Origin: a virus
Reading direction: 5' to 3' (one strand)
DNA length: 64,000 nt
IMG/VR virus record: IMGVR_UViG_3300027977_000031
Coordinates: 1-64,000 of that record
The notes under the pieces are model-generated. The model did no database searches. It worked only from the letters and a program-made list of their open reading frames with translations, and had not been told where the DNA came from. The first letter of the stretch is position 1. The number at the start of each line of letters is the position of its first letter. Of the stretch, positions 1 through 64,000 are shown piece after piece. A program made the translations under genes and the position numbers.

Positions 1-156
1 AAGTTCGCCGAGTTGATTGTTCGGGAATGTGCCCGACCCCTAATTTTGTTGGGACGAGAAATGGATAAAGATGCCGAATTCTATAAATATCATTCCAAAG
101 AGGTCATTGCGACACATATGTACATACGATTAGAAAAACATTTCGGAGTTGAATAA
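1..156 (+). CDS. 3' part of a small paralogous protein (MNERI.../KFAELIVRECA/HFGVE* family); start lies outside the window
   Basis: Frame 1 reads KFAELIVRECARP...EKHFGVE* and matches the paralogs at 244, 5218 and 9789. Confidence 0.5.
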   Translation, partial: KFAELIVRECARPLILLGREMDKDAEFYKYHSKEVIATHMYIRLEKHFGVE

Positions 157-242
157 TGACAAAGGCCGGGATAAAGGAAGCATTCACTATTTGTATCATT
201 TTGGTACTTGGTGAAATTATACGACTCTATTTATGGAACTAA
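156..242 (+). CDS. micro-ORF, 28-aa hydrophobic peptide (MTKAGIKEAFTICIILVLGEIIRLYLWN)
   Basis: Its ATG overlaps the TAA of the upstream gene (TAATG) and is positioned by the ggagttgaa..atga cassette; below the ORF-track cutoff. Confidence 0.3.
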   Translation: MTKAGIKEAFTICIILVLGEIIRLYLWN

Positions 243-243
243 C

Positions 244-477
244 ATGAACGAACGAATTAGAGAACTGGCTAAAGAGGCTGTTAGAACTATTGAGGTAAAG
301 CATGAGGGTTATAGGGGCAAAGGTTATACAGAACAAGTAGAATTTTTTGACAAAGAAAAGTTCGCCGAGTTGATTGTGCGAGAATGTCTCTTGGTTACTA
401 AGAAACAGTATAATGATACACTTCCTTGGGGCGGCGTAGAAGATACTATCAAGGAACATTTCGGAGTTGAAGAATGA
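244..477 (+). CDS. small paralogous protein, MNERI family member 1
   Basis: MNERIRELAK...KFAELIVREC...EHFGVEE*; the ORF track starts earlier at an alternative codon. Confidence 0.55.
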   Translation: MNERIRELAKEAVRTIEVKHEGYRGKGYTEQVEFFDKEKFAELIVRECLLVTKKQYNDTLPWGGVEDTIKEHFGVEE

Positions 478-563
478 CAGAATTTTTGCTTGTATTTGTT
501 ATGGCGCTGACTATGCTGGGCTGTCTTGCTTTACTGGGCCGGTTGATGGCTACGGGAGTTTAA
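474..563 (+). CDS. micro-ORF, 29-aa membrane peptide
   Basis: ATGA overlap with the upstream stop; hydrophobic MTEFLLVFVMALTMLGCLALLGRLMATGV. Confidence 0.3.
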   Translation: MTEFLLVFVMALTMLGCLALLGRLMATGV

Positions 564-713
564 ATGAATTGGACTGCAGGTATCTTAGTATTTGTTTTAG
601 TGTACATTCCTATGATGGTCGTTTTTTATCGTTTTCATAAACGAAACAAAGAGATTGACATTGAGTATGAACAAAAACTAGAACAAATCAGAAAGCGTTA
701 TGGTGTTAAATGA
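564..713 (+). CDS. small membrane protein (49 aa)
   Basis: ATG directly after the previous TAA; one hydrophobic helix followed by a basic tail. Confidence 0.3.
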   Translation: MNWTAGILVFVLVYIPMMVVFYRFHKRNKEIDIEYEQKLEQIRKRYGVK

Positions 714-877
714 TTCCCTATACTGACTATGAATGTAGACTTTTGCTACAAGAACTAGAGCGTGGTGAAAAGGTCGTTCTCCCATCAAGTTTAGAACATG
801 CTGAATTCATGATTAAAGTAGCGCAAGGATACATCAACCAACACAAGCAGGAAATGCTTGATATACTTAGGAAATAA
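710..877 (+). CDS. small hypothetical protein (55 aa)
   Basis: ATGA overlap with the upstream stop. Confidence 0.3.
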   Translation: MIPYTDYECRLLLQELERGEKVVLPSSLEHAEFMIKVAQGYINQHKQEMLDILRK

Positions 878-878
878 T

Positions 879-1010
879 ATGAATATTTCATATAAAGTAC
901 GATGGTCTCAACCTTACACTGAATGGGTTGTACGGACAGTTGAAGAAACGGTCGATGTGACTGACTTCAAGGAAGCAAATGAACTGATTGAAAGGATTAA
1001 GAAGTTATGA
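879..1010 (+). CDS. small hypothetical protein (43 aa)
   Basis: Tightly packed operon position; ATG 1 nt after the previous stop. Confidence 0.25.
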   Translation: MNISYKVRWSQPYTEWVVRTVEETVDVTDFKEANELIERIKKL

Positions 1011-1183
1011 TTAAGATGTTGTTAATTTTTGGATTGTTGTTCGCAGGGTTCTTTATGGGCATCCATGCACTAAGAACTTTGAATGGAAAAGAGGCGCTGG
1101 CCTTGACAAAAATTCTAGGTTATAGTATACTGTGTTCACTGTTGACGATTGCAGTGTTAATTTCAATCGTTGTTGTCTTTTAA
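1007..1183 (+). CDS. small membrane protein (58 aa, two predicted TM helices)
   Basis: ATGA overlap with the upstream stop; hydrophobic sequence. Confidence 0.3.
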   Translation: MIKMLLIFGLLFAGFFMGIHALRTLNGKEALALTKILGYSILCSLLTIAVLISIVVVF

Positions 1184-1279
1184 GGACTATTATGTTCCCT
1201 GACTTTCTTCTGAGACCTTTGTATTTTGTACTTGGTTTTCTCGTGTGTGCTAATCTTTTTCTTTATGGAGTTATTTAAA

Positions 1280-2074
1280 ATGAATCGTTTTTTCAAAGTT
1301 GGTTTTCTTATCGCCGCAGTTGCATTGACCTCTGCATGTACTCGTATCGAGACTGGTGAGGTCGGTGTTCGTGTCGGCTTTGACAAACAAGTCAAACCCG
1401 GTGAACTGATGCCCGGCTCATTCAATCAAACCTTCATCGGTGATGTGTTGACTTTCCCCGTGAAGGATGTTAACGTGGTCTTGGAGAATATGACTCCTGT
1501 TGCTAAAGACAACTCGACCATGAAAGACCTTGATGCGGTAGTTGTCTATAACATCAATTCAAGTCAAGTGTCCGAATTGTATTCAACTAAGAACAAAAGC
1601 TTCCACGCTGAGTTTAAGGGCGATACTTATGTGATGTATAACTACATCGTGCAAAATGCTCGTAATGCTATCTACAAAGCCGCACGAAAGTATGAGGCAT
1701 TGGATATGGCAGACAATCGTACTGAGATGGAAAACTACATCAAGGATGAAATTCAGCGAAATCTTGCTGAGGAAAAACTTGATGGTTCAATTACTATCAA
1801 CCAGGTTATGATTCGTAATGTGTTGCCAAGTGATACTGTAGTTGAATCTGCTAATGCATTGGTTCGTTCAAAGAATGAATTGAAGCAAAAAGAAGTTGAA
1901 GTTAAGACTGCTGAGGCTGAATCTCGCAGAATGGCAGCACTTGCAAACAACTCAGGTAGCTCTATCGCATTCATGCAAGCCCAGGCTATGTTGAATATCT
2001 CTGAAGGTATCAAGGCTGGTAAGGTACAGACTATTGTTGTTCCTTCGAACTTCAACGCATTGATGATGAAGTGA
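1280..2074 (+). CDS. SPFH/band-7 (prohibitin/HflC-like) lipoprotein
   Basis: Signal peptide plus lipobox (LTSAC); ETGEVGVRV motif typical of SPFH domains; strong terminator follows. Confidence 0.6.
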   Translation: MNRFFKVGFLIAAVALTSACTRIETGEVGVRVGFDKQVKPGELMPGSFNQTFIGDVLTFPVKDVNVVLENMTPVAKDNSTMKDLDAVVVYNINSSQVSELYSTKNKSFHAEFKGDTYVMYNYIVQNARNAIYKAARKYEALDMADNRTEMENYIKDEIQRNLAEEKLDGSITINQVMIRNVLPSDTVVESANALVRSKNELKQKEVEVKTAEAESRRMAALANNSGSSIAFMQAQAMLNISEGIKAGKVQTIVVPSNFNALMMK

Positions 2075-2093
2075 TTAGATAAAAAGAAGTAAA

Positions 2094-2117
2094 AGGGCCA
2101 TGAGGCCCTTTTCTTTT
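2094..2117 (+). terminator. rho-independent terminator
   Basis: agggcc-atga-ggccct hairpin followed by TTTCTTTTG. Confidence 0.7.
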
Positions 2118-2148
2118 GTGTTATAATATAAACTAGAAGTGAGAAAAT

Positions 2149-2331
2149 ATGAATGAACTCGAAACTGCATTGAACACACACAACTGGGGTTATCAGGGAT
2201 ATCTCACTAGACCCACGATTGATAATCTTATGAAAACTCACACCGATAAAGCTGAGGCTCTGGCACTGTGGGAGCAACACTGTCCCTGGAGCGATACCAA
2301 TGGCGGGTATATTGCATGGATTAGAAAATGA
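2149..2331 (+). CDS. hypothetical protein
   Basis: ORF with an upstream RBS. Confidence 0.4.
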   Translation: MNELETALNTHNWGYQGYLTRPTIDNLMKTHTDKAEALALWEQHCPWSDTNGGYIAWIRK

Positions 2332-2469
2332 TAGATTATCATGTATTATTAATAACAATATTATTACTGGTAGTTAACTTGATATAGATAATAAAAAACC
2401 AGGAATAATCCCAAAGAAGAGTCGGACTTTTACGTGAAAAATAAGAAAAAACAAAAATAACCCGTCAGG

Positions 2470-2498
2470 TTGACGGGTTATCCAAATGCTGTTATAAT
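2470..2498 (+). promoter_or_regulatory. sigma70-like promoter (TTGACG, 17-nt spacer, TATAAT); the -35 overlaps a cccgtca/tgacggg hairpin
   Basis: Consensus hexamers with 17-nt spacing; member of a recurring promoter family. Confidence 0.55.
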
Positions 2499-2524
2499 AC
2501 ATACATCGCAACAAGGAGCAGGCA

Positions 2525-2779
2525 ATGAAATGGGATCTAACTGGTGATCGAATCAATGGACTGTACATGGGCCTGTTCCCCTACAGTGGCTTGGTCACTG
2601 AAAGCCGTGTCAAGTACGGCGGTGATGTTCAGTACACCGTCAAGGTAGACAAGCCTTTCAAAGTCTACGGTGCTGTTCGCGACACAGTCCTGGTCAGTGT
2701 CACAGAGATCAACCGTGTGCTCACAGCGGAAGATTCCTGGTACGATGGTCAATTTGAGCTTGATACAGACTACAATTAA
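2525..2779 (+). CDS. hypothetical protein
   Basis: ORF downstream of a promoter with AAGGAG RBS. Confidence 0.45.
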   Translation: MKWDLTGDRINGLYMGLFPYSGLVTESRVKYGGDVQYTVKVDKPFKVYGAVRDTVLVSVTEINRVLTAEDSWYDGQFELDTDYN

Positions 2780-2800
2780 TTTTATAATCCAGGAGCCAAA

Positions 2801-3298
2801 ATGTATTGTAATCCTACTCTTACCGCTGAAGAATTTAAGACTATTCACAACGGCCTTTGTGAACTTGAAAGTGCCGTTCAGCGTCTTGAACAAGTGATCA
2901 ATCCCGAACTGTACAAACGATTGGCTCACGGTGCCAGCGAAATTCGTCGAGGCCTTGATCGTGCCTACCAAGAGGACAATGACTCTATGGATCGCAAGTC
3001 CAATCATTACAGTGACGTAGGTCGGCAACTAGGCATGGACAATAGTGAATGGAGTGTGTATGAGGTGGATAATCTCTCTGATCGCCACCCCTACGAGGGT
3101 GCTGATCGTGTGGTCTACAAGAATCACTGGGGCAAGAATCCTGTGAGCTGTGGCATCAATGGCCTGACTTGGTCAGCTTTGTGGATTGCAGCCAACACCT
3201 GTATCCGTGACAGTGGTGATGCCCATCATATGTTCATTGAAGACTTTACAACAGATGCAGAAGATCCTCGCACACTGGTGCTGAGTACAGGTAGCTGA
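2801..3298 (+). CDS. hypothetical protein
   Basis: ORF with RBS. Confidence 0.45.
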   Translation: MYCNPTLTAEEFKTIHNGLCELESAVQRLEQVINPELYKRLAHGASEIRRGLDRAYQEDNDSMDRKSNHYSDVGRQLGMDNSEWSVYEVDNLSDRHPYEGADRVVYKNHWGKNPVSCGINGLTWSALWIAANTCIRDSGDAHHMFIEDFTTDAEDPRTLVLSTGS

Positions 3299-3310
3299 AA
3301 CCCCTACTGG

Positions 3311-3339
3311 TTGACCGGTTATTGTTTTGGTCGTATAAT
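3311..3339 (+). promoter_or_regulatory. sigma70-like promoter (TTGACC, 17-nt spacer, TATAAT)
   Basis: Near-identical to the promoter at 9226 (ttgaccggt..ttttg..tataatacac.catagac). Confidence 0.6.
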
Positions 3340-3362
3340 ACACCCATAGACAGGAGAACAGT

Positions 3363-3569
3363 ATGAAATACTTTTGGAACAAAGCAAAAGGACTTAATGC
3401 AGATATCGAGCGCCACCGTGCAAAAGAGCAAGAGTTGGAAGCAAAGATTTCCGAGCTTGAAGGCAAACAAGATCCAATGAGTATTGCAGCACTGCGCACA
3501 TACCGTAGGTTCCTGTATCAACTGCAATCAAGCAAGGCCAATGTAGTTTCAAAGATTGGAAGGAAATAA
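3363..3569 (+). CDS. hypothetical protein
   Basis: ORF. Confidence 0.4.
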   Translation: MKYFWNKAKGLNADIERHRAKEQELEAKISELEGKQDPMSIAALRTYRRFLYQLQSSKANVVSKIGRK

Positions 3570-3570
3570 A

Positions 3571-4584
3571 ATGCGTAAAATGGCAACTATTCGTCAGATT
3601 GATGCACTAACCCCTATCGAGGGTGCAGATGCTATTGAATGCGCTACCATTGGCGGGTGGAAGGTGGTGGTCAAGAAAGGTGAATTCTCAGTTGGCGATC
3701 GTGCGGTCTATTGCGAAATTGACTCATGGATCCCTACAGAGCTTGCACCATTCCTATCCAAAGGCAAAGAGCCTCGCGAGTTTGAAGGCATCCGCGGAGA
3801 ACGTCTACGCACTGTAAAACTACGTGGACAACTGTCACAAGGCTTGCTGCTGAATCTTGACTTTGCTATTCCACAAACTAATTCTTTTGTGGAAGGTGAT
3901 GACGTGTCTGAAACACTTGGTATTGTCAAGTGGGAACGCCCAATGAATGCTCAGCTGGCTGGCCTGGCTAAAGGTAACTTCCCATCGTTGATTCCCAAGA
4001 CTGATCAGGAACGTGCGCAAAATCTTGTTGAAGAAATCCTTGCGGCTGCACAAGCTGGTACTCAATTTGAGATTACCGAAAAGCTAGAAGGCTCTTCAAT
4101 GACTGTGTACCTGATTGATGGAGAATTTGGTGTTTGCTCACGTAACTTGGACTTGAAAGAAACTGCTGATAACACATTCTGGCAAGTTGCTCGCAGAGAG
4201 CAAATTGAAGAAAAGCTGCGTAACAACAATTACGACAACGTTGCAATTCAAGGTGAGTTGATTGGTCCTGGAATTCAAAACAACATCTACAAGCTGTCTC
4301 AACCAGAGTTTCGTGTGTTTGATGTGTACAATATTCATAGTGGTGCTTATGTTGATCCAGCATTCCGTCGTGCCATGGTTAAATCATTGGGTCTACTGCA
4401 TGTTCCCTTTATCTCTGTCGATAAAGACCTTGGTGTTGGCTCTGTAGAAGAAATTCTGCAATGGGCAGAGGACATGTCAATATTGAATTCTACAGTACAG
4501 CGTGAAGGTATTGTGTTCAAGGAAGTTTGTGGCGGGATGTCTTTCAAAGCTATTTCTAACAAGTACCTGTTGGGCGAGAAATAA
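3571..4584 (+). CDS. ATP-dependent RNA ligase, Rnl2-like nucleotidyltransferase
   Basis: KxxG motif I (EKLEGSS); GELIGPGIQNN and FRVFDV blocks match T4 Rnl2 GEFAGPGIQKN and FYVFDI. Confidence 0.6.
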   Translation: MRKMATIRQIDALTPIEGADAIECATIGGWKVVVKKGEFSVGDRAVYCEIDSWIPTELAPFLSKGKEPREFEGIRGERLRTVKLRGQLSQGLLLNLDFAIPQTNSFVEGDDVSETLGIVKWERPMNAQLAGLAKGNFPSLIPKTDQERAQNLVEEILAAAQAGTQFEITEKLEGSSMTVYLIDGEFGVCSRNLDLKETADNTFWQVARREQIEEKLRNNNYDNVAIQGELIGPGIQNNIYKLSQPEFRVFDVYNIHSGAYVDPAFRRAMVKSLGLLHVPFISVDKDLGVGSVEEILQWAEDMSILNSTVQREGIVFKEVCGGMSFKAISNKYLLGEK

Positions 4585-4587
4585 TTT

Positions 4588-4947
4588 ATGTTGAAAAGTC
4601 TTTTTGTATGTGTGTTATTGACTATGGTTGCAGGCTGCGGCCAGGACCAAAACGACAACCATGGATCATGGGAGTTTGACAACTCCCCCTGGCGGTTGTT
4701 TGATATGAAACAGAATCTCACCAACAACACACAAGTGGAGATACGGTATGCCAAGGCTTCCGAGATACAAGCCGTGTGTGATGCTCAAAGTCGCAAGTTC
4801 GGCTTCAATGGATTCCCTAACGGAGCACTGGCATGCACATGGTATCAAAAGGACCGTTGCGTGATGATCTTGCCCGAGAAGGTGGATATGCGTACAGCTG
4901 GACATGAGTTCTTGCATTGTTTGCAAGGTAATTGGCACAAAGAATGA
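4588..4947 (+). CDS. lipoprotein with an HExxH motif (possible small Zn-metallopeptidase)
   Basis: Signal peptide plus Cys lipobox (MVAGCGQ); HEFLHC motif. Confidence 0.35.
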   Translation: MLKSLFVCVLLTMVAGCGQDQNDNHGSWEFDNSPWRLFDMKQNLTNNTQVEIRYAKASEIQAVCDAQSRKFGFNGFPNGALACTWYQKDRCVMILPEKVDMRTAGHEFLHCLQGNWHKE

Positions 4948-4982
4948 ACAAACAAATTTGAATAATTGCAGTAGGTAGATAA

Positions 4983-5213
4983 ATGTTTAATAAGCTAATT
5001 GACATATTCAAAGAACCCGAGCATGGTATAGTAAAGTTAAGTTTCATTGCGTTGGATGAAAATGAAGAACCGTATGAGGATGTTGCAACAATGCCATATC
5101 ATAAACAATACAGTCAAAGTGATGTCGAAGCCAAGTTTGTGACATTTATGAGTTTACGGAATCACAGGGTACTCGAAATCACAATACTAGAAGTAATCAA
5201 AACAAGTGGGTAA
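4983..5213 (+). CDS. hypothetical protein
   Basis: ORF. Confidence 0.35.
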   Translation: MFNKLIDIFKEPEHGIVKLSFIALDENEEPYEDVATMPYHKQYSQSDVEAKFVTFMSLRNHRVLEITILEVIKTSG

Positions 5214-5217
5214 TATA

Positions 5218-5472
5218 ATGAACGAACGAATTTTTGAACTTGCTAAACAGGCCGATCTTATTCAATGGGACACTCTGCCTTCGGGTGCTAGAACACCCGA
5301 TCACGAAAGTGTTGTCAAGGCACGAAAGTTCGCCGAGTTGATGGTGGCGGAATGTGTTGGTATTGTAGAAAACCTTTCTCCTGGATATAAAGATTATAGA
5401 GATCAAATTGAGGATGTGTTTCGCAGGGATTGTGTGATAGAGATTGTAAAACATTTCGGAGTTGCACTATGA
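5218..5472 (+). CDS. small paralogous protein, MNERI family member 2
   Basis: MNERIFELAK...KFAELMVAEC...KHFGVAL*. Confidence 0.5.
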   Translation: MNERIFELAKQADLIQWDTLPSGARTPDHESVVKARKFAELMVAECVGIVENLSPGYKDYRDQIEDVFRRDCVIEIVKHFGVAL

Positions 5473-5687
5473 AACCAAAGTCGGCTAACGGTGTAGAAGG
5501 ACATTTGATTTGTTCCTTTGATGGTAACTATTATTTTCGTGTGTACAATGGCACGGACTTTGTGGACTATGATTTGACCCATAGTGATTTGTGTGTTACA
5601 ATAACTGATTCTGATGCGTTCTTTTATACAGATACAAATCAGAATCGACTGGATCACAGTCCAGCAACACTAGGACATGAACAATGA
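5469..5687 (+). CDS. hypothetical protein
   Basis: ATG positioned by a variant of the coupling cassette (ggagttgcactATGA). Confidence 0.4.
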   Translation: MKPKSANGVEGHLICSFDGNYYFRVYNGTDFVDYDLTHSDLCVTITDSDAFFYTDTNQNRLDHSPATLGHEQ

Positions 5688-5972
5688 TTGATCACTACAA
5701 ACGTCTTGAAGATGGTGCAATGGACGAGATTGATGCTGCTGTTTGGAGTGGAGACTTGTTCCACAATCGTGCTAACATTGCCGCCTTCCGTGAAATGATG
5801 GCTCGATGGGAACGCGGATTGAAGATGTGCGAAGATATCTTAAATGAAGTACCTGAGAAATGAAATACATTATCAATCGTAACGGATCAATTAAATTGCC
5901 CTGGGAGCCAGGTCTAGTGGAATGGTTACAAAAACGCTACCCACTGAGCCAATATCAAGTTGTAGGAAAATA

Positions 5973-6437
5973 ATGCCAAAAGTTTACGTATTAGTGGGAG
6001 TGCCAGGTTCGGGCAAAAGCACCTGGATTAAGAGCCAAGATTGGGCATTGGGCCTAACTGTGGTTAGCACAGATAATTTTGTAGAAGCATACGCCAAGGA
6101 ACAAGGTAAAACTTATTCTGAAGTGTTTGTTGACTATATGCCCACAGCGGTAGATCTAATGGTCAAAGCGGTTGTTCATGCTCGAGAGCACGGGCATGAT
6201 ATCATTTGGGATCAAACCAGCACTACAGTCAAAAGCCGCAAGAAGAAATTCAACATGTTGCCCGACTACGAGCATATTGCTGTGGTGTTTAAGACACCGG
6301 AACATACAGAACTTATGCGTCGATTGATGAGCCGACCTGGAAAAGACATTCCGGATCATGTTGTTGCCAGTATGATTGCAAGTTGGGAAGATCCAACTGA
6401 AGAAGAAGGGTTCAAGGAAGTTTGGAATGCAAGTTGA
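5973..6437 (+). CDS. P-loop kinase, polynucleotide-kinase (T4 Pnk kinase-domain)-like
   Basis: Walker A VLVGVPGSGKSTW resembles T4 Pnk TIGCPGSGKSTW; 154 aa, kinase domain only. Confidence 0.55.
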   Translation: MPKVYVLVGVPGSGKSTWIKSQDWALGLTVVSTDNFVEAYAKEQGKTYSEVFVDYMPTAVDLMVKAVVHAREHGHDIIWDQTSTTVKSRKKKFNMLPDYEHIAVVFKTPEHTELMRRLMSRPGKDIPDHVVASMIASWEDPTEEEGFKEVWNAS

Positions 6438-6681
6438 AGTTGAATTACATAACGATCTTTTGGGTCGTGACGTGGTTGAAGGGGATGCAGTTGCATTCAC
6501 GCATCAGAATTCTTTGATGGTGGGCAAAGTGGTCAAGATCACACCCAAACAGGTGCGTGTGATCCCACTAATGACAACAGGGTATCGTAGGGAATCAGGC
6601 TACCTCAAGTACACTAATCAATGTGTGTTGATTGGTGGACCGGACTTGACTATGTGGATCTTAAAACAACAAGAAAGGTAA
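6427..6681 (+). CDS. hypothetical protein
   Basis: ORF overlapping the kinase stop; AAGGA RBS. Confidence 0.35.
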   Translation: MQVEVELHNDLLGRDVVEGDAVAFTHQNSLMVGKVVKITPKQVRVIPLMTTGYRRESGYLKYTNQCVLIGGPDLTMWILKQQER

Positions 6682-6683
6682 TC

Positions 6684-7592
6684 GTGGCAGATCGACTTAT
6701 TGATTATTTCCCCTACTTCAACGAACGTGAGTTGTTAGAATTAAGGATCAACCTATTGAAAGATCACGTGGATCATTTTGTGATCTCAGAAGCCAATAAA
6801 ACTTTCAGCGGGTTGCCTAGGCAATTTGAGTTAAAAAACTTGATTGCTGAGTTGGGGCTCCCTGTAGAAAAAATCACTGTGATTGAAGTTCGTATAGCCG
6901 ATGACGTTGATTTGCAGTTGGAACAACATGACTTTGATGCACAGTTTCCCGAGGATCGTGCAGATATTATATCTATACAAGCGGTGGCACGAGAACGCAT
7001 TCAACGTAATGCATTGCAGAAGGTACTTTACAAATTTGATGATACCGATTGGTTTTTGATGAGCGATATTGATGAAATTATCAATCCCAACCATATTGAA
7101 TTTGCATTGAATGTGGCCCGTAATAATCCTGATACGGTTGTGAAGTTGCCATTGATCAATCTGTATGGTAGAGCTGACTTACGACCATATGCTCGTGCAG
7201 GGTGGCCATTTGTTTGGCGTACAGCCATGAGTATTTGTAAAAAATCCATAGTAAGCCAAACAACTCCGCATCGCATTAGATGCAAGTATCATGTTCCGGC
7301 ACAGATAATTACTCCCACAATAGGAGGAGAAATATTTGATAACTTTGGATGGCATTTTAGTTGGATGGGCGGCGATGCTAGAAATCAAATCAAAAGCCGA
7401 TCATATGCACATGCACCAAATCAAGGGCATCAACGGCATAGAAGTCAAGGATTCAAATTTGAAGAAGGTGAGAGTTTGTCCTGGGAACCAGAATCAATTT
7501 TGAAACGATTTCCAGTGGATCAACTGCCTCCCATACTGTTTACGTTACCAAGAGTACAAGAATTTTTGCTTCCCAATTTTACAACAAAATAA
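6684..7592 (+). CDS. hypothetical protein (possible nucleotide-sugar transferase)
   Basis: GTG start after AAAGG; acidic DIDE motif; no firm family. Confidence 0.35.
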   Translation: MADRLIDYFPYFNERELLELRINLLKDHVDHFVISEANKTFSGLPRQFELKNLIAELGLPVEKITVIEVRIADDVDLQLEQHDFDAQFPEDRADIISIQAVARERIQRNALQKVLYKFDDTDWFLMSDIDEIINPNHIEFALNVARNNPDTVVKLPLINLYGRADLRPYARAGWPFVWRTAMSICKKSIVSQTTPHRIRCKYHVPAQIITPTIGGEIFDNFGWHFSWMGGDARNQIKSRSYAHAPNQGHQRHRSQGFKFEEGESLSWEPESILKRFPVDQLPPILFTLPRVQEFLLPNFTTK

Positions 7593-7676
7593 GAATAATA
7601 TCCTGGCTAGTGGTAAAAAGCACTTGACGGTTAAATAAATATCAACTATAATAAACACTTAGGAAAGGGTGTTTTG

Positions 7677-7751
7677 TTGGACTCTAGCATAATGGTTAGT
7701 GCCGCAAACTCATAATTTGTAAGGTTCCGGTTCGAGTCCGGAGGGTCCAAC
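7677..7751 (+). tRNA. tRNA-Met(CAT) elongator or Ile2-type
   Basis: Cloverleaf: acceptor ttggact/ggtccaa, anticodon loop ctCATaa, T-arm ccggttcgagtccgg. Confidence 0.75.
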
Positions 7752-7784
7752 AAAACATCCTACCATTTTTTTCAAGGACACACT

Positions 7785-7988
7785 ATGAAAGTACAATTTG
7801 CACCTGGAGCATTTGATAATTTTGATGGCACCCAAGAAGAACTGGATGCTTTGAAAGCAGAAATTGAAGAAACGTTTGAATCCATGACTTCTGAAGAAAT
7901 TGCTGCGCAAAGCAGAAAAGTTGATTTTGCAGATCTCCCAGAACACTTGCAATCCGATCTTCTTAACCCGCCACGTACTTTGCAATGA
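7785..7988 (+). CDS. hypothetical acidic protein
   Basis: ORF just downstream of the tRNA. Confidence 0.4.
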   Translation: MKVQFAPGAFDNFDGTQEELDALKAEIEETFESMTSEEIAAQSRKVDFADLPEHLQSDLLNPPRTLQ

Positions 7989-8368
7989 AAGACGATCCTG
8001 TCAATGATCTTGAACAAGACATTGTGGCCAGCAAATGGATGGCACAAAAAATAATTGACAGCGACACTTACGCTCAAAATCTCTATGCAGCCATATGCAA
8101 TAATTTATTCCAAAAAAACGATGTATGGCCCAGAATTGCTGATCTCTACTGGTCGTGTACCTGGAGATCTGCTGGTGGAATCATTGCCGATATACGCAAT
8201 CAAGGCGACTACATGGATTGGTACTGCTCGGGCACGATAGCACCCAGCAACCGGAACAGCAATAATGATTCTTATGTGGGTGAGAGTTTTGTTACTGATG
8301 AGATCCGTCAAGACTTGTTTGCCATAGGGTGGACGGTACAACCCTATCCCGATGATGGATTTATATAA
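7985..8368 (+). CDS. hypothetical protein
   Basis: ATGA overlap with the upstream stop. Confidence 0.4.
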   Translation: MKDDPVNDLEQDIVASKWMAQKIIDSDTYAQNLYAAICNNLFQKNDVWPRIADLYWSCTWRSAGGIIADIRNQGDYMDWYCSGTIAPSNRNSNNDSYVGESFVTDEIRQDLFAIGWTVQPYPDDGFI

Positions 8369-8377
8369 CAACTCCTA

Positions 8378-8407
8378 TTGACCTGAATATCATCCGTACT
8401 ATATAAT
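8378..8407 (+). promoter_or_regulatory. sigma70-like promoter (TTGACC ... TATATAAT)
   Basis: Consensus -35; extended TA-rich -10. Confidence 0.4.
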
Positions 8408-8413
8408 AGCACT

Positions 8414-8665
8414 ATGTTTAAAATCTACTACACAGATCCGGTGACAGATTGGAGTCACGCACACAATGCTGACACTTTGACTGAAGCACTTCGTTATACC
8501 GAAGAATTTCGCAAGTTGGGCATGGTCTTTGTTACCATGGTAGCGGAAGATTTAAATCAAGTTGGCAAGCCGGGTGTGGACGCTGTGGTCAACGGCAAGA
8601 CCCCCGACGGTGTGGATTACACCTGGAACAAATCCAGTCGTATCGGCCAGGTCAAAAGGAAATAA
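8414..8665 (+). CDS. hypothetical protein
   Basis: ORF. Confidence 0.4.
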   Translation: MFKIYYTDPVTDWSHAHNADTLTEALRYTEEFRKLGMVFVTMVAEDLNQVGKPGVDAVVNGKTPDGVDYTWNKSSRIGQVKRK

Positions 8666-9215
8666 TATGAAAAATTGGATAACCAGTGATCTCCATTTCG
8701 GGCATAAAAATATCATGAGTTTTTGTCCCCAGTCACGTGCAAGGTTTCGCAATGACGTAAACTATATGAACGAGCAAATGGTTAAAGAATGGAACGACTT
8801 GATTGCTCCTGAAGACACTGTATACATTCTAGGCGATGTGGCATTCTTGCCTGCTCAAAAAGCAGCAGAATACATGCAGAGGTGCAATGGATATAAGATC
8901 TTGGTCGAAGGCAACCACGACCGCAAGACTTTACAAGATTCTGCGTTTCGCAACTGTTTCACAGAAATCCACAAGTATCTGGATGTGCAGTTCAACGAAA
9001 CCAAAGTTGTGATGTTTCATTATCCTATTGCAGAATGGGATCAAATGCATCGCGGTGCGGTTCACTTGCATGGACACCTGCACGGTGGCATCAGCGGAAT
9101 GGAACGATATCGTTGTGTGGATGTGGGCATGGACGCAACTGGTATGATTGCTATCTCTATGGACGAAGCTATTCGAATTGGTCTAAAGGGCGCAATCAAA
9201 GGTCATCATGTGTGA
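8666..9215 (+). CDS. calcineurin-like metallophosphoesterase
   Basis: DLHFGH, GDVAF and GNHD motifs. Confidence 0.7.
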
Positions 9216-9225
9216 ATAATTTTGG

Positions 9226-9254
9226 TTGACCGGTATTGCTCGTTTTGTTATAAT
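9226..9254 (+). promoter_or_regulatory. sigma70-like promoter (TTGACC, 17-nt spacer, TATAAT)
   Basis: Near-duplicate of the promoter at 3311. Confidence 0.6.
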
Positions 9255-9280
9255 ACACACATAGACCAACAAAGGAGCAC

Positions 9281-9787
9281 GTGATGACCATAGTAGAGCG
9301 AGCCCGAGTATTTGCTACCGCTGCTCATGCTGCGGTTAAACAAGTACGAAAGTACACATTTGAATCTTACATTGTGCATCCTGCTGAAGTTGCCAGTATT
9401 GTTGCCACTGTGCCTCATACTGATGAGATGTTGGCTGCTGCTTGGTTGCACGACACCGTGGAAGATACTGGTGTGACCATTGTGGATATCCAAGCAGAGT
9501 TTGGCAACGAAGTTGCTGAGTTAGTTGGGTGGTTGACTGATGTCAGTACTCCAGAACAAGGCAACAGGGCTGTTCGCAAAGCCATCGACCGTGAACATAC
9601 TGCAATGGCACCTGCAGCGGCAGCTACAGTGAAGTTGGCCGACTTAATTGCCAACAGCCGCAGCATCATGGCACACGACCCTGCATTCGCAAAAGTGTAT
9701 TTGGAAGAAAAGCGTATGTTGTTAGAAGTATTAACCCGCGGTGATGCCACATTGATGGCGCAAGCCCGCAGCATTGTAGGAGCATAG
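9281..9787 (+). CDS. HD-domain phosphohydrolase (SpoT/RelA-type HD, (p)ppGpp-hydrolase-like)
   Basis: H..HP...and [10 protein letters not shown] motifs. Confidence 0.65.
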
Positions 9788-9788
9788 T

Positions 9789-10010
9789 ATGAACGAACGA
9801 ATTGGTAAACTTGCTGTCAAGGCTGGAGCACATTGGGAGCATGGCGATTGGAATATGCCGTCTGCTGTGTATTTTAGTGAGAGAGATTTGGAAAAGTTCG
9901 CCGAGTTGATTGTGCGGGAATGTGCCCGAGTATATTGGAATATTGATGATGGTGAGATACATGGTCAATATGTTAATGCGTTAAAACAACATTTTGGAGT
10001 TGAAGAATGA
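9789..10010 (+). CDS. small paralogous protein, MNERI family member 3
   Basis: MNERIGKLAV...KFAELIVRECARV...QHFGVEE*. Confidence 0.55.
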   Translation: MNERIGKLAVKAGAHWEHGDWNMPSAVYFSERDLEKFAELIVRECARVYWNIDDGEIHGQYVNALKQHFGVEE

Positions 10011-10162
10011 CACTGCGTGAAATGATGACTGAGCGTATCCTGTTCTCCGTAGATGACACCACTCTGGCCACAGAGTTTAGCATCAGCCCGGACGAGATTG
10101 CCACACTCAGTGACCTAGACTTTCTGGAACTATTTGAACAAGTCACTGGATTCCAAGGCTAA
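10007..10162 (+). CDS. small acidic hypothetical protein (about 51 aa)
   Basis: ATG inside the coupling cassette (gaagaATGA). Confidence 0.35.
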   Translation: MTLREMMTERILFSVDDTTLATEFSISPDEIATLSDLDFLELFEQVTGFQG

Positions 10163-10195
10163 TGAACAAAATGAATTAGATTTCGGAGTTGAAGA

Positions 10196-10498
10196 ATGAA
10201 CAATACTAACATGAATTCCATACCATCTTTAAGAGAGATGAACACTGCTCTTGAAGTCCTTAAGGCAAACATCAAGGCTTCTACAGAAAAGGCAGCGGCC
10301 CTGACTGTTCAAATTGAAAAAGCGCAGGCACGAGAGATTTTGATTTTTCAAGCACGAACTGAATCTCAGGAGATCATGAAAAAGTACAACCTCAGTGAGG
10401 AAGATGTATTAAGTGCATTATCACTTAGTGAGACTAAAAAAGGCGGACCAGCCAAGACTGGCCTAAGTGCTATTAGAGATTATTATGATAAACTTTAA
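10196..10498 (+). CDS. hypothetical protein
   Basis: Start positioned by the cassette atttcggagttgaagaATGa. Confidence 0.45.
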   Translation: MNNTNMNSIPSLREMNTALEVLKANIKASTEKAAALTVQIEKAQAREILIFQARTESQEIMKKYNLSEEDVLSALSLSETKKGGPAKTGLSAIRDYYDKL

Positions 10499-10528
10499 TA
10501 CGATCAGAAAACATTTTGGAGTTGAAGA

Positions 10529-10732
10529 ATGACAGATTTAGAAAAACTTGAAGCACGTATTGAAGCAGTTGACACAGCTATTGCCGCGACAAAGATGGCC
10601 ATGGGTGTGGATCGCAAACTAGGACACGACAAACACCCCAATGGTCATTACACCAAAGCATTGACTGAGTTGACTGATATCCAAACTAATCTGAACGCAT
10701 TACGGGTTCGAATGATTACTGTAGGTAGATAA
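10529..10732 (+). CDS. hypothetical protein
   Basis: Start positioned by the cassette attttggagttgaagaATGa. Confidence 0.45.
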   Translation: MTDLEKLEARIEAVDTAIAATKMAMGVDRKLGHDKHPNGHYTKALTELTDIQTNLNALRVRMITVGR

Positions 10733-10733
10733 A

Positions 10734-11636
10734 ATGTTTAAAGATGAATTGAAGCAATATGTAGCCGACAATCCTAAGTTGGTTTCGATGAAACCAGCTG
10801 GTGACGGTATCTTTGTTTTGAAATACAAAAAAACTGTATTTTATAAGAACCTGTGGAACAAATATATTGCCGAATGTCGTGGATCTATTGTAGACAAGGA
10901 TTTTAACCTAGTTACATATCCATTTACAAAGATCTACAACTATGGTATTGAAAAAGAATCACCTGTGCTGTCAGATAACACTGAAGTAATCGCATACCGT
11001 AAAGTTAACGGCTTTATGGTTGCTTGTACGTGGGTTAACGGTGATGTATTAGTTTCTACTACCGGTAGTACCGACAGCCCATTTGTTGGCCTGGCCAAGG
11101 AAATGATGCTAACTCACATGTCATGGGCTGATTGGCAGTTGGCGTTTGCCAGTGCCGACATGCAAGGACTAACTGTAATGTTTGAGTGTGTTCATCCTGA
11201 CGATCCGCACATCTGTCCTGAAAAGGCTGGTATGTATGTACTAGGTCTTCGTGACAACAAATGGTGTAGTCGTATTGGACACAGCCCTGAAGTTCTCAAA
11301 ATAATGGGAACTGTATTCAACTGCTATGTTCCCGAAGTATATAGAGTTAGTCTAGGGGAACTCAAACAGATGACTAAAGAATGTCGTCACGAAGGTTATG
11401 TATTCTATACCCAAGATGGCGTGAGTGCCAAAATCAAGAGTCCTTACTACTTGACTTCGAAGTGGGTTGCTCGTAATCCCAACACTGACAAGTTGATGCG
11501 TGAGGATTTCAAGCAGCAAATTGAAGAAGAATATTATCCTTTGCTTGCTGCCATCCAAGCAGATATAGAAGCATATACTGCAAAGACTGAACAAGAACGA
11601 CTGACGTGGGTACGCAACTATCTGGAGGCAGCATGA
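10734..11636 (+). CDS. RNA ligase 1 (T4 RnlA-like)
   Basis: KxNG motif (RKVNGFM); ECRGSIV matches T4 Rnl1 ECRGIMF; C-terminal EGYVFYTQDGVSAKIKSPYY matches [20 protein letters not shown]. Confidence 0.65.
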   Translation: MFKDELKQYVADNPKLVSMKPAGDGIFVLKYKKTVFYKNLWNKYIAECRGSIVDKDFNLVTYPFTKIYNYGIEKESPVLSDNTEVIAYRKVNGFMVACTWVNGDVLVSTTGSTDSPFVGLAKEMMLTHMSWADWQLAFASADMQGLTVMFECVHPDDPHICPEKAGMYVLGLRDNKWCSRIGHSPEVLKIMGTVFNCYVPEVYRVSLGELKQMTKECRHEGYVFYTQDGVSAKIKSPYYLTSKWVARNPNTDKLMREDFKQQIEEEYYPLLAAIQADIEAYTAKTEQERLTWVRNYLEAA

Positions 11637-11812
11637 AAGATGAAAGCCATTTGCCTGTGAGTGAACAAAGTTTGATTTTTCGTCTGCGCAAGCGAGCTGA
11701 GATTCGTCGGCAGATCAGTTCACGTAAAAGTGTCGCGGAAGGTGCGCCTGACCGCATTGCTGATCTGCTGGAAGAAGCTGCTGATGCGTTAGAAGCAGCA
11801 GAGTCAAAATAA
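11633..11812 (+). CDS. hypothetical protein
   Basis: ORF overlapping the ligase stop. Confidence 0.3.
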   Translation: MKDESHLPVSEQSLIFRLRKRAEIRRQISSRKSVAEGAPDRIADLLEEAADALEAAESK

Positions 11813-11864
11813 AAATATTCGTAACTTTTTTGCCAAAAAACGCTAAAAAAAGTAATCTTAAAGG

Positions 11865-11893
11865 TTGACAAGGTATAAATAAACATATAAAAT
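11865..11893 (+). promoter_or_regulatory. sigma70-like promoter (TTGACA, 17-nt spacer, TAAAAT)
   Basis: Consensus -35 with 17-nt spacing; lies upstream of an ORF-free, terminator-bounded unit. Confidence 0.5.
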
Positions 11894-11894
11894 A

Positions 11895-12087
11895 CATGCT
11901 ATGACACACTCGATACATCATTTAACACTCAAATCACTGACACCAAGTCAGGGCACCTGCCCCGCCTTGTGGTTTGCGATTGAGATGAATTATGATCGTG
12001 GGGCCTGGGTCCAAGGAGACCGAGTATAACAAAATAGCATACTCAACATCCAAGGACCCCAGGACTAAACACCCTGGGGTTTTTTGT
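11895..12087 (+). ncRNA. candidate small RNA (promoter to intrinsic terminator, no credible ORF)
   Basis: Promoter at 11865 and terminator at 12057-12087; about 190 nt with internal GC-rich hairpins. Confidence 0.3.
12057..12087 (+). terminator. rho-independent terminator
   Basis: ccccagg-(9 nt)-cctgggg hairpin followed by TTTTTTG. Confidence 0.75.
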
Positions 12088-12319
12088 TTTGTAGAGTAGT
12101 AAAAATAGTGTGAAGTATACCAGTAACGAGGACTGGGCCCTGCACTTTAAACACGGGGCAAACGGGCGGTGGCGAGGATGGCTTATCTTCTTGTAGATAA
12201 AAAAATTCGTCATATTAAAGCAAACTGGACAGACATGTCTCCTGTAAAACGGAGAAGTATGGTGGTGATGACAGTTTGTTTTAATATACGCATTCCTATT
12301 GAGAATGCGTAAATAATCA

Positions 12320-13084
12320 ATGCCCGTATTCTTAAACTCGGTGATAGAGTTTTACATCACTAATCAATGCAATTTAGCCTGTACTAACTGTAATAGATTC
12401 AATGATCACGATTTTCGTGGTCACTACTATTGGGAAGATTCAGCTGATGCTGTAACTGCCTGGAGTCAGAGGATTAATGCACCAATGATTACTATCATTG
12501 GTGGTGAGCCCAGCTTGCATCCTGAACTAGAAACTTGGATAGTAAATCTTCGTAGATTGTGGCCAGAAACCACAATCATGATACAGAGTAATGGTACCAA
12601 CACAAAGGTAGCAAAAAGTCTTGTCTCTTATAGTAAATACCGTGTGGGATGGGGTGTAAGTTTACATCGACCAGAGATGCGTCCTGCATTGGAACGACAA
12701 TGGGGTAACCTCATTGACAATACAGAATTTACCCCGGCTGCAATAATCCCGCAAGGTGATGTATTTGCTGTGCATAACAGTGATCCAATAACTGCATTTA
12801 ATGCCTGTACCATGCGGCATAGTCACACTATATTCAAAGGACAACTGTATAAGTGTCCTGTGATGGCAGTGTTGCCAGAATTTCGTACACAACAATCAGT
12901 AATCATGGATTCAAGGCAAGAACAGTTGTTGTCACAGTATCAACCATTAAATGCTGACTGTACTGAGCAACAGTTAGTGGACTTTGTTAATACAAGACAT
13001 CAACACATTGATCAATGTGAATTTTGCCCTGGCGTATTTGATTTCGAGCCAGTGGTATTTCATCCAAGAAAAAAAATGCTCTGA
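12320..13084 (+). CDS. radical SAM enzyme (small, QueE/activase-like fold)
   Basis: CNLACTNC = CxxxCxxC; IIGGEP motif. Confidence 0.6.
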   Translation: MPVFLNSVIEFYITNQCNLACTNCNRFNDHDFRGHYYWEDSADAVTAWSQRINAPMITIIGGEPSLHPELETWIVNLRRLWPETTIMIQSNGTNTKVAKSLVSYSKYRVGWGVSLHRPEMRPALERQWGNLIDNTEFTPAAIIPQGDVFAVHNSDPITAFNACTMRHSHTIFKGQLYKCPVMAVLPEFRTQQSVIMDSRQEQLLSQYQPLNADCTEQQLVDFVNTRHQHIDQCEFCPGVFDFEPVVFHPRKKML

Positions 13085-13107
13085 TGGCATTTTGATAATT
13101 GTTCTGT

Positions 13108-13181
13108 TGGGGGTTAGTTAAATGGTATAACAGCGGATTTTGATTCCGCTATTAATGGTTCGATTCCATTACCCTCTGCCA
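13108..13181 (+). tRNA. tRNA-Gln(TTG)
   Basis: Anticodon arm gcgga-ttTTGat-tccgc; T-arm aatggttcgattccatt; CCA encoded. Confidence 0.7.
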
Positions 13182-13261
13182 TTATTCGTTCTAGGTTCGA
13201 GCCCTGGCACGTCTGCCAAACAACAAAGACCCTTTATATTGAAAGGGCATTACAAAACAAG

Positions 13262-13290
13262 TTGACCAGTATCGCACTAGGTGTTATACT
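13262..13290 (+). promoter_or_regulatory. sigma70-like promoter (TTGACC, 17-nt spacer, TATACT), copy 1 of a tandem duplicate
   Basis: About 50-bp direct repeat acaaaacaagttgaccagtatcgcactaggtgttatactagagactagt. Confidence 0.5.
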
Positions 13291-13356
13291 AGAGACTAGT
13301 CAGAAAGCAACAAGAGTTGCAAAGTCCTTCCAAGTTGTAGGGTTTTGCAAAACAAG

Positions 13357-13385
13357 TTGACCAGTATCGCACTAGGTGTTATACT
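13357..13385 (+). promoter_or_regulatory. sigma70-like promoter, copy 2 of the tandem duplicate
   Basis: Identical -35, spacer and -10 to copy 1, 95 bp downstream. Confidence 0.5.
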
Positions 13386-13717
13386 AGAGACTAGTTAGAA
13401 ACAAAGACAGTTGATAGAGACTACTTTGTATGTTCCTTAAAAAGTTAATTTTTTGTATAGTGTACTCGGGTCAGACCCGGGCACTATATGTAAACAAATA
13501 AGGTTACCTACACCGTTAGGAACTTTGTGCGAGCAACGTGGGGCCGCCCACGCTCAATAGTCAGAGTTCATGAAGCAGGACGTTGATCCGGATTTAGTGC
13601 CGGGGAGTTCGGAGTAGCGGCGGAGAATGTAGGCAGTGATGACCGTGCAGGCCCTATGTAGACGTTGCATAGGGTAGACGAAGATGCACAATGGTTCCTT
13701 GTTTGTTTTCATATAGT

Positions 13718-13792
13718 GGAGCATTCGTCTATCGGTTAGGACAGTGGGTTTTCAGTCCACTAAGAGCGGTTCGATTCCGCTATGCTCTACCA
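13718..13792 (+). tRNA. tRNA-Glu(TTC)
   Basis: Acceptor ggagcat/atgctct; anticodon loop ttTTCag; T-arm agcggttcgattccgct. Confidence 0.8.
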
Positions 13793-13874
13793 AGTTTTAT
13801 AGGAGAGTCGCAGTCGAGTCCATGCGTACTCTTAAACGAAGGGCCTACGGAGCCGCGTCCTGTCATTAGTACAT

Positions 13875-13959
13875 GGAGAATCCGCCGCAATGGTGTGGCA
13901 GGGGACTGTAAATCCTCCGACTTAGGTCATGACTGGTTCGATCCCAGTATTCTCCACCA
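13875..13959 (+). tRNA. tRNA-Tyr(GTA), class II
   Basis: Acceptor ggagaat/attctcc; anticodon loop ctGTAaa; long variable arm. Confidence 0.8.
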
Positions 13960-13963
13960 ATTT

Positions 13964-14039
13964 GGTCTTAAAGTGTTCATGGACGCACGACGGCTTGTCA
14001 CGCCGTAAGAGTGGGGATCGTTACCCCCTAAGACCGCCA
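13964..14039 (+). tRNA. tRNA-Asp(GTC)
   Basis: Acceptor ggtctta/taagacc; anticodon arm acggc-ttGTCac-gccgt. Confidence 0.85.
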
Positions 14040-14240
14040 AAACCACCTTAGGTCCGTTAGTCGCAAACGGTTATGGCAAGGGTTGTTCCTGCCTGGCGTC
14101 CGGATGAATAAGACTGTACCCCGTTAGTGTACGCTGGAGAAAGTAACCAGCACCATTATTGAAGCACATACCTAACGCCCTCTTGGAATGGGAGATAGTG
14201 TCCACAGCACTGAAGAAAGGTTCAAATGTGTTTCAATAAT

Positions 14241-14315
14241 GGGCTGTTAGTGATAATGGTAGCACAGGGGCTTTGCACGTCTCAGGTAAGAGTTCGATTC
14301 TCTTACGGTCCACCA
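14241..14315 (+). tRNA. tRNA-Ala(TGC)
   Basis: Anticodon arm ggggc-ttTGCac-gtctc; T-arm aagagttcgattctctt. Confidence 0.8.
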
Positions 14316-14322
14316 AGTTTAT

Positions 14323-14396
14323 GCGGGATTAGTTTAATGGTAAAACTGTAGATTTCCAATCTTCCGTCATCAGTTCGATTCTGATATCCCGCTCCA
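14323..14396 (+). tRNA. tRNA-Gly(TCC)
   Basis: Acceptor gcgggat/atcccgc; anticodon loop ttTCCaa; T-arm atcagttcgattctgat. Confidence 0.7.
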
Positions 14397-14404
14397 AGTT
14401 TAAT

Positions 14405-14481
14405 CTGTGTTTAGCTCAGTCTGGTAGAGTTCTTGGCCTGGAACCAAGGGGTCGTAGGTTCGAATCCTACAGCGCAGACCA
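14405..14481 (+). tRNA. tRNA-Pro(TGG) (unusual C33)
   Basis: Anticodon arm cttgg-ccTGGaa-ccaag; T-arm gtaggttcgaatcctac. Confidence 0.6.
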
Positions 14482-14486
14482 ATTAA

Positions 14487-14576
14487 GGAACGGTCCCGTA
14501 ATGGTATCGGAGCAGATTGCTAATCTGTCGGCTCACGAAAGTGGGCTTCTGAGTTCGAGTCTCAGTCGTTCCGCCA
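14487..14576 (+). tRNA. tRNA-Ser(GCT), class II
   Basis: Anticodon arm gcaga-ttGCTaa-tctgt; long variable arm; T-arm ctgagttcgagtctcag. Confidence 0.8.
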
Positions 14577-14583
14577 ATATAAT

Positions 14584-14659
14584 GCACCTTTAGCTGATGT
14601 GGTCATAGCGGCGGCCTGAAGAGCCGTGGAAGTTGGTTCAATTCCAACAGGGTGTACCA
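14584..14659 (+). tRNA. tRNA-Phe(GAA) (G37, irregular D-arm)
   Basis: Anticodon arm gcggc-ctGAAga-gccgt; T-arm gttggttcaattccaac. Confidence 0.55.
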
Positions 14660-14956
14660 AGTTTTGTAAGTGTTAGCAAGTGAAGTCACGCTATAAAGGT
14701 TACTTCGAAGGACCAATATAGTAAAAGGTAAGGGGTTCGAATCCCCGGCCCTCGAAAGGGAGTTAGTTCCAAACGGTGGACATGCTGGATGAATCCCAAG
14801 TAACGTACCGAATCCCGCTCGAGCTTGTTAATTCGGGTGAATGGTTCCTATAATGTGGTGGAACAACTTACAAATTCAATATGGAGATATAGTTGATGTC
14901 AGCACAGTGACTGAAATTTTCTGTATCACCACTCAAGAGATATATAAAATACTATT

Positions 14957-15034
14957 CCGCAGAACCCGAGCGTGGTGCATGGGCTGGACTGTTAATCCAT
15001 GGTTAGCTGGGATCGTCACCCAGATGCGGAGCCA
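14957..15034 (+). pseudogene. degenerate tRNA-like gene (possible Asn GTT anticodon; A54 T-loop atcgtca; acceptor mismatch)
   Basis: Acceptor tccgcag/atgcgga (6 of 7 pairs); 4-bp anticodon stem tgga/tcca with loop ctGTTaa; ends gCCA. Confidence 0.3.
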
Positions 15035-15039
15035 AACAA

Positions 15040-15113
15040 GCCCCATTAGTATAATGGCATTATGACGGTTTTGTAATCCGTTGGCGGGAGTTCGATTCTC
15101 TCATGGGGCACCA
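15040..15113 (+). tRNA. tRNA-Thr(TGT)
   Basis: Acceptor gccccat/atggggc; anticodon loop ttTGTaa. Confidence 0.75.
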
Positions 15114-15119
15114 AGTTAT

Positions 15120-15198
15120 CGCGGGGTAGGGGAGTCTAGTCGTCCCCGCCAGTCTCATAAGCTGGAGATCGGAGGTGCGAATCCTCCCCCCGCAACCA
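15120..15198 (+). tRNA. initiator tRNA-fMet(CAT)
   Basis: 5' CGCGGGG ... CCCCGCAACCA 3' with a C1xA72 mismatch as in E. coli tRNAfMet; anticodon loop ctCATaa. Confidence 0.85.
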
Positions 15199-15274
15199 AG
15201 TCATGTCCATGCGTCACTCACTTTGACTGAGTGTTTGCTCTATTAGATTTAGAGAGCCTCTGGACTGTTTCTTT

Positions 15275-15352
15275 ACCGCTTTAGCTCAATTGGATCAGAG
15301 CACTGTGCTACGAACGCAGGGGTTGGGAGTTCGAATCTCTCAGGTGGTGCCA
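15275..15352 (+). tRNA. tRNA-Arg(ACG)
   Basis: Anticodon arm ctgtg-ctACGaa-cgcag; D-arm gctc..gagc. Confidence 0.85.
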
Positions 15353-15357
15353 AATAT

Positions 15358-15432
15358 TGCCGCGTAACTCAGAGGTAGAGTAATCGCTTGATAAGCGATA
15401 AGTCGACATTTCGAAATTGTCCGTGGCAACCA
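15358..15432 (+). tRNA. tRNA-Ile(GAT)
   Basis: Anticodon arm atcgc-ttGATaa-gcgat. Confidence 0.85.
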
Positions 15433-15441
15433 AAAAAACAG

Positions 15442-15470
15442 TTGACAACTACTGTAAAAGGTTGTATAAT
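15442..15470 (+). promoter_or_regulatory. sigma70-like promoter (TTGACA, 17-nt spacer, TATAAT) inside the tRNA array
   Basis: Perfect consensus hexamers with 17-nt spacing. Confidence 0.6.
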
Positions 15471-15580
15471 ATAAACTTAAACACAAAGAGGTAATGACAT
15501 GAAACGTGCAAAACGCTAGTGTCGCTCTAGATCCCGTATTGGTCTAGGGTTGGCACATTAAATCAATTTAATACAACTAA

Positions 15581-15654
15581 CCCTCACAAGCATTAAGGTG
15601 ATGCACTCGGCTCTTAACCGAAAGAACACGGATCATTCCCGTGGTGTGGGACCA
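15581..15654 (+). pseudogene. degenerate tRNA-like gene (anticodon CTT? A8; T-loop atcattc)
   Basis: Acceptor ccctcac/gtgtggg (one mismatch); D-stem gcat/atgc; anticodon loop ctCTTaa; ends aCCA. Confidence 0.3.
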
Positions 15655-15658
15655 ATAT

Positions 15659-15734
15659 GGGATCATAGTTTAACGGTTAAAACATCACCCTTTTAAGGTG
15701 TAAGCTCTCGGTTCGAATCCGAGTGGTCCTACCA
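15659..15734 (+). tRNA. tRNA-Lys(TTT)
   Basis: Anticodon loop ctTTTaa; T-arm ctcggttcgaatccgag. Confidence 0.8.
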
Positions 15735-16391
15735 ATTTTCTAATAACCGATGTTCTAGATTGAGAATGAATTTATATCCAAGTGCGGTATATGCTTCTTT
15801 CTTATCACGCATTTCAGTTTCGTCTAACCAGTAAGTAGATTTAACTTCTACGATAGTGTTAGTTTCGGGTAGATAAAAATCAGGTATTGCTATTCTGTAG
15901 CGTTGCTGATTAGAGTTAAAATATTTTATTCGTAAGTGTTCTACAAAATATTTTGTTTGCGATTGATCGAGGAGTTTGGCATAATCTTCTTCGTATGATG
16001 ATCTTAGACAAAATATTTCTCCAAACCAAGCAGTATGGAAAATATGTTTGAATCTAGTATTACTTGGCATAACAACTCTATTAGTTGTTATTGCATTTGA
16101 TTGACTTTCTGAAAATGATCGTGCCTCGATATCAAACAGTCTAAAAATAATGTCCATAGTTCTTGAACTAGGTATGCTAAATTGTTTCATAAGTGTTAGC
16201 ATAGATTCGCATTTAATATGATATTCAGTATATAGCATAGACTGAATTTTTAAAAATTCAGTCTCGGCACTATTATCATAGTTAAATCCTAGCTTAATCA
16301 AGTTAGGTGATTTGTTTTTATAGAATTGACTTTTAAGAAAGTTTTGTATTATCATATAGTTATTTATCAGATTAAAAATATTTTTAACCAT
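15729..16391 (-). CDS. PD-(D/E)xK-type nuclease, probable homing endonuclease (AT-rich insert in the tRNA array)
   Basis: C-terminal IPDFYLP...IVEVK fits a PD...ExK motif; markedly AT-rich versus flanks; opposite strand inside the tRNA cluster. Confidence 0.4.
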   Translation of the reverse strand: MVKNIFNLINNYMIIQNFLKSQFYKNKSPNLIKLGFNYDNSAETEFLKIQSMLYTEYHIKCESMLTLMKQFSIPSSRTMDIIFRLFDIEARSFSESQSNAITTNRVVMPSNTRFKHIFHTAWFGEIFCLRSSYEEDYAKLLDQSQTKYFVEHLRIKYFNSNQQRYRIAIPDFYLPETNTIVEVKSTYWLDETEMRDKKEAYTALGYKFILNLEHRLLENW

Positions 16392-16714
16392 ATAAAAACA
16401 TATTAGAAGCCTTCGTGACTGTGGGCAAGTAGGTCTCTAAGTCGTTTCCGACTAGTGTGTTTCTATATGGTAAGTCGCATCCGAAAAGAAAACATCCCTT
16501 CGAAAAGGATTGTAGCAGTAAGACAAGATAAGCGGCGAGACTAGATGAGGCAAGGGTTCGGGTCCCAACGTTCATCAATAATTTGCTTAGTAAGGCGCAC
16601 GAAAGGCAAGTTGGCTTGACTCTCCATATAAAAACACATTGGCAATGCGATGTTTACAACCTTGGCAAAAGGAGTCGGCATTTCAAATGCAGAGTGTGTT
16701 TCTATATGGTTTAT

Positions 16715-16790
16715 GGTGTTTGTCGCCAAGTGGTAAGGCCTCGGGTTGTGATTCCGATATGCGTGGGTTCGATCCCCATCAGACACCCCA
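16715..16790 (+). tRNA. tRNA-His(GTG) with G-1
   Basis: Extra 5' G opposite discriminator C; anticodon arm tcggg-ttGTGat-tccga. Confidence 0.85.
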
Positions 16791-16970
16791 AATTAAAGAT
16801 TGTTTATAAAACGCAAAGCTAGATTCACGTTGGTAAAATAACGCATTTGAGCTTGGGCATTAAACACATCGTAAACAATGATGTAGCAAACACCGCGATC
16901 ACTTAGGCTTAGATAGAAATTCAAGCCCTGTGGTGTTAGATTTTGATAGCGTCTCACACAAGTATTTATT

Positions 16971-17045
16971 GGTCATGTGGCGTAGATGGATGCGCACCGC
17001 CCTCATAAGGCGAGGAGGTTGGATCGATACCAACCATGACCACCA
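16971..17045 (+). tRNA. tRNA-Met(CAT) elongator or Ile2-type (third CAT tRNA)
   Basis: Acceptor ggtcatg/catgacc; anticodon loop ctCATaa; T-loop atcgata. Confidence 0.8.
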
Positions 17046-17053
17046 AGAAATTT

Positions 17054-17137
17054 GCCCCGGTGGTGTAATGGCAGCCACGCTGGTCTTAGAAGCCAGTGCC
17101 GAAAGGCGTGTCGGTTCGAGTCCGACCTGGGGCACCA
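17054..17137 (+). tRNA. tRNA-Leu(TAG), class II
   Basis: Anticodon arm ctggt-ctTAGaa-gccag; long variable arm; T-arm gtcggttcgagtccgac. Confidence 0.85.
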
Positions 17138-17218
17138 AGTTGCTAGGCCTATGGCTTGGTCGGCGGGTTTGATTCCTGCACAGTGTATGTGGATATAAAA
17201 ATTTGGTAACATTGATTG

Positions 17219-17247
17219 TTGACTAGTTCAGCAGTCAGTGTTATAAT
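17219..17247 (+). promoter_or_regulatory. sigma70-like promoter (TTGACT, 17-nt spacer, TATAAT)
   Basis: Consensus hexamers with 17-nt spacing, ahead of the 1-kb non-coding stretch. Confidence 0.55.
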
Positions 17248-17739
17248 AAGATTCAAGGGCGGTTTAACGTCCTATAAGCTAGCTTGCTGGTTTATGAAGA
17301 ATAACTGTGGTGACACAGCCAAAGGAGGTATGCCTACATAACTCCGCTAGAGATAGTTCGTTTAAGCAAGCCTGATTCAGGTCCGTGAGGATCCGATCAC
17401 TGATAAGACCGGTGGTTGTAACAATGACGCTGGATGTTGTGGAAAGAATTAGTGGCTCAAGCGCCTGCAAGGGTAACGCAAGTCATTAGAGAGTAACAGG
17501 TGGTGCTGACCTCACAACAAAACCAGTCCAGTTAATTGGTATGAGAAAGGGTAGTGTACGTGTCCGAGAGGTTGCACTCAAGGGCTTGTATGCAGTTTAA
17601 GTGGTTGATGGATGCGTAGCAATATGCAGACATTGGTCGCAAAAAACGTCTGAGTAGTTCGCAAGACAAAAGGAACGTGGTGTGTTGTATTGTGTATTCC
17701 AAAAGAGTATGCAGCAACTGAGTCAGCACATCGCAGTAG

Positions 17740-17811
17740 GTTGTTATAAGCTAATGGTAAGCTAACTCCCTGTTAAGGAGTCGACTGCGGGTTCAACTCC
17801 CGCTAACGATT
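17740..17811 (+). tRNA. tRNA-Asn(GTT) (no encoded CCA)
   Basis: Acceptor gttgtta/taacgat; D-arm agct-aatggta-agct; anticodon arm actcc-ctGTTaa-ggagt; T-arm gcgggttcaactcccgc. Confidence 0.65.
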
Positions 17812-18232
17812 AAAATGCAAAGACTGACTCGGTCGTATGTGAAAAGCATCTAATACTTGAGCCGCAAGGTAATCAAGTCAGACGTAACTCGCAAGGTGAA
17901 ATCTGTTTATGCAGGAAGTTTCGTAACAGTTTAGCGACTGTGAATGGCTCTAAAGGTCAACGGGATAGAAAGCGTAGAATAGCATACGATGTCAAGACTA
18001 ATGCCTGTCTTTAAACGGCGATGTTGGTAACAGACTAGATTACATAGCAATATGGATTTAGTGGAAGTCAGAAGAAGGTAGACTCGCAAGGTTTACTATA
18101 ATGTCTGAGGTGTTACTCGGTAAGGATGTATTCTCAGTCCTCCACTATTCTAAAGCACATTTTGATGCCTATAAGGTTATAAGGTTGATCGCTTATAATA
18201 CGGTGTGTGATGAGTGTGTTTCAGAATAGCCT

Positions 18233-18257
18233 GCCTGGTTAGCTCAGGGGTAGAGAG
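18233..18257 (+). pseudogene. orphan tRNA 5' fragment (acceptor plus D-arm) complementary to the 3' acceptor strand of the tRNA at 18888
   Basis: gcctggt-ta-gctcaggggtagaga; rc of gcctggt matches accaggt at 18953-18959. Confidence 0.4.
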
Positions 18258-18300
18258 TATTTTTGTTCAATCATGCTAAATAGTTGAGCAAGGAAATATT

Positions 18301-18822
18301 ATGTATAAATGCCACTGTGGGAAAGAATTTGAAAATCATCGTGCTAGAAATGCTCATCAAATAGCACACAAAGATAAACCTAGTCGCTACTCAATGAGTA
18401 GGAAAAAAAATCAAAGACTGTATGAGTGTGGGTATTGTAATGCAGAGTTTGAGCACAGTAATAGCACTGAAAATAAGTTTTGTTCAGTTGAATGTTCTGG
18501 AAAATATCAATGGGAGTTTGTCTCAATTCCTAAAATTGAACAAGGACTTGGTGGAAACTATAAGCGATATCTTAAAGAAAAATGCGGAGATAGTTGTGTT
18601 GAATGTGGGCAAGAAAATACCTGGAATAGCAAGCCGCTTGTATTACAATTAGATCACATAGATGGTAACAGCGATAATAATCAATTGAGTAATTTAAGAT
18701 TATTGTGTCCTAATTGTCATACACAAACAGAAACATTTGGCAATGCCGGACAAGGAAGTAGATATAAAAAGAATACGAAAAGAAATTCGTATTTGAGAGA
18801 GTACAAGGCCTCGGTAGTTTAA
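18301..18822 (+). CDS. HNH homing endonuclease
   Basis: DHIDGNSDNNQLSNLRLLCPNCH motif; multiple CxxC; AT-rich insertion. Confidence 0.7.
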   Translation: MYKCHCGKEFENHRARNAHQIAHKDKPSRYSMSRKKNQRLYECGYCNAEFEHSNSTENKFCSVECSGKYQWEFVSIPKIEQGLGGNYKRYLKEKCGDSCVECGQENTWNSKPLVLQLDHIDGNSDNNQLSNLRLLCPNCHTQTETFGNAGQGSRYKKNTKRNSYLREYKASVV

Positions 18823-18881
18823 TGGTAGAACGCCATCCTTACACGGTGGATACGGGAGTTCGATTCTCCAACGAGGTACCA
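18808..18881 (+). tRNA. tRNA-Val(TAC)
   Basis: Anticodon arm ccatc-ctTACac-ggtgg; overlaps the 3' end of the HNH ORF. Confidence 0.7.
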
Positions 18882-18887
18882 AATATT

Positions 18888-18963
18888 GCCAAGATAGCTC
18901 AGTAGGTAGAGCACCGGATTGAAAATCCGGGTGTGGGCGGTTCGATCCCGTCACCAGGTACCA
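18888..18963 (+). tRNA. tRNA-Phe(GAA) with defective 5' acceptor strand (3 mismatches)
   Basis: Anticodon arm ccgga-ttGAAaa-tccgg; T-arm ggcggttcgatcccgtc; 5' gccaaga does not pair with 3' accaggt. Confidence 0.5.
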
Positions 18964-18966
18964 AAT

Positions 18967-19371
18967 AACATGACCAAAGTAATAGTAAACGGAACATTTG
19001 ATATATTGCATCGTGGACATCTAATGATGTTACAACACGCAAAAAGTCTCGGCGATCATCTGTTAGTGGCAATTGATACAGATCGAAGAGTAAAAGAACT
19101 TAAAGGTGAAAATCGGCCTATTAATAATCAAGATGATAGACGATATATGTTAGAAAGTTTAAAATGTGTTAACACTGTTTACTTCTTTGATAGCAAAGAA
19201 CAACTGATAGATATAATGAAAGAATATAAACCAGACATCATGGTCAAAGGCAGTGACTGGCAAGGTAAGAGCGTAGTGGCACAAGAACATGTTAATCAAG
19301 TGATATTTTATGATAGAGTCGGTGAATACTCAACAACAAAAACAATTCAAGATATTGCTAATAGGCGATAA
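18967..19371 (+). CDS. nucleotidyltransferase (cytidylyl/adenylyltransferase, RfaE domain II / HldE C-terminal-like)
   Basis: NGTFDILHRGH (HxGH) motif. Confidence 0.7.
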   Translation, partial: NMTKVIVNGTFDILHRGHLMMLQHAKSLGDHLLVAIDTDRRVKELKGENRPINNQDDRRYMLESLKCVNTVYFFDSKEQLIDIMKEYKPDIMVKGSDWQGKSVVAQEHVNQVIFYDRVGEYSTTKTIQDIANRR

Positions 19372-20071
19372 CTGTACTGATGTGTACCAATATGGTACTA
19401 TTGATAGGTTAAGTCCCGAAGCACCTGTTCCTGTATTTGTTCCTACTCGTACAGAAGAACGTGCTGGCATGGCTGGTAATGTAGCTAACAACTTAAAAGC
19501 ACTGGGTTGCTATGTTGACTACTTGCACGGTGAAACAAGTGTTAAAACTAGACTTATCGACGAGCGTAGTAAACAACAGATTGTTCGTATAGATAGAGAC
19601 GTTCAGTCAACTCCCATTACATTTGATACAGATATCCCCGACATGTACGATGCTATTGTAATCAGTGATTATAATAAAGGAACTGTTAGTTACGAACTAA
19701 TTGAAGAACTTATTGCATTGAGTATTCCTATCTTTATCGATACTAAGAAATCTGACCTTGAGAGATTCCAAGGCGCATGGGTCAAGATCAACGAATTAGA
19801 ACATAGCAAAATTAAAAGTGAATGTTCAGGTCTAATCGTCACACGAGGCAGTCGAGGTGCTAGTGCAATACATCATAGTATAGATGTATCTTCGCACAGT
19901 GTAGAAGTAGTAGATGTAACTGGAGCAGGTGATACCTTTCTAGCAGCGTTAACTTATCAGTACCTTGACACTGGAGACATTGAAAAAGCAATTAAATTTG
20001 CCAACCTGGCGAGTGCGGTTACTGTGCAGCATTCAGGGGTTTATGCTCCAACATTAAAGGAAATAGGATGA
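19310..20071 (+). CDS. PfkB-family carbohydrate kinase (RfaE domain I / heptose-7-P kinase-like)
   Basis: VTGAGDTF ribokinase-family signature. Confidence 0.65.
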   Translation: MIESVNTQQQKQFKILLIGDNCTDVYQYGTIDRLSPEAPVPVFVPTRTEERAGMAGNVANNLKALGCYVDYLHGETSVKTRLIDERSKQQIVRIDRDVQSTPITFDTDIPDMYDAIVISDYNKGTVSYELIEELIALSIPIFIDTKKSDLERFQGAWVKINELEHSKIKSECSGLIVTRGSRGASAIHHSIDVSSHSVEVVDVTGAGDTFLAALTYQYLDTGDIEKAIKFANLASAVTVQHSGVYAPTLKEIG

Positions 20072-20427
20072 CACAATTACAAGGTTATGTAGCAAAGGGA
20101 TGGGGCCACGAACTAATTTGGGCCACTAACGACCTATACTGTGGCAAACTTATGAAGTTTAACAAAGGTGCCAAGTTCAGCATGCATTTTCATGCTATCA
20201 AAGACGAAACATGGTATGTGTTGGACGGATTGTTCACTGTGATCAGTATTGACACTACAAATGCTGATCAAACAACCACAACACTTAAACCAGGCGACAC
20301 TTGGCGCAACAAACCGTTAGCGCCTCATCAGTTGATATGCATCGAAGAAGGCACAGTTATTGAAGTCAGCACAGCAGACAGTGTGGAAGACAACTATCGT
20401 GTGGGCAAAGGCGACAATCAAAAATGA
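20068..20427 (+). CDS. cupin-fold protein (sugar isomerase/epimerase-like)
   Basis: Size and HxH...E-like beta-barrel pattern; sits in the sugar operon; overlapping stops. Confidence 0.3.
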   Translation: MTQLQGYVAKGWGHELIWATNDLYCGKLMKFNKGAKFSMHFHAIKDETWYVLDGLFTVISIDTTNADQTTTTLKPGDTWRNKPLAPHQLICIEEGTVIEVSTADSVEDNYRVGKGDNQK

Positions 20428-21215
20428 ACATACTGTTAACCGGCTATAAAGGTTTTATTGGTAGTCATGTGCTGACAGCACTGGAGGCTGCTGGACACTG
20501 TGTATCAACATACGACTGGGGAGACAGTTTGCCCAGCGTGATGGAACAAGATTGGGTGATTCACCTTGGTGCTATCAGCAGCACTACCGAAAGAGACATA
20601 GACAAAGTAATGCGACAAAATTTTGATTTTAGTCGACAACTATACGATGCTTGTAAAACATATGGCGTTAATTTCCAATACGCAAGCAGTGCAAGTGTTT
20701 ACGGGTTAACCAGTACATTTAGAGAAGACGCTCCGGTTGACCCACGTACTCCTTATGCGTGGAGCAAATACTTGTTTGAACGTTATGTACGCGATCATCC
20801 AAGTGGGAGTGTTGTACAAGGTTTCCGTTATTTTAATGTGTACGGACCTGAAGGCGAAGAACACAAAGGCAATCAAGCTAGTCCGTTTATGCAATTTAAA
20901 CGCCAAGCTGAAACAAACGGCTGTATACAAGTTTTCGAAGGCAGTGAATATTATCTAAGAGACTTTGTTCATGTGTCTAAACTAGTCGACACACACTTGG
21001 ATTTCTTGTATAATACACCTAGTGGCCTATGGAACTTGGGTACTGGAAAGACCATGAGTTTTATGGATGTGGCAAAAAGTTTTAACGTACCTGTTGAAAC
21101 AATCCCCATGCCCGACAATTTAAAAGACTCATATCAAAAGTACACCTGTGCTGATATGAGCAAGTTTAACGCAACGGTGGCAGAGAGGTCCAATGCACGG
21201 GATTGCAAATCCTGA
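20424..21215 (+). CDS. NAD-dependent epimerase/dehydratase (HldD/RfaD-like); the 3' end runs 45 nt into tRNA-Cys
   Basis: Rossmann GYKGFIGS (GxxGxxG); the ORF only terminates inside the tRNA at 21171. Confidence 0.6.
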   Translation: MNILLTGYKGFIGSHVLTALEAAGHCVSTYDWGDSLPSVMEQDWVIHLGAISSTTERDIDKVMRQNFDFSRQLYDACKTYGVNFQYASSASVYGLTSTFREDAPVDPRTPYAWSKYLFERYVRDHPSGSVVQGFRYFNVYGPEGEEHKGNQASPFMQFKRQAETNGCIQVFEGSEYYLRDFVHVSKLVDTHLDFLYNTPSGLWNLGTGKTMSFMDVAKSFNVPVETIPMPDNLKDSYQKYTCADMSKFNATVAERSNARDCKS

Positions 21216-21248
21216 AAACCGGGGGTTCAAATCCCTCCCGTTGCTCCA
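21171..21248 (+). tRNA. tRNA-Cys(GCA)
   Basis: Acceptor gcaacgg/ccgttgc; anticodon arm cggga-ttGCAaa-tcctg; T-arm gggggttcaaatccctc. Confidence 0.85.
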
Positions 21249-21255
21249 GTTAATA

Positions 21256-21330
21256 CTCGGTGAGGTGTTGATGGCGACACACGTGGTTTGGGACCATGAA
21301 TGGCAGATTCGAGCTCTGCCACCGAGACCA
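21256..21330 (+). tRNA. tRNA-Pro(TGG)
   Basis: Acceptor ctcggtg/caccgag; anticodon arm cgtgg-ttTGGga-ccatg. Confidence 0.7.
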
Positions 21331-21336
21331 AACAAT

Positions 21337-21420
21337 GCGACTGTGGCGTAATTGGTAGCCGCAAGGGACTTAAAATCCCTCGAGTTTCTCGTACCGGTTC
21401 GAGTCCGGTCAGTCGCACCA
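21337..21420 (+). tRNA. tRNA-Leu(TAA), class II
   Basis: Acceptor gcgactg/cagtcgc; anticodon arm aggga-ctTAAaa-tccct. Confidence 0.85.
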
Positions 21421-21434
21421 TTTTGTTTCGAGCG

Positions 21435-21463
21435 TACGGGTTCGAATCCCGTCTCTCGTACCA
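21435..21463 (+). pseudogene. tRNA 3' fragment (T-arm plus acceptor 3' strand plus CCA) with no 5' half
   Basis: acgggttcgaatcccgt-ctctcgt-a-cca only 15 nt after the previous tRNA. Confidence 0.35.
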
Positions 21464-21526
21464 ATATCAAAGTAAATTTACAGAGGATACCAAAGTAAAT
21501 TTATCTGGCGTTCATTCATTAAATTT

Positions 21527-21601
21527 GCGGCTATAGTATAACGGATAATACAGCGGTCTTCTACACCGTGAATGTGGGTTCGATTCCTGCTAGCCGCACC
21601 A
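21527..21601 (+). tRNA. tRNA-Arg(TCT)
   Basis: Acceptor gcggcta/tagccgc; anticodon arm gcggt-ctTCTac-accgt. Confidence 0.85.
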
Positions 21602-21607
21602 GACAAT

Positions 21608-21699
21608 GCCAGCGAGACTGGGTAGTCAGAGAGGTCTTATAAGTCTTTTAGCGCCAGATTAGCGTTCTTGAGAGAGTTCGAGTCTCTCCGCTGGTACCA
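21608..21699 (+). tRNA. class II tRNA (long variable arm), anticodon unresolved (best fold gives TAT)
   Basis: Acceptor gccagcg/cgctggt; T-arm gagagttcgagtctctc; 92 nt; anticodon stem has multiple wobbles. Confidence 0.45.
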
Positions 21700-21706
21700 A
21701 AAATAT

Positions 21707-21783
21707 GCATCGTTAGTTCCAATTGGCAGAACGTTGGTCTCCAAAACCAAATGTTGTACGTTCGAATCGTACACGGTGCGCCA
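21707..21783 (+). tRNA. tRNA-Trp(CCA)
   Basis: Anticodon arm ttggt-ctCCAaa-accaa; D-arm gttc..gaac. Confidence 0.85.
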
Positions 21784-21800
21784 ATCAAAGAAAGTGAATC

Positions 21801-22283
21801 ATGAAAAAAATGGACATGACCGAGGTCAAAGAATTTATCACTGCTCAAAGTCCAGAAACTGCGGTCTATCTGGGTTGCGACAGCGAACGAGTAAAGGTCA
21901 ATGGCGTATGGTACGCAGACTATGCTCTGGCAGTGGTTGTACACATTGATAGCTGCCATGGTTGCAAAATCTTTGGTGAAGTACAACGTGAACGTGACTG
22001 GGATCAACGCAGCGACAAACCTGCCATGCGACTCATGAACGAAGTATACAAAGTTTCCGAACTGTTCCAAAAGATGAGTGATGTACTTGAAGACCGTCTT
22101 GTGGAAGTACACTTGGACATCAATCCAGATCAGATGCACAAAAGTTCTGTGGTGGTAAACCAAGCAATTGGTTACATCAAAGGCACTTGCAATGTGATTC
22201 CAATGGTCAAGCCCCGGGCCTTTGCTGCTAGCTATGCAGCAGATAGGATGGATTGGGTGTTGAGCAATCGTCGAGCAGCTTAA
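21801..22283 (+). CDS. hypothetical protein
   Basis: ORF with RBS right after the tRNA cluster. Confidence 0.45.
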   Translation: MKKMDMTEVKEFITAQSPETAVYLGCDSERVKVNGVWYADYALAVVVHIDSCHGCKIFGEVQRERDWDQRSDKPAMRLMNEVYKVSELFQKMSDVLEDRLVEVHLDINPDQMHKSSVVVNQAIGYIKGTCNVIPMVKPRAFAASYAADRMDWVLSNRRAA

Positions 22284-22292
22284 CCAAAACAG

Positions 22293-22321
22293 TTGATTTA
22301 CATCGCTGTTTTGTATATAAT
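22293..22321 (+). promoter_or_regulatory. sigma70-like promoter (TTGATT, 17-nt spacer, TATAAT)
   Basis: Near-consensus hexamers; about 270-nt ORF-free leader before the gene at 22589. Confidence 0.4.
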
Positions 22322-22588
22322 TGTTTTTGTCAACGCGAGTTGACTGGCAAGAACCAAGTAGATTAGCACAGACAAACGTTGGCTTCATGCCAACACCAGC
22401 CTGAACAGCTGAACAAAATTGGCCTCCAAGGAAACTTGGATCGTGCTTGTGTGAACCGGACTTATTATAGACATTTGCACTTTGATAACCGGACATACGC
22501 AGGCCACTGTGGTTTGTACTTTGCATGTTGCATATTGCACCTTGCTTAGTCTGTGACTTGACTTGGGTCTTGCCGCCCTTATTGTTTA

Positions 22589-23173
22589 ATGAAAGAAATT
22601 ATGAAAATCAATCTACGCAAAGCTAACGCATTGCAACTGTCTATCCAGGATGCAATCAAAAGTATTAAATTTGACACTGAAGTCAAAATCAACGAATTCC
22701 AAGTTGCCGAAGATGTAATCGCCAACTATCGTCAGGATTTTGCTATCAAGCAAGACCGCCATCGTGGGCTGCTAAACAGTCTGTATGATATCCGTAAGGC
22801 TGTGAGCCAGGCTAACAGTGCCCAGGGTGTTGATATCAAATTGGCTGATGTGGCCCTGCTGGACAAAAAGATTCAGTATCTTGCCGAATTGGCTGGTAAA
22901 AGTACACGTGATAGCATGGAGGTTGTTGCCGGTAAGATAGAAAAAATTCGTAATCGCAAGGAAGACGCTCGTAGTTTGTATTACGGACATGATGTCACTG
23001 TGGATACTTCTATCTTCACAGCGGAAGACATTGCTGGATTCCGTACAGCAGTGAGTATGGGCAAGAAAGCCAAACAAAAATTGCAAGATGAATTGTTGGA
23101 AATCAACGTTCGCACTGAAATCGAACTCAGTGCAGATGTGGTCACTGTGTTGACTGCGGAAGGTCTGTTGTAG
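22589..23173 (+). CDS. hypothetical protein
   Basis: ORF. Confidence 0.45.
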   Translation: MKEIMKINLRKANALQLSIQDAIKSIKFDTEVKINEFQVAEDVIANYRQDFAIKQDRHRGLLNSLYDIRKAVSQANSAQGVDIKLADVALLDKKIQYLAELAGKSTRDSMEVVAGKIEKIRNRKEDARSLYYGHDVTVDTSIFTAEDIAGFRTAVSMGKKAKQKLQDELLEINVRTEIELSADVVTVLTAEGLL

Positions 23174-23444
23174 GACCAAGCCTGTAAAGGATGTTCATTG
23201 CCCGAGTTCTCAATCTATTAGAGAATTCAGCTTCGGACAGCACACCCTTTGCTAGATTACACTTACGACAAGTCACTTGTAGATTGTCGTAAGTGGTTGC
23301 TCCACCTCGAGATTCAGGTATAACATGATCCATATGGATCTCAGCATCTGTGAGATCTTCATCACAGTACACACAATACACGCCATCGCGTTCAATGATC
23401 CTGCGTCGTAGATTTAATGGTATATGTTGTTTTGTTCGTAGCAC
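23142..23444 (-). CDS. HNH endonuclease (small)
   Basis: HMDHVIPESRGG...NLQVTCRKCN motif. Confidence 0.65.
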   Translation of the reverse strand: MLRTKQHIPLNLRRRIIERDGVYCVYCDEDLTDAEIHMDHVIPESRGGATTYDNLQVTCRKCNLAKGVLSEAEFSNRLRTRAMNILYRLGPTTDLPQSTQ

Positions 23445-23504
23445 AAGAATATTTATTAGTTGGTACTAAATCAATTTAAATATATAATAGAGCTAATATT
23501 TAAA

Positions 23505-24197
23505 ATGAAATTGATTTTTTGTTTCCCAGGGCAATCATTCAGTAAAAATTGGATGGCCGCATGGAATGACACTATTCGTTGGCTTTATAAAAACAATATA
23601 GAATACATAACCATAAATGCATATTCGCCGGTAATTTACAACTGTCGAAACATGTTGTTGGGTGCCACTGGCAATCCTCCCAGGACTTTCCAGCCATTCA
23701 ACGGCACAATAGATTACGATTGGATCATCTGGATCGACAACGATAATATCTGGACACCTGCTGATCTTGCACAATTGATCAGCAACCCCGAACACAAGAT
23801 TGTCACTGGACTTTATATACAGCATGACAATAAAACTTATGCACAGGCTGTGATTCATGGTGATAGCAAAACCAACCTGTTGTGGTTACCACGAGAGCTA
23901 GTACAAATCAACGGAAGTAGATTCCAAGTGGCCGCAACAGGTATGGGTTTTATGGCTGTGCAAAAAGGTGTATTTGAATCCATGGAATGCCCATTCTTCC
24001 GACCCGTCGAATACAAAGTTGATGATGATACAACTGCATTTTTATCAGAGGATACAGGGTTCTGTCACAGAGCTATAAATGCAGGATATAATGTATGGGC
24101 AGATCCACAGATTCAGGTCCAACATGAGAAGGCATGGTTGTTGTCCGGCAACAGTGAACACGGGGTTCGACCTGAGAATATTGTGTTAAATAGATAA
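23505..24197 (+). CDS. hypothetical protein, possible glycosyltransferase
   Basis: DxD-like IWIDNDN; ATGA overlap with the downstream radical SAM gene. Confidence 0.3.
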   Translation: MKLIFCFPGQSFSKNWMAAWNDTIRWLYKNNIEYITINAYSPVIYNCRNMLLGATGNPPRTFQPFNGTIDYDWIIWIDNDNIWTPADLAQLISNPEHKIVTGLYIQHDNKTYAQAVIHGDSKTNLLWLPRELVQINGSRFQVAATGMGFMAVQKGVFESMECPFFRPVEYKVDDDTTAFLSEDTGFCHRAINAGYNVWADPQIQVQHEKAWLLSGNSEHGVRPENIVLNR

Positions 24198-25240
24198 TGC
24201 AACCACCCAAATTCTTGTTCTTAGATATCAACCTACAATGCAATCTCAAATGCAAGACCTGCATGTATTGGACCAGAGAAGAAGTTGTATTACCCACACA
24301 CATATCTATAGAACAACGCAGTGATATCATCACGGAATTCAGTTCCTTAAATCCGTATGGTGCCGTGGTAATCTGTGGCGGCGAAGCCTTGATGAATCCC
24401 GAAAGATATTGGCCTATAACCACTCAATGTCGTGAGTTAGGATTAAAATGTTTGAGTGTGATGAATGGCACCATGGTCACAGATCTGGCGTTTGCCAAGA
24501 AATTGATCACACAAGGTCCTAGTGAAATAACAATTTCGCTAAACAGTTACATTCCAGAAGTACATGATTCAACTCGCGGAGTCACAGGATCATTTGATAT
24601 GGCAGTGAATGCTATTCGGTTGTTGTTGCAGGCAAGAAAAGAATTAAACAGCAACACCCCCATCTATGCCATGTCGGTCATGTGCGAACAGAACTATCGA
24701 GACCTGGATCAGTTTTACCACTTTGTGTTGAATGATCTCGGAGCAGATAAGTTAAAATTGAATTGGTTGCAGCCAACATTTGGCACATTGTTAGACAAGA
24801 ATGGCGATCCAAGACCAGACAAATTTTACGACAACAATGTGATCCGCGATCATGAAGCATTGTTTGAGATCATGAATCATTGTTCAGAAAAATATCAGTT
24901 GAATCTAGATCCTGAATATATAGAAACTGTACGTCGATATCATCGCAGTGTGTTTAAAAATGCAGATGCTGTGACAGGATGGGACGGACACGGTACTGAA
25001 GATGCCATATGCAATAGTTTTGATCGCAACATCATGGTCAACATGGATGGTATTGCCCGTTTGTGTTTTTCTGATCAGTTTCCCAGTTTCAAGATTAGCA
25101 GTCCTGGTGATCTCACACGATTATGGAACAGTGCCGAACCAATAAGAAATCTCATGAGACCTTGTAGACAATATTGCGGAATCAGTCACAGTGTGAGAAG
25201 AGTCAATGCTGTGAAGAAGATTGACATCAATTTGGTTTGA
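24197..25240 (+). CDS. radical SAM enzyme
   Basis: CNLKCKTC = CxxxCxxC near the N-terminus; CGGEA glycine-rich motif. Confidence 0.65.
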   Translation: MQPPKFLFLDINLQCNLKCKTCMYWTREEVVLPTHISIEQRSDIITEFSSLNPYGAVVICGGEALMNPERYWPITTQCRELGLKCLSVMNGTMVTDLAFAKKLITQGPSEITISLNSYIPEVHDSTRGVTGSFDMAVNAIRLLLQARKELNSNTPIYAMSVMCEQNYRDLDQFYHFVLNDLGADKLKLNWLQPTFGTLLDKNGDPRPDKFYDNNVIRDHEALFEIMNHCSEKYQLNLDPEYIETVRRYHRSVFKNADAVTGWDGHGTEDAICNSFDRNIMVNMDGIARLCFSDQFPSFKISSPGDLTRLWNSAEPIRNLMRPCRQYCGISHSVRRVNAVKKIDINLV

Positions 25241-25259
25241 ATATATAATAACAACATAA

Positions 25260-25334
25260 GCGGGCATGGTGCTAGTGGTAACACATAACTTTGCCAAAGT
25301 TAAATTGCGGGTTCGATTCCCGCTGTCCGCTCCA
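25260..25334 (+). tRNA. tRNA-Gly(GCC)
   Basis: Acceptor gcgggca/tgtccgc; anticodon arm taact-ttGCCaa-agtta; T-arm gcgggttcgattcccgc. Confidence 0.85.
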
Positions 25335-25475
25335 GAGCAGAAGATAGATTACGTTATTGGTATGAGTTACAAGGTACCGCGGTAAATCCTTGAGCAAGCA
25401 ATGGTACAAACACAACGTAATAGGCAGTAGTGATCTACTCATCGGGACCGGCCTCAAAACGAATCCCACCAATTT

Positions 25476-25567
25476 GGAGAGTAATGCAGCGGGGATGGTC
25501 CTGCGACTGGCCTTGAAAACCAGGTTCTCAGAAATGGGATGGGGTTCGACTCCTCTGCTCTCCGCCA
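25476..25567 (+). tRNA. tRNA-Ser(TGA), class II
   Basis: Acceptor ggagagt/gctctcc; anticodon loop ctTGAaa; 92 nt. Confidence 0.6.
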
Positions 25568-25663
25568 GATAACACGGCCCTGCCCTCTGTGTAACTGCCA
25601 CTCCCAGAAGTTGTTATATACGGCAGGGTTCTTCTTCAGGGCCGAGCGTTCAACGGATAGATT

Positions 25664-25741
25664 GCGACTGTATGCCGCTTGGCTTCGAACCAAGAGAAAG
25701 CTAAAGGATTCATGCAGGTTCGAGTCCTGCCAGTCGCTCCA
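25664..25741 (+). pseudogene. aberrant tRNA-like gene (same acceptor as Leu-TAA; perfect hairpin cttgg-cttcgaa-ccaag in place of a D-arm)
   Basis: Acceptor gcgactg/cagtcgc; T-arm gcaggttcgagtcctgc; CCA encoded; internal arms non-canonical. Confidence 0.35.
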
Positions 25742-26640
25742 TAAAATTTCATGTTTGATTCATGATATACCGCAGTGGAAAATCTCTACCGTACATTTTC
25801 CATAGTGTTGAATAGTATTCGTAGGACCTGTCATGAGAATATAACATTCTTTGTACGTTCATTGTGGTTGGAAATCCAGGATATTCTAACAATAGTGGAA
25901 TATTGTAAACTGTATCACATAATCCATTGAATAATGTATTTTCAATAGTTGCATAATAAAACATTGTGGAGCCGTCATTATAGGGTATTCTAAAATCATA
26001 ATTTAAAGCATCTATCCAATGTCGATCTAATATTTTTTTAATGTATTCACGTTTGAACAGTCCGGCACCACCAAAATCGTCCCATTCTTTTTTTCGTAGT
26101 TGCAGTGATGGTATTTCAAATTTGATAGCATTGTTAATCAATCCAACATGCCAATTATTAATACGTACTAAGTGTACAGCTTCCCAATCAGTGGGCAAGT
26201 TATCTACAAACTCTTGCCAGGTAAAACTCCAATGGTCAATAGATTCAAAACTCATGTCGTCATCACAAAATATCACATGTTCTTCATTGGTTGTATCATA
26301 CCAATTTTTCATTGCAGTCAAATAACTAATAATCGTACCTGGATGGCTGAATCCTTGAAATGTTTCAGCATCCTCTTTGACAACTTCTGGCCACAAAATA
26401 TTAACTTTATGTTGAAATGTAGTATATCTGTGATTCAAACATGGCATGTAACGTATACTATATCTAGTCAATTGAGCATTCATAAACTCCATTCGATCTA
26501 TGTTCTCGTATAGTGTGATATAATTCACTGTGGGAAAGTTTGTTAGTTTGGCCATAGTGTATATATATTTTACTGACACATGGAAAGGTAAAAACAGAGG
26601 AAACGGAAGAGCAGCAAGAGGTCTTCCACTAAATTAATTT

Positions 26641-26715
26641 GCTGATATAACACAGAGGTAGTGTGCTTTCTTGGTATGAAAGAGGTCGTAGGTTCAAATC
26701 CTGCTATCAGCACCA
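26641..26715 (+). tRNA. tRNA-Thr(GGT)
   Basis: Acceptor gctgata/tatcagc; anticodon arm ctttc-ttGGTat-gaaag. Confidence 0.85.
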
Positions 26716-26722
26716 AATTCAC

Positions 26723-26751
26723 TTGACAGCATGTAGAAATAAATATATACT
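26723..26751 (+). promoter_or_regulatory. sigma70-like promoter (TTGACA, 17-nt spacer, TATACT) driving the tmRNA
   Basis: Consensus hexamers immediately upstream of the tmRNA acceptor piece. Confidence 0.55.
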
Positions 26752-26786
26752 GTAAGTTAAGACTGTATGAAGGAAAAAGAACAATT

Positions 26787-27065
26787 GACTGGACGCGGGG
26801 GGCGGTGCCCCGCCCGGTCCACCATAAGAGCATACGGTGTTTTTATGATGGGCCGGTCTTAGATTCGACAGTCGGTGCAGTATTTGACTGGACAGTCCGG
26901 CAATGTAGAAGCCGTTAGGATTGGGGTAACCCGGTCGTAGACACAAAAAACCTAAATGCAAACGATGCATACTTTGGAGAAGAACGCCTAGCAGCGTGAC
27001 CTCCACGAGGTAGTTATACCTTGTAACCAAAAATAACAGAGGCCCGCTTCGGCGGGCTTTCTTTT
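26787..27065 (+). ncRNA. ssrA: circularly permuted (two-piece) tmRNA, ssrA; tag peptide (A)NDAYFGEERLAA
   Basis: Acceptor piece GGAC-gcgggg-ggcggtg-ccccgc-ccggtcc-A-CCA parallels the E. coli tmRNA 3' end GGACGCGGGTTCAACTCCCGCCAGCTCCACCA. The downstream coding piece starts gggccgg-tcttaGATTCGACagtcgg (compare E. coli GGGGCTGATTCTGGATTCGACGGG), carries gca aac gat gca tac ttt gga gaa gaa cgc cta gca gcg tga, and ends in an intrinsic terminator. Confidence 0.6.
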
Positions 27066-27068
27066 GAC
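27042..27068 (+). terminator. rho-independent terminator (3' end of the tmRNA coding piece)
   Basis: gcccgc-ttcg-gcgggc followed by TTTCTTTTG. Confidence 0.75.
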
Positions 27069-27158
27069 TGTTATTTCTCAATCACTATATACTAGCATAG
27101 GCACACAAACAGAATACTTCGAACGCATTGGATATCACCAAATTGAAACAGTTCTGAC

Positions 27159-27187
27159 TTGACTACGTGTGTGATTCGTTGTATACT
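27159..27187 (+). promoter_or_regulatory. sigma70-like promoter (TTGACT, 17-nt spacer, TATACT)
   Basis: Consensus hexamers 30 nt upstream of the rpoZ-like gene. Confidence 0.5.
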
Positions 27188-27217
27188 GTAACTATCAACA
27201 ACCCCCAGGAGAAAAAT

Positions 27218-27451
27218 ATGGCAAGACTCACTAGTCAAGATGCAGTAGCAATGATTGGTAACCGTTACGATTTGGTACTGATTGCAGCTCGTCGAGCACG
27301 AGAACTGGCACGTGGTGACATGCCCAAAGTAACCAACGTGACTAGTCATGCAGTCACAGCTCTACGTGAAATTGAACAAGGTTTTGTGAATCGTAGCTGG
27401 TTGTATAAACCTCAAGACATTGCAAGCAAAAGCCATCACAGGAAATATTGA
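27218..27451 (+). CDS. RNA polymerase omega subunit (RpoZ)-like protein
   Basis: MARLTSQDAVAMIGNRYDLVLIAARRAREL matches E. coli RpoZ [30 protein letters not shown]; also ...ALREIEQG. Confidence 0.55.
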   Translation: MARLTSQDAVAMIGNRYDLVLIAARRARELARGDMPKVTNVTSHAVTALREIEQGFVNRSWLYKPQDIASKSHHRKY

Positions 27452-27487
27452 TGTAGACAGTGCTTGTGAAAAAAGGTAAATATCTGC

Positions 27488-29206
27488 ATGAGCACTAATC
27501 AATTTCGTCGGTACCTTGATCTCTTGAATGAGGCAGATCCAGAATTATCTAACCCTACACAACCGAGTTCAGAACCTCGCTGTGTGGTATGTGGCACACC
27601 ACAAAGTCAACATCAGGCATTGAAACATCAATTTGTAGCCGGAGGTGCAGCGGATCGTCCTGCACCAGTGACACAAGGTGGTTCAACAGGTGGCGGCGAT
27701 GTGGGTCGTATTAAAAAATTGCAAGCAGAGCTCAAAGCTGCTGGTGCTGAATTAGGTGCCACAGGTGCAAATCGTGATGGCATAGACGGTGACATAGGTC
27801 CGTTGACCACTGCTGCCATGGCCAAGTATCCCAACATTGCAGCCAAATATGCTGATCTCAGTATTGCACAAGCTGCTACCCCTGCTGTGGATACTAGCAA
27901 ATTGAATGCTGCACTGAGTGCCATTGAATCAATTGTTGCCAAGTACAAAGGCAAGATCAAAGTTTCAGAAAGTCGAATTTACGAAGTCGATCGCCAACTA
28001 ACCCCAAACGAATATCAAGCACGTATTGCACAGAGAATTCCGCCAGATCTGGATGCTCAAGAAACTCCAGGATTTCAGCAACCAATGATACAAAAAGGAG
28101 GCTATGTTCCTCCTACAGCAGTAGCGGCTCAACCTCCGGCAGCATCAGCAGCGGCTCAGCCTTCTGTATACGATCGATTCAACAAACCCAGCGGTGCACC
28201 AACTGCACCTGCAAAGGCTGTAGAACTAAAGCCATCCGGCTGGGTATCTAAAGCCGGGCAACAAATTCTTTCTAAATTGCCTGGATTAGGTGCCCGAACA
28301 GCAGGAGCCGCAGCATTATCAGGTCCACTTGCTCCACTAATAGGCGCTGCTGGTGCAGCATACACTGTCTGGGATATAGGTAAGATGCTGTATGATGCAT
28401 ACAAAGATTCCAACAATCTAGAAGGCATGAATGATGCTGATCAAGCGGTGGTCAAACAGAATCTTCCTGTGGTCATGAGTTTTATCAAAGATCCTAAAAT
28501 TGCAAATACGTTACCGCCCGATACACAATCTCGTATACATAAAGTTCTGACAGATCTAGAAAAACTAGCCGTTGATACAGGATATTCTACACCAACGGCA
28601 ACACAACAAGCTGCAACACCGGCAGCTACACCGGCAGCTACACCAGCTGCAACAGCAGCTACACCGGCAGCTACACCGGCAGCTACACCAGCTGCAACAG
28701 CAGCTACACCGGCAGCTACACCAGCTGCAACAGCAGCGGTACCAACTGTTAATACTGTTGTAGCTGATCTTGAAAAGTTATTAAAGAAAAATAACTTTGA
28801 AAGTCGTGAATACAAAACACTAAGTGAACAACTGGCACGTGATCGTGACATAGTAGATGAAGGACTAGGCCGGATTGCATGGAGAGCGGCTCGACGAGCT
28901 GGTCAAGACATTTATAAAGGAATTGGTAACAACATAATTGCTCCGGCCACTAGCATAGCTACAAAAGCAGCAATGGTTGGAGGAATTGGCTATGTAGCCT
29001 GGAATCAACTGACCAAAGCAATGGCACCCAACACCATGAGCGCAGAAGATAAAGCTGAGTTTGATCGCATAATAGCAAATTACAAAAAAGCAGTGCCCGA
29101 TCAGGCCACGTTTGATGCATTGCCAAAACCAGTGCAGGACAAATTGATAGATTTAGCTGATAGATTAGTAAAGATGGAAAAAGCACAACCCAAAGGAAAT
29201 AAATGA
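27488..29206 (+). CDS. large protein with a peptidoglycan-binding (PG_binding_1-like) domain and an Ala/Pro/Thr repeat linker
   Basis: LKAAGAELGATGANRDGIDGDIGPLTTAAMAKY motif; (ATPA)n tandem repeat region. Confidence 0.45.
   Translation: MSTNQFRRYLDLLNEADPELSNPTQPSSEPRCVVCGTPQSQHQALKHQFVAGGAADRPAPVTQGGSTGGGDVGRIKKLQAELKAAGAELGATGANRDGIDGDIGPLTTAAMAKYPNIAAKYADLSIAQAATPAVDTSKLNAALSAIESIVAKYKGKIKVSESRIYEVDRQLTPNEYQARIAQRIPPDLDAQETPGFQQPMIQKGGYVPPTAVAAQPPAASAAAQPSVYDRFNKPSGAPTAPAKAVELKPSGWVSKAGQQILSKLPGLGARTAGAAALSGPLAPLIGAAGAAYTVWDIGKMLYDAYKDSNNLEGMNDADQAVVKQNLPVVMSFIKDPKIANTLPPDTQSRIHKVLTDLEKLAVDTGYSTPTATQQAATPAATPAATPAATAATPAATPAATPAATAATPAATPAATAAVPTVNTVVADLEKLLKKNNFESREYKTLSEQLARDRDIVDEGLGRIAWRAARRAGQDIYKGIGNNIIAPATSIATKAAMVGGIGYVAWNQLTKAMAPNTMSAEDKAEFDRIIANYKKAVPDQATFDALPKPVQDKLIDLADRLVKMEKAQPKGNK
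28613..28737 (+). repeat. in-frame tandem nucleotide repeat encoding (ATPAATPAATPAATA) repeated about 3 times
   Basis: acaccggcagctacaccggcagctacaccagctgcaacagcagct unit visibly repeated. Confidence 0.7.
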
Positions 29207-29364
29207 TTAAACCAGGCCCAAATTATCGCATGCCCAAAAGCATCAAACGTCAATTAGCAGTTATTGTAGACCCTCACCTACGCGGCGAGATTCGCCGAAG
29301 CATGATCCAAGCTGATCTTGTTGGTCGCCAAGCTGCTCCTAGAAAAAAATCATCAGAAAATTAA
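29203..29364 (+). CDS. small basic protein (53 aa), possible DNA-binding
   Basis: ATGA overlap with the upstream stop; MIKPGPNYRMPKSIKRQLAVIVDPHLRGEIRR... Confidence 0.25.
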   Translation: MIKPGPNYRMPKSIKRQLAVIVDPHLRGEIRRSMIQADLVGRQAAPRKKSSEN

Positions 29365-29528
29365 TCTCGACTGAGTAAAATTGCAGCCTAAACACTGCTC
29401 GGGGTAAGACATACCTTGTAACAGAAACTCAAAAGCCTGCCTCGGTGGGTTTTTTTTTTGACAAAAATTCAAAGGATAAGTACCATTGCAACGCCGGGTT
29501 CTTCCGACGTCGGTATTAAAATAGACGC

Positions 29529-29557
29529 TTGACATTGAGATGTCTTTACTGTAGTAT
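29529..29557 (+). promoter_or_regulatory. sigma70-like promoter (TTGACA, 17-nt spacer, TAGTAT)
   Basis: Consensus -35; downstream gene at 29629. Confidence 0.4.
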
Positions 29558-29628
29558 TATACTACAGAACGCCTACCGTAAGTAGAGTTCCTCTACCAGC
29601 ATTTAAATTACATAACCAAGGATTTAAA

Positions 29629-30558
29629 ATGAAAAAACTTTTATTAAGTATTTTTTTGACTCTTTCTATGACTTCTTTGTATGCATGGGAGCCCAAAAAA
29701 GAAATTACTATTGTTGTTGGATTCCCAGTTGGCGGTACCGTTGACAACCTAGCACGAATCATGGCCGAGAGCTTTACGCTTCAAGGATATTCTACAATAG
29801 TAGTTAATCAACCCGGTGCTGTTGGAGCAATTGCCGCAAATCGCGTTGCTACCTCTCGCCCAGACGGATACACACTGATGCTAACTGCTACCGCTAACCT
29901 GTATAGTAAGCTTCTACAACAACCAGGTGCAACTTATGATATACTTGAGGATTTTAGTCATCTAAGAACAATCGGCACCGTAGAAAACCGTATCTATGCC
30001 AATCCTACCAAGGTTCCTGGGGATATGAGACAAGTTATCAATGACATTCTCAGTGGTCGCAGAAACTACACATGGGGATCACCATTTGCAGGTGGTGAAT
30101 TTGTAATCAGGCTAATTGAAGATCAAATCAGACAACCTATCACTCATGTTTCTTACAACGGTACAGTACCGTTAATACCGGACTTGGTTGAGGGTAGAAT
30201 TGACTTGGTTGTTGACTCAGGAGTTTCACCACTGAATCGATTTGTTGAGTCTGGCAAACTAAAAGTATTAGCAACAACTAATACTAAAACTGCCAATCAA
30301 ATTACTGTTGATCAATATCTACCGGGAATTGTTACACATAGTTGGTATGGGGTTAGTCTGCCAGCTAACGCACCAGATGATATGATAAAATTTTACAATG
30401 ATCTTATTGTTAAAAGTATAAACCGCCCTATTACTAAAGAAAAATTATTGAATTTAGGATTGCAATTACCAGATCAAAACTCAACTTTACTGGTATCATT
30501 GATAAAAAGAGACTTGATAAGATTTCGGCCTCTTGTCAATCGTATAAGCAACAAATAA
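29629..30558 (+). CDS. TctC/Bug-family periplasmic tricarboxylate-binding protein homolog
   Basis: Signal peptide; VVNQPGAVGAIAANRVATSRPDGYTL resembles the TctC motif vvnrpGagGnig...kpDGyTl; about 310 aa. Confidence 0.5.
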   Translation: MKKLLLSIFLTLSMTSLYAWEPKKEITIVVGFPVGGTVDNLARIMAESFTLQGYSTIVVNQPGAVGAIAANRVATSRPDGYTLMLTATANLYSKLLQQPGATYDILEDFSHLRTIGTVENRIYANPTKVPGDMRQVINDILSGRRNYTWGSPFAGGEFVIRLIEDQIRQPITHVSYNGTVPLIPDLVEGRIDLVVDSGVSPLNRFVESGKLKVLATTNTKTANQITVDQYLPGIVTHSWYGVSLPANAPDDMIKFYNDLIVKSINRPITKEKLLNLGLQLPDQNSTLLVSLIKRDLIRFRPLVNRISNK

Positions 30559-30562
30559 TTGT

Positions 30563-31705
30563 ATGACTGATCGATATCAATTTGGGTTTTACAAAGTTGG
30601 CTCTGAAATTTTTACACACAAGGCTTCGGCCTTGGTCCGGGCCACACAATTAGGAGTTACACCAACTTGGCATTTTCATAACGAAATATACTCTAAATTA
30701 AATTGGCAAGACGATGTTCCATTCAGTCTTGACTATTTTTATCAACAGCGAGCCCGCCAACTCAGAAACAAATACGAATACCTAATACTGAGTTTTAGTG
30801 GGGGTAGTGATAGTTGGACTGTGTTAAAAGCATTTATTGATAGTAATACTCATATTGACGAGATTTTTATAAGATGGCCAATCGAAGCAACTTATAAAAA
30901 ATACAATACAGGCACTAGCGATCACCCATCGAATGTTATCAACGAATGGGAACTAACAATCCTACCAATGATTAACAAATATAAAGAACTATTACCAAAC
31001 ACTAAATTTGAAATCCAAGACTGGAGTGATCAAATTTTAAACGCAGAGCTAACAGACAACGATTGGTTCTATGCCCAAGACCATCTTAATCCCGGTGTAT
31101 ATTTTAAAGTTAATGCAATTGGAAAAAGTGAGCTAGACGCAATAAATGCCGGCAAGAATACAGCTATCATCTTTGGCATTGATAAGCCGCAGGTTTGGTA
31201 TGACAATGGTAAAGTTTTTTGCTATTTTTTAGATAAGTTGGCAAACACCAATCCACAAAATTCATTCAAGAGAACCTGTGAATTATTTTATTGGACTCCT
31301 GATATGCCTGAGTTAGTATTGGCTCAATCTAGAGAAATTTTTCGCTATCTACAAGCCAATCCAGATGCATTGAAATTAATCAATCGAAACATTCCGTTTA
31401 CACAACAACGCAAACAAACCTGGGACACTCTGGTTCGTTATATCATTTACAATGACTATACAAAGTTATCTGCTTTTCAAACAAAAAAAGCCTCGAGTTG
31501 TATCTACGACGAAGCAGATACGTGGATGTGGGATATAAAATCATCTGATTTCAAATATTTAAAAAGCTGGGAGTACGGGGTAAAAAATGTATTAAAAAGT
31601 ATTAACGAATGCTACATCCAAAGAATCAATGGTCAACCTATAGGGTTTACAGGATTTGTTGACGGAATGTATTGTTTAGGCTCTATAGATACAGAGGTTG
31701 ACTAG
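30563..31705 (+). CDS. PP-loop ATP pyrophosphatase superfamily protein (QueC/TilS/ExsB-like)
   Basis: SFSGGSDSW (SGGxDS) motif. Confidence 0.5.
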   Translation: MTDRYQFGFYKVGSEIFTHKASALVRATQLGVTPTWHFHNEIYSKLNWQDDVPFSLDYFYQQRARQLRNKYEYLILSFSGGSDSWTVLKAFIDSNTHIDEIFIRWPIEATYKKYNTGTSDHPSNVINEWELTILPMINKYKELLPNTKFEIQDWSDQILNAELTDNDWFYAQDHLNPGVYFKVNAIGKSELDAINAGKNTAIIFGIDKPQVWYDNGKVFCYFLDKLANTNPQNSFKRTCELFYWTPDMPELVLAQSREIFRYLQANPDALKLINRNIPFTQQRKQTWDTLVRYIIYNDYTKLSAFQTKKASSCIYDEADTWMWDIKSSDFKYLKSWEYGVKNVLKSINECYIQRINGQPIGFTGFVDGMYCLGSIDTEVD

Positions 31706-31726
31706 TAATGGCCATTTTGCTATAAT
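31698..31726 (+). promoter_or_regulatory. sigma70-like promoter (TTGACT, 17-nt spacer, TATAAT)
   Basis: Consensus hexamers with 17-nt spacing. Confidence 0.5.
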
Positions 31727-31756
31727 ATGTGTATTGTAGTTAAAAAGGAGTTAGTT

Positions 31757-31942
31757 ATGAGTGCTATGAGCAGTCTTGCCGTTGAAATCGACGATATGTT
31801 AGTCAAGGGCTACCTGCCCGTTACTATTGCACGACTTCTTGATGTGCCCATCAATTGGGTGTATGAAGTTGCAGACCCTTCTGAAGATCCTGTCAACCAG
31901 GACCAAGAAGACTGTAGCCCTTTTGCAACAGTTAACAGTTGA
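31757..31942 (+). CDS. small acidic hypothetical protein
   Basis: AAGGAG RBS plus ATG at 31757 (ORF track starts earlier). Confidence 0.4.
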   Translation: MSAMSSLAVEIDDMLVKGYLPVTIARLLDVPINWVYEVADPSEDPVNQDQEDCSPFATVNS

Positions 31943-31967
31943 CACAAAAATCGTGTTTTGTTACAAT
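31939..31967 (+). promoter_or_regulatory. sigma70-like promoter (TTGACA, 17-nt spacer, TACAAT)
   Basis: Consensus hexamers with 17-nt spacing. Confidence 0.5.
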
Positions 31968-32011
31968 AGAAGCTTAGTTAGTTAAATTTCAACCCTAGAA
32001 AGGCACAGCCC

Positions 32012-33097
32012 ATGTCAGAATCACGTACAGTTACTTCGCGCCAAGCGCACAAATCCCTGCTCAAAGCATTCAAAGTCAAGCGTCCTTTGTTCCTGTGGGG
32101 TCCCCCAGGCATTGGCAAGAGCGAGCTGGTTGAAGGCATTACTCGAGACCTCAACGGTTATATGATTGACCTGCGGTTGGGTCAGATGGAACCCACTGAC
32201 ATTCGTGGTATTCCTTTTTACAACAAAGAAATTGGCAAGATGGATTGGGCACCTCCTGTGGAACTGCCCGACGAAGAACTGGCTAGTCAGTATCCTATTG
32301 TGGTACTGTTCTTGGACGAACTTAACAGTGCCGCTGCCAGTGTGCAGGCCGCTGCATATCAGCTGATTCTGAATCGTCGCATTGGCAAATATAAGCTGCC
32401 GGACAATGTTGTCATGGTAGCAGCTGGTAACCGCGAAAGCGATAAAGGTGTGACTTATCGCATGCCCACTCCGCTGGCAAATCGTTTCATTCACCAGGAA
32501 ATGAAAGTGGACTTTGCTTCGTGGCAAGAATGGGCAGTGCTCAACAACATCCACAAGGACGTGGTTGGTTACTTGAGCTTTGCCAAACAAGACCTGTACG
32601 ATTTTGATGCCAAGAGCTCAAGCCGTGCATTTGCTACTCCGCGCTCATGGACCTTTGTGAGCGAGCTGTTGAACGACGCTGATGGCGACGACGACACCTT
32701 TACCAACTTGGTAGCAGGTACTGTTGGTGAAGGCTTGGCAGTGAAGTTTATGGCTCATCGCAGGGTGTCGGGCCGTATGCCTGATCCAGCTGATATTTTG
32801 AATGGCAAAGTCAAGGACTTGAACGTGAAAGAAATCAGCGCCATGTATAGCCTGGTTATTTCCATGTGCTACGAACTCAAGGCTGCGGTTGAAAGCAAAA
32901 TGGATGAAAAGAAGTTTCACGAAATGGCTGATAACTTCCTCAGCTACATGATGCGGAATTTTGAAACTGAGTTGACTGTGATGGGTTCCCGCATTGCGTT
33001 GACCACTTACAACTTGCCGTTCAAACCCACAAAGCTCAAGCATTTTGATGAGTTCCACAGCAAGTTTGGAAAGTACGTGCTACAAGCCCAAGGCTAA
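32012..33097 (+). CDS. MoxR/CbbQ-like AAA+ ATPase
   Basis: Walker A LWGPPGIGKS; Walker B VLFLDELN; about 360 aa. Confidence 0.7.
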   Translation: MSESRTVTSRQAHKSLLKAFKVKRPLFLWGPPGIGKSELVEGITRDLNGYMIDLRLGQMEPTDIRGIPFYNKEIGKMDWAPPVELPDEELASQYPIVVLFLDELNSAAASVQAAAYQLILNRRIGKYKLPDNVVMVAAGNRESDKGVTYRMPTPLANRFIHQEMKVDFASWQEWAVLNNIHKDVVGYLSFAKQDLYDFDAKSSSRAFATPRSWTFVSELLNDADGDDDTFTNLVAGTVGEGLAVKFMAHRRVSGRMPDPADILNGKVKDLNVKEISAMYSLVISMCYELKAAVESKMDEKKFHEMADNFLSYMMRNFETELTVMGSRIALTTYNLPFKPTKLKHFDEFHSKFGKYVLQAQG

Positions 33098-33132
33098 AAC
33101 AGGAATGGGGACTACGGTCCCCATATTTCATC

Positions 33133-33453
33133 ATGCGATATGAAATTGCCAAACTAGATCATCGACATAATCATCGAAACAGATATCGTTACATGATTAA
33201 GTTCAGGAGTGATTCGTCAGGCACTGGCGCATTGGACTTTGATCAAGCTCGGCGTTGGTTCAATGAAACATACGGCTGGGCACAGGAAGCTGAGTTGCAG
33301 GTAACAATGAACAAGCAATCTAGGGCACGTAATGCTCCTCTAGAATCAAATCCATATTGGGCATATCAGACTGAATATCGTGACTATCGTATCTATGTGG
33401 CATCTGACAAAGAAGTGTCCTGGTTTAGTTTGAGTCATGTCCGTGAAACCTAA
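33133..33453 (+). CDS. hypothetical protein
   Basis: ORF. Confidence 0.4.
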   Translation: MRYEIAKLDHRHNHRNRYRYMIKFRSDSSGTGALDFDQARRWFNETYGWAQEAELQVTMNKQSRARNAPLESNPYWAYQTEYRDYRIYVASDKEVSWFSLSHVRET

Positions 33454-33721
33454 CATAATTGTAAGAAAGAATCTCATTATCTTTTGCTCAACTCAGCATT
33501 GGGACGATGTTTGGCAAAAAATACTAGCTGATAACGGTGCCGGTATTGTTATAAGTTGGGTATTGAAACGTGAATTGGGATTCACTGTGAGACGGCATGA
33601 AAAATGGATATCTTTTACTCCCCCTGGCTCTCTAGTAGAGCGTGGCCGCCTTGAAAAACAGGTTCACTTGGATTTTTTCAATGAGGCTGCACTGACTTGG
33701 TTCCAGCTAAAATACCTATAA
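33437..33721 (+). CDS. hypothetical protein
   Basis: ORF overlapping the upstream stop. Confidence 0.4.
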   Translation: MSVKPNIIVRKNLIIFCSTQHWDDVWQKILADNGAGIVISWVLKRELGFTVRRHEKWISFTPPGSLVERGRLEKQVHLDFFNEAALTWFQLKYL

Positions 33722-33749
33722 GTGTTGTAAAAACTACACACTTTTTTAG

Positions 33750-33778
33750 TTGACCACTAATGATATCTACAGTATAAT
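33750..33778 (+). promoter_or_regulatory. sigma70-like promoter (TTGACC, 17-nt spacer, TATAAT)
   Basis: Consensus hexamers with 17-nt spacing. Confidence 0.55.
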
Positions 33779-33802
33779 AAACACATTAACAAGGAACAAT
33801 CT

Positions 33803-35086
33803 ATGGCAACAGCTAACACCACAGCTAACAAAAAAGAAGACAAATTTAAAAATCTCATTGGGCCCAAAGATATGAAGCTGGACGGCAAGGTACGTGAGAA
33901 GCTGATCACTGCCCGTGTGGGCTTGCTGTTGAAAGCCAGCTTCTTTGGTAACTTGGCAACTCGTCTCAAGCTGGTTAATGCAGATGAATGGTGCGGTACT
34001 GCTGCCACAGACGGACGTCATTTTTATTACAACACTCGCTTTATTGAAATGCTTCGTCCCAAAGAAATCGAGTTCTTGTTTGGACATGAAGTATTGCATT
34101 GTGTGTATGATCACTTTGGACGCCGCAATGAACGTGATCCACAGATTTGGAACGTGGCCAATGATTACTGTGTCAACGCAGACTTGAAAGAACATGGTGT
34201 CGGTGAGTTTATCACGTCAGTGCCTTGTTTGTATGATCGCAAGTACAATGGCTGGAGTTCAGAGAAAGTGTACGATGATCTCATGAAGAATGTCAAACGC
34301 ATCAGCATGGCGGATCTCATTGACCAGCTGCTGGATGATCACCTGGACGGTGAAGGTGATAGTGATGGCGAAGGTGACGGCGATGAAAATAAAAAAGGCA
34401 AAGGACGTCCCAAGCTGAGTGAATCTGATCGCCAAGCTATCAAAGACGAGATCAAAGAAGCCATGATGGCTGCTGCTGCCACAGTTGATGGTGCTGGTAA
34501 TATTCCTGCTGGTGTCAAACGTCTTATTGATGAAATGACTGAGCCTCAGATGAACTGGCGTGAACTATTGCGCATGAATTTGGAAAGTACCATTAAAAGC
34601 GACTATACTTGGATGCGAGCCAGCCGTCGAGGCTGGCACATGGATGCAGTAATGCCTGGCATGAAGCCCGACGAGATGATTGATATTGCTGTTGCAATTG
34701 ATGCGTCAGGTAGTATTGATCAAGATATGCTACGAGACTTTCTGGGCGAGATTCAAGGCATTATGGATTCGTTTCCTGCTTACAAAATTCACGTTGTAAC
34801 TTTTGACACTCAAGCATACAATCCGCAACAATACGATTCAGACAACTTGGACGGCATCTGTGATTATGAAGTAACAGGTGGTGGCGGTACTGACTTTGAT
34901 TGTTTTTACGAATACTTCAAAGAAAACGACATTGTGCCGCGCCGCTTGGTAGTGTTCACAGATGGTTATCCTTATGGTAGTTGGGGTGATGAGAACTATT
35001 GCGAAGTCACTTGGATTTTGCATGGAACTACAACTATTATTCCTCCTTGGGGCGTGCATGCCTACTACGAGGAACATACAAAATAA
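33803..35086 (+). CDS. von Willebrand factor A (VWA) domain protein, partner of the MoxR-like ATPase
   Basis: MIDAS DxSGS (AIDASGSID); acidic linker; C-terminal VWA fold. Confidence 0.65.
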   Translation: MATANTTANKKEDKFKNLIGPKDMKLDGKVREKLITARVGLLLKASFFGNLATRLKLVNADEWCGTAATDGRHFYYNTRFIEMLRPKEIEFLFGHEVLHCVYDHFGRRNERDPQIWNVANDYCVNADLKEHGVGEFITSVPCLYDRKYNGWSSEKVYDDLMKNVKRISMADLIDQLLDDHLDGEGDSDGEGDGDENKKGKGRPKLSESDRQAIKDEIKEAMMAAAATVDGAGNIPAGVKRLIDEMTEPQMNWRELLRMNLESTIKSDYTWMRASRRGWHMDAVMPGMKPDEMIDIAVAIDASGSIDQDMLRDFLGEIQGIMDSFPAYKIHVVTFDTQAYNPQQYDSDNLDGICDYEVTGGGGTDFDCFYEYFKENDIVPRRLVVFTDGYPYGSWGDENYCEVTWILHGTTTIIPPWGVHAYYEEHTK

Positions 35087-35153
35087 CTTTAGCTTGTTTT
35101 ACCAAAACTCCCTGAAAAATTTATATCAGAGGGTTTTTTATGTAAATATCTTT

Positions 35154-35390
35154 ATGGAAAACATCAACTCTCAACTCACAATTAACGACATTGCGTTAGC
35201 TCGCGATGTAATCGACACTGCTGTCAAGCGTGGTGCATTTGGTGCTGCCGAAGCAAAACAAGTTGGAACCTTGTATGAAAAGATTGATCTATTCATCAAG
35301 ACTGCTGTAGCTCAGGCAGAAGAAACCACAGCAGCAGAAACTCAGCCCCAGGCTGAAGTGCCAGATTCAACAGAATCTACAACCCTTTAA
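35154..35390 (+). CDS. hypothetical protein
   Basis: ORF (ATG at 35154). Confidence 0.35.
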   Translation: MENINSQLTINDIALARDVIDTAVKRGAFGAAEAKQVGTLYEKIDLFIKTAVAQAEETTAAETQPQAEVPDSTESTTL

Positions 35391-35400
35391 GGAGAATTTT

Positions 35401-36159
35401 ATGGCATTTTTGAAACACATTGGTAAACATGGCGACCGTAAAGTTGCAGTAATCTTTAGACAGATTCCCGGCGACGATCACATGTGCCTTTGCATCTATC
35501 CAGACCTGCTGCCTATCAGCATTCACGACCCGTTGATGAAGGTGTTGGAGAGTCCAGTTGGGCAATCTGCTGAAGAATTTGCAGATGCATTGAATCGAAA
35601 CATCCTTCCTGATGGTCGCAATATGCTGCAAACTTTGCATGCTGAAAGATTAATGAAACGTGTGCAAACTGAACAAGTGTTGATGACTCCCAACATGAAT
35701 TCTAATGTACGTCTAAGTGAGCTTAACAAGATTCTCAATGAGATGAAAAAGGGCGAAGATGCTGTGCGCAAGATGGCAGAGATTGATAGCAGCCGTGGTA
35801 TTGTTGATCCCAAAGTCAAACGTGCTGCCGAAGCTGCTTACAAAGCTGGACAACAATCTCGCTCTACGCCAGTAGAAGCAGGTTATACTGCTGCACCTTC
35901 AGACGGTGCGTTGGATGACAAGACCATTGCTGCCAACATGCTCACTCAAGCGGTACGCATGCACAACGAAGCAACTGGTATGATTAACGAAGCAGCCAGA
36001 ATGAAGAAAGAAGCTGAAAGAATGTTTCCTGGTGTGAAGATGATGGACTTGCCCAGGATGGTGCCAATTCCACAAGTCGAAGTTGAAGCACCAAAAGTTG
36101 CCGCAGTGAAAAAAGGCCGACCAGCAAAGGCCAAGGCTGCTGCTCATGCCACTGAGTGA
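35401..36159 (+). CDS. hypothetical protein
   Basis: ORF with RBS. Confidence 0.45.
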   Translation: MAFLKHIGKHGDRKVAVIFRQIPGDDHMCLCIYPDLLPISIHDPLMKVLESPVGQSAEEFADALNRNILPDGRNMLQTLHAERLMKRVQTEQVLMTPNMNSNVRLSELNKILNEMKKGEDAVRKMAEIDSSRGIVDPKVKRAAEAAYKAGQQSRSTPVEAGYTAAPSDGALDDKTIAANMLTQAVRMHNEATGMINEAARMKKEAERMFPGVKMMDLPRMVPIPQVEVEAPKVAAVKKGRPAKAKAAAHATE

Positions 36160-36448
36160 CGAATTCTTAGCCAAATGGGATTATATAATTTCAGAAGTCG
36201 ACAAGACCCAAGTTCCGTTAAAATGCATTAACAAAATGATTATCAAGATGGATGGTGGTAAACAAAAGACCATCAATCTTGCTAGATTACGGCGCGACGG
36301 CCTTGACGATGACGAAGTTGAAGAAATCCTAAATAGAAATCTTTCAATGTTGGGAGATACCGTACGTACCATCGACTTTGTGGTGGATGTTAATACTGTG
36401 GCCAGCATTGTACAACCAGCTACAGATAAATTACTAAAAAAATTATGA
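36146..36448 (+). CDS. hypothetical protein
   Basis: ORF overlapping the upstream stop. Confidence 0.4.
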   Translation: MPLSDEFLAKWDYIISEVDKTQVPLKCINKMIIKMDGGKQKTINLARLRRDGLDDDEVEEILNRNLSMLGDTVRTIDFVVDVNTVASIVQPATDKLLKKL

Positions 36449-37134
36449 ACGTTCGATTACTCAGTCACAGCAGTCCAACAGAAGAATTTGCTACACAAGG
36501 CATTACAGATGCACAAGAGCTTATTGCATATTGCGCCCGTGTGTCCAACCCTGCCAACCAGTTCACTACTGAAACAAGCGAGCGACTTATCCGATACTTG
36601 GTCAAGCATCAACACTGGTCACCGTTGGAAATGGTATCAGCCTGTATTGAAATTGAAACCACACGCGACATTGCCCGACAGATTCTACGTCACAGAAGTT
36701 TCAGCTTCCAAGAGTTCTCCCAGCGATATGCTGATCCTACAGCTGAACTTGGCCAAGCGTTTGTGTTACGTGAGGCAAGACTCCAGGACACAAAGAATAG
36801 ACAAAACAGTGTAGAGCTTGACATGGAATCTGAGGATGATCGATTCCTTGCAGCAGAATGGAACCGACGCCAGCAAGAAGTTATTGACTTGGTCAAACAA
36901 AACTACACCTGGGCAATTGGTGCAGGCATTGCCAAAGAGCAAGCTCGTTGCATGCTGCCCGAAGGTAATACCGTGAGTCGGATGTACATGAATGGCACTA
37001 TTCGTTCATGGATCCACTACATCATGTTGCGCAAAGAGAACGGCACACAAAAAGAGCACCAGGATATTGCACTAGCATGCGCTCGAGCCATTGCTGCAAT
37101 CTTCCCAATGGCCGCTAATCTAGTTGCAAAGTAA
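36445..37134 (+). CDS. thyX: flavin-dependent thymidylate synthase ThyX
   Basis: ThyX motif RHRSFSFQEFSQRY; about 230 aa. Confidence 0.8.
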   Translation: MNVRLLSHSSPTEEFATQGITDAQELIAYCARVSNPANQFTTETSERLIRYLVKHQHWSPLEMVSACIEIETTRDIARQILRHRSFSFQEFSQRYADPTAELGQAFVLREARLQDTKNRQNSVELDMESEDDRFLAAEWNRRQQEVIDLVKQNYTWAIGAGIAKEQARCMLPEGNTVSRMYMNGTIRSWIHYIMLRKENGTQKEHQDIALACARAIAAIFPMAANLVAK

Positions 37135-37157
37135 CAGTCTCTGTGCTACACTAGCAT

Positions 37158-37496
37158 ATGGCTATTTTGCGTGAATTGAATCAAACATACAGCATACACA
37201 GTAAACCATCTGAATGTAAAATTATCGACGGCAACATTGTTAAATTTTCAGACATGGTGGTTCATAGATTTCGCATGAGCGATGTTGAAGATCCTGTACT
37301 GTATGCAGCCGATCCTATATGGCAATGGCAACAAACCGAAGCTGGCAAGTTTGTGATGGAACACTCGGTGGAACTGCCTTGGTGGGTACGGCATGCGGAT
37401 CACTCATGTCATGGATTTGAGTTTGTAATTGTGGCTCGTATGAAAGAATCAGATCAAACTTTTTATACATTGAAGTATGTTGGCACCGAATATTGA
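37158..37496 (+). CDS. hypothetical protein
   Basis: ORF. Confidence 0.4.
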   Translation: MAILRELNQTYSIHSKPSECKIIDGNIVKFSDMVVHRFRMSDVEDPVLYAADPIWQWQQTEAGKFVMEHSVELPWWVRHADHSCHGFEFVIVARMKESDQTFYTLKYVGTEY

Positions 37497-37752
37497 ATAC
37501 ATAGACGCCGAAGTCACACTACTGTCTCCTGTTAGTAAACAAATGTGGGATGGCGAAAAGTTTGTGGCTATGAACTTGTACAAGATCAAAGGCTGGCCAG
37601 GCATGGAAGCAGAAAACTGGTTGCTCAACAGTTTTGGACATGCAGGAACATACAAAAACGGAAGATACTGGGAGTATAGCAGAGCCGGTAACTTTACTGT
37701 GATGGATGAGAAAGTATACGTATGGTATCGAATGAAATGGGGCAATAAATGA
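37477..37752 (+). CDS. hypothetical protein
   Basis: ORF. Confidence 0.4.
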   Translation: MLAPNIEYIDAEVTLLSPVSKQMWDGEKFVAMNLYKIKGWPGMEAENWLLNSFGHAGTYKNGRYWEYSRAGNFTVMDEKVYVWYRMKWGNK

Positions 37753-38720
37753 AAATATTAGTAACAGGTGGGCACGGACTTATTGGACATAATGTGGTTC
37801 AACGGTTGCAAGCACAAGATGAAGACGTTGCTGTAGTAGACACACATACCACCTATGGTATTATTCCATCAGCAGAGATTGATTATTTGATAGGGGAACG
37901 TCTTAAAAAATTAGATCCTCACACATACCATAATCAGTGCATCACAAACAGTTATGAAATTGATTGGATTATAGAGAAAGAACAACCAGAAGTCATTGTG
38001 CATTGTGCCAGCTTTCCTAGACAGAAAGTGGTCAATGCCAACCCTAGCTGGGGTGCAGATGTTATGATGAAGGGCTTGATCAACCTGCTTGAGAGTGCCA
38101 AAAAACACAATGTTCGCCGTTTTGTTTACATCTCTAGCTCAATGGTCTACGGAGACTTTGAAGATCAAGCGTTGGAAGATGATGAATGCAGGCCTCAAGG
38201 ACAATACGGTATCATGAAACTAGCAGGAGAATGGCTTGTTAAAGACTATGCAAGAAAAACAGGCATGGAATATGTTATCATCCGTCCGTCGGCAGTGTAT
38301 GGACCGTTAGACGTGGAAGATCGGGTTGTTGCGAAATTTATGCTTACCGCAATGCGTGGTGGTACCCTCCGAGTCAACGGAGCCGGAGAAACCTTAGACT
38401 TTACATATGTGGATGACGCTGCGGATGGTATTGTGGCGGCTGCAACTCGAATCATGGCCCGCGACAGCACTTACAACATTACTAAATCACACAGTGTGAG
38501 CCTGTTGGAAGCCGCAAAAATGATTGTTAAAATTGTTGGCAAAGGCTCTATTGAATGCAAAGACAAAGATGCAGATTTTCCATCACGTGGTGCATTGAAT
38601 ATTGACCGTGCTAGAGCAATGTTAGGTTACAATCCCAAAATTGATGTTGAAGAAGGTTTTGAAAATTATTATGAGTGGCTTAGCCAGTCATCCTACTGGG
38701 CTGCACAATTATCAAAGTGA
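37749..38720 (+). CDS. NAD-dependent nucleotide-sugar epimerase/dehydratase
   Basis: VTGGHGLIGHNV (GxxGxxG) plus SYG...K-type SDR layout. Confidence 0.65.
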   Translation: MKILVTGGHGLIGHNVVQRLQAQDEDVAVVDTHTTYGIIPSAEIDYLIGERLKKLDPHTYHNQCITNSYEIDWIIEKEQPEVIVHCASFPRQKVVNANPSWGADVMMKGLINLLESAKKHNVRRFVYISSSMVYGDFEDQALEDDECRPQGQYGIMKLAGEWLVKDYARKTGMEYVIIRPSAVYGPLDVEDRVVAKFMLTAMRGGTLRVNGAGETLDFTYVDDAADGIVAAATRIMARDSTYNITKSHSVSLLEAAKMIVKIVGKGSIECKDKDADFPSRGALNIDRARAMLGYNPKIDVEEGFENYYEWLSQSSYWAAQLSK

Positions 38721-38848
38721 TTTAGGAATAATATGATGTCTTTCAAAATAATCAGTCATTGACCTTGCTGTTGCTCAATAGCATTGAGTATATTTGTTCT
38801 GTAAATACATAATGTTATTAATCAATCATTCCGTTTATTGGTTATTAA

Positions 38849-39922
38849 ATGTCTAATCTTACCATTCCCTTCACTGGTCTCCGCCAACAGTATAATAATC
38901 TACGTGAAGAGATCCTGGATGCAACCGATATAGTGTTGCGTTCTGGAAATCTTATGGATGGCAACTATACTGCTGAGTTTGAATCATGGTTGGCCAAAAA
39001 GAATCATAATTCATATGCAGTAACCTGTCACTCTGGAACACAGGCGTTGGAAATCATTGCTGGTTACTGTTTTAGTCACATTCGTGATCACGATAAAACT
39101 CCCACAGTGCTAGTTCCAGCCATGACATATCCTGCTACGGTCAATGCATTTATGAAAACAGGTTGGCAAGTAGAAATTGTTGATACTGATTCATATGGAT
39201 GTATGGATCCTTTTCAGATTAAAAATGAGTATGATGCTATTTGTGTTGTGGGGTTATATGGTTCTGCATTACAACACAGATGGAATACTATGACTGATTG
39301 TTTAATTGAAGATGGTGCTCAACACTGGCTTTCAAACAACTGTGAACGACAATCTAACTCCACTGCTATCAGTTTTGATCCTACAAAGAATCTTCCCAAC
39401 TACGGCAATGGTGGTGCAGTGGTAACCTCTGATTTGTATCTAGCCGACTATGCCCGTAACTGGATCAATAATGGCAAGGCCAGCGGGCACAGTGTAATTG
39501 GCACAAACAGTCGCATGAGTGAAATTGATTGTGCTCAGATGATGGTCAAAACTCAATACCTAGACGACTGGCAACTACGCAGAAGCAAGATAGCAAGATA
39601 CTGGATGACCAGGCTAGAAGACCGTTCCGTTAGGTGTTTGATTGATGATACTAACTTTAGAAGCCATGCATTACAAAAGTTTGTGATTGAAGTAGATAAT
39701 CAAAGTCAATTGCAACAACATCTTTCTGCTTGCCAAATTGATACCAAGATTCATTATCGTAGTCCCTTGCACGAACTTGATGCATATCAAAACCTCAAAG
39801 GACCCAGTTTGTTGAGTGTGGCATCAAGTCTGTCACGACGATGTATCTCATTGCCATTTTATCCAGAACTTACTGATCTAGAAATTGATCATATTATTGA
39901 TTCGGTGTTAGCTGCCGTTTGA
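38849..39922 (+). CDS. DegT/DnrJ/EryC1/StrS-family sugar aminotransferase (PLP-dependent)
   Basis: N-terminal F.GL..QY..L..EIL.A...VL.SG....G.....FE..LA.....YAV.C.SGT.ALE pattern. Confidence 0.55.
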   Translation: MSNLTIPFTGLRQQYNNLREEILDATDIVLRSGNLMDGNYTAEFESWLAKKNHNSYAVTCHSGTQALEIIAGYCFSHIRDHDKTPTVLVPAMTYPATVNAFMKTGWQVEIVDTDSYGCMDPFQIKNEYDAICVVGLYGSALQHRWNTMTDCLIEDGAQHWLSNNCERQSNSTAISFDPTKNLPNYGNGGAVVTSDLYLADYARNWINNGKASGHSVIGTNSRMSEIDCAQMMVKTQYLDDWQLRRSKIARYWMTRLEDRSVRCLIDDTNFRSHALQKFVIEVDNQSQLQQHLSACQIDTKIHYRSPLHELDAYQNLKGPSLLSVASSLSRRCISLPFYPELTDLEIDHIIDSVLAAV

Positions 39923-41210
39923 AAAAAGCATAGCTAGCTAACCATTCCCATTCATAGCTTTTCTTTAGTTGATCAAAGTCTCCGGCTACTTCATTATAGT
40001 AGTCTAGAGCATCTTGTGCGCCTGCTGCACTCAATGCACTGCGAACACTTTGATTTTGTGTTAGCCATTGCTGTATACGATATTCATTTTCTATATCGGG
40101 CAAGCTGGCTCGCAACTTTAGCACTTCTCTAAAGGCTGTGCGCCAGGTGCTCCAGTCCGAGGTGTTGTAAGCAGCTATGCCACTCACAATTGGCACCACT
40201 TCGTGCGGTGAATCTAGTGTGAAATCTAATCCCACACCTGGGTTGTTTAACACCAGTTGTTTGTTGTATGCAATCATGGCCTGATGCCCGTACTCCAAGC
40301 CATTGCACGGATTTTTGGCATGAAAGATATAATGCTTGGCCTGCTGCATATAGTCTGGTTGCCATGACCAATCAAAATCAATATCCACTTCTAGCTTGGC
40401 AAACACAGCAAAGAACCACGGTGTGGTGCTGAGTCTTGCTGCTGCGTGATATGCTGCTGCTCGTCCGTTGATGCTGTCTACTCGCACTGTGCGATTTGTC
40501 TTGGGCAATAGAATTAAACGTTTGAGATTTTGTTCAGCATTGAGTTCTCCATTTGAAATGAATACTATGTCTAACTGTTGACTGGGATTTAAATTTTTCT
40601 TTTGTAAATATTGATAGTCATACACTTGCTTGCGGATACTCCCATGTGCATTTCTTGGTACCAAACAGGATGCTTGATTGCTAGTAAGTCCAACCACTGG
40701 CTGTTCTCTCCATAGCCACGGGTCAGGTTGCACAGTCACTGGGTTATTTTCATGTTCAAACAACACATACGGAGTATGACATTGTGAACTAGCAATAGCA
40801 GCAACCACACTGTCTTGATTGTATTGTATTTTTTGCCAAGGTAATCTAGCAACAGATTCATGTTCGAAATTTACATCTTTATATTGTTCCAATCTTGCCA
40901 ATGAATCTTTTTGTTGATTCCACTGAGCTGTTGGTATTAAAAATGTATCACCAAATTGTTGGTCGCCGCTGGGCCAACAATGTATTTGGTGACTTTGCCA
41001 CGGAGTAGGCTCCCATAAAAAATCAAAGTCACTGTAATCACAACAACTGCTCAACACCCAAAAATATCTAGTTCGTATATTTTGAGATCCTCGACGAATA
41101 GTAGACAGGTGATCAGTCCAATTAACTATTTTGGCATGCGGCAATCGATCACGTAAATACTCCACATTCGACGAATGCCCTCCCATATTCATAATTACAA
41201 TATCAAACAT
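39894..41210 (-). CDS. hypothetical protein in the glycan-modification block
   Basis: Long ORF; no motif I can name. Confidence 0.4.
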   Translation of the reverse strand: MFDIVIMNMGGHSSNVEYLRDRLPHAKIVNWTDHLSTIRRGSQNIRTRYFWVLSSCCDYSDFDFLWEPTPWQSHQIHCWPSGDQQFGDTFLIPTAQWNQQKDSLARLEQYKDVNFEHESVARLPWQKIQYNQDSVVAAIASSQCHTPYVLFEHENNPVTVQPDPWLWREQPVVGLTSNQASCLVPRNAHGSIRKQVYDYQYLQKKNLNPSQQLDIVFISNGELNAEQNLKRLILLPKTNRTVRVDSINGRAAAYHAAARLSTTPWFFAVFAKLEVDIDFDWSWQPDYMQQAKHYIFHAKNPCNGLEYGHQAMIAYNKQLVLNNPGVGLDFTLDSPHEVVPIVSGIAAYNTSDWSTWRTAFREVLKLRASLPDIENEYRIQQWLTQNQSVRSALSAAGAQDALDYYNEVAGDFDQLKKSYEWEWLASYAFFKRQLTPNQ

Positions 41211-41245
41211 AAAGTAATTATAACATAATTTCTGTCACTAAACAA

Positions 41246-42433
41246 ATGATTTATATAGCAGTGGATCACATACATCCAGGCACATGCAAGCCCATGCCTA
41301 ATGGTATCCCTATTCATTTACATGATCAATTGGATTACCAGGACGGACAAAGATTAGATTTTCCTCGTATTATACATTATCTTCGAGATTGCAATATTCC
41401 ATCTGCAACGGTACTGACGTCTAACGCTCCAGTAGGTGCGTGGTATCCAGTAGTGATAGGATGGTTTGATTTTTCTCAAGATTATCTAAGTTTAATCAGT
41501 GGGCAGGCATTGGCACGTTTGAAGAAAAAAGAAATAAAACTGGTGTTTACGTACCATGAAGGAGATCATCCGGGTCCTATACGACAACGATTAGATGACC
41601 TGTGCTATCAGCATAATATAGACTCAGAACTAGTATGGTTAATTTCTGGTAATTCGTCGGCTGACCAATATCACAATACTGTGTACTGGCCCGAATTAGA
41701 ATTTATGTATTGGCGTACTGTAAATCGTAAGTACGGTGCAATTTATCATTTGCAGCCAAGATCACGAGCCTACATATCCTTGTGCAGAGTTGACAAACTA
41801 TGGCGCAAAGTATTCATGAGCGATTTATGGAGTCATGGATTACACCAGCGTGGTTATTTCAGTTATAATCAACATTTGCTAGGATCCGAAGACGACTATC
41901 ATGGGTGTGCATTAAATAATAATTATCTTGCTGAATGCCAATCAAGAGTCAATGAGTTTGTTGCATCAGGACCATTTCGTGTGGATGATCTTGATACAGC
42001 AGCCCATAATAACTATCATGAAAACATGACTGCGCTCTACGCAGAAAGCTATTTTAACATTGTGTTAGAAACCATGATTGATGTGGATTCATCTAATGGC
42101 CAATTTATCACAGAAAAAACATTTAAACCCATATTCAACAATCAATTTTTTGTAGCTGTGAGTTCAGTTGATCATCAACGTCATTTGCGTGACTTAGGAT
42201 ATCAAACTTTTGGTCGATGTATAGATGAAAATTATGATTCAATTGCCGACAATCAACAACGATTTGAAGCTGTGTTGGATATTACAAAATCATTGATACG
42301 TTCTGGTCTTAAAAATTTACATCAATTGTATATTGATCTGGCACCTGAGATACAACACAATTCTAATGTGTTCCAGGCTGGTATGGCTCATAGATTACAA
42401 ACTGTTGTAGATTGTATTAACTGCAAACTTTGA
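41246..42433 (+). CDS. hypothetical protein (possible glycosyltransferase)
   Basis: Long ORF in a sugar-gene context. Confidence 0.35.
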   Translation: MIYIAVDHIHPGTCKPMPNGIPIHLHDQLDYQDGQRLDFPRIIHYLRDCNIPSATVLTSNAPVGAWYPVVIGWFDFSQDYLSLISGQALARLKKKEIKLVFTYHEGDHPGPIRQRLDDLCYQHNIDSELVWLISGNSSADQYHNTVYWPELEFMYWRTVNRKYGAIYHLQPRSRAYISLCRVDKLWRKVFMSDLWSHGLHQRGYFSYNQHLLGSEDDYHGCALNNNYLAECQSRVNEFVASGPFRVDDLDTAAHNNYHENMTALYAESYFNIVLETMIDVDSSNGQFITEKTFKPIFNNQFFVAVSSVDHQRHLRDLGYQTFGRCIDENYDSIADNQQRFEAVLDITKSLIRSGLKNLHQLYIDLAPEIQHNSNVFQAGMAHRLQTVVDCINCKL

Positions 42434-43895
42434 CTTGATAGCACTGCTGGAATCGATCAGCATCCCAACGATCATTGACCATTGGCTTGCCACGTATGTT
42501 AAGGCTGGTGTTTAATAGCATAGGGCATCCAGTCATAAAATTCCATTTTTCCAATAAAGCTCGGATGCCTGACCCATCAGCTGGAACAGTTTGTACACGA
42601 CTGGTACCATCATGATGAACAATAGCAGGAAACAACTCAGGATTCTTGCAAGTAGCAACCACTTGCATGTATCTACTGTTATTCCAGTGTCTGGGCATTT
42701 CAAAATAGTCATGTACATATTCTTCAAGAATAACTGGCGCAAATGGTCTAAATTTCTGTCGTTGTTTGATTTCGTTTACTTTGTTCTTGATCAAATGTCC
42801 TCGGGGATCTGCAAGTAAGCTTCTATTGCCCAGCGCTCGAGGACCAAATTCTGCACGACCGGATGCAACACCAACAATACAATCAGTAAGTAACACATCA
42901 AGTATGTCGTTAACAGGGTACTCGCCAGCAATGTTGTGGCCAAGAAAAGCAGTATCCCACTTGACTTGACTGCCTAATCCCAACGCCGCCGCGCCAAGGC
43001 TATTTCCTGCGTCACCAGGATTGGGTACAATCCAAATGTTTTCATAAAAATCTCCCAGTAAACGATTGGCCACACAGTTTAATGCCACACCGCCACCGTA
43101 CACTAAATTTTTACTTGTTCCCAATTGCCTGGCACGACTGATAACATTGCGTATCAATTGCTCTGTTAAAATCTGTGCGCTACATGCAATATCCATTGGG
43201 TCGGCATTGGGTAAAAATTCTTGATCAACTCCAATGTGCAAATTTTGCACAAACTGTGAATTATCTTTTGAATTCAAAAATTGCTGTTGCATCTCTCTAA
43301 GATACTGTGGCATCCCGTATGCAGCCATGCCCATGAGTATGTATTCTTCATCCAATGGGTGTAGTCCTACACGTTGAGTCATTGCGGAATAAAACAACCC
43401 AATGCTGTGTGGATACTGCTGACTCCATAACTTTTTGTATTCAGCACGACCATTGGCATTGTATGTGGCATCCCATATGGTCACTGTATCAAACTCACCA
43501 ATGGCATCAATAACTACCACTGTGGCATCTGCATAAGGACTAGTTTGGAATCCTGCTGCTGCGTGACACAAATGATGTGCATGTGTATGCACACGCGGCC
43601 GACCCATGTGATTGTAAGTGTTACCTAATAATTTATCCCAGGTGGGCCATTGAAACCCTTCGCCACTGCGCAATTGTCTTAGAGCTTTAACCCAAGGACG
43701 TTCATAATAATGATATTCAATGCTGTCTGAATCTACATGCGCCAATGCATCAACTAATAACTCTGCACATACATCTTTGTCATGTTTTTTCTTACTATAA
43801 CGTTCGCTGTGTGCTGCAAACAAAATATCTCCAGCGTCATTGATTACACTGATAGCAGCATCATGGAACCCAGCAGATATTCCTATGTAATTCAT
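42417..43895 (-). CDS. carbamoyltransferase (NodU/CmcH family)
   Basis: N-terminal MNYIGISAGFHDAAISVINDAG...AHSERYSKKKHD typical of the family. Confidence 0.6.
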   Translation of the reverse strand: MNYIGISAGFHDAAISVINDAGDILFAAHSERYSKKKHDKDVCAELLVDALAHVDSDSIEYHYYERPWVKALRQLRSGEGFQWPTWDKLLGNTYNHMGRPRVHTHAHHLCHAAAGFQTSPYADATVVVIDAIGEFDTVTIWDATYNANGRAEYKKLWSQQYPHSIGLFYSAMTQRVGLHPLDEEYILMGMAAYGMPQYLREMQQQFLNSKDNSQFVQNLHIGVDQEFLPNADPMDIACSAQILTEQLIRNVISRARQLGTSKNLVYGGGVALNCVANRLLGDFYENIWIVPNPGDAGNSLGAAALGLGSQVKWDTAFLGHNIAGEYPVNDILDVLLTDCIVGVASGRAEFGPRALGNRSLLADPRGHLIKNKVNEIKQRQKFRPFAPVILEEYVHDYFEMPRHWNNSRYMQVVATCKNPELFPAIVHHDGTSRVQTVPADGSGIRALLEKWNFMTGCPMLLNTSLNIRGKPMVNDRWDADRFQQCYQVKVCS

Positions 43896-43989
43896 TTGTA
43901 GATAAAAGGATCGCGCTTGCGTAGTTCTTTTAATTTTTTACGGTAACGAATCTCTAGAGTAATCTTTGCCCAAATGTGTCGAATCCAGT

Positions 43990-45030
43990 TCATTTTAATT
44001 TCCTTATTTGTTGTTGATCATAATCAGGATCACTCCAATTATATTCATATGTAGCTTGAAATTTTGAAGTGCGTATTTTATATACATTCAAATGTTCAGC
44101 TAGTTTTTTCCATATCACTTGATAGTCTGTAGTCCCAAAACTACGTATCAAATCTACTTGTGCTACTTTTGGATGCCCAATGGTTAATGATTTATCATCA
44201 GGATCGAATCCATTGGCTCTAAGCCATTCACGAAATTCTTTGAGCATTTTGATCTGCCACGGAAATGATCCTGGATCATTGGCCCATTCAATATCAAAGT
44301 CTCCGGCAGCTTCAGTTTGTGATCTAAGTGTGCTTGTGACTAATTCACCAACACGGCTGTCTCTTCCTTCATCATTGAATACTTCCCAATGGTGTTTGCC
44401 TACTGCTTTATTAACACCCACATATACTCCACCAAGCTGTCGATTGATTGTGTCAACTCCAAACAATTCGTAATCGGCAGGGTCTAGTGTGAATCTAGGA
44501 GCCCGTAGCCAACACATCAATTGTGATGGTCTACGCCATTCTGGTGCTGTGAGTAATTTTCGTATGCTTAATACCAAACTTTCAAGTTCATGACATAATA
44601 GATTTAATTGTCTAATGTGCCATCTTGTAAAATCGTCGGCTGCGGTATAGTAAGGGCTCATTGATCCTGATACCCCTTGGAGATCTTCAAAATATCTGTG
44701 CAATTGGTTCATATGATCTTGATTAATGCCGCCGTTTTCTGTTACAGTATTAGCCGGGCTAAAAAAATCTTGTATTACGTATCCTAACTGAGCCTGATTG
44801 ATTGCATGAATGCTGTTATTAATTTGTGTACAGATATAATCTAGATTTCGTTGATTCTCAGTCCAGCCTAGCCAACAGTAATTTTTTTCCAAATGATAGT
44901 CAAATTCAATCAAGTGGTTTAATGCTGTGATCCATTTACGTGCAAGACTGTTATTGTACACGTCAATATAAACTGTTAGCAATTGATTATTGTTGTCACG
45001 CAAATCTATTTCAATTGAGTTATCAAGCAT
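43990..45030 (-). CDS. hypothetical protein
   Basis: Long ORF. Confidence 0.4.
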   Translation of the reverse strand: MLDNSIEIDLRDNNNQLLTVYIDVYNNSLARKWITALNHLIEFDYHLEKNYCWLGWTENQRNLDYICTQINNSIHAINQAQLGYVIQDFFSPANTVTENGGINQDHMNQLHRYFEDLQGVSGSMSPYYTAADDFTRWHIRQLNLLCHELESLVLSIRKLLTAPEWRRPSQLMCWLRAPRFTLDPADYELFGVDTINRQLGGVYVGVNKAVGKHHWEVFNDEGRDSRVGELVTSTLRSQTEAAGDFDIEWANDPGSFPWQIKMLKEFREWLRANGFDPDDKSLTIGHPKVAQVDLIRSFGTTDYQVIWKKLAEHLNVYKIRTSKFQATYEYNWSDPDYDQQQIRKLK

Positions 45031-46312
45031 GGTTCAACCACCATTCTAGCACTGCTGGTCTTGCTGCCAAGATGTCAGTCATTGTCAATGAGTGACTCCG
45101 TATTTGTTCTAGTTGTAGAATACGGGCTCGCCCTTTAGAAAATCCTTGTTGATATTCATCAGGCCACTGCTCTTCAAATGTAGGACGAGTTTTTAGTTGT
45201 ATCAATACATCTTGCATGGCCCCTGATGTTTCTTGGATTAATTCATCCAGCCACGGATGTAATATATGCCTAGGCAATGCTAATGGGCTCATCACAATGT
45301 CTGGTGAGAATGAAAAAATAACTTTAGCCAATACGCCTACATTGAATTGCTGGGCAAGTTTTGTAATTTTTTTAACTTCGAACATTCCAGGTAAAGTGAG
45401 TGTAAAGTCAATTCTGACTTGACGTGAGTGGCGTTGGATTGCAACTGCGCCTCGGAAGTTTTCAAGCCATTGATCATAATCAAGACCTGTTCTAATGTAT
45501 TCACCAATTGCGCCTGTGCCGTCAAGGCTTGCGCATATCTGCCAGTCTCTGATCTCAGGAAGAATGTCGCGATAGAGATTAATGCCACGGTATTCCACCC
45601 TAGACAAGTTGGTATTATATCTAGCATATACTTGTGGGCCATCCCCTAATTCTATTATTCGTTTCATGTATCGCCAATGTTGCTCGTACATCAAAGGCTC
45701 GCCACCTACCCAGTAAATTTCTTCTACTCGGTGTTGCTCAACTGCATTACTAAACTCCAGTTCAATTTGGTTGTCTTGAAACTTTGAAATTTGTTCACGT
45801 ACAACTGGCCGCATCCAATTATTTTTAGGATCAGTCCAGTTGACCATGTCATGGGTTTTTTGTTCTGTTTCCCAGGCACTGCTCAACATATCTCCGCAAG
45901 TTCTACATTTGAAATTGCATAAGTTACTAAATCTATAATCCCAACTAACAGGCAAGACATCACAGGTGCCATCATCGTGCGTAGCTGCCATTACGTCATG
46001 ATATTTGTGTCGAAACAAGTGCCAAAAATATGTGCGATAAACATCTGTGTTTAACAATTGATCATTACATACTTCGCATTCAGGCAAGCGTTCGCCGGCC
46101 ATCATACGTCGGCGTACTGACTTCATGTGTTCACTGTTCCAATGTTCTTCTAATGTAATGGGTATGTAAGTACCTGTGCCTGCTTGAGTATCTATGTATT
46201 GTGTGAAATTTTGTGCTGGTTCTCTTGATGCACAACACATACGTCTTTCAGTTTGTGGAGAAAGATATGTATGTGTCCATGGTGCTAGACATAAGGTATC
46301 AGGTTTTTGCAT
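45023..46312 (-). CDS. radical SAM enzyme, paralog 1 of 5 (N-terminal Cys-rich extension)
   Basis: CNFKCRTCG = CxxxCxxC; N-terminal C..PW...(11-16 residues)...CC motif shared with paralogs 2 and 3 (CxxxW...CxHPPxH in paralogs 4 and 5); GGEPL. Confidence 0.65.
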   Translation of the reverse strand: MQKPDTLCLAPWTHTYLSPQTERRMCCASREPAQNFTQYIDTQAGTGTYIPITLEEHWNSEHMKSVRRRMMAGERLPECEVCNDQLLNTDVYRTYFWHLFRHKYHDVMAATHDDGTCDVLPVSWDYRFSNLCNFKCRTCGDMLSSAWETEQKTHDMVNWTDPKNNWMRPVVREQISKFQDNQIELEFSNAVEQHRVEEIYWVGGEPLMYEQHWRYMKRIIELGDGPQVYARYNTNLSRVEYRGINLYRDILPEIRDWQICASLDGTGAIGEYIRTGLDYDQWLENFRGAVAIQRHSRQVRIDFTLTLPGMFEVKKITKLAQQFNVGVLAKVIFSFSPDIVMSPLALPRHILHPWLDELIQETSGAMQDVLIQLKTRPTFEEQWPDEYQQGFSKGRARILQLEQIRSHSLTMTDILAARPAVLEWWLNHA

Positions 46313-47588
46313 AATTCAGTAAAAGTGCCAATTCAGGATGATTGCAATTTAAATCCTGATTCCTACGATGATCCAATAGTCGAATCTGAGATCGTGTTTC
46401 TTCACCATCCATGGATTCACCGTTGTTCATAAAATTGATAATTCTTTCAAAATCAGATCTATATATTTCTGAAGCATCACACATGCTGAGATGGCTTGCA
46501 ATTTCTTGCTTGGCATCTGCGGGCAGTCTTGATATTGAAAAATACCAAGCATCGTGCATCATGTTCCAATAAACAAAATCAAAATCTTGTAATGCTATCC
46601 ATGATGCTACTTCGTCGAGGTATCTCACATTAAAAACATTCACAGTGGTGCAGCATTGTAACTGTAAGTTAGACATACCTTCACGCATGATTCTGAAACG
46701 ATTGATGTTTTCTTTTACGGTATCCCAGGCGGCGTTTGAGCGTTGATATTCAAACCGTGCGCTGATGTCATCTATTGAAAATGCTATCTCTACTGTTTTA
46801 AAATGTTTCCATATGTCCACGCCACGATCAGGAAACAATGTACCATTGGTATTATAATGTATCTCCACTTGGCTAGCGATGCCGCGATCTACTATGCCTT
46901 GCAGCATATCAAAGTGTTGATCAATCATGAATGGTTCGCCGCCAGTGAATTCAATATAACGTATATCATTCAACACTGAATCAATTTGCTGCCAGAAATG
47001 ATTGTTCTCTTTAGGCCATGCACCAGCACGTAGCATTTTATACGCATAACTAGATTTTTGTTCTGTTCGTGGTAAGAATGAAATTTCTTCACCAGCAAAT
47101 TGTGAACTTGACCAAGACCCGCATATACGGCACTTTAGGTTGCAGATGTTGCCTAATTTTAGATCCAATGACTGCAAAGGTTTTGGATCTATAGTCCAAT
47201 GTTCATCAGTTAATGTATGTTTGAGACGATCTAACGTGTGCATACGTTTTGATGTGCGTCCTGATTCTTCTTCATTCCAGCATTTACGACAAGTAGCAGA
47301 TTTCTTGCCATCGAGAAAGTCTAACCGCAATTTTTGCATGTGATTACTGCGCTGAATATCTGAAAACTCAGCTGTGGTTAGAGTAAATTTATTTCCATCA
47401 TTGTCTACTATCTCGTCATCGGCTAGGCAGCAAGGTCTTACTGTGCCAATAGGACTGGCTTCTAAGCTAATCCAAGGCAACACACAGAATTGATTGTGGG
47501 GAATTTTCACAGTAACGCTTTTAACTCTGGTATGATATTTAGCAGTTGCTCTGATCTGATGCTGTCGAGCTCGTGCGTTTTCCTCCAA
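46299..47588 (-). CDS. radical SAM enzyme, paralog 2 of 5
   Basis: CNLKCRICG; FTGGEPF; N-terminal CVLPW...PCC. Confidence 0.65.
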   Translation of the reverse strand: MEENARARQHQIRATAKYHTRVKSVTVKIPHNQFCVLPWISLEASPIGTVRPCCLADDEIVDNDGNKFTLTTAEFSDIQRSNHMQKLRLDFLDGKKSATCRKCWNEEESGRTSKRMHTLDRLKHTLTDEHWTIDPKPLQSLDLKLGNICNLKCRICGSWSSSQFAGEEISFLPRTEQKSSYAYKMLRAGAWPKENNHFWQQIDSVLNDIRYIEFTGGEPFMIDQHFDMLQGIVDRGIASQVEIHYNTNGTLFPDRGVDIWKHFKTVEIAFSIDDISARFEYQRSNAAWDTVKENINRFRIMREGMSNLQLQCCTTVNVFNVRYLDEVASWIALQDFDFVYWNMMHDAWYFSISRLPADAKQEIASHLSMCDASEIYRSDFERIINFMNNGESMDGEETRSQIRLLDHRRNQDLNCNHPELALLLNYAKT

Positions 47589-48766
47589 AAAGTATCAATG
47601 AGCTGAGTGTTGTCAGTAGCCATTAAAAACTTGATAGCTGATTCAAATCCCACTGTGGCACGTTGCAACGGATCTTGCGCACGTAACCATTCAATATGTT
47701 CTTGATACTTGATGCGCAAACGTTGTTTGTACTTCATTGGTGCAATATCAATTCTGTAAAATAGCGGATCTTGAAGAATATTTACATTGAGGTCTTGTGG
47801 TTTAATAAACCCACGTTCAACCCAATCTTTATGAAAGTCAGGTAAATGCCAAGCATTCAGAATGCTCAAGGTGGGACTGATGTAAAAATCCACGTTAGGA
47901 CATATCTTCATCATCTCAACTCGATTTTTTTCAATTTGTTCCCATCGAGTACCTTTTCTTATGTACTCGGCATATTGACCTGACCCATCTAAACTGGCAC
48001 CTACTGATACACTATTAAACAGTTTCCAGTATTCAAAAACGCTTTTTCCTTTAAGATTGGTATGTGTAAAGTTAGTGTTATAGATCAGTCTGACATCAAA
48101 TCTTTCTCTGCGTACCAGTTCGTCTAATATGTTATAGTGTTCTTCCATCAACAAAGGCTCGCCGCCGGCAAAGTATATTTGCTCAACATAATCCAGATGA
48201 GGTAACAACTGTTCCCACATGTCAGTTTCTGTTCGACCAGCATAGTTCAATACTTGATTTTGATCTTTCCACCCTTTGCCAGCCAACTCGGCTTGATCCT
48301 GATACCATTGGCTTGAAAAAATATGCCCACAGCTACGGCATTTTAAATTGCAAAGATTTGAGAACCGTATATCCCAATAGGTCATTTCAAATGGATTATC
48401 TTCAAGTTTCTTGATTTGATGCCCGTGATGCTTGTTTGCACTTTTTCTGCCAGAGAAAAATCCTGATTGCTCTTGTTCGTAGCAGCGCTCGCATGCTGGG
48501 TTAGGAGTTTCGCTCAGCATGTCAGCTCTTAATTGCTGCATGGGAAGATCTTTCCAGATCTCTTCTAAAGTATTGGTTCTGCAATTACCTACAGGATACT
48601 TCATCTCTGAATGACAACAGGGATATGCTTCGCCAGTTGGATAAGCATGTAAGTGGATCCAAGGATATATGCAAAAAGTCTTTGAATCAGTTAGTAAAAA
48701 TTTCTCACGGTCTGTGAGATTAGTGGATCGAACTAGATCACTGCTGTTATATTTGTATTGAGTCAT
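47507..48766 (-). CDS. radical SAM enzyme, paralog 3 of 5
   Basis: CNLKCRSCG; AGGEPL; N-terminal CIYPW...PCC. Confidence 0.65.
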   Translation of the reverse strand: MTQYKYNSSDLVRSTNLTDREKFLLTDSKTFCIYPWIHLHAYPTGEAYPCCHSEMKYPVGNCRTNTLEEIWKDLPMQQLRADMLSETPNPACERCYEQEQSGFFSGRKSANKHHGHQIKKLEDNPFEMTYWDIRFSNLCNLKCRSCGHIFSSQWYQDQAELAGKGWKDQNQVLNYAGRTETDMWEQLLPHLDYVEQIYFAGGEPLLMEEHYNILDELVRRERFDVRLIYNTNFTHTNLKGKSVFEYWKLFNSVSVGASLDGSGQYAEYIRKGTRWEQIEKNRVEMMKICPNVDFYISPTLSILNAWHLPDFHKDWVERGFIKPQDLNVNILQDPLFYRIDIAPMKYKQRLRIKYQEHIEWLRAQDPLQRATVGFESAIKFLMATDNTQLIDTFWRKTHELDSIRSEQLLNIIPELKALL

Positions 48767-50084
48767 ACCATGGTTTTAATGCAGGAAATGCATGGCCAAA
48801 ATCTTTATTGCGTCGTTGGTCATACTGTGTATAGAATTTTTTGAAATCGTTTAACAACTTGGGCATTTCAAATGATCCCGAATGTGGAGTTTTTACTATA
48901 TCCAGATAATCTATTAGCCGTTGAAGATGATTGACTTCATGCTCGTGTAAGAATTCATTGTGTTGATTGGCAATTAGCCAGGACTCTAACTTGTGTGCAT
49001 ATAGCATACGTAAATTATCAGGCAATACCAATGGTGATTGAAAACTAGGAAATCGAAGTATATTCAGTGTAAAGCTCAGAGCATCACGCCCATATTCGGT
49101 TTTCCATTGTAGCATACGTTCTAAGAATTGATCCAAACTGTCTAGACATAATGCATTAATGGTGTTCATCACATGTATTACACGGAATTGGCCACTGTCT
49201 AATAATCGTTCTACATTGTTTGTCCAATCATCCCAAATCAGTCCATCTCTAATGTATTCAGCCTGTAGTCCTGTGCTTTCGTTGGATGTGTAAAGGTCAA
49301 CTTCTAATCCTTCAATGCTGCCTAGCAATCGATCTAGATCCACTGCTGTGCCTAGATTTGAATTGATGGCCAGTCGTGTTTGGCTACGGCCAGGATTGTT
49401 TCGAAACCAGTCAATCAGTTTCCAAGTCTCAACAGACATCAATGGTTCGCCACCAGTGATTCTCAGTTCTTCAAGTGTTTTATGAAGATCACTTTCCCAC
49501 CAGGCAAAGAACGCCTCCACGTAAGGATTTGTTTCACCAACACGATACAATTGACTGCTTGTATGTTTGTGAGTGAAATGATTGCGACCATCAGACACAA
49601 GCCCTTGATAAGGTCCATTTTGATGTATGTCTCGGACCCATGTACTGCTGAAAGCAGGATTACAATAGCTACAAGCAAACTGACAGGTGCGATCAAAAGC
49701 AATTTCTAAGGTACGAAGATTAACGTCCTGATTGGGCAAAGTGTCATATGCTTCACTTAACGCCTCAATAGGATAAATTTTACTTTTGTACACACGGTCG
49801 CTGATAGCATCGCTGCCCATGTCTTCAATTTTCCAACAGTATTCACAACCTGCAGGACGTTCGCCTGCTTGCATTTTACGACGGTCTTCTTTCTTTTGAT
49901 CAGTATTGTGCAGCAGCTTGGGGTTGGTGGTGACTTTATCTCGGTCTACCAAATGAGCTGGCGGGTGATGGCAGCTGGTAGTCATACCGCTGCCAAGCCA
50001 AATGGTAGCATTGTACCATTTGGCTGCACAAAAACTTGCACTCTTGGTGTCTAGCACCTGTTGCTTGAATTCTAGATCAGTCAT
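48747..50084 (-). CDS. radical SAM enzyme, paralog 4 of 5
   Basis: CQFACSYCN; TGGEPL; N-terminal CAAKW...SCHHPPAH. Confidence 0.65.
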   Translation of the reverse strand: MTDLEFKQQVLDTKSASFCAAKWYNATIWLGSGMTTSCHHPPAHLVDRDKVTTNPKLLHNTDQKKEDRRKMQAGERPAGCEYCWKIEDMGSDAISDRVYKSKIYPIEALSEAYDTLPNQDVNLRTLEIAFDRTCQFACSYCNPAFSSTWVRDIHQNGPYQGLVSDGRNHFTHKHTSSQLYRVGETNPYVEAFFAWWESDLHKTLEELRITGGEPLMSVETWKLIDWFRNNPGRSQTRLAINSNLGTAVDLDRLLGSIEGLEVDLYTSNESTGLQAEYIRDGLIWDDWTNNVERLLDSGQFRVIHVMNTINALCLDSLDQFLERMLQWKTEYGRDALSFTLNILRFPSFQSPLVLPDNLRMLYAHKLESWLIANQHNEFLHEHEVNHLQRLIDYLDIVKTPHSGSFEMPKLLNDFKKFYTQYDQRRNKDFGHAFPALKPWYDSIQI

Positions 50085-50237
50085 TTATATTGTTGTATGT
50101 AGGAATTGCCAAAAACGGCCAAGAAACTCACTTTGAATTAGAGCGTAAAGTTCTATTAAATGTTGTTGGTTGTATTTACAATATATTACAGCACCAATCA
50201 AGGAAACTTGCAAGATTCTATTGACACAAATTGTAGA

Positions 50238-51608
50238 TTATCGAGCATGTAAACCACACTGTTTCCACCAGGTCAACATTTCAGGAAATGTCTTCTCAAA
50301 GTCTGTACCTCTACGTCGATCGTGTTCGTTAAAAAATCTATAAAAGTCTGCCAGCGCAGTAGGTTGAGGTGCAGATGATCGCATCCAATCTATATCACGC
50401 TCAAGACGTTGCACTTCATAGTCCTTGAATCCATGGAACGGGTTGGATCCAGTCTCTAAGTTTTCTAACATAAAGTCTCGTGCTTGTTCTAGTTTTGTAG
50501 CATAGCTCTCGGGCAAAGTCTGAAGGCTCTGCCATGCAGGTTGTCGTAGCACAGGTGTATCAAACCACACACGTTGATATGTTTTACTATGACGGCGGCG
50601 TAGATCTAGTATCCATTTTATCAATGGTAAGAAGCCAGTCACTGACAAATTGTTCATGGTCACAATAAATGTAAGACTGTTACGATATGGAATATCTGTG
50701 AGATATGTTTCCACATTGTTCTGCAATCGGGCAAAGTCCAATCCATGACGGATGTATTCAGCTTGCGGCCCTATGCCCGAATCGAGACTTACATATTGCA
50801 TGAAATGTTCGATATCAGTATCGCATAAGCGTTTCACATATCCAAAGTATTTGCTGGATAGTTCAGGCTCTACACTGAAGTTCGATGTGACTGCTAGATG
50901 TAGATCGTTTTTTGGATGTTCTAATACATAGTCAAACACTCGATAGGTGTTCCGATCCATTAGAGGTTCTCCACCAGTCATGCGAAAGTGTTTAAGCTCA
51001 GAGTATAGACTAGGCCACCATGACCAAAATGCTTCTACATAAGGGTTGTGATCACGGGCAGGAATAGGCTTCCGATGGCCGCTAAAATGCTCAGGAGCGT
51101 TATGAGGGACCAGAGTAGGAAATGCGCCATGTCGTTCAACTTCTTGCTGCCAGCTAGAGCTAAACTGCGGGCTACAATAACTGCATTTAAGATTGCAAGC
51201 ATTGTTAAAGTTAACTTCCACATACGACGGTATAACATCTTCATCACCAGTTGAGTTTTTTATCTTTTCAAAATCCACCGCAGCCCAGGGTTCACCTGAT
51301 CTGTAATGTCGATCACTTAGTTTGCCAAGATCCTCCATGTTCCAACAGTAAGAACATTCAGTAGGACGTTGCTGCTGTAGCATTATTTTTCGTTGTGCTT
51401 TTTTATGCCGTGTGTTATGCAAAGCAGCCGGATTGGTCGCTATCTCTTCAGGATCTATCGTATGCAACGGTGGATGATAGCAACTGTTATTTAACCCGGT
51501 GGTCAGATGCAAGCTGACCTGTTTCCATTTGGCCAGGCATAGTGCTGGCCCTAGATCAGCTTGCATCTTCTCAGCCGAAGATAAGAATTTACTTTTGTTT
51601 TCTGACAT
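50238..51608 (-). CDS. radical SAM enzyme, paralog 5 of 5
   Basis: CNLKCSYCS; TGGEPL; N-terminal CLAKW...SCYHPPLH. Confidence 0.65.
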   Translation of the reverse strand: MSENKSKFLSSAEKMQADLGPALCLAKWKQVSLHLTTGLNNSCYHPPLHTIDPEEIATNPAALHNTRHKKAQRKIMLQQQRPTECSYCWNMEDLGKLSDRHYRSGEPWAAVDFEKIKNSTGDEDVIPSYVEVNFNNACNLKCSYCSPQFSSSWQQEVERHGAFPTLVPHNAPEHFSGHRKPIPARDHNPYVEAFWSWWPSLYSELKHFRMTGGEPLMDRNTYRVFDYVLEHPKNDLHLAVTSNFSVEPELSSKYFGYVKRLCDTDIEHFMQYVSLDSGIGPQAEYIRHGLDFARLQNNVETYLTDIPYRNSLTFIVTMNNLSVTGFLPLIKWILDLRRRHSKTYQRVWFDTPVLRQPAWQSLQTLPESYATKLEQARDFMLENLETGSNPFHGFKDYEVQRLERDIDWMRSSAPQPTALADFYRFFNEHDRRRGTDFEKTFPEMLTWWKQCGLHAR

Positions 51609-52561
51609 TATCTTGCATCTATCTCTCTCACCATGACACCACGGTTTTGCCAGTTGCTACAATAATGATGTTTAAAAAATGCACTGGCCTCTACGGTAAG
51701 CATGTGCATGGGAAGATCCAATTGTGTATGTAATTCGTTGGCAATGTTGTTACTCACATGTTCTGGCTGTTCATCTTTTACTGTGAGCCACAATTCACTC
51801 AGTGTATCAAAATTTTGCACTTGTAAGTAATCCCAGTTTGTGAGCATGGTCATGTATGTGCCCTGGCGTGCGCCTGCTATAGCCCAATATCCGTAATCTG
51901 CATCTGCACCCACATTATGCCAGATGGTGAGATGGTCAAGATTGCGTCGATGCACACGAGATTGAAATTCAGTCACGGTGGGTCTACGCCCTCGATCCAA
52001 ACACATTTTTACTCCTTCACGGAATCCAGCACGCCAGGCGTGAAATGCAGATCCATTAGGATAAGTGGTTGAATAACTATCATGCATGGCCCAATATAGT
52101 GGGTCAAAACAAAACTCCACTTGGGTTTCGGTACGGCCGTCTGTGTTTTCGTGTGTGTGCATATTTTGCACATACTGCCGGGTCCAAGAACTTAGACCAC
52201 CGTTGCCGTACATGAGTCCATTCACATGGTTACGAGCCTTCCATCTAAACACAGCATGTTCGTAATCATCTGTAGGAAATGTCAATGTTTGATTAAAAAA
52301 CTCTGGATCTGGAAGATTATCACCATCGATCAAGATAAAACGTTCCGTGGTACTGGCTGTTGCTGCTGCTTTGTGTGCTGCATCTGATCCTTTGACTCCG
52401 TCTACTCGTGTGGCCCAGGGCACTAGATTACGTATCTTGACCCAGTGTTCTTCCTTTTGTGGCTCGTCGTAACTTAGATAGATGCAATCTAGATCAGCTA
52501 CATCAATTTGTTTCAATGACATTTTCTTGTTTCTTCCAGTATTTTCCTGATTGATCGGCAA
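51608..52561 (-). CDS. hypothetical protein
   Basis: Long ORF with ATGA overlap. Confidence 0.4.
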   Translation of the reverse strand: MPINQENTGRNKKMSLKQIDVADLDCIYLSYDEPQKEEHWVKIRNLVPWATRVDGVKGSDAAHKAAATASTTERFILIDGDNLPDPEFFNQTLTFPTDDYEHAVFRWKARNHVNGLMYGNGGLSSWTRQYVQNMHTHENTDGRTETQVEFCFDPLYWAMHDSYSTTYPNGSAFHAWRAGFREGVKMCLDRGRRPTVTEFQSRVHRRNLDHLTIWHNVGADADYGYWAIAGARQGTYMTMLTNWDYLQVQNFDTLSELWLTVKDEQPEHVSNNIANELHTQLDLPMHMLTVEASAFFKHHYCSNWQNRGVMVREIDAR

Positions 52562-52847
52562 CTACAATAGTTACATCTTGACTGTGACAAAGTGTTCCTG
52601 AGTCAGCAGTTACAAGTTTGTTAACCCAAATAGTTTTGTATTGGATGAGTTTTTTATCAACTACTCGTACTGCCATATTTTGCAATGCAAACTGTGCGGG
52701 TGTGATATCAATGTACTTACCAGGCAAATCTTCTTGACTGTAAAACAACGGCAACCCAGTATCGTCATGATATAATCTATAAAAAACTGGGTTGATTTCA
52801 GGCCACTTGATTGTTTCCCAAAAATCTAAAAATTCTTGTTCAGTCAT
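52503..52847 (-). CDS. hypothetical protein
   Basis: ORF. Confidence 0.35.
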   Translation of the reverse strand: MTEQEFLDFWETIKWPEINPVFYRLYHDDTGLPLFYSQEDLPGKYIDITPAQFALQNMAVRVVDKKLIQYKTIWVNKLVTADSGTLCHSQDVTIVVADQSGKYWKKQENVIETN

Positions 52848-53613
52848 TGCGCCAGTCCTTTTGATGATAATGCACTGCGCCCCATTGTGCCACAGTCTGA
52901 ATCCTTAATGGATTGGATTCCCAAATTAATTCTTGTGTCCAATTTTCTAAACGTGTTGGAATTATACCACGTTTCATATGTACAATACGAGGATAACTCA
53001 CAAACGGCATGGTCACACGTTCGGGGCCCATGATCTGTGCTGCCATGGCATAAACTAAATCCGTTGATGGAATTTCATCAGGAAATTTTATTAAAGTCTT
53101 GTATTGTGCCCAGTTTTCAAAAATTATCCTTACTAATTGAAAAAATTCTTGTGCAGTTTGACTTAGTCTCCAGTATGTTATAGCATTGTATACATCCGGC
53201 AAATTGTTAGAATCAAAAACTTTTCTATAGAATCTGTTGGTAGTTTTTTGATCATAAAAATCTCTTGCACCAGTGGATATCACCACATCTCTATGCTCTA
53301 ACATAGTCCACCAATGATCTATCGCACTGGCAATAATCATATCTGCTTCAAGTTTGATAGTTTGTCTGAAAGGACTGGCTCCAAATACCTGCCAGTCATT
53401 AGCATACGGGTTATCACTCAGCGGATATGGAAAAGTCTGATGATAATCAAACAAATTGGAATTGGGCAAATCTGTGTTGGATAACAAACAAATTTTAGCA
53501 TCAGGATGAAAATGTCGAATAGATCGAGCCAGTTGATTTGCACAGTCAACATAATCAACTGATTCAGAATTTTGTGCCATTATTAAATAGCCGCGTTCAC
53601 ACTGTATTGGCAA
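52840..53613 (-). CDS. hypothetical protein (possible nucleotide-diphospho-sugar transferase)
   Basis: ORF in the glycan block. Confidence 0.35.
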   Translation of the reverse strand: MPIQCERGYLIMAQNSESVDYVDCANQLARSIRHFHPDAKICLLSNTDLPNSNLFDYHQTFPYPLSDNPYANDWQVFGASPFRQTIKLEADMIIASAIDHWWTMLEHRDVVISTGARDFYDQKTTNRFYRKVFDSNNLPDVYNAITYWRLSQTAQEFFQLVRIIFENWAQYKTLIKFPDEIPSTDLVYAMAAQIMGPERVTMPFVSYPRIVHMKRGIIPTRLENWTQELIWESNPLRIQTVAQWGAVHYHQKDWRND

Positions 53614-54400
53614 CGATGTCTCCTAACTGTTGTTTGCACATGGCATGAAAATCCATGTTCTGCCAATCAATTGTTTTTAACTTGTCTTGGTTAAAATATT
53701 CAATTTGAAAATGATCTGGGCCGAGTTGCTTTAAGTTATAGCTAGAAATAATAGCTGCCAAGTTCCACGGTATATTGTCTACATTTAATGTATGACCACT
53801 CTCTATACCCAATGCAATGCTCAATGCATAGTCATTGCGAAAATTACCCCCATGACTATGATATAAGTCTTTGTAATGTACCCAATTATCTTTGACCATT
53901 TTCATGCAATCAAAAATATGTTCAGCTGTGGGACTTTTACGAAACATCATAACAGTGGCCCACCACATGGGCATGTGATTATCACCAAACCAGTTTAACC
54001 CTTTGAAGTCATTGACCCCTGTGATATCCCAGGACAACCGATGAGATAAAAAATCTTTTTTACTATCAATCACCGCAGTCAACTGATCACTGCAAACAAC
54101 ATAGTCGGCGTCTAATACCAGGGTCTGCTCCCAAGGAGTTAACGTGTATGCGTCCACCCTGCCGGCATTGTACCATGTTAATGTGTTTTGATAATCTTCA
54201 AAAAATCTTGTTCCGCCGCTGACCGGATCTGCTGATATCACACAATCAAATTTGGTCAATCGTGACGGATCTGTGCAGTCTGTTATTACGGCTGTGGGTA
54301 TTTTTAAATGTCGACGTATACGCTCTGCACTCCAAGCAGCCATACTAATATAGTCGGTTTGCTCATTGTCAAATGCAAATATCAATGCACCTGTGGTCAT
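53597..54400 (-). CDS. hypothetical protein (possible glycosyltransferase)
   Basis: ORF in the glycan block. Confidence 0.35.
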   Translation of the reverse strand: MTTGALIFAFDNEQTDYISMAAWSAERIRRHLKIPTAVITDCTDPSRLTKFDCVISADPVSGGTRFFEDYQNTLTWYNAGRVDAYTLTPWEQTLVLDADYVVCSDQLTAVIDSKKDFLSHRLSWDITGVNDFKGLNWFGDNHMPMWWATVMMFRKSPTAEHIFDCMKMVKDNWVHYKDLYHSHGGNFRNDYALSIALGIESGHTLNVDNIPWNLAAIISSYNLKQLGPDHFQIEYFNQDKLKTIDWQNMDFHAMCKQQLGDIVANTV

Positions 54401-54702
54401 CGTTTTTTATTCAATTGTTCATTCTCTACCAACCAAGCGTTCATTTGTTCTTGCCAATGACGCTGAGCTAACAACTGTAGATCTGCAATAGTTATCTTGA
54501 CTGGGGTTTCATAAAGATCCAGCAATACTGCTTGTTCTTGTAGACAAGCATGTAGTAGTGTGATCAGTTCAGGACCAGCACGCCACATCCCTCCTCCATA
54601 TGCAAACAGCATTCGAGCTTCGTATTTTTCTTTCAACACACGGCGTGCAGCCACATGATCAAATCGTGCTTTTGCATGAGAAATTAAATTGTCTGTATTC
54701 AT
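54397..54702 (-). CDS. hypothetical protein
   Basis: ORF. Confidence 0.35.
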   Translation of the reverse strand: MNTDNLISHAKARFDHVAARRVLKEKYEARMLFAYGGGMWRAGPELITLLHACLQEQAVLLDLYETPVKITIADLQLLAQRHWQEQMNAWLVENEQLNKKR

Positions 54703-54756
54703 TCAAATATTATAAACGAATAAAAAGAAAAAGTCTACCTTCTGTCCTGGTGAATA

Positions 54757-55752
54757 TTAAACAACCGAACTGGTCACCGTTGGAGTTCCCCAGGTATTAG
54801 CTAATCCCTGTGCGGTTGATGGCGTGAAAACACTACATAACACAGCAGGTGCTGTTCCAAACGCAGTAAATGGGCTTGTGGTATCAGTACCGCCACTGAT
54901 TCCAGTTTGCTGAAATTGTGTGGATTGAAACCAGGTGGTCGTTAGCCGCAATCCAGTTGTAGGGAAGGTGGTAAAAACCTCTGCTGCTTGTACCCGAATA
55001 AAACTAGAGCTATAAGGATATACCGAATTATTTAATTGAAACAATGTGGTGCTTGTGCCTATTGGGCCTGGGATTTGATACCATCCGGTTGTGGTTAGAT
55101 TTGGACTTGGTGTGCCTGATCCACCTATTCTTGTGAATCCTGTGTAAGTAACACCTGCAATGACTTGATTTGCATTGTTGACTCTACCACTAATATACAA
55201 GTCTCCCACAGTGGATACAAATGTATTCCAATCAGGATCTATGTCAGTGCTGTTTGAGGATTTGCTCATTCTTAACCTTATGAGACCGCCGGCATTCCAA
55301 AAATATCTAGTTTGAGCAGCACTAGGAAATATTACATTCTGTGTCCAGGTAATTGTCCAGCCGCTGGTACCCGGAACACCAGTATCGGTAGTTTTGGAAA
55401 TACTACCAGTCCAGGTTGGTGTACTTGATTGAATCCCAGTTGCAAATCCCCGTCTGGTTGTGACACTGGTAATATCTGTGGCTACATTGGCCAAGATAGC
55501 AATTACATTACCACTAACTGGTGATGTTCTTGCAGTCAATGTGGTGTTGGTTTGGCTGCCTGCTGTGGCCAGCGTGTTGACCAAAGCGGACCAATTAACA
55601 GCAGCTACCTCTCCGGACTGGCTGCTTACGGCGCTCAATGCAGTTTGTCCCCAGCCACTGTCACCCGACCCAGTACTCCAGATCGCATTCAGATTGTTCC
55701 GAAACGTATTATAGTCTGCTGCCTGAATTAATCCGCCTACTGAGTATGTCAT
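54757..55752 (-). CDS. tail fibre / receptor-binding protein, copy A of a tandem pair
   Basis: N-terminus MTYSVGGLIQAADYNTF and C-terminus ...AFGTAPAVLC...STAQGLANTWGTPTV nearly identical to copy B; Thr/Ser/Gly-rich. Confidence 0.5.
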   Translation of the reverse strand: MTYSVGGLIQAADYNTFRNNLNAIWSTGSGDSGWGQTALSAVSSQSGEVAAVNWSALVNTLATAGSQTNTTLTARTSPVSGNVIAILANVATDITSVTTRRGFATGIQSSTPTWTGSISKTTDTGVPGTSGWTITWTQNVIFPSAAQTRYFWNAGGLIRLRMSKSSNSTDIDPDWNTFVSTVGDLYISGRVNNANQVIAGVTYTGFTRIGGSGTPSPNLTTTGWYQIPGPIGTSTTLFQLNNSVYPYSSSFIRVQAAEVFTTFPTTGLRLTTTWFQSTQFQQTGISGGTDTTSPFTAFGTAPAVLCSVFTPSTAQGLANTWGTPTVTSSVV

Positions 55753-55818
55753 ATTGATATCTTATTATTTTATTGTCACAATGACTTCTACAGTGCCCTA
55801 GTGAATATTAAGTTATAT

Positions 55819-56799
55819 TTAAACTACGCTGGCCGCGACTGTTGGAGTTCCCCAAGTATTGGCCAATCCCTGTGCAGTTGACGGTGGAACAAAACGACAC
55901 AACACAGCAGGTGCTGTTCCAAACGCAGTAAATGGGCTTGTGGTATCAGTACCGCCACTGATTCCAGTTTGCTGAAATTGTGTGGATTGAAACCAGGTGG
56001 TCGTTAGCCGCAATACTGTTGAGCTTGACAAGACTTGTGCAGTTACCCTGATAAAACTAGAGCTATAAGGGTATACCGAATTATTTAATTGAAACAATGT
56101 GGTTGCACCTGCACCACTAGTAAGTGAATACCATCCGGTTGTGGTCAAATTTGGACTTGGTGTGCCTGATCCACCTATTCTTGTGAATCCTGTGTAAGTA
56201 ACACCTGCAATGACTTGGCTTGCATTGTTGACTCTACCACTTACATACAAAGCACCCACAGTGGATACAAATGTATTCCAATCAGGATCTATGTCAGTGC
56301 TGTTTGAGGATTTGCTCATATCCAAACGTACCAGGCCTCCGGCATTCCAGAAATATCTAGCTTGAGCAGCACTAGGGAATGTTACATCATGTGTCCAGGT
56401 AATTGTCCAGCCGCTGGTACCCGGAACACCAGTATCGGTAGTTTTGGAAGTAGAACCAGTCCAGGTTGAACTAGTAGTTCCTGAACTGGTTGCATATCCG
56501 CGTCTGGTCGTGACACTGGTAATATCTGTGGCCACATTGGTCAACACCGCAACAATATCACCGGTGACCGGTGCTGTTCGCGAAGTCAATGTGGTGGTGG
56601 TTTGGCTGCCTGCTGTGGTCAGAGTGTTGACTAAGCTGGACCAATTGGTAGCAGTTACTACTGTATTAGCAGTTACACCACTCAATGCAGTTTGCCCCCA
56701 CCCGCTGTCAGTTGAGCCAGTACTCCAGATAGCGTTGAGATTGGTCTGAAACGTATTATAGTCTGCTGCCTGGACTAATCCGCCTACTGAGTATGTCAT
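55819..56799 (-). CDS. tail fibre / receptor-binding protein, copy B of a tandem pair
   Basis: Paralog of 54757..55752 with a divergent central segment. Confidence 0.5.
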   Translation of the reverse strand: MTYSVGGLVQAADYNTFQTNLNAIWSTGSTDSGWGQTALSGVTANTVVTATNWSSLVNTLTTAGSQTTTTLTSRTAPVTGDIVAVLTNVATDITSVTTRRGYATSSGTTSSTWTGSTSKTTDTGVPGTSGWTITWTHDVTFPSAAQARYFWNAGGLVRLDMSKSSNSTDIDPDWNTFVSTVGALYVSGRVNNASQVIAGVTYTGFTRIGGSGTPSPNLTTTGWYSLTSGAGATTLFQLNNSVYPYSSSFIRVTAQVLSSSTVLRLTTTWFQSTQFQQTGISGGTDTTSPFTAFGTAPAVLCRFVPPSTAQGLANTWGTPTVAASVV

Positions 56800-56811
56800 A
56801 TTGATATCCTA

Positions 56812-58224
56812 TTATTTTATTGTCACAATGGCTTCTACAGTGCCCATACCAGTGGTAGTTTTTTCAGATAGCGCACGCCCAATTACATTGAATGCTGTTG
56901 CTTCACCAGCAAATGCAGCACGGGCCATACCGTCACCTGCAGAGATCAATCGATCACCTCTGTTTACTACACCTGTTACCATTACTGGCACACGACCTGT
57001 CATGGCCACTGGAGGATGTGTATCGTCATCACCTGCACCACCGTTCATGGTAAATGCAGGACGAGTAGAAATAACGCCAAACACTTTGTCGCTAGCATCC
57101 ATTAGTACTCGTGTGATTTCTGCAGATCCGCCCAGTTCAACCACAGTACCTGGTTGATAAATTTCATCAGCAGCAAAACGTTCAGCAACGTCAGCATACA
57201 ATGCTGTAGTAGCTTGTGCAAATACTTTATTAAAGTAACTGCTACTAGATCCAATATTACCCACACCATTGCCTGCACCATTTATAATTGCATCAGCACC
57301 TGCTGCTGTGTTCACAGTAGTTGATCCACGGATCGTGGTCATGTTATTAGCACCGTACATGGTTACCATGGTGGTAGTTACTCCACCATCGTTGATTTGA
57401 ATTACCAAATTACCATCTTGTGTTTGATTACGCAAAAACACATCAGCTCCAGTCACTGACGCTCTAAAATCAGAATCTACACCAACTGAAAGTCCAGTAT
57501 CATTTGCAATAGTCAATGTGCCCGACATGCTTTGGTTATTAGAAGTGGCCACGAATCCCGAAGATGCTATTCCGCCTAGGAAATTGGCGTTGTTAGCTGT
57601 GCCCTGGAACAAAGGTGTTACACCTGAAATTGGTCCAGACATTGTCAAACCTGGTTGTACAGTCTTGGCGCCAGTCCAGCCGCCACCTGCTGGGGGTACA
57701 GCAGGAGTATATGCAGCATCCTTGCTAAAAATACCCACAACTGCATCAGCAACATACATTTCCACAGCCACATGACTTACAGCATTGGTGTCAGTAATTG
57801 TGGTAACGATAGCACCACTTACTCCTGTGTTACCAGTATAAGCTGGGCCTACCAAGATCCAGGCAGCACCACTGTATACATTAAGTTGAGCATTAACACT
57901 GTCGTACCATAAATCACCAGCTACATTTGACACTGAAGGAGCAGTTGAGCTAGCAGTGGCGCCTGATATAACTTTGAATGTTGATCCAGTGTATACTTTC
58001 ATAGTACCAGTAGTTTGGTCGTACCATAATTGTCCTTGCAACGGTGCTCCAGGTGCTGTGGTATTGGCTCCGTTTTGTAATAAACGGATAATATTATCAT
58101 TGATAAACTGTCCATACCCAGCATAGTTTTTACCCACTAGGGTCATGCTTGAGCTGGTGTTGATGGTACCGTCGGGTATTGTTGCGAACGTTGACCCATT
58201 GGTAAGAGTGATTGTATATGACAT
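56812..58224 (-). CDS. tail fibre protein
   Basis: N-terminal TLTNGS...MTLVGKNYAGYGQFINDNIIRLLQN (phage fibre N-terminal anchor-like); Gly/Thr/Ala-rich shaft. Confidence 0.5.
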   Translation of the reverse strand: MSYTITLTNGSTFATIPDGTINTSSSMTLVGKNYAGYGQFINDNIIRLLQNGANTTAPGAPLQGQLWYDQTTGTMKVYTGSTFKVISGATASSTAPSVSNVAGDLWYDSVNAQLNVYSGAAWILVGPAYTGNTGVSGAIVTTITDTNAVSHVAVEMYVADAVVGIFSKDAAYTPAVPPAGGGWTGAKTVQPGLTMSGPISGVTPLFQGTANNANFLGGIASSGFVATSNNQSMSGTLTIANDTGLSVGVDSDFRASVTGADVFLRNQTQDGNLVIQINDGGVTTTMVTMYGANNMTTIRGSTTVNTAAGADAIINGAGNGVGNIGSSSSYFNKVFAQATTALYADVAERFAADEIYQPGTVVELGGSAEITRVLMDASDKVFGVISTRPAFTMNGGAGDDDTHPPVAMTGRVPVMVTGVVNRGDRLISAGDGMARAAFAGEATAFNVIGRALSEKTTTGMGTVEAIVTIK

Positions 58225-58276
58225 ATTGTTTGCTCCGAATCTTATAGGTATTTATTACCTGTTAATCTACACATAT

Positions 58277-58888
58277 TTATGCTGTGCTTAGGTTAGTCAA
58301 AGTCTGAATTCGTACAGTATAATCAATCTGTATCTGACGGTTTAGACTTTTTTGTACTGGGTGAAAAATCACATGTGTGAGCAAACGAAGATTTGTTGTG
58401 TCTCCGTTTACAGCTTTGAGTCCTAGCTCATCAAACACGTATTCACCATTGAAATTGGTTGAATTATCAAAAGGTTGTTGTCCTGGCGGTTCGCCGTAGT
58501 CCAACAAACAACTCACAAGAATATCAGTATACACCTGCCCTGACGTGTGCAATACTTGCAAGAAATTGTTAGTTACGTCAGTGTCAGCAGCAGAATTGTC
58601 ATCTACTACTTTGACAAAGGTTTCATTGTATAAATCTGCGTTGATGCCAGTGGTATTAGGCGGCAAATATGTAATCACACCAGTGGGATCAACTGAACTT
58701 CCTCCGTTGCCAAAAGCCATGGCATAAATCCAGCCGCCACCTTGTGCTAGAGTTCTATGGCTTAGTGTCTGGGCTAGAGAAATACTCATGTTTTCAAAAT
58801 GTATTGCATTTCTTTTGTCTACAAAAACTTCACCAGATTTTGGATCAAAAATCTTTACAAAGCCTTGTATCTGAACTGGTATCATCAT
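58277..58888 (-). CDS. structural or assembly protein (hypothetical)
   Basis: ORF between fibre genes. Confidence 0.4.
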   Translation of the reverse strand: MMIPVQIQGFVKIFDPKSGEVFVDKRNAIHFENMSISLAQTLSHRTLAQGGGWIYAMAFGNGGSSVDPTGVITYLPPNTTGINADLYNETFVKVVDDNSAADTDVTNNFLQVLHTSGQVYTDILVSCLLDYGEPPGQQPFDNSTNFNGEYVFDELGLKAVNGDTTNLRLLTHVIFHPVQKSLNRQIQIDYTVRIQTLTNLSTA

Positions 58889-59030
58889 GCTTGTTTCTCC
58901 ACAAATACTTGTTTGGTCACAGGATCAGAGATCTTTAAAAATCCCGAAACTGCAATGGCACCACGCTCGTCTGGGCGAGTGATAGGTGCAGGTTGGGGTG
59001 TCTGTGGTTTAATCTGCTGATTTTGCTGCA
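58884..59030 (-). CDS. small Gln/Pro-rich protein (48 aa)
   Basis: ATGA overlap with the downstream gene; below the ORF-track cutoff. Confidence 0.25.
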
Positions 59031-59043
59031 TGTTTTATTTACC

Positions 59044-62000
59044 TTAATTTTGTTCGCGGAAGAACCTTGCGGCATCAGTTTGGGTAATTTGCAATGCTTG
59101 ACCGTTTGACGGCTGCCCGTTTGCTGGTTGATACCACCCAAACCCTTGACGTACCAAGATAGAAACTTCATATCCATCGATGGGTGCTGTATCAAATGTC
59201 ACCGTGGCAGGTGCCACAGAATCCACAGTGTATCCTGTATACACTCGTATTCCGGCCACATACACCAGTATAGCTTGTTCAGCAAAACTCAAAGGCAATG
59301 AACTTAAATCAATATTTGGTGCAGAGAATGTTGTGGTGGTACTATCTCCCAGTGTATTGGTATACACCACACGATCTTGATATTCAGCTGGTGCCAAGTT
59401 ACCTCTACCTATGTTGTATACTATAGAATCTGCGTCATGTTCAGCTACTGCGGTACCTGCTGTGCCACGCAACAAACTGCTGACAGTATTGTTATTGGTA
59501 TCACGCTCACGATACATAATACGTTCACCGTTTATAGTGATAACGCCCCAGATGTTTGCTTCCAAATCAGGTTGTGTCAACGCATCAGCATCAGCAACAT
59601 AGATAATATCCTGATCTTTAAACAACTTCTGTACCAGTGTGGTTGTGGTATCTGGTGTCATTCTGTAAGTGGCTTGTACGCCTCGCATGTCTTGGAAAAT
59701 TCTAAATTCCATTGCATCGGGTACTACTGAATCAGTAAACAACTGGGCCACAATAACTGTGGTTGTTCCAATTGGTCCACCATGCACTATTAGTTCTTCT
59801 CCTGAGATCAAATAATCATCACCGTAGAAAATACGGTTGCCGTTCTTGGTAACCCACATTCTAGTTGGATCTGTGACAATTCTACCCAGTTGGAAATTGT
59901 TAACAATAACTTGAATTCCTTCAGTATAATCAAAACTACCTGGATCGTTGGATACGGTTCCTGTATCAAAATCTGTGCTGTCAAATGGCTCGTTAACCAC
60001 TGCACCTTCAACTACAGGACCTTCCCATAGTAGAGTGACTATGTTTTGCTGCACAGTATTGTTCCAGCTGGTAACTGAAACCACATCGCCGTATAGCGGA
60101 TAGAATCCACCAGTGGTGCGGAATACCAATTGATAATTGTCTAAACTGCTGCCATCATCGTATATCACATAGTCAGCTTTGGTAATGACACTGATCAACA
60201 CTTGTGATCCAACTGGCGGAGCAATGGTAAAATCTACATATCGAGTGTCATTGCCTGTGTCGGGTTCTACAATGTAGTCAATACCCAGGGCTAGCTTTTG
60301 ATTGTCTACATACACCAGCACATCGTTGTCACTTACTAATGCCAAACTGTATCCACCACGGTTGGGTAATGCATATCCAGAGCTGCCATCTGCAATATAG
60401 AATGCACCTTCGGGTGGTCTTGCGCGAATGCCGTTGACTTCTACTATCAAATTAGGAATGTTAGTACCTGACATAGAATTGTCAAGCATGTAATCTAACT
60501 GTCCATAACTGGTAAAGTATTGTGTCTGTGGGGTGGACCAAGTGTAAGGCAATGATCCGTCAGTTTCCCCAATGGCTGTTACATTGATTTCATCCGTTGA
60601 TGTATATGTGTTTGCAAACACAATATTTGTACTGCGATTGATGCCTGCACCGTATGTATAATCAGTTATCAATGTGCCATTCACAAAGATTGCCATATCA
60701 AATATTTCAGCATCAGCAACTGGAATATTCAAGAAGTTACCAACATCGGCTCCATTGAATACATTCTTGTACAATTGATTGCCGCCGCCAATGCCAAACA
60801 CCGAAATAACCAATGTGTCACCATTGGCTGCTGGAGGTGCGCTGACGCTGGGCACAATAGTCACAACATTGTTGACCCAATCAATGGTATATGCCACGTT
60901 TTGAGCAAGTTCACGACCTTGTGTTTGATTGGTCACCCGCACTTGTACTGGAGACGTTACAATGTTATCAAAACTCTGTGTGTATGCTGTGGTATTGTTA
61001 TAGACCCATTTTGTAATTTTCCAAGCAAAACCATGGCCGTTGTTATCCCAGTCTGACCCTGGACGAGTATAAACACGGAAGTCAAGAGTATCAAATTCAG
61101 ATCCAGGTATTAGTTCTTCAGGTGCGTGACTTTCGTAAGGGCCCACAAACTCGCCACCCACAACATTGATATCAGTAGGACGCAGTCCCAAGTAGATATC
61201 AAGGAATCTACTTTCGTAGATGGCATCTAAAATTCCTGGATCATATGTTGGCAAGCCTTCAGGACCATAAGCAATGTTATCAAATGGATTTATGTCAAAA
61301 TTACCCACATCAAAACCAGTGTTTTGACCAAATGTTGGCGCACTGACTTGAACACCAGGGTAATTTATACCATCAATCAACAATCCCAGATCCAACCCCG
61401 GCTCGTTCACAGTAGGAACATATAGACCCATTGTACGGTCTACACCGCTCAGTGTAGCAGCGTTCACTAGTATCCATTGTTGTGGATCAAATGTATCTGA
61501 TTCAACTCCGGTGGAGTCAGAACTATCCGCCATCCACACACGATTATCATAACGTACCTGAGTACCGTTGTCATAGTTTACATTGGGTTCCCAATCCACA
61601 ATGGTTGATACATATTGATATCTATCATATTTCATTGTGATGTTGAAACTGCGCACTAGGTTGTAATACTGTGTATCACCGTAGTCTGATGCAGTTGGAT
61701 CTTGATCTTCGCCAATGCCTGGCCCAGCCATTACAGCTACCAACTGCCCACCGGTGCCGTTGCCACCGCTGAGAGTGATCAATGCAGTAGTGGTGTACCC
61801 TACTCCTGGATTGGTTACTATCACACCAGTTAAATTGCCAAAACCGTTGATAGTCACTGTTAATTCAGCAGGGGTAATACAATCACCTGTGACTATGGCC
61901 ACAGGAGGAACAGTATATCCTGACCCAGCTGCTGCAACTGAAGCACCTACCACTGCCAGAGTGTAATTTTGATACCAGAAACTCCAAGGCTGTGTTTGCC

Positions 62001-63948
62001 ATATCAAACTGTCTGATGCAGTATCACTAACATCGTCTGGAGTACCTGTGCCTACGGCGGTACTCACAGTGTACGGAGTCAGTATTGGACTCACAAACTG
62101 ATTAGGAATTACATTAGTATCATAAAAGGCCGGAACATCAAAGTCAGTCATAGTTCCTTGATAATCATCTAACCCATTGTAGATCAAATTAAATTCACGT
62201 ATTTGCACATGATATGGTTTGACTTCGTTGATGTATTCTAACACAAAATCTTGATTGTCTCGTCGATATGTTTGGAATGCAACCAATTCACGAATAGTAT
62301 GATCCACGTCGATCAACGAAGTCTTTGACAACCAGTCAGGAGCTTCAAACTCGCTAAGTGCAAAATTAAACATCAAGATCAATGCGCGATTGCGATCAAT
62401 CAACAGCTCATCAATCAACAGTTCTTGATTGATAGCTTGAATAACTCGGCGTGTTTCAATTACAGGCTCCTGGTCAAAATATTGTGCATCAAATACGTCT
62501 ACATCAAATCCAAAGCGGCCCAATTGATAATCCCATAATTCAGCAGAGATTTCTATAGTACCATCTTGCAGGGCCACACGATCCCATGTGTCGGTGGCTA
62601 CCCGCAGATATATTTCCCATTTGCCCTGCGAGTTAGCAGTGACTCGTACACTGGATCCCACTGGTGCTTGATACAAACTCAGCTTGCTGAGGTCACTGTA
62701 TACGCCCACTGTGGCAACAACCAATTTGCTAGGATTGTAACCTGGTAGATACCAGTTGATATAGCTCCAGTACCTGCGAGTATCGTAGTTTTGTACTCGT
62801 ACTAGATCCAATGTGGCAAATGTTTTTGTTGCAGTGACTTGGTAAATGGTCCATAGGCCATTCTGAGTAGAATCACTCACCACAAGATATAGATATCCAA
62901 CTGGAACTGATGCAAGATTCTGATAACTCAACTCTTCAAGGTCAGCTACTCTTTTATCCCAAGCGCCTGTACCTGCTGTTGGCTCGGGTTCCCTGCTGTT
63001 CAGCAATGCAAAACTGCGAATTTCAGTGATAGGATACTGTGCCAGCACTGAGTTTACTCGACCAAAATAGTTTTTCAGTGCCAAGAATCTATCAGCAAAC
63101 ATACTTTGTCGCGGACGGAATTGTACGCCGTAACGGTTGGCTGGGCTTAGATTAATATCAGGTACTGCTGCGCCAGTGGAATTAACTCCGCAAAGACTAT
63201 CTATAAATTTAAGATACAAATTGTCAGGAAGGAAACCATCAGCACGATCTTGAGGAATTAAACTGTATTGTGTGTGAACATTGTCACTGGTTAATTCTTG
63301 ATCAAACTCAATGCTGAGTATGGTATCTTGTGCAGAAATATCATTTATTGCATTGTAGATACCAGTTGCACTGGCGCTTAGGAATGCCACATAAGGAATA
63401 CCTGAACTGCGTGGATCTGCAATGTACGTAGAAATACCAGTGGTACTGAGTGTTTTTCCAGCTGTGGTATTGATTGTGGTAATACCTTTTACCCAGAAAT
63501 AATAAGTGATGGCCAAAATTCCATTGGAGTTTATTCCATTGGTTGCATTGTAACTGATAATATCTCTTGGTGTACCTGGACCAGTGTATTCAGCTGGTGG
63601 TACTGTGCTACTGACCCATTGATATACATCAATAGATGATCCTGGGAATATCTGTGCCCAACGTCGAGCCGCGTAAGTGATGTTGTCTTGATTGGGGTCA
63701 ATGAATCTCACACTGTTGGTATCCCACCAAATTTCTCCCACATGTGATTCAGCCCAAATTCTACCATAGTTGTTTACTGGACCAACATTGTATGCAGCAG
63801 GGTCTACTACACTAGTATAGTTAATATTCTCAGCAGCAGCACCCAGTATTTTTCCTTGCAATGGATCAATGAAATCAAAGAATGTGGTCTTGGCACCTGT
63901 GTTAGCACTGTAACTGTACACAGAATTAATCAATTTAATATCAACCAC
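59044..63948 (-). CDS. giant structural protein (1634 aa; tail fibre / baseplate)
   Basis: Uninterrupted 4.9-kb ORF; Thr/Gly/Asn/Val-rich; sits in the fibre context. Confidence 0.55.
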   Translation of the reverse strand: MVDIKLINSVYSYSANTGAKTTFFDFIDPLQGKILGAAAENINYTSVVDPAAYNVGPVNNYGRIWAESHVGEIWWDTNSVRFIDPNQDNITYAARRWAQIFPGSSIDVYQWVSSTVPPAEYTGPGTPRDIISYNATNGINSNGILAITYYFWVKGITTINTTAGKTLSTTGISTYIADPRSSGIPYVAFLSASATGIYNAINDISAQDTILSIEFDQELTSDNVHTQYSLIPQDRADGFLPDNLYLKFIDSLCGVNSTGAAVPDINLSPANRYGVQFRPRQSMFADRFLALKNYFGRVNSVLAQYPITEIRSFALLNSREPEPTAGTGAWDKRVADLEELSYQNLASVPVGYLYLVVSDSTQNGLWTIYQVTATKTFATLDLVRVQNYDTRRYWSYINWYLPGYNPSKLVVATVGVYSDLSKLSLYQAPVGSSVRVTANSQGKWEIYLRVATDTWDRVALQDGTIEISAELWDYQLGRFGFDVDVFDAQYFDQEPVIETRRVIQAINQELLIDELLIDRNRALILMFNFALSEFEAPDWLSKTSLIDVDHTIRELVAFQTYRRDNQDFVLEYINEVKPYHVQIREFNLIYNGLDDYQGTMTDFDVPAFYDTNVIPNQFVSPILTPYTVSTAVGTGTPDDVSDTASDSLIWQTQPWSFWYQNYTLAVVGASVAAAGSGYTVPPVAIVTGDCITPAELTVTINGFGNLTGVIVTNPGVGYTTTALITLSGGNGTGGQLVAVMAGPGIGEDQDPTASDYGDTQYYNLVRSFNITMKYDRYQYVSTIVDWEPNVNYDNGTQVRYDNRVWMADSSDSTGVESDTFDPQQWILVNAATLSGVDRTMGLYVPTVNEPGLDLGLLIDGINYPGVQVSAPTFGQNTGFDVGNFDINPFDNIAYGPEGLPTYDPGILDAIYESRFLDIYLGLRPTDINVVGGEFVGPYESHAPEELIPGSEFDTLDFRVYTRPGSDWDNNGHGFAWKITKWVYNNTTAYTQSFDNIVTSPVQVRVTNQTQGRELAQNVAYTIDWVNNVVTIVPSVSAPPAANGDTLVISVFGIGGGNQLYKNVFNGADVGNFLNIPVADAEIFDMAIFVNGTLITDYTYGAGINRSTNIVFANTYTSTDEINVTAIGETDGSLPYTWSTPQTQYFTSYGQLDYMLDNSMSGTNIPNLIVEVNGIRARPPEGAFYIADGSSGYALPNRGGYSLALVSDNDVLVYVDNQKLALGIDYIVEPDTGNDTRYVDFTIAPPVGSQVLISVITKADYVIYDDGSSLDNYQLVFRTTGGFYPLYGDVVSVTSWNNTVQQNIVTLLWEGPVVEGAVVNEPFDSTDFDTGTVSNDPGSFDYTEGIQVIVNNFQLGRIVTDPTRMWVTKNGNRIFYGDDYLISGEELIVHGGPIGTTTVIVAQLFTDSVVPDAMEFRIFQDMRGVQATYRMTPDTTTTLVQKLFKDQDIIYVADADALTQPDLEANIWGVITINGERIMYRERDTNNNTVSSLLRGTAGTAVAEHDADSIVYNIGRGNLAPAEYQDRVVYTNTLGDSTTTTFSAPNIDLSSLPLSFAEQAILVYVAGIRVYTGYTVDSVAPATVTFDTAPIDGYEVSILVRQGFGWYQPANGQPSNGQALQITQTDAARFFREQN

Positions 63949-64000
63949 AGGTAGTTGTTCATGTATTACTGCCCAGGCTGGTGTAAGCGTGTCATTTCTA

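Follow-up and report, generated by a model that had tools for sequence, protein, structure and literature searches.

The window analysed here (the whole 64,000-nt stretch of viral DNA, positions 1 to 64,000 of the IMG/VR record IMGVR_UViG_3300027977_000031) carries a permuted ssrA gene at 26723-27065 on the plus strand, on which all parts of the gene lie. The parts of the gene are arranged in the order promoter, acceptor piece, intervening segment, coding piece, 3' pseudoknot and intrinsic terminator, and this order is permuted: the CCA (26822-26824) is encoded upstream of both the acceptor 5' strand (26850-26856) and the tag (26958-26999). The original prediction had described a circularly permuted two-piece tmRNA gene with its acceptor piece in front, a 25-nt spacer and the in-frame tag ANDAYFGEERLAA, and all of these elements were found in place. 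A tRNA-Thr gene ends 8 nt before the promoter, and a 77-residue homologue of the RNA polymerase omega subunit (rpoZ-like) is encoded 3' of the terminator. The window is DNA of a phage. Its genes specify a virion structural protein of 1634 residues, with distant kin in the jumbo phages PA5oct, Atu_ph07, Phosso and SCTP-2, two RNA ligases and several radical SAM proteins, and they further include a GOLLD RNA and at least 29 tRNAs. A match to the window was contig Ga0247840_10000454 (84.9 kb) of the lake metagenome JGI 3300028581. The carrier is an uncultivated jumbo-type phage. In the 64 kb of this partial genome, tblastn with an approximate E. coli SmpB query detected no SmpB gene (nothing below E = 0.88).

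Predicted promoter and terminator

The gene has its own candidate expression signals, as had been predicted. The sigma-70-type promoter (26723-26751) is composed of a -35 hexamer TTGACA (26723-26728), a 17-nt spacer and a -10 hexamer TATACT (26746-26751); it matches 11 of 12 positions and is the top one of eight sites in the region, 4.6 sites being expected from shuffled sequences. Both hexamers recur upstream of the tmRNA in five relatives (L001, L005, L009, L274 and L281), separated by spacers of varying length, and the region aligns with the promoter-like 5' end of the Rfam beta_tmRNA model. The element presumably functions as a promoter, with transcription probably starting near 26758. The intrinsic terminator (27039-27065) has a 9-bp stem with the core GCCCGC-UUCG-GCGGGC, followed by the U-tract UUUCUUUU, which extends into TTGACT (27064), the -35 hexamer of the promoter that follows; this terminator/promoter junction recurs in relatives. 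Promoter hexamers and terminator are conserved in the relatives, while the surrounding sequence varies.

The tRNA-like core and the coding piece

The acceptor piece (26758-26824, about 67 nt) was delimited by the models, the MFE fold and covariation, its 5' end being placed from the position of the promoter. It includes the 5' strands of P2b (GACUGU, 26761-26766) and P2a (AUUGACU, 26784-26790); a GGAC that stands between the P2a strand and the T-arm; the T-arm GCGGGG-GGCGGUG-CCCCGC (26795-26813); the acceptor 3' strand CCGGUCC (26814-26820, U70 at 26818); the discriminator A73 (26821); and the encoded CCA. The T-arm of the window has six possible stem pairs and a GGCGGUG loop, whereas the usual arm has a 5-bp stem and a UUCRANY loop. 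The intervening segment that follows (26825-26849, UAAGAGCAUACGGUGUUUUUAUGAU) is exactly 25 nt long, aligns with the spacer of the beta_tmRNA consensus and is predicted in the MFE fold as a stem extending the acceptor helix; by analogy with the two-piece tmRNA of Caulobacter, it would be removed by processing.

The coding piece starts (26850-26897) with the acceptor 5' strand GGGCCGG (26850-26856, G3 at 26852), the D-loop analogue UCUUAGAUUCGAC (26857-26869), which contains UUCGAC, and the 3' strands of P2a (AGUCGGU, 26870-26876) and P2b (ACAGUC, 26892-26897). The pairing of GGGCCGG with CCGGUCC gives an acceptor stem of 7 bp that links the two pieces and includes a G3:U70 wobble. The G3:U70 pair is an identity element for alanyl-tRNA synthetase in both tmRNA and tRNA-Ala. 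The identity elements are all present in the gene: G3:U70, A73, CCA, the GGAC/T-arm, the UUCGAC of the D-loop analogue, the UAAAU-GCA resume context and an AND...LAA tag.

Two tandem hairpins (26898-26936) occupy the usual position of pseudoknot 1, and both appear in the MFE fold: CGGC-AAUGUAGAA-GCCG (26898-26914) and GAUUGGG-GUAA-CCCGGUC, with a GNRA loop (26919-26936). In the eight sequences that share this body, 100% of the cells of the two hairpins are paired (at most 50% in slid controls), with two pairs changed on both sides and three changed compatibly on one side.

The tag frame ANDAYFGEERLAA (26958-26999) runs from the resume codon GCA (26958-26960) to the stop codon TGA (26997-26999) through the codons GCA AAC GAU GCA UAC UUU GGA GAA GAA CGC CUA GCA GCG UGA, and both Rfam models described below align it with their tag region. 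Among the 97 distinct viral tags compared, the nearest to that of the window among those listed were ANDAFYGEDRLAA and ANDAFYGEMRLAA; 76 of the 97 listed end in LAA, and the commonest lengths are 13-14 residues. The tag of the window is typical of the viral tags compared.

Downstream of the stop codon lies a predicted H-type pseudoknot (27005-27037), whose stem 1 is formed by ACGAGGU (27005-27011) and ACCUUGU (27018-27024), and stem 2 by GUUAU (27013-27017) and AUAAC (27033-27037). Its score in the window was 11.5, a value reached by none of 60 shuffled sequences, and its loop matches the beta_tmRNA consensus CCUUGuuACcaAA. In the relatives, stem 2 is replaced by other complementary pairs (UUGACUA/UAGUCAG, GCUAU/AUAGU, GGUAGGUU/AACCUACC, GCCAAC/GUUGGC and CCACGU/ACGUGG).

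Model matches and gene-finder results

Two permuted-tmRNA models of Rfam matched the gene over their full length and above their gathering scores, in agreement with the identification as a two-piece tmRNA: tmRNA_permuted (RF04321) with 94.1 bits (gathering score 47, E 6e-17, model positions 1-213 of 213); and beta_tmRNA (RF01850) with 91.7 bits (gathering score 84, E 2e-26, model positions 1-331 of 331), a score that exceeds the cut-off by just 7.7 bits. The resemblance lies far outside what chance would give. The MFE fold of the 310-nt precursor (26757-27066) had a z of -4.94 and recovered the T-arm, the acceptor stem, both parts of P2, the two hairpins and the terminator. The proposal that the folded pieces would show acceptor pairing and pseudoknots was borne out in part: the acceptor stem was recovered, and a 3' pseudoknot with a covarying stem 2 is predicted, but no PK1 pairing was found upstream of the tag, where the loop of the first hairpin lacks a complementary partner and there are only the tandem hairpins.

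ARAGORN, also proposed as a check of the gene, called 29 tRNAs in the window and no tmRNA. The same program missed six of 15 close permuted relatives and all six tested one-piece tmRNAs with the same T-arm; because these are missed too, the negative result in the window is best read as a false negative.

Covariation among viral relatives

Two pattern scans of IMG/VR built on the T-arm gave 19 viral loci, 15 of them distinct complete permuted tmRNA genes, with Rfam scores of 76-125 bits. Fourteen of the 15 viral homologues were aligned, with the spacer removed; 87.8% of the cells were paired, compared with at most 46.6% in slid controls, and none of 500 shuffles reached the observed value. The pairing predicted between gggccgg and ccggtcc was confirmed: the 7-bp acceptor stem was 100% paired in the 14 sequences, with three pairs changed on both sides and G3:U70 invariant. 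Changes on both sides were also found in all seven pairs of P2a and in five of the six pairs of P2b. The T-stem is invariant among these relatives because the pattern used to collect them fixed it. Thus both a match to tmRNA covariance models and a conserved pairing between the two pieces were found, and the absence of both was what had been named as evidence against the gene.

The spacers of the relatives range from 4 to 264 nt (median 79), plus one of 359 nt, among the matches listed; the 25-nt spacer of the window is therefore ordinary. A Pfam scan gave no matches for the open reading frame in the spacer of L019 or for the small open reading frames upstream of the tmRNA. Synteny between the loci L001-L032 and the window is essentially absent, the sole neighbour match being a 380-aa open reading frame (30563-31705), found in L009. 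Some loci look damaged: the acceptor halves are mismatched in L017 and L020, and the tag ends in ANA in L275-L277. Judging from such sequences, phage copies of tmRNA are not necessarily all functional.

Alpha- and beta-type features of the gene

The combination of a GGCRGUK T-loop with a UAG D-loop was considered as a new variant and rejected, the alpha_tmRNA consensus carrying exactly that pair (T-loop GGCgGUA on a 5-bp stem, D-loop AuAGGAUCGAC). Among the matches listed, the D-loop had GG in all 39 distinct viral cores with a UUCNANU T-loop and AG in all 65 viral cores with the 5-bp alpha-like arm; AG was also present in 16 of the 18 viral cores with the 6-bp arm. This association between T-loop and D-loop, which in tmRNAs belong to the surface bound by SmpB and elongation factor, points to a coherent tertiary contact. 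The one feature of the window's gene that stays unusual is an additional G:C pair of the T-stem (G26800:C26808). The 6-bp version of the arm is rarer (19 viral loci), and a search of 185,579 representative genomes located it solely in one-piece tmRNAs, those of Clostridia/Bacillota, Melainabacteria, Caenarcanales and Saccharibacteria, and in no permuted bacterial gene; the genomes with the extra pair in Clostridia, Melainabacteria and Saccharibacteria are metagenome-assembled.

The beta_tmRNA model outranks alpha_tmRNA both for the whole gene and for the tRNA-like domain alone. This ranking arises because four parts of the gene agree with the beta consensus: its promoter-like leader, short spacer, 3' pseudoknot loop and terminator. 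Judged by these motifs, the gene is a mosaic of an alpha-type T-loop and D-loop with a beta-type promoter, spacer and 3' pseudoknot loop.

The same mixture is found between phages. In metagenomes, 630 homologues of the rpoZ-like protein were found, of which the best 120 are 81-92% identical and lie on contigs of up to 348 kb, with sister contigs of 330-348 kb. The phage lineage is evidently abundant. The sister phages were reached through this protein, and only there was a shared locus found: the tmRNA gene lies upstream of the rpoZ-like gene in seven sister loci and is absent from that position in three others. The sister genes follow the body of the window's gene near base for base (CGGCAAUGUAGAAGCCGUUAGG...) and differ in their tRNA-like cores (UGCGAAU or UGCAAAU loops, or GGCAGUG on a 5-bp stem) and in their tags (ANDSQFALAA, ANDELFALAA, ANDSQYLVAANA). 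Three further loci with the canonical UUCGACU loop (L057, L135 and L147) share the window's body and carry the tags nearest to its own. Conversely, the core of the window is identical to that of L008, whose body differs. The best Rfam clade model tracks the core: beta for the UUCGACU-loop genes and L274 (85-119 bits), and alpha for the GGCNGUN-loop genes (64-84 bits).

The permuted form had been taken as a hint at the host lineage, and this was not upheld: alpha and beta features are mixed in one gene, the best model flips between sisters, and the OM43 phage Melnitz carries a two-piece tmRNA whose type mismatches its host (PMC9004378). Since the gene is a mosaic, and sister cores differ on the same body, the alpha or beta label says little about the host. 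Other genes of the window add little: the structural protein has its kin in jumbo phages that infect Alpha- and Gammaproteobacteria, the identity between the TctC homologue and genes of Cupriavidus, Comamonas and rhizobial plasmids is no more than about 30%, and the rpoZ-like protein is 53% identical to enterobacterial RpoZ. Taken together they suggest a proteobacterial host, nothing more precise.

Comparison with known tmRNAs

A betaproteobacterial lineage of two-piece tmRNAs was reportedly described by Sharkady and Williams in 2004 (as cited in PMC9004378). Gene order and helix set are common to the betaproteobacterial beta_tmRNA and the window, in which the leader, the intervening segment (AAG.GCAU...GU.UU..GAUGGG), the pseudoknot loop CCUUGUAACCAAA and the terminator hairpin align with the beta consensus. 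The differences from beta_tmRNA are: the T-loop (GGCGGUG in the window, UUCGAU in beta); the D-loop (UUAGAUUCGAC, with UAG, in the window, and CUGGUUUCGAC, with UGG, in the beta consensus); the six T-stem pairs and a 31-nt insert in the hairpin after P2 of the window; the length of the tag (13 residues, compared with about 10 in the consensus); and the phage-borne location of the window's gene. With the alphaproteobacterial alpha_tmRNA (RF01849) the gene shares the T-loop type GGCgGUA, the D-loop GAAAuAGGAUCGAC and two-piece processing, the latter predicted for the window; its tag, 13 residues long, has the RLAA ending seen in many alpha-type viral tags. However, the alpha T-stem has 5 bp, and the alpha 3' loop motif AACAGAA is replaced by ACCAAAAA in the window.

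Permuted tmRNA genes proved to be common in viruses. At least 165 complete ones were counted on IMG/VR viral contigs by pattern scans (15 + 33 + 117), the canonical T-arm scan contributing at least 33 among 120 viral loci listed, and the alpha-like arm scan at least 117 among 120 viral loci listed. In a published ARAGORN-based count, 53 of 133 unique phage tmRNAs were two-piece forms (Buchholz et al. 2022, PMC9004378). The earlier expectation that a phage-borne copy would be rare is contradicted by both counts. Moreover, tmRNA and SmpB are among the genes listed for huge phages (Al-Shayeb et al. 2020, PMC7162821), and the 2025 tmRNA database, which is the source of the RF04321 model, holds 79 phage sequences and, among its entries of all origins, 11,946 permuted ones (PMC11915505). 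No close relative of the window's gene was found by blastn against INPHARED, which returned only tRNA-Thr matches or 36-nt matches to the tRNA-like domain of a roseophage ssrA.

As in the tmRNAs of Melnitz and pelagimyophage (PMC9004378) and of huge phages (PMC7162821), a complete permuted ssrA lies in a large, lytic-type phage genome. The gene adjoins a transcription-related gene and belongs to an aquatic metagenome lineage, as in the published phage two-piece tmRNAs; unlike in those, Rfam finds no glutamine riboswitch in the window, and ARAGORN, the tool of the published surveys, misses the gene. The one-piece tmRNAs of the mycobacteriophage Bxz1 group and of Bacillus phage G are alike in being rescue RNAs amid many tRNA genes, but they have the standard unpermuted order (PMC4131195), and the gene of the window is permuted. 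It is a typical member of the already known phage permuted tmRNAs.

Discussion

The locus described here very probably is a functional permuted ssrA gene carried by an uncultivated jumbo-type phage. Its sequence elements, its membership of the permuted-tmRNA models and, by covariation, helices such as the acceptor stem and P2 are demonstrated by this analysis; we infer transcription, processing, charging, tagging and the benefit to the phage. The most likely account is the standard two-piece one, known from Caulobacter crescentus (Keiler et al. 2000, as cited in PMC9004378), and phage precedents support a functional reading (PMC9004378, PMC7162821, PMC4131195). Host sigma-70 RNA polymerase would synthesise a single precursor, about 308 nt long (about 26758 to about 27065), in which the halves of the tRNA-like domain would pair across the 25-nt intervening segment. 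RNase P would cut 5' of G26850, and 3' trimming would halt at the encoded CCA (26824), giving two pieces, the acceptor piece with about 67 nt and the coding piece with about 215 nt, held together by the 7-bp acceptor stem and P2. The host alanyl-tRNA synthetase would charge the RNA via G3:U70 and the discriminator A73; with SmpB, either from the host or from a phage gene outside the window, the RNA would enter stalled ribosomes, where translation would resume at the GCA at 26958 and add ANDAYFGEERLAA, the LAA ending directing the product to ClpXP-type proteases. The likely benefit for the phage would be that ribosomes are kept free during infection, which fits the about 30 tRNA genes and the two RNA ligases encoded nearby.

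It is also conceivable, but unlikely, that the RNA is made and acts mainly as a manipulator: by titrating SmpB, by redirecting tagging towards the selective degradation of host or phage proteins, or by replacing a host tmRNA inactivated by a defence system or by the phage, the exchangeable core being tuned to a particular partner. Such a role would accommodate the different tRNA-like cores of sister phages with the same gene body, the extra T-stem pair and the diversity of phage tags, some of which are very long or lack an AA ending; an RNA of phage DS6A consisting of the tRNA-like domain only inhibits tmRNA (PMC4131195, PMC11915505), and selective tagging was proposed by Buchholz et al. (PMC9004378). 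However, the window's gene keeps every element needed for ordinary trans-translation, including the standard AND...LAA tag, and the sequence requires no special role. A decaying or inert copy, that is, a host ssrA captured by recombination or imprecise prophage excision whose function was lost, would not be without parallel: tmRNA genes often serve as sites of integration, and prophages can contain fragments of them (PMC4383910, PMC9004378); only 56 of the 120 canonical-T-arm viral loci listed gave a complete tmRNA (the others could equally be contig-end truncations); and a few relatives look damaged. In the window, by contrast, the gene is intact in both pieces, in its tag frame and in its promoter and terminator, it stands amid phage genes with no integrase seen nearby, and the same locus is found in sister phages. 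Given the compensatory changes that keep the helices across relatives, and the conservation in sister phages, a dead relic is highly improbable.

Permutation places the T-arm, the two acceptor strands, the spacer and the D-loop side by side in a block of about 100 nt, so that one recombination tract could exchange these parts together. Three versions of this core block occur on near-identical sister bodies: UUCGACU with GG, UGCRAAU with AG, and GGCRGUN with AG (on a 5- or 6-bp stem). It is a tentative and rather doubtful idea that cassette swapping drives tmRNA gene evolution in this jumbo-phage lineage, the permuted order perhaps being favoured by it. If true, the whole surface contacting AlaRS, SmpB and EF-Tu would be exchangeable in one recombination event, and the exchange of the core could match the RNA to a new host or escape a host factor targeting tmRNA.

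Overall the finding opens no new question; its main value lies in annotation, given the ARAGORN miss, and in providing an example of shuffling among phage tmRNA genes. Phage tmRNA surveys based on ARAGORN undercount, since the standard tool misses the gene of the window and several of its relatives. Because parts are shuffled between phages, the host should not be deduced from the alpha or beta type of a phage tmRNA. The functional permuted ssrA gene proposed here adds a well-supported case of large phages with their own kit for the maintenance of translation, composed of about 30 tRNAs, RNA ligases and a tmRNA.

Covariation and possible exchange of the tRNA-like core in viral tmRNAs

T-loop position 2 and the first purine in the D-loop analogue covary among the viral tmRNAs, comprising the IMG/VR loci from the T-arm pattern scans (L001-L273) and the sister-phage loci reached via the rpoZ-like protein (L274-L283). 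The covarying sites of the window lie in the T-loop region (26800-26808) and in the D-loop analogue (26857-26863). Among the viral matches listed, all the tmRNAs with a UUCNANU T-loop carry GG in the D-loop (39/39); GGCNGUN and UGCRAAU T-loops are accompanied by AG (65/65 among the matches listed, 16/18, plus the sister-phage loci L274-L276). The equivalent in tRNA numbering would be A18-G55 in place of G18-Psi55; the AG/GGCgGUA combination is already present in the alpha_tmRNA consensus.

The tmRNA body of the window (26761-27062) is common to the sister phages, with differing cores and tags, and three of the sister phages in L274-L283 lack the tmRNA gene at the same locus; together, these observations suggest the exchange of a contiguous core cassette. 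Some relatives have seemingly damaged tmRNA genes: the acceptor strands CCGCUCC (3') and GGGGGUG (5') are mismatched at 2/7 positions in L017 and L020 (IMG/VR 3300013094_000036 and 3300013093_004893), where the gene appears to be chimeric, with parts from two tmRNA genes, and is nevertheless called as tmRNA by ARAGORN. The tag of L275-L277 is ANDSQYLVAANA. Its ending is displaced relative to the usual AA-stop, and the tag product would be devoid of the terminal AA degron. Another relative, L019, harbours a 359-nt intervening segment (approximately 1215-1573) between the acceptor and coding pieces, in which an ORF of 106 residues carries a CxxC...LCANCH motif. This ORF looks like an HNH endonuclease, and the Pfam scan gave no match for it; the segment would be a homing-endonuclease-like insert within the excised part of the permuted tmRNA gene.

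Genomic context of the tmRNA gene

The tRNA cluster of the window (7678-26715, + strand) comprises 29 tRNA genes detected by ARAGORN, representing all 20 amino acids, including an unusually long tRNA-Ile(tat) of 92 nt (21608-21699); two extra tRNA matches were found by Rfam alone (18888-18960, 25664-25738). A full-length GOLLD RNA (17677-18140, + strand; Rfam RF02032, 200.8 bits) lies within this cluster, and its variable region contains a tRNA-Asn (17739-17812). Two RNA-ligase genes matching Rnl1-like and Rnl2-like PHROGs (3556-4584 and 10734-11636, + strand) share the arm with the tRNA genes; this arrangement is suggestive of a module for RNA repair and translation maintenance. Five ORFs, each 419-456 residues long, are arranged in tandem (45023-51608, - strand), and two of them match radical SAM PHROGs. 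The array adjoins a Nol-like carbamoyltransferase (42417-43895), and may form with it a modification or biosynthetic cluster. The phage also encodes a TctC (Bug-family) tricarboxylate-binding protein (29629-30558, + strand); a TctA homologue is located close to the tmRNA in a sister phage (L276, 1-458).

Downstream of the tmRNA, the U-tract of its terminator passes directly into the -35 hexamer of the following promoter-like site (27058-27093, + strand; TTGACT-18-TATACT). The same junction was found in the sister-phage loci L276, L278 and L281, including where the tmRNA is absent. The gene directly 3' of the window tmRNA (27218-27451, + strand) encodes a 77-residue protein homologous to the omega subunit of RNA polymerase (Pfam RNA_pol_Rpb6, E 1.3e-12), with 630 metagenomic homologues, the best 120 of which show 81-92% identity and are located on contigs as long as 348 kb. 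None of the genuine phage records of INPHARED encodes an omega gene, and the literature search found no paper on phage-encoded omega; a phage-borne omega subunit may merit separate study.

Follow-up and report, generated by a model that had tools for sequence, protein, structure and literature searches.

Five consecutive minus-strand genes of a large freshwater phage (positions 45023-51608 of the window, i.e., the whole 64,000-nucleotide stretch analysed from IMG/VR record IMGVR_UViG_3300027977_000031) are assigned, with slightly better than even confidence, to five distinct and functional N-terminal-twitch radical SAM enzymes that tailor a glycan, most likely one destined for the virion fibres.

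The radical SAM array

The window's ORF list contains all five genes exactly where the original prediction had placed them: R1 (45023..46312, 429 aa), R2 (46299..47510, 403 aa), R3 (47507..48766, 419 aa), R4 (48747..50084, 445 aa), and R5 (50238..51608, 456 aa), each on the minus strand. The R2 ORF is listed as 46299-47588, with a TTG at 47588 as an alternative start; the most likely start is the ATG at 47510, which forms an ATGA overlap with the R3 stop and is also used in independent gene calls on identical contigs. The length range first given for the five proteins (419-456 aa) is therefore slightly off, as R2 comprises 403 residues.

Every sequence motif quoted for the array was found. All five proteins carry GGEP and a CxxxCxxC motif (CNFKCRTCG, CNLKCRICG, CNLKCRSCG, CQFACSYCN, and CNLKCSYCS), and the N-terminal extension follows the two described patterns, C..PW..CC in R1-R3 and CxxxW..CxHPPxH in the R4/R5 subgroup. 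Invariant across R1-R5, besides CxxxCxxC and GGEP, are four cysteines of the SPASM-like N-terminal domain, with the spacing C-x18-C-x41-51-C-x2-C.

Family membership

The Cys-rich extension, which the original prediction could not place in a named subfamily, is by its sequence a SPASM/twitch-type auxiliary-cluster domain of the N_Twi_rSAM subfamily (NCBIfam NF033640), a model that fits all five proteins. R1-R5 score 287-390 bits with it, well over the cut-off of 170 (e.g., R1 287.5, R2 322.7, R4 289.6, and R5 315.9 bits), with E-values of 1.7e-85 to 1.5e-116; since each of the five matches this single curated model over its full length, the radical SAM assignment is not a chance one. In this "N-terminal twitch" subfamily the extra iron-sulfur domain precedes the catalytic core rather than following it. 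The phage proteins share the family's order of auxiliary-cluster domain, radical SAM core, and helical C-terminal region, as well as its conserved Cys pattern: in R1 the Pfam SPASM match spans residues 8-83 and Radical_SAM residues 127-309, and for the proteins in general the C-terminal ~80 residues are predicted to be all-helical. NF033640 is, however, a bioinformatic subfamily in name only; a search of the literature and structures found no characterised member, solved structure, or paper on the family, so substrate and chemistry are wholly inferred.

Identity as anSME, QueE, MoaA, or viperin-type enzymes, the first two of which had been raised with the original prediction, was rejected, as R1-R5 score far under the cut-offs of those models. 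A viperin- or MoaA-like action on free nucleotides, serving host takeover or counter-defence and unrelated to glycans, is nevertheless brought to mind by the best NCBIfam matches after NF033640, which are often to prokaryotic viperin and MoaA, both acting on nucleoside triphosphates. These matches reach 15-66 bits, where the cut-offs demand 180-284, and are confined to the generic core, and the genomic contexts and fusions described below favour glycans, which makes such an activity barely credible.

Age and conservation of the five genes

R1-R5 are an old, co-linear, fixed set of five orthogroups under purifying selection. The designation "tandem paralogs" is thus misleading if read as a recent expansion: pairwise identity within the array is 20-33% (R4 shares 33% with R5 and 20-26% with R1-R3), while orthologues of each protein are 60-99% identical. 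The set recurs in unchanged order, with exactly five copies, in 56 of 80 related loci on ~350 kb phage contigs. Lineage L215, which is more distant, also has the five orthogroups in this order, with identities of 48-71%. Conservation of the radical SAM genes and of u317, an adjacent gene, exceeds that of the fibre genes. In alignments of 72-80 orthologues per paralog (e.g., 77 for R1 and 76 for R2), all seven ligand cysteines are kept in 91-100% of the sequences (R1 96-100%, R2 100%, and R4 91-100%), so the genes are not pseudogenes, a possibility raised at the outset. The view of the array as intact radical SAM paralogs with a common N-terminal Cys-rich domain holds for all five.

Putative fibre genes and organization of the block

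Overlapping minus-strand genes form a block that includes the array and extends from the fibre genes, by way of two GT8-like genes, u317, and the radical SAM genes themselves, as far as a carbamoyltransferase. On the fibre side lies TF470 (56812..58224, minus strand), a virion structural or fibre-like protein by its PHROG matches, whose L215 orthologue shows a faint Peptidase_G2 match and comes after a GP38 adhesin-like gene. Next are two putative fibre/adhesin paralogs on the same strand, TF326 (55819-56799) and TF331 (54757-55752). These two are 80% identical; PHROG and other family searches gave no match for either, and the "tail fibre" label of the TF genes remains putative. With 30-33% Ser+Thr, they are at the top of the window (median 12%) and may be regarded as candidate glycan acceptors. 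The original prediction had the array immediately upstream of these genes; five genes (u317, u114, u257, u267, and u101; 51608-54702) in fact intervene, and on the coding strand the array is transcriptionally downstream. Promoter and terminator scans returned no more than expected by chance and so lend no support to co-transcription with the fibre genes.

The intervening genes, all on the minus strand, include candidate glycosyltransferases. u317 (51608..52522), which almost always adjoins R5, is the most conserved gene of the block apart from the radical SAM genes (median orthologue identity 75%, 70 sequences). It is possibly a GT-A/GT2-like glycosyltransferase, having an invariant D-G-D motif and a weak, sub-threshold Glyco_tranf_2_3 match that recurs among its orthologues (5 of 23, lowest E-value 1.7e-4). 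u257 (52840..53613) is a GT8 (glycogenin-like) candidate, its orthologue profile matching glycogenin-1 in the PDB with an E-value of 1.6e-4 over the N-terminal ~90 residues only; u267 (53597..54400), with an LDADY motif, is its paralog by hhalign (probability 99.4%, E 2.2e-21). The GT8 assignments of u257 and u267 and the GT assignment of u317 are weak. Two small conserved proteins complete the group: u114 (52503..52847), present in related loci and without a match in Pfam, PHROG, and NCBIfam, and u101 (54397..54702), located between the fibre and GT8-like genes, found in 47 related loci, and without a match in PHROG.

On the other side of the array, u346 (43990..45030, minus strand) always keeps its position between R1 and a microprotein/carbamoyltransferase pair; Pfam, NCBIfam, PHROG, and PDB searches gave no match for it. 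Pfam confirms the predicted NodU/CmcH, DegT, and SDR enzymes. The 492-aa O-carbamoyltransferase (42417..43895, minus strand) exceeds the Pfam cut-offs for Carbam_trans_N (122 bits) and Carbam_trans_C (159 bits); against the NodU model it reaches 120 bits, far under the equivalog cut-off of 1000. The DegT/DnrJ/EryC1-type sugar aminotransferase (38849..39922, plus strand) matches PF01041 over its full length at 187 bits, and the SDR NAD-dependent sugar epimerase/dehydratase (37749..38720, plus strand) matches Epimerase at 156 and GDP_Man_Dehyd at 115 bits; additional SDR genes sit inside the radical SAM array of relatives. Between the carbamoyltransferase and DegT genes lie u395 (41246..42433, plus strand), which has no credible family or PDB match and whose paralogs are inserted in or near the array of relatives, and u438 (39894..41210, minus strand), which has a u317-like region and no match in Pfam or NCBIfam. 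The earlier mention of glycosyltransferase-like ORFs is therefore borne out for u257, u267, and, weakly, u317, while u346, u395, and u438 are without a credible match. A sugar-activating nucleotidyltransferase was not found within the window. ThyX lies just upstream of the locus, and the corresponding L215 locus carries an inserted dCMP deaminase gene.

It is very unlikely that the locus hypermodifies phage DNA, adding sugars or other groups to bases and thereby evading restriction. Radical SAM and PLP enzymes do act in thymidine hypermodification of some phages, and the ThyX and dCMP deaminase genes would suit such a pathway. DNA is also a known target of phage glycosyltransferases (Pyle et al. 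2024, cited in PMC12619734). Nevertheless, no base hydroxymethylase, DNA glycosyltransferase, or pathway-typical kinase was detected in the window, the block sits inside the structural-gene region, and the bacterial relatives occur in polysaccharide loci, fused to EPS-type GT4 enzymes.

A conserved microprotein

Missing from the original prediction was a conserved 33-aa microprotein, MNWIRHIWAKITLEIRYRKKLKELRKRDPFIYK (43892..43993, minus strand), whose gene is translationally coupled by ATGA overlaps to u346 and the carbamoyltransferase gene. It is present in 75 of 88 loci; its C-terminus is invariant, and its invariant residues use 2-5 synonymous codons. It tracks the carbamoyltransferase rather than the radical SAM genes, being directly upstream of the former in 94 of ~100 loci, frequently where no radical SAM gene is close by.

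This peptide bears on the proposal that R1-R5, like most SPASM/twitch radical SAM enzymes, are RiPP-like maturases that cross-link, epimerise, or oxidise a fibre protein or the microprotein itself, the sugar genes being separate. Multi-paralog radical SAM arrays occur in RiPP clusters, the nearest solved folds of R1-R5 include the peptide maturases anSME, SkfB, CteB, EpeE, and SuiB, several RiPP maturases are among the secondary NCBIfam matches, and a strongly conserved peptide is at hand in the locus. The association with the carbamoyltransferase weighs against it, as in 38 of 65 well-covered loci the flank retrieved around the pair contains no radical SAM gene of this family. Moreover, the proteins showed no RRE or PqqD-type domain, the twitch domain occupying the N-terminus and the C-terminus being predicted helical; in the bacterial relatives the fusion partners are GT4 or CBM domains, and the surrounding glycan loci offer no obvious precursor gene; and Ralstonia phage RsoM2USA retains a radical SAM gene alongside GT8-like and u317-like genes. 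Peptide maturation is accordingly considered unlikely, and of the originally suggested sugar or peptide modification pathway the glycan part gains support while the peptide alternative is weakened.

Evidence for a proposed role in glycan tailoring

The glycan reading draws on natural fusions in bacterial relatives, where N_Twi_rSAM is joined to an EpsE-like GT4 glycosyltransferase (P0496, P0471, and P0482) or to CBM_4_9, and on cellular contexts, which are polysaccharide/glycan loci in all six of a small sample. These hold Wzm/Wzt, GT2, GT4, RmlA/RmlC-like genes, SDRs, UbiA, AsnB, and a deacetylase; two of the six contain tandem family copies (2 and 4). In three phage lineages unrelated to one another (this phage, RsoM2USA, and Vibrio phage K566), GT8-like genes are neighbours of family members, while the neighbourhoods of single-copy members of the nt-1/KVP40 type are uninformative. 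The GT-fused clade is ~22-26% identical to the phage paralogs and is just at the NF033640 cut-off (169-176 bits, as compared with 287-390 for R1-R5), so its function may not transfer to them.

A close counterpart is found in the cultured 343.8 kb jumbo phage RsoM2USA, where ORF348-355, coming directly after structural genes, represent the module in a minimal, syntenic form: a fibre-like gene, a pair of GT8-like genes (ORF352 and ORF353, homologues of u257 and u267, respectively), a u317-like gene, an R5-like N_Twi_rSAM gene, and a second u317-like gene. ORF349 is 35.6% identical to R5 and scores 316 bits with NF033640, so the R5 orthogroup is common to both phages; ORF350 is 41.6% identical to u317, and ORF350 and ORF348 match both u317 and u438. 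RsoM2USA differs in having one radical SAM gene instead of five, and the stretch retrieved from it showed neither the carbamoyltransferase nor the microprotein. All ORFs of the module are annotated as hypothetical, and the phage's published paper is silent on them.

The same chemistry could serve to remodel the host envelope (LPS, capsule, or EPS), e.g., for superinfection exclusion or receptor masking, which is possible though improbable. The bacterial relatives do occur in O-antigen/EPS-type loci that also encode Wzm/Wzt ABC transporters, the family genes of Vibrio phages K566 and nt-1 are close to a gene for PagP-like lipid A acylation and away from structural genes, and this is the usual reading of phage-encoded LPS/glycan clusters (e.g., in the PMC12619734 discussion). 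On the other hand, the module directly follows fibre/structural genes on the same strand in this lineage, L215, L216, and RsoM2USA; searches of the phage locus turned up no flippase, polymerase, ABC exporter, or polyprenyl-phosphate transferase; and the GT8-like genes resemble glycogenin, which glycosylates protein.

Proposed chemistry and target

For the preferred reading, i.e., glycan tailoring for the virion fibres, the four N-terminal cysteines would bind a second, fully Cys-ligated [4Fe-4S] cluster. The 5'-deoxyadenosyl radical would remove a hydrogen from one of the sugar carbons, either in a nucleotide-sugar or in a nascent glycan, and the electron of the substrate radical would pass to the auxiliary cluster, a role put forward for the clusters of BtrN and anSME. 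Oxidation might yield a keto-sugar for the DegT aminotransferase to act on; epimerisation, dehydration, or decarboxylation would be related outcomes. Each of the five paralogs would then carry out a step of its own or serve a different position on the sugar. The product may be a heavily tailored, carbamoylated amino-sugar glycan, attached by the GT8-like and GT2-like transferases. Its likeliest destination, and the most tentative step of the scheme, would be the Ser/Thr-rich fibre proteins encoded just upstream. Fibre decoration is deduced from the composition of these proteins, the glycogenin precedent for GT8, and gene position, with the array in the same-strand overlapping block after the fibre genes and the RsoM2USA module directly after the MS-confirmed structural protein ORF356.

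BtrN (2-deoxy-scyllo-inosamine dehydrogenase) is a twitch enzyme that likewise combines a radical SAM core with one auxiliary [4Fe-4S] site of four Cys ligands, predicted in the case of R1-R5 and proposed to act as electron acceptor in BtrN (PMC9012708). Its substrate is amino-sugar-like, and it feeds or follows a DegT-family aminotransferase, for which the phage locus also has a gene. BlsE (cytosylglucuronate decarboxylase) and anSME (anaerobic sulfatase-maturating enzyme) differ in aligning over ~210 core residues only, with 15-22% identity, and in having C-terminal rather than N-terminal auxiliary domains; the phage proteins reach 20 bits with the BlsE NCBIfam model (cut-off 400), and the substrate of anSME is a protein instead of a sugar.

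Virus-encoded virion glycosylation is exemplified by the fibril glycans of giant viruses. Another case is the glycosylation of mycobacteriophage capsids and tails (Freeman et al. 2023, as cited in PMC12619734). The phage locus resembles these systems, here from its genes alone, in placing viral glycosyltransferase and sugar-tailoring genes beside structural genes, and its GT8/glycogenin-like and DegT-type proteins have counterparts there. To our knowledge, neither system includes radical SAM enzymes, let alone five. A fixed five-orthogroup array within a phage structural region is new relative to NF033640 as named, and the fusions and gene neighbourhoods suggest that chemical tailoring of sugars is the task of this enzyme family, in the phage possibly for sugars carried by its own tail fibres.

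Identity and domain architecture of the radical SAM array

The ORF listing for 38-64 kb of the window bore out the original prediction of five consecutive minus-strand genes (R1-R5, 45023-51608) that carry CxxxCxxC and GGEP motifs. Each of them matches the NCBIfam model NF033640 ("N_Twi_rSAM, twitch domain-containing radical SAM protein"; cut-off 170 bits) over its full length, covering profile positions ~1-398 (R1, 287.5 bits; R2, 322.7; R3, 389.8; R4, 289.6; R5, 315.9). The subfamily to which R1-R5 belong has a name but no known characterised member, and the proteins are not categorically new. The start of R2 is better placed at ATG 47510 (403 aa), where it forms an ATGA overlap with the R3 stop; identical metagenomic contigs, whose genes were called independently, have the same start. 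Neighbouring genes of the array overlap by a few to ~20 bases, except for a gap of 153 bp between R5 and R4 (50085-50237). At this site, some relatives carry an extra gene of ~370 aa (7571-8686 in L006 and 7567-8676 in L216, a related phage lineage).

The Cys-rich N-terminal extension, which the original prediction could not assign to any named subfamily, is a SPASM/twitch-type auxiliary iron-sulfur domain according to both NCBIfam and Pfam. Pfam SPASM is placed on the N-terminal 65-75 residues of three paralogs (R1 8-83, R2 35-104, and R3 32-96; E-values down to 2.8e-12), which locates the domain ahead of the Radical_SAM core (~127-310). For R4 and R5 no Pfam SPASM match was reported; their four N-terminal cysteines align with those of R1-R3. 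Invariant positions in the alignment of the five paralogs (R1 numbering) comprise Cys8, Cys27, Cys79, and Cys82, the SAM-cluster triad Cys132/Cys136/Cys139, the Gly203-Gly204-Glu205-Pro206 motif, and a few polar residues. No variation in CxxxCxxC or GGEP was seen, whether among the five paralogs or across 92 family sequences. The spacing of the four N-terminal cysteines (C-x18-C-x41-51-C-x2-C) would fit a fully ligated auxiliary cluster of the BtrN type, and the C-terminal region is predicted to be all-helical.

SPASM and twitch domains have been defined as C-terminal extensions (PMC9012708). The auxiliary cluster of BtrN has four Cys ligands and is a proposed electron acceptor, while that of MoaA is ligated by three cysteines and binds the substrate at an open iron site (PMC9012708). 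In BtrN, MoaA, anSME, and PqqE the auxiliary domain is C-terminal, whereas in R1-R5 it is N-terminal, i.e., the architecture is permuted. Judging from their sequences, R1-R5 may work like SPASM/twitch enzymes, yet they miss both the C-terminal definition of that group and every characterised equivalog. Identity as viperin, MoaA, QueE, BlsE, anSME-like enzymes, or RiPP maturases was rejected, the NCBIfam scores being 15-31 bits vs cut-offs of 180-850. No RRE/PqqD family match was found in R1-R5 with Pfam and NCBIfam, and no recognised precursor peptide gene tracks the radical SAM genes. Additional cysteines of each paralog do not align mutually, and a conserved extra cysteine acting as a family-wide hydrogen donor was therefore rejected. 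A sixth radical SAM gene (24197-25240, +, 347 aa), 20 kb away from the array, is an ordinary SPASM-related gene outside NF033640; it scores highest (~61 bits) with AhbD and TIGR04053-like models, whose cut-offs lie far above this value.

An exhaustive phmmer search with R3 against 1.84 billion representatives of 50% identity clusters retrieved 10,415 clusters of NF033640-type relatives at E ≤ 1e-3 and 1,382 at E ≤ 1e-30. Some matches contain two fused copies and many have an extra N-terminal extension of ~130 residues; the source names of family members obtained by cluster look-ups are generic. No solved structure is closely related: phmmer with R3 as query drew nothing meaningful from the PDB sequences, and the nearest solved folds align at only 12-22% identity. 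About 20 clusters of predicted viral structures share the full-length fold; all are generically named, and most come from uncultured freshwater tailed phages, with others from Vibrio phages KVP40 and phi-pp2. Our full-text literature search found no paper on the NF033640 family or on such phage loci. The moraphage paper (PMC12619734) concerns a different lineage, and a cyanophage paper merely labels a similar pair of DegT and radical SAM genes "antibiotic synthesis".

Conservation and age of the array

Near-identical DNA was absent for the array from 50,697 deposited phage records. The 1,634-aa structural protein of the window is similar to structural proteins of PA5oct, Atu_ph07, and SCTP-2-type jumbo phages, and exact or near-exact copies of R3 occur on metagenomic contigs of up to 256-348 kb. 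At least 80 related loci are available in IMG/VR; their genomes measure ~340-352 kb. The lineage is frequent in lake metagenomes, where hundreds of contigs represent it. A TctC/Bug-family periplasmic binding protein (29629-30558, +), of a kind typical of Burkholderiales, hints at a betaproteobacterial host, in agreement with the Ralstonia phage relative RsoM2USA. Other genes in the window encode a MoxR-type AAA+ ATPase (32012-33097, +) beside a DUF2201 metallopeptidase/VWA protein (33803-35086, +), and ThyX (36445-37134, +).

The related loci share the core u317-R5-R4-R3-R2-R1-u346-carbamoyltransferase, in which u317 and u346 are further genes of the locus. Five copies of the radical SAM gene were detected with a family HMM in 56 loci, six to eight in 18, and three to four, some of them truncated, in six. 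The range from three to eight arises because relatives insert genes inside the core, namely SDR genes, paralogs of u395 (another locus gene), or further radical SAM genes. Orthologues are 60-99% identical (medians: R1 74%, R2 68%, R3 79%, R4 74%, R5 71%, and u317 75%), above the medians of the fibre genes (~55-58%). All seven ligand cysteines are retained in 91-100% of the 72-80 sequences available per paralog. Both the orthologue identity and the retention of the ligands show that the genes are functional and under purifying selection; the latter rules out that they are pseudogenes.

Identity between paralogs is only 20-33%, and two subgroups are apparent, {R1, R2, R3} and {R4, R5}. The more distant phage lineage L215 contains five orthogroups that match R1-R5 at 48-71% identity in the same order. 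A recent tandem expansion was rejected on both grounds, and R1-R5 are an old, fixed set of five enzymes. The bacterial arrays and the four copies of Vibrio phage K566 are no closer to any one of R1-R5 than to the others, which indicates independent radiations.

Neighbouring genes

The array is accompanied by genes for sugar metabolism, as originally proposed. An SDR sugar epimerase/dehydratase (PF01370, 156 bits) and a DegT/DnrJ/EryC1 aminotransferase (PF01041, 187 bits) were both matched over their full length and above the Pfam threshold, and a carbamoyltransferase of the NodU/CmcH type (42417-43895) scores 122.1 bits for Carbam_trans_N and 159.2 bits for Carbam_trans_C vs cut-offs of 24 and 27. 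Its assignment as a NodU equivalog was rejected (120 bits vs a cut-off of 1000). The original interpretation, radical-mediated modification of sugars or peptides, possibly of virion fibres, is supported in part: the five motif-bearing genes and these three neighbours stand, while the notion of an extension without a named subfamily does not.

Weak resemblance to glycosyltransferases was seen in further genes. The orthologue profile of u257 matches glycogenin-1 (GT8) with an E-value of 1.6e-4, only over ~90 N-terminal residues, and u267 is a paralog of u257 (hhalign probability 99.4%); LDADY and LEADM motifs are present in u257/u267, for which no Pfam match was found. In u317 (51608-52522, -), a sub-threshold GT2-like signal recurs around an invariant D-G-D motif. 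PDB sequences yielded no significant match to the orthologue profiles of u317, u346, and u267. The gene u438 (39894-41210, -) holds a region homologous to u317, and ORF350 and ORF348 of RsoM2USA each match both u317 and u438; members of the u317 fold family thus occur more than once in these loci, always in the company of the radical SAM genes. A stretch in u395 (41246-42433, +), "YFNIVLET...FITEKTFKPI", bears what we take to be a resemblance to the GT10 fucosyltransferase signature. Identity of u395 as a GT10 fucosyltransferase was unsupported, since a PDB profile search gave only a TAL-effector repeat artefact.

The fibre-like genes TF331 and TF326 (54757-56799, -) adjoin the locus and, unlike the old radical SAM paralogs, stem from a recent duplication (80% identity). 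Their Ser and Thr content of 30-33% is the maximum in the window, where the median is 12%. Promoter and terminator scans returned counts equal to the shuffle expectation, and co-transcription of the array with the fibre genes could not be established.

A conserved microprotein coupled to the carbamoyltransferase

An ORF of 33 codons (43892-43993, -), which encodes MNWIRHIWAKITLEIRYRKKLKELRKRDPFIYK, separates u346 from the carbamoyltransferase. Its start and stop overlap both neighbours by ATGA, and it is translationally coupled to the carbamoyltransferase. It was found in 75 of 88 loci, and its 21 C-terminal residues, LEIRYRKKLKELRKRDPFIYK, are almost invariant despite 2-5 synonymous codons per site, which shows that selection acts on the protein sequence. 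A degenerate DNA pattern for ELRKRDPFIY located the microprotein in more than 120 viral contigs, and the carbamoyltransferase is the next gene in 94 of ~100 cases. Of the 65 microprotein loci for which 4 kb or more of upstream sequence was available, 38 have no radical SAM gene of the family in the fetched flank. As the pair often occurs without radical SAM genes nearby, the microprotein belongs with the carbamoyltransferase; since it tracks that gene instead, a role as precursor or substrate of the radical SAM enzymes is unlikely. Family searches returned no match for it; roles as partner subunit, substrate, or regulator are conceivable.

The degenerate pattern also picked out six MAG contigs labelled as bacterial (L089-L094; Haliscomenobacter, Legionellales, Lishizhenia, Legionella, and beta proteobacterium), in which the gene order R1-u346-peptide-carbamoyltransferase is that of the phages; two have lengths of 148 kb and 183 kb. 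Probably they represent phage DNA that was mis-binned into bacterial genomes.

Association with glycan loci in bacteria and other phages

All six cellular loci examined, a small sample, are glycan loci. The family member on a Methylomagnum plasmid (L007) is surrounded by genes for GT2, two GT4 enzymes, GT39, AsnB, UbiA, a polyprenyl synthase, and an ABC transporter, and that on a Ca. Manganitrophus plasmid (L008) by GT4 genes, kinases, and an ABC transporter. L217 contains Wzm/Wzt, GT4, GT2, a polysaccharide deacetylase, and a CBM protein; L218 contains RmlA/RmlC-like genes, two SDRs, and GT2. Tandem copies occur in L219 (two, with GT4, AsnB, and UbiA) and L220 (four, with UbiA, GT2, and an acetyltransferase). 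Relatives of the Methylomagnum plasmid member of ~855 aa consist of N_Twi_rSAM (~20-365) followed by an EpsE-like GT4 domain (445-835), and other relatives carry a CBM_4_9 carbohydrate-binding module. These GT4-fused proteins score 169-176 bits for NF033640, i.e., at the cut-off, and their clade is 22-26% identical to the phage paralogs.

RsoM2USA, a cultured Ralstonia jumbo phage with the same genome size (343.8 kb) as the lineage described here, has a minimal syntenic module (ORF355-ORF348, 5166-12090 of L002). Immediately before it stands ORF356, whose product mass spectrometry has confirmed as a virion protein. The module comprises a fibre-like gene (ORF355), two small ORFs (ORF354 and ORF351), u267-like ORF353, u257-like ORF352, two u317-like genes (ORF350, 41.6% identity, and ORF348), and a single R5-like radical SAM gene (ORF349, 35.6% identity, 316 bits for NF033640). 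All of these ORFs are annotated as hypothetical, and the published RsoM2USA paper makes no mention of the module genes.

In T4-like Vibrio phages the number of family members ranges from one to four; K566 (14980-22719 of L001) has four, beside a GT8-like gene. Vibrio phage members (K566, and nt-1 in L221) lie near genes for PagP-like lipid A acylation and NAD salvage, and not near structural genes. The context in nt-1 is uninformative.

Proposed function

Most of the radical SAM enzymes with auxiliary clusters characterised so far have peptides, cofactors, or sugars of antibiotic pathways as substrates. From the seven conserved cysteines, each of R1-R5 is expected to bind the SAM cluster and a Cys4 auxiliary cluster. 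In a nucleotide-sugar or a nascent glycan, each enzyme might remove a hydrogen from a sugar carbon, and the substrate radical would then be resolved by electron transfer to the auxiliary cluster, as in oxidations of the BtrN/anSME type; a related epimerisation, dehydration, or decarboxylation would be an alternative outcome. The five enzymes could correspond to five steps or to five positions. GT8-like and GT2-like transferases would install the sugar, and the carbamoyltransferase would cap a hydroxyl group.

The least certain step is the destination of the product. Virion fibres are favoured because of the same-strand position of the array after the fibre genes, the extreme Ser and Thr content of the fibre-like proteins, and the precedent of glycogenin. 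Remodelling of the host envelope is a serious rival; the position of the Vibrio phage genes away from structural genes suggests that the target may differ between phage groups. Our boldest reading, which we offer tentatively, is that NF033640 might be a new class of carbohydrate-tailoring radical SAM enzymes with a permuted auxiliary domain, five of which would act in series with the GT8-like transferases, the aminotransferase, and the carbamoyltransferase to place an unprecedented, radically rearranged sugar (e.g., a deoxygenated, epimerised, or C-C-extended amino-sugar) on the tail fibres.

Phage-encoded glycan clusters and virion glycosylation are already known; to our knowledge, none of these systems includes radical SAM enzymes. 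The fusions to GT and CBM domains, the embedding in glycan loci, and the multi-copy arrays give NF033640 a testable assignment, the radical tailoring of glycans, and the one-enzyme module of RsoM2USA offers an immediate experimental handle in a cultured phage. If true, a conserved five-step radical pathway encoded after the fibre genes would extend the glycosylation of virions or host surfaces well beyond simple sugar transfer.
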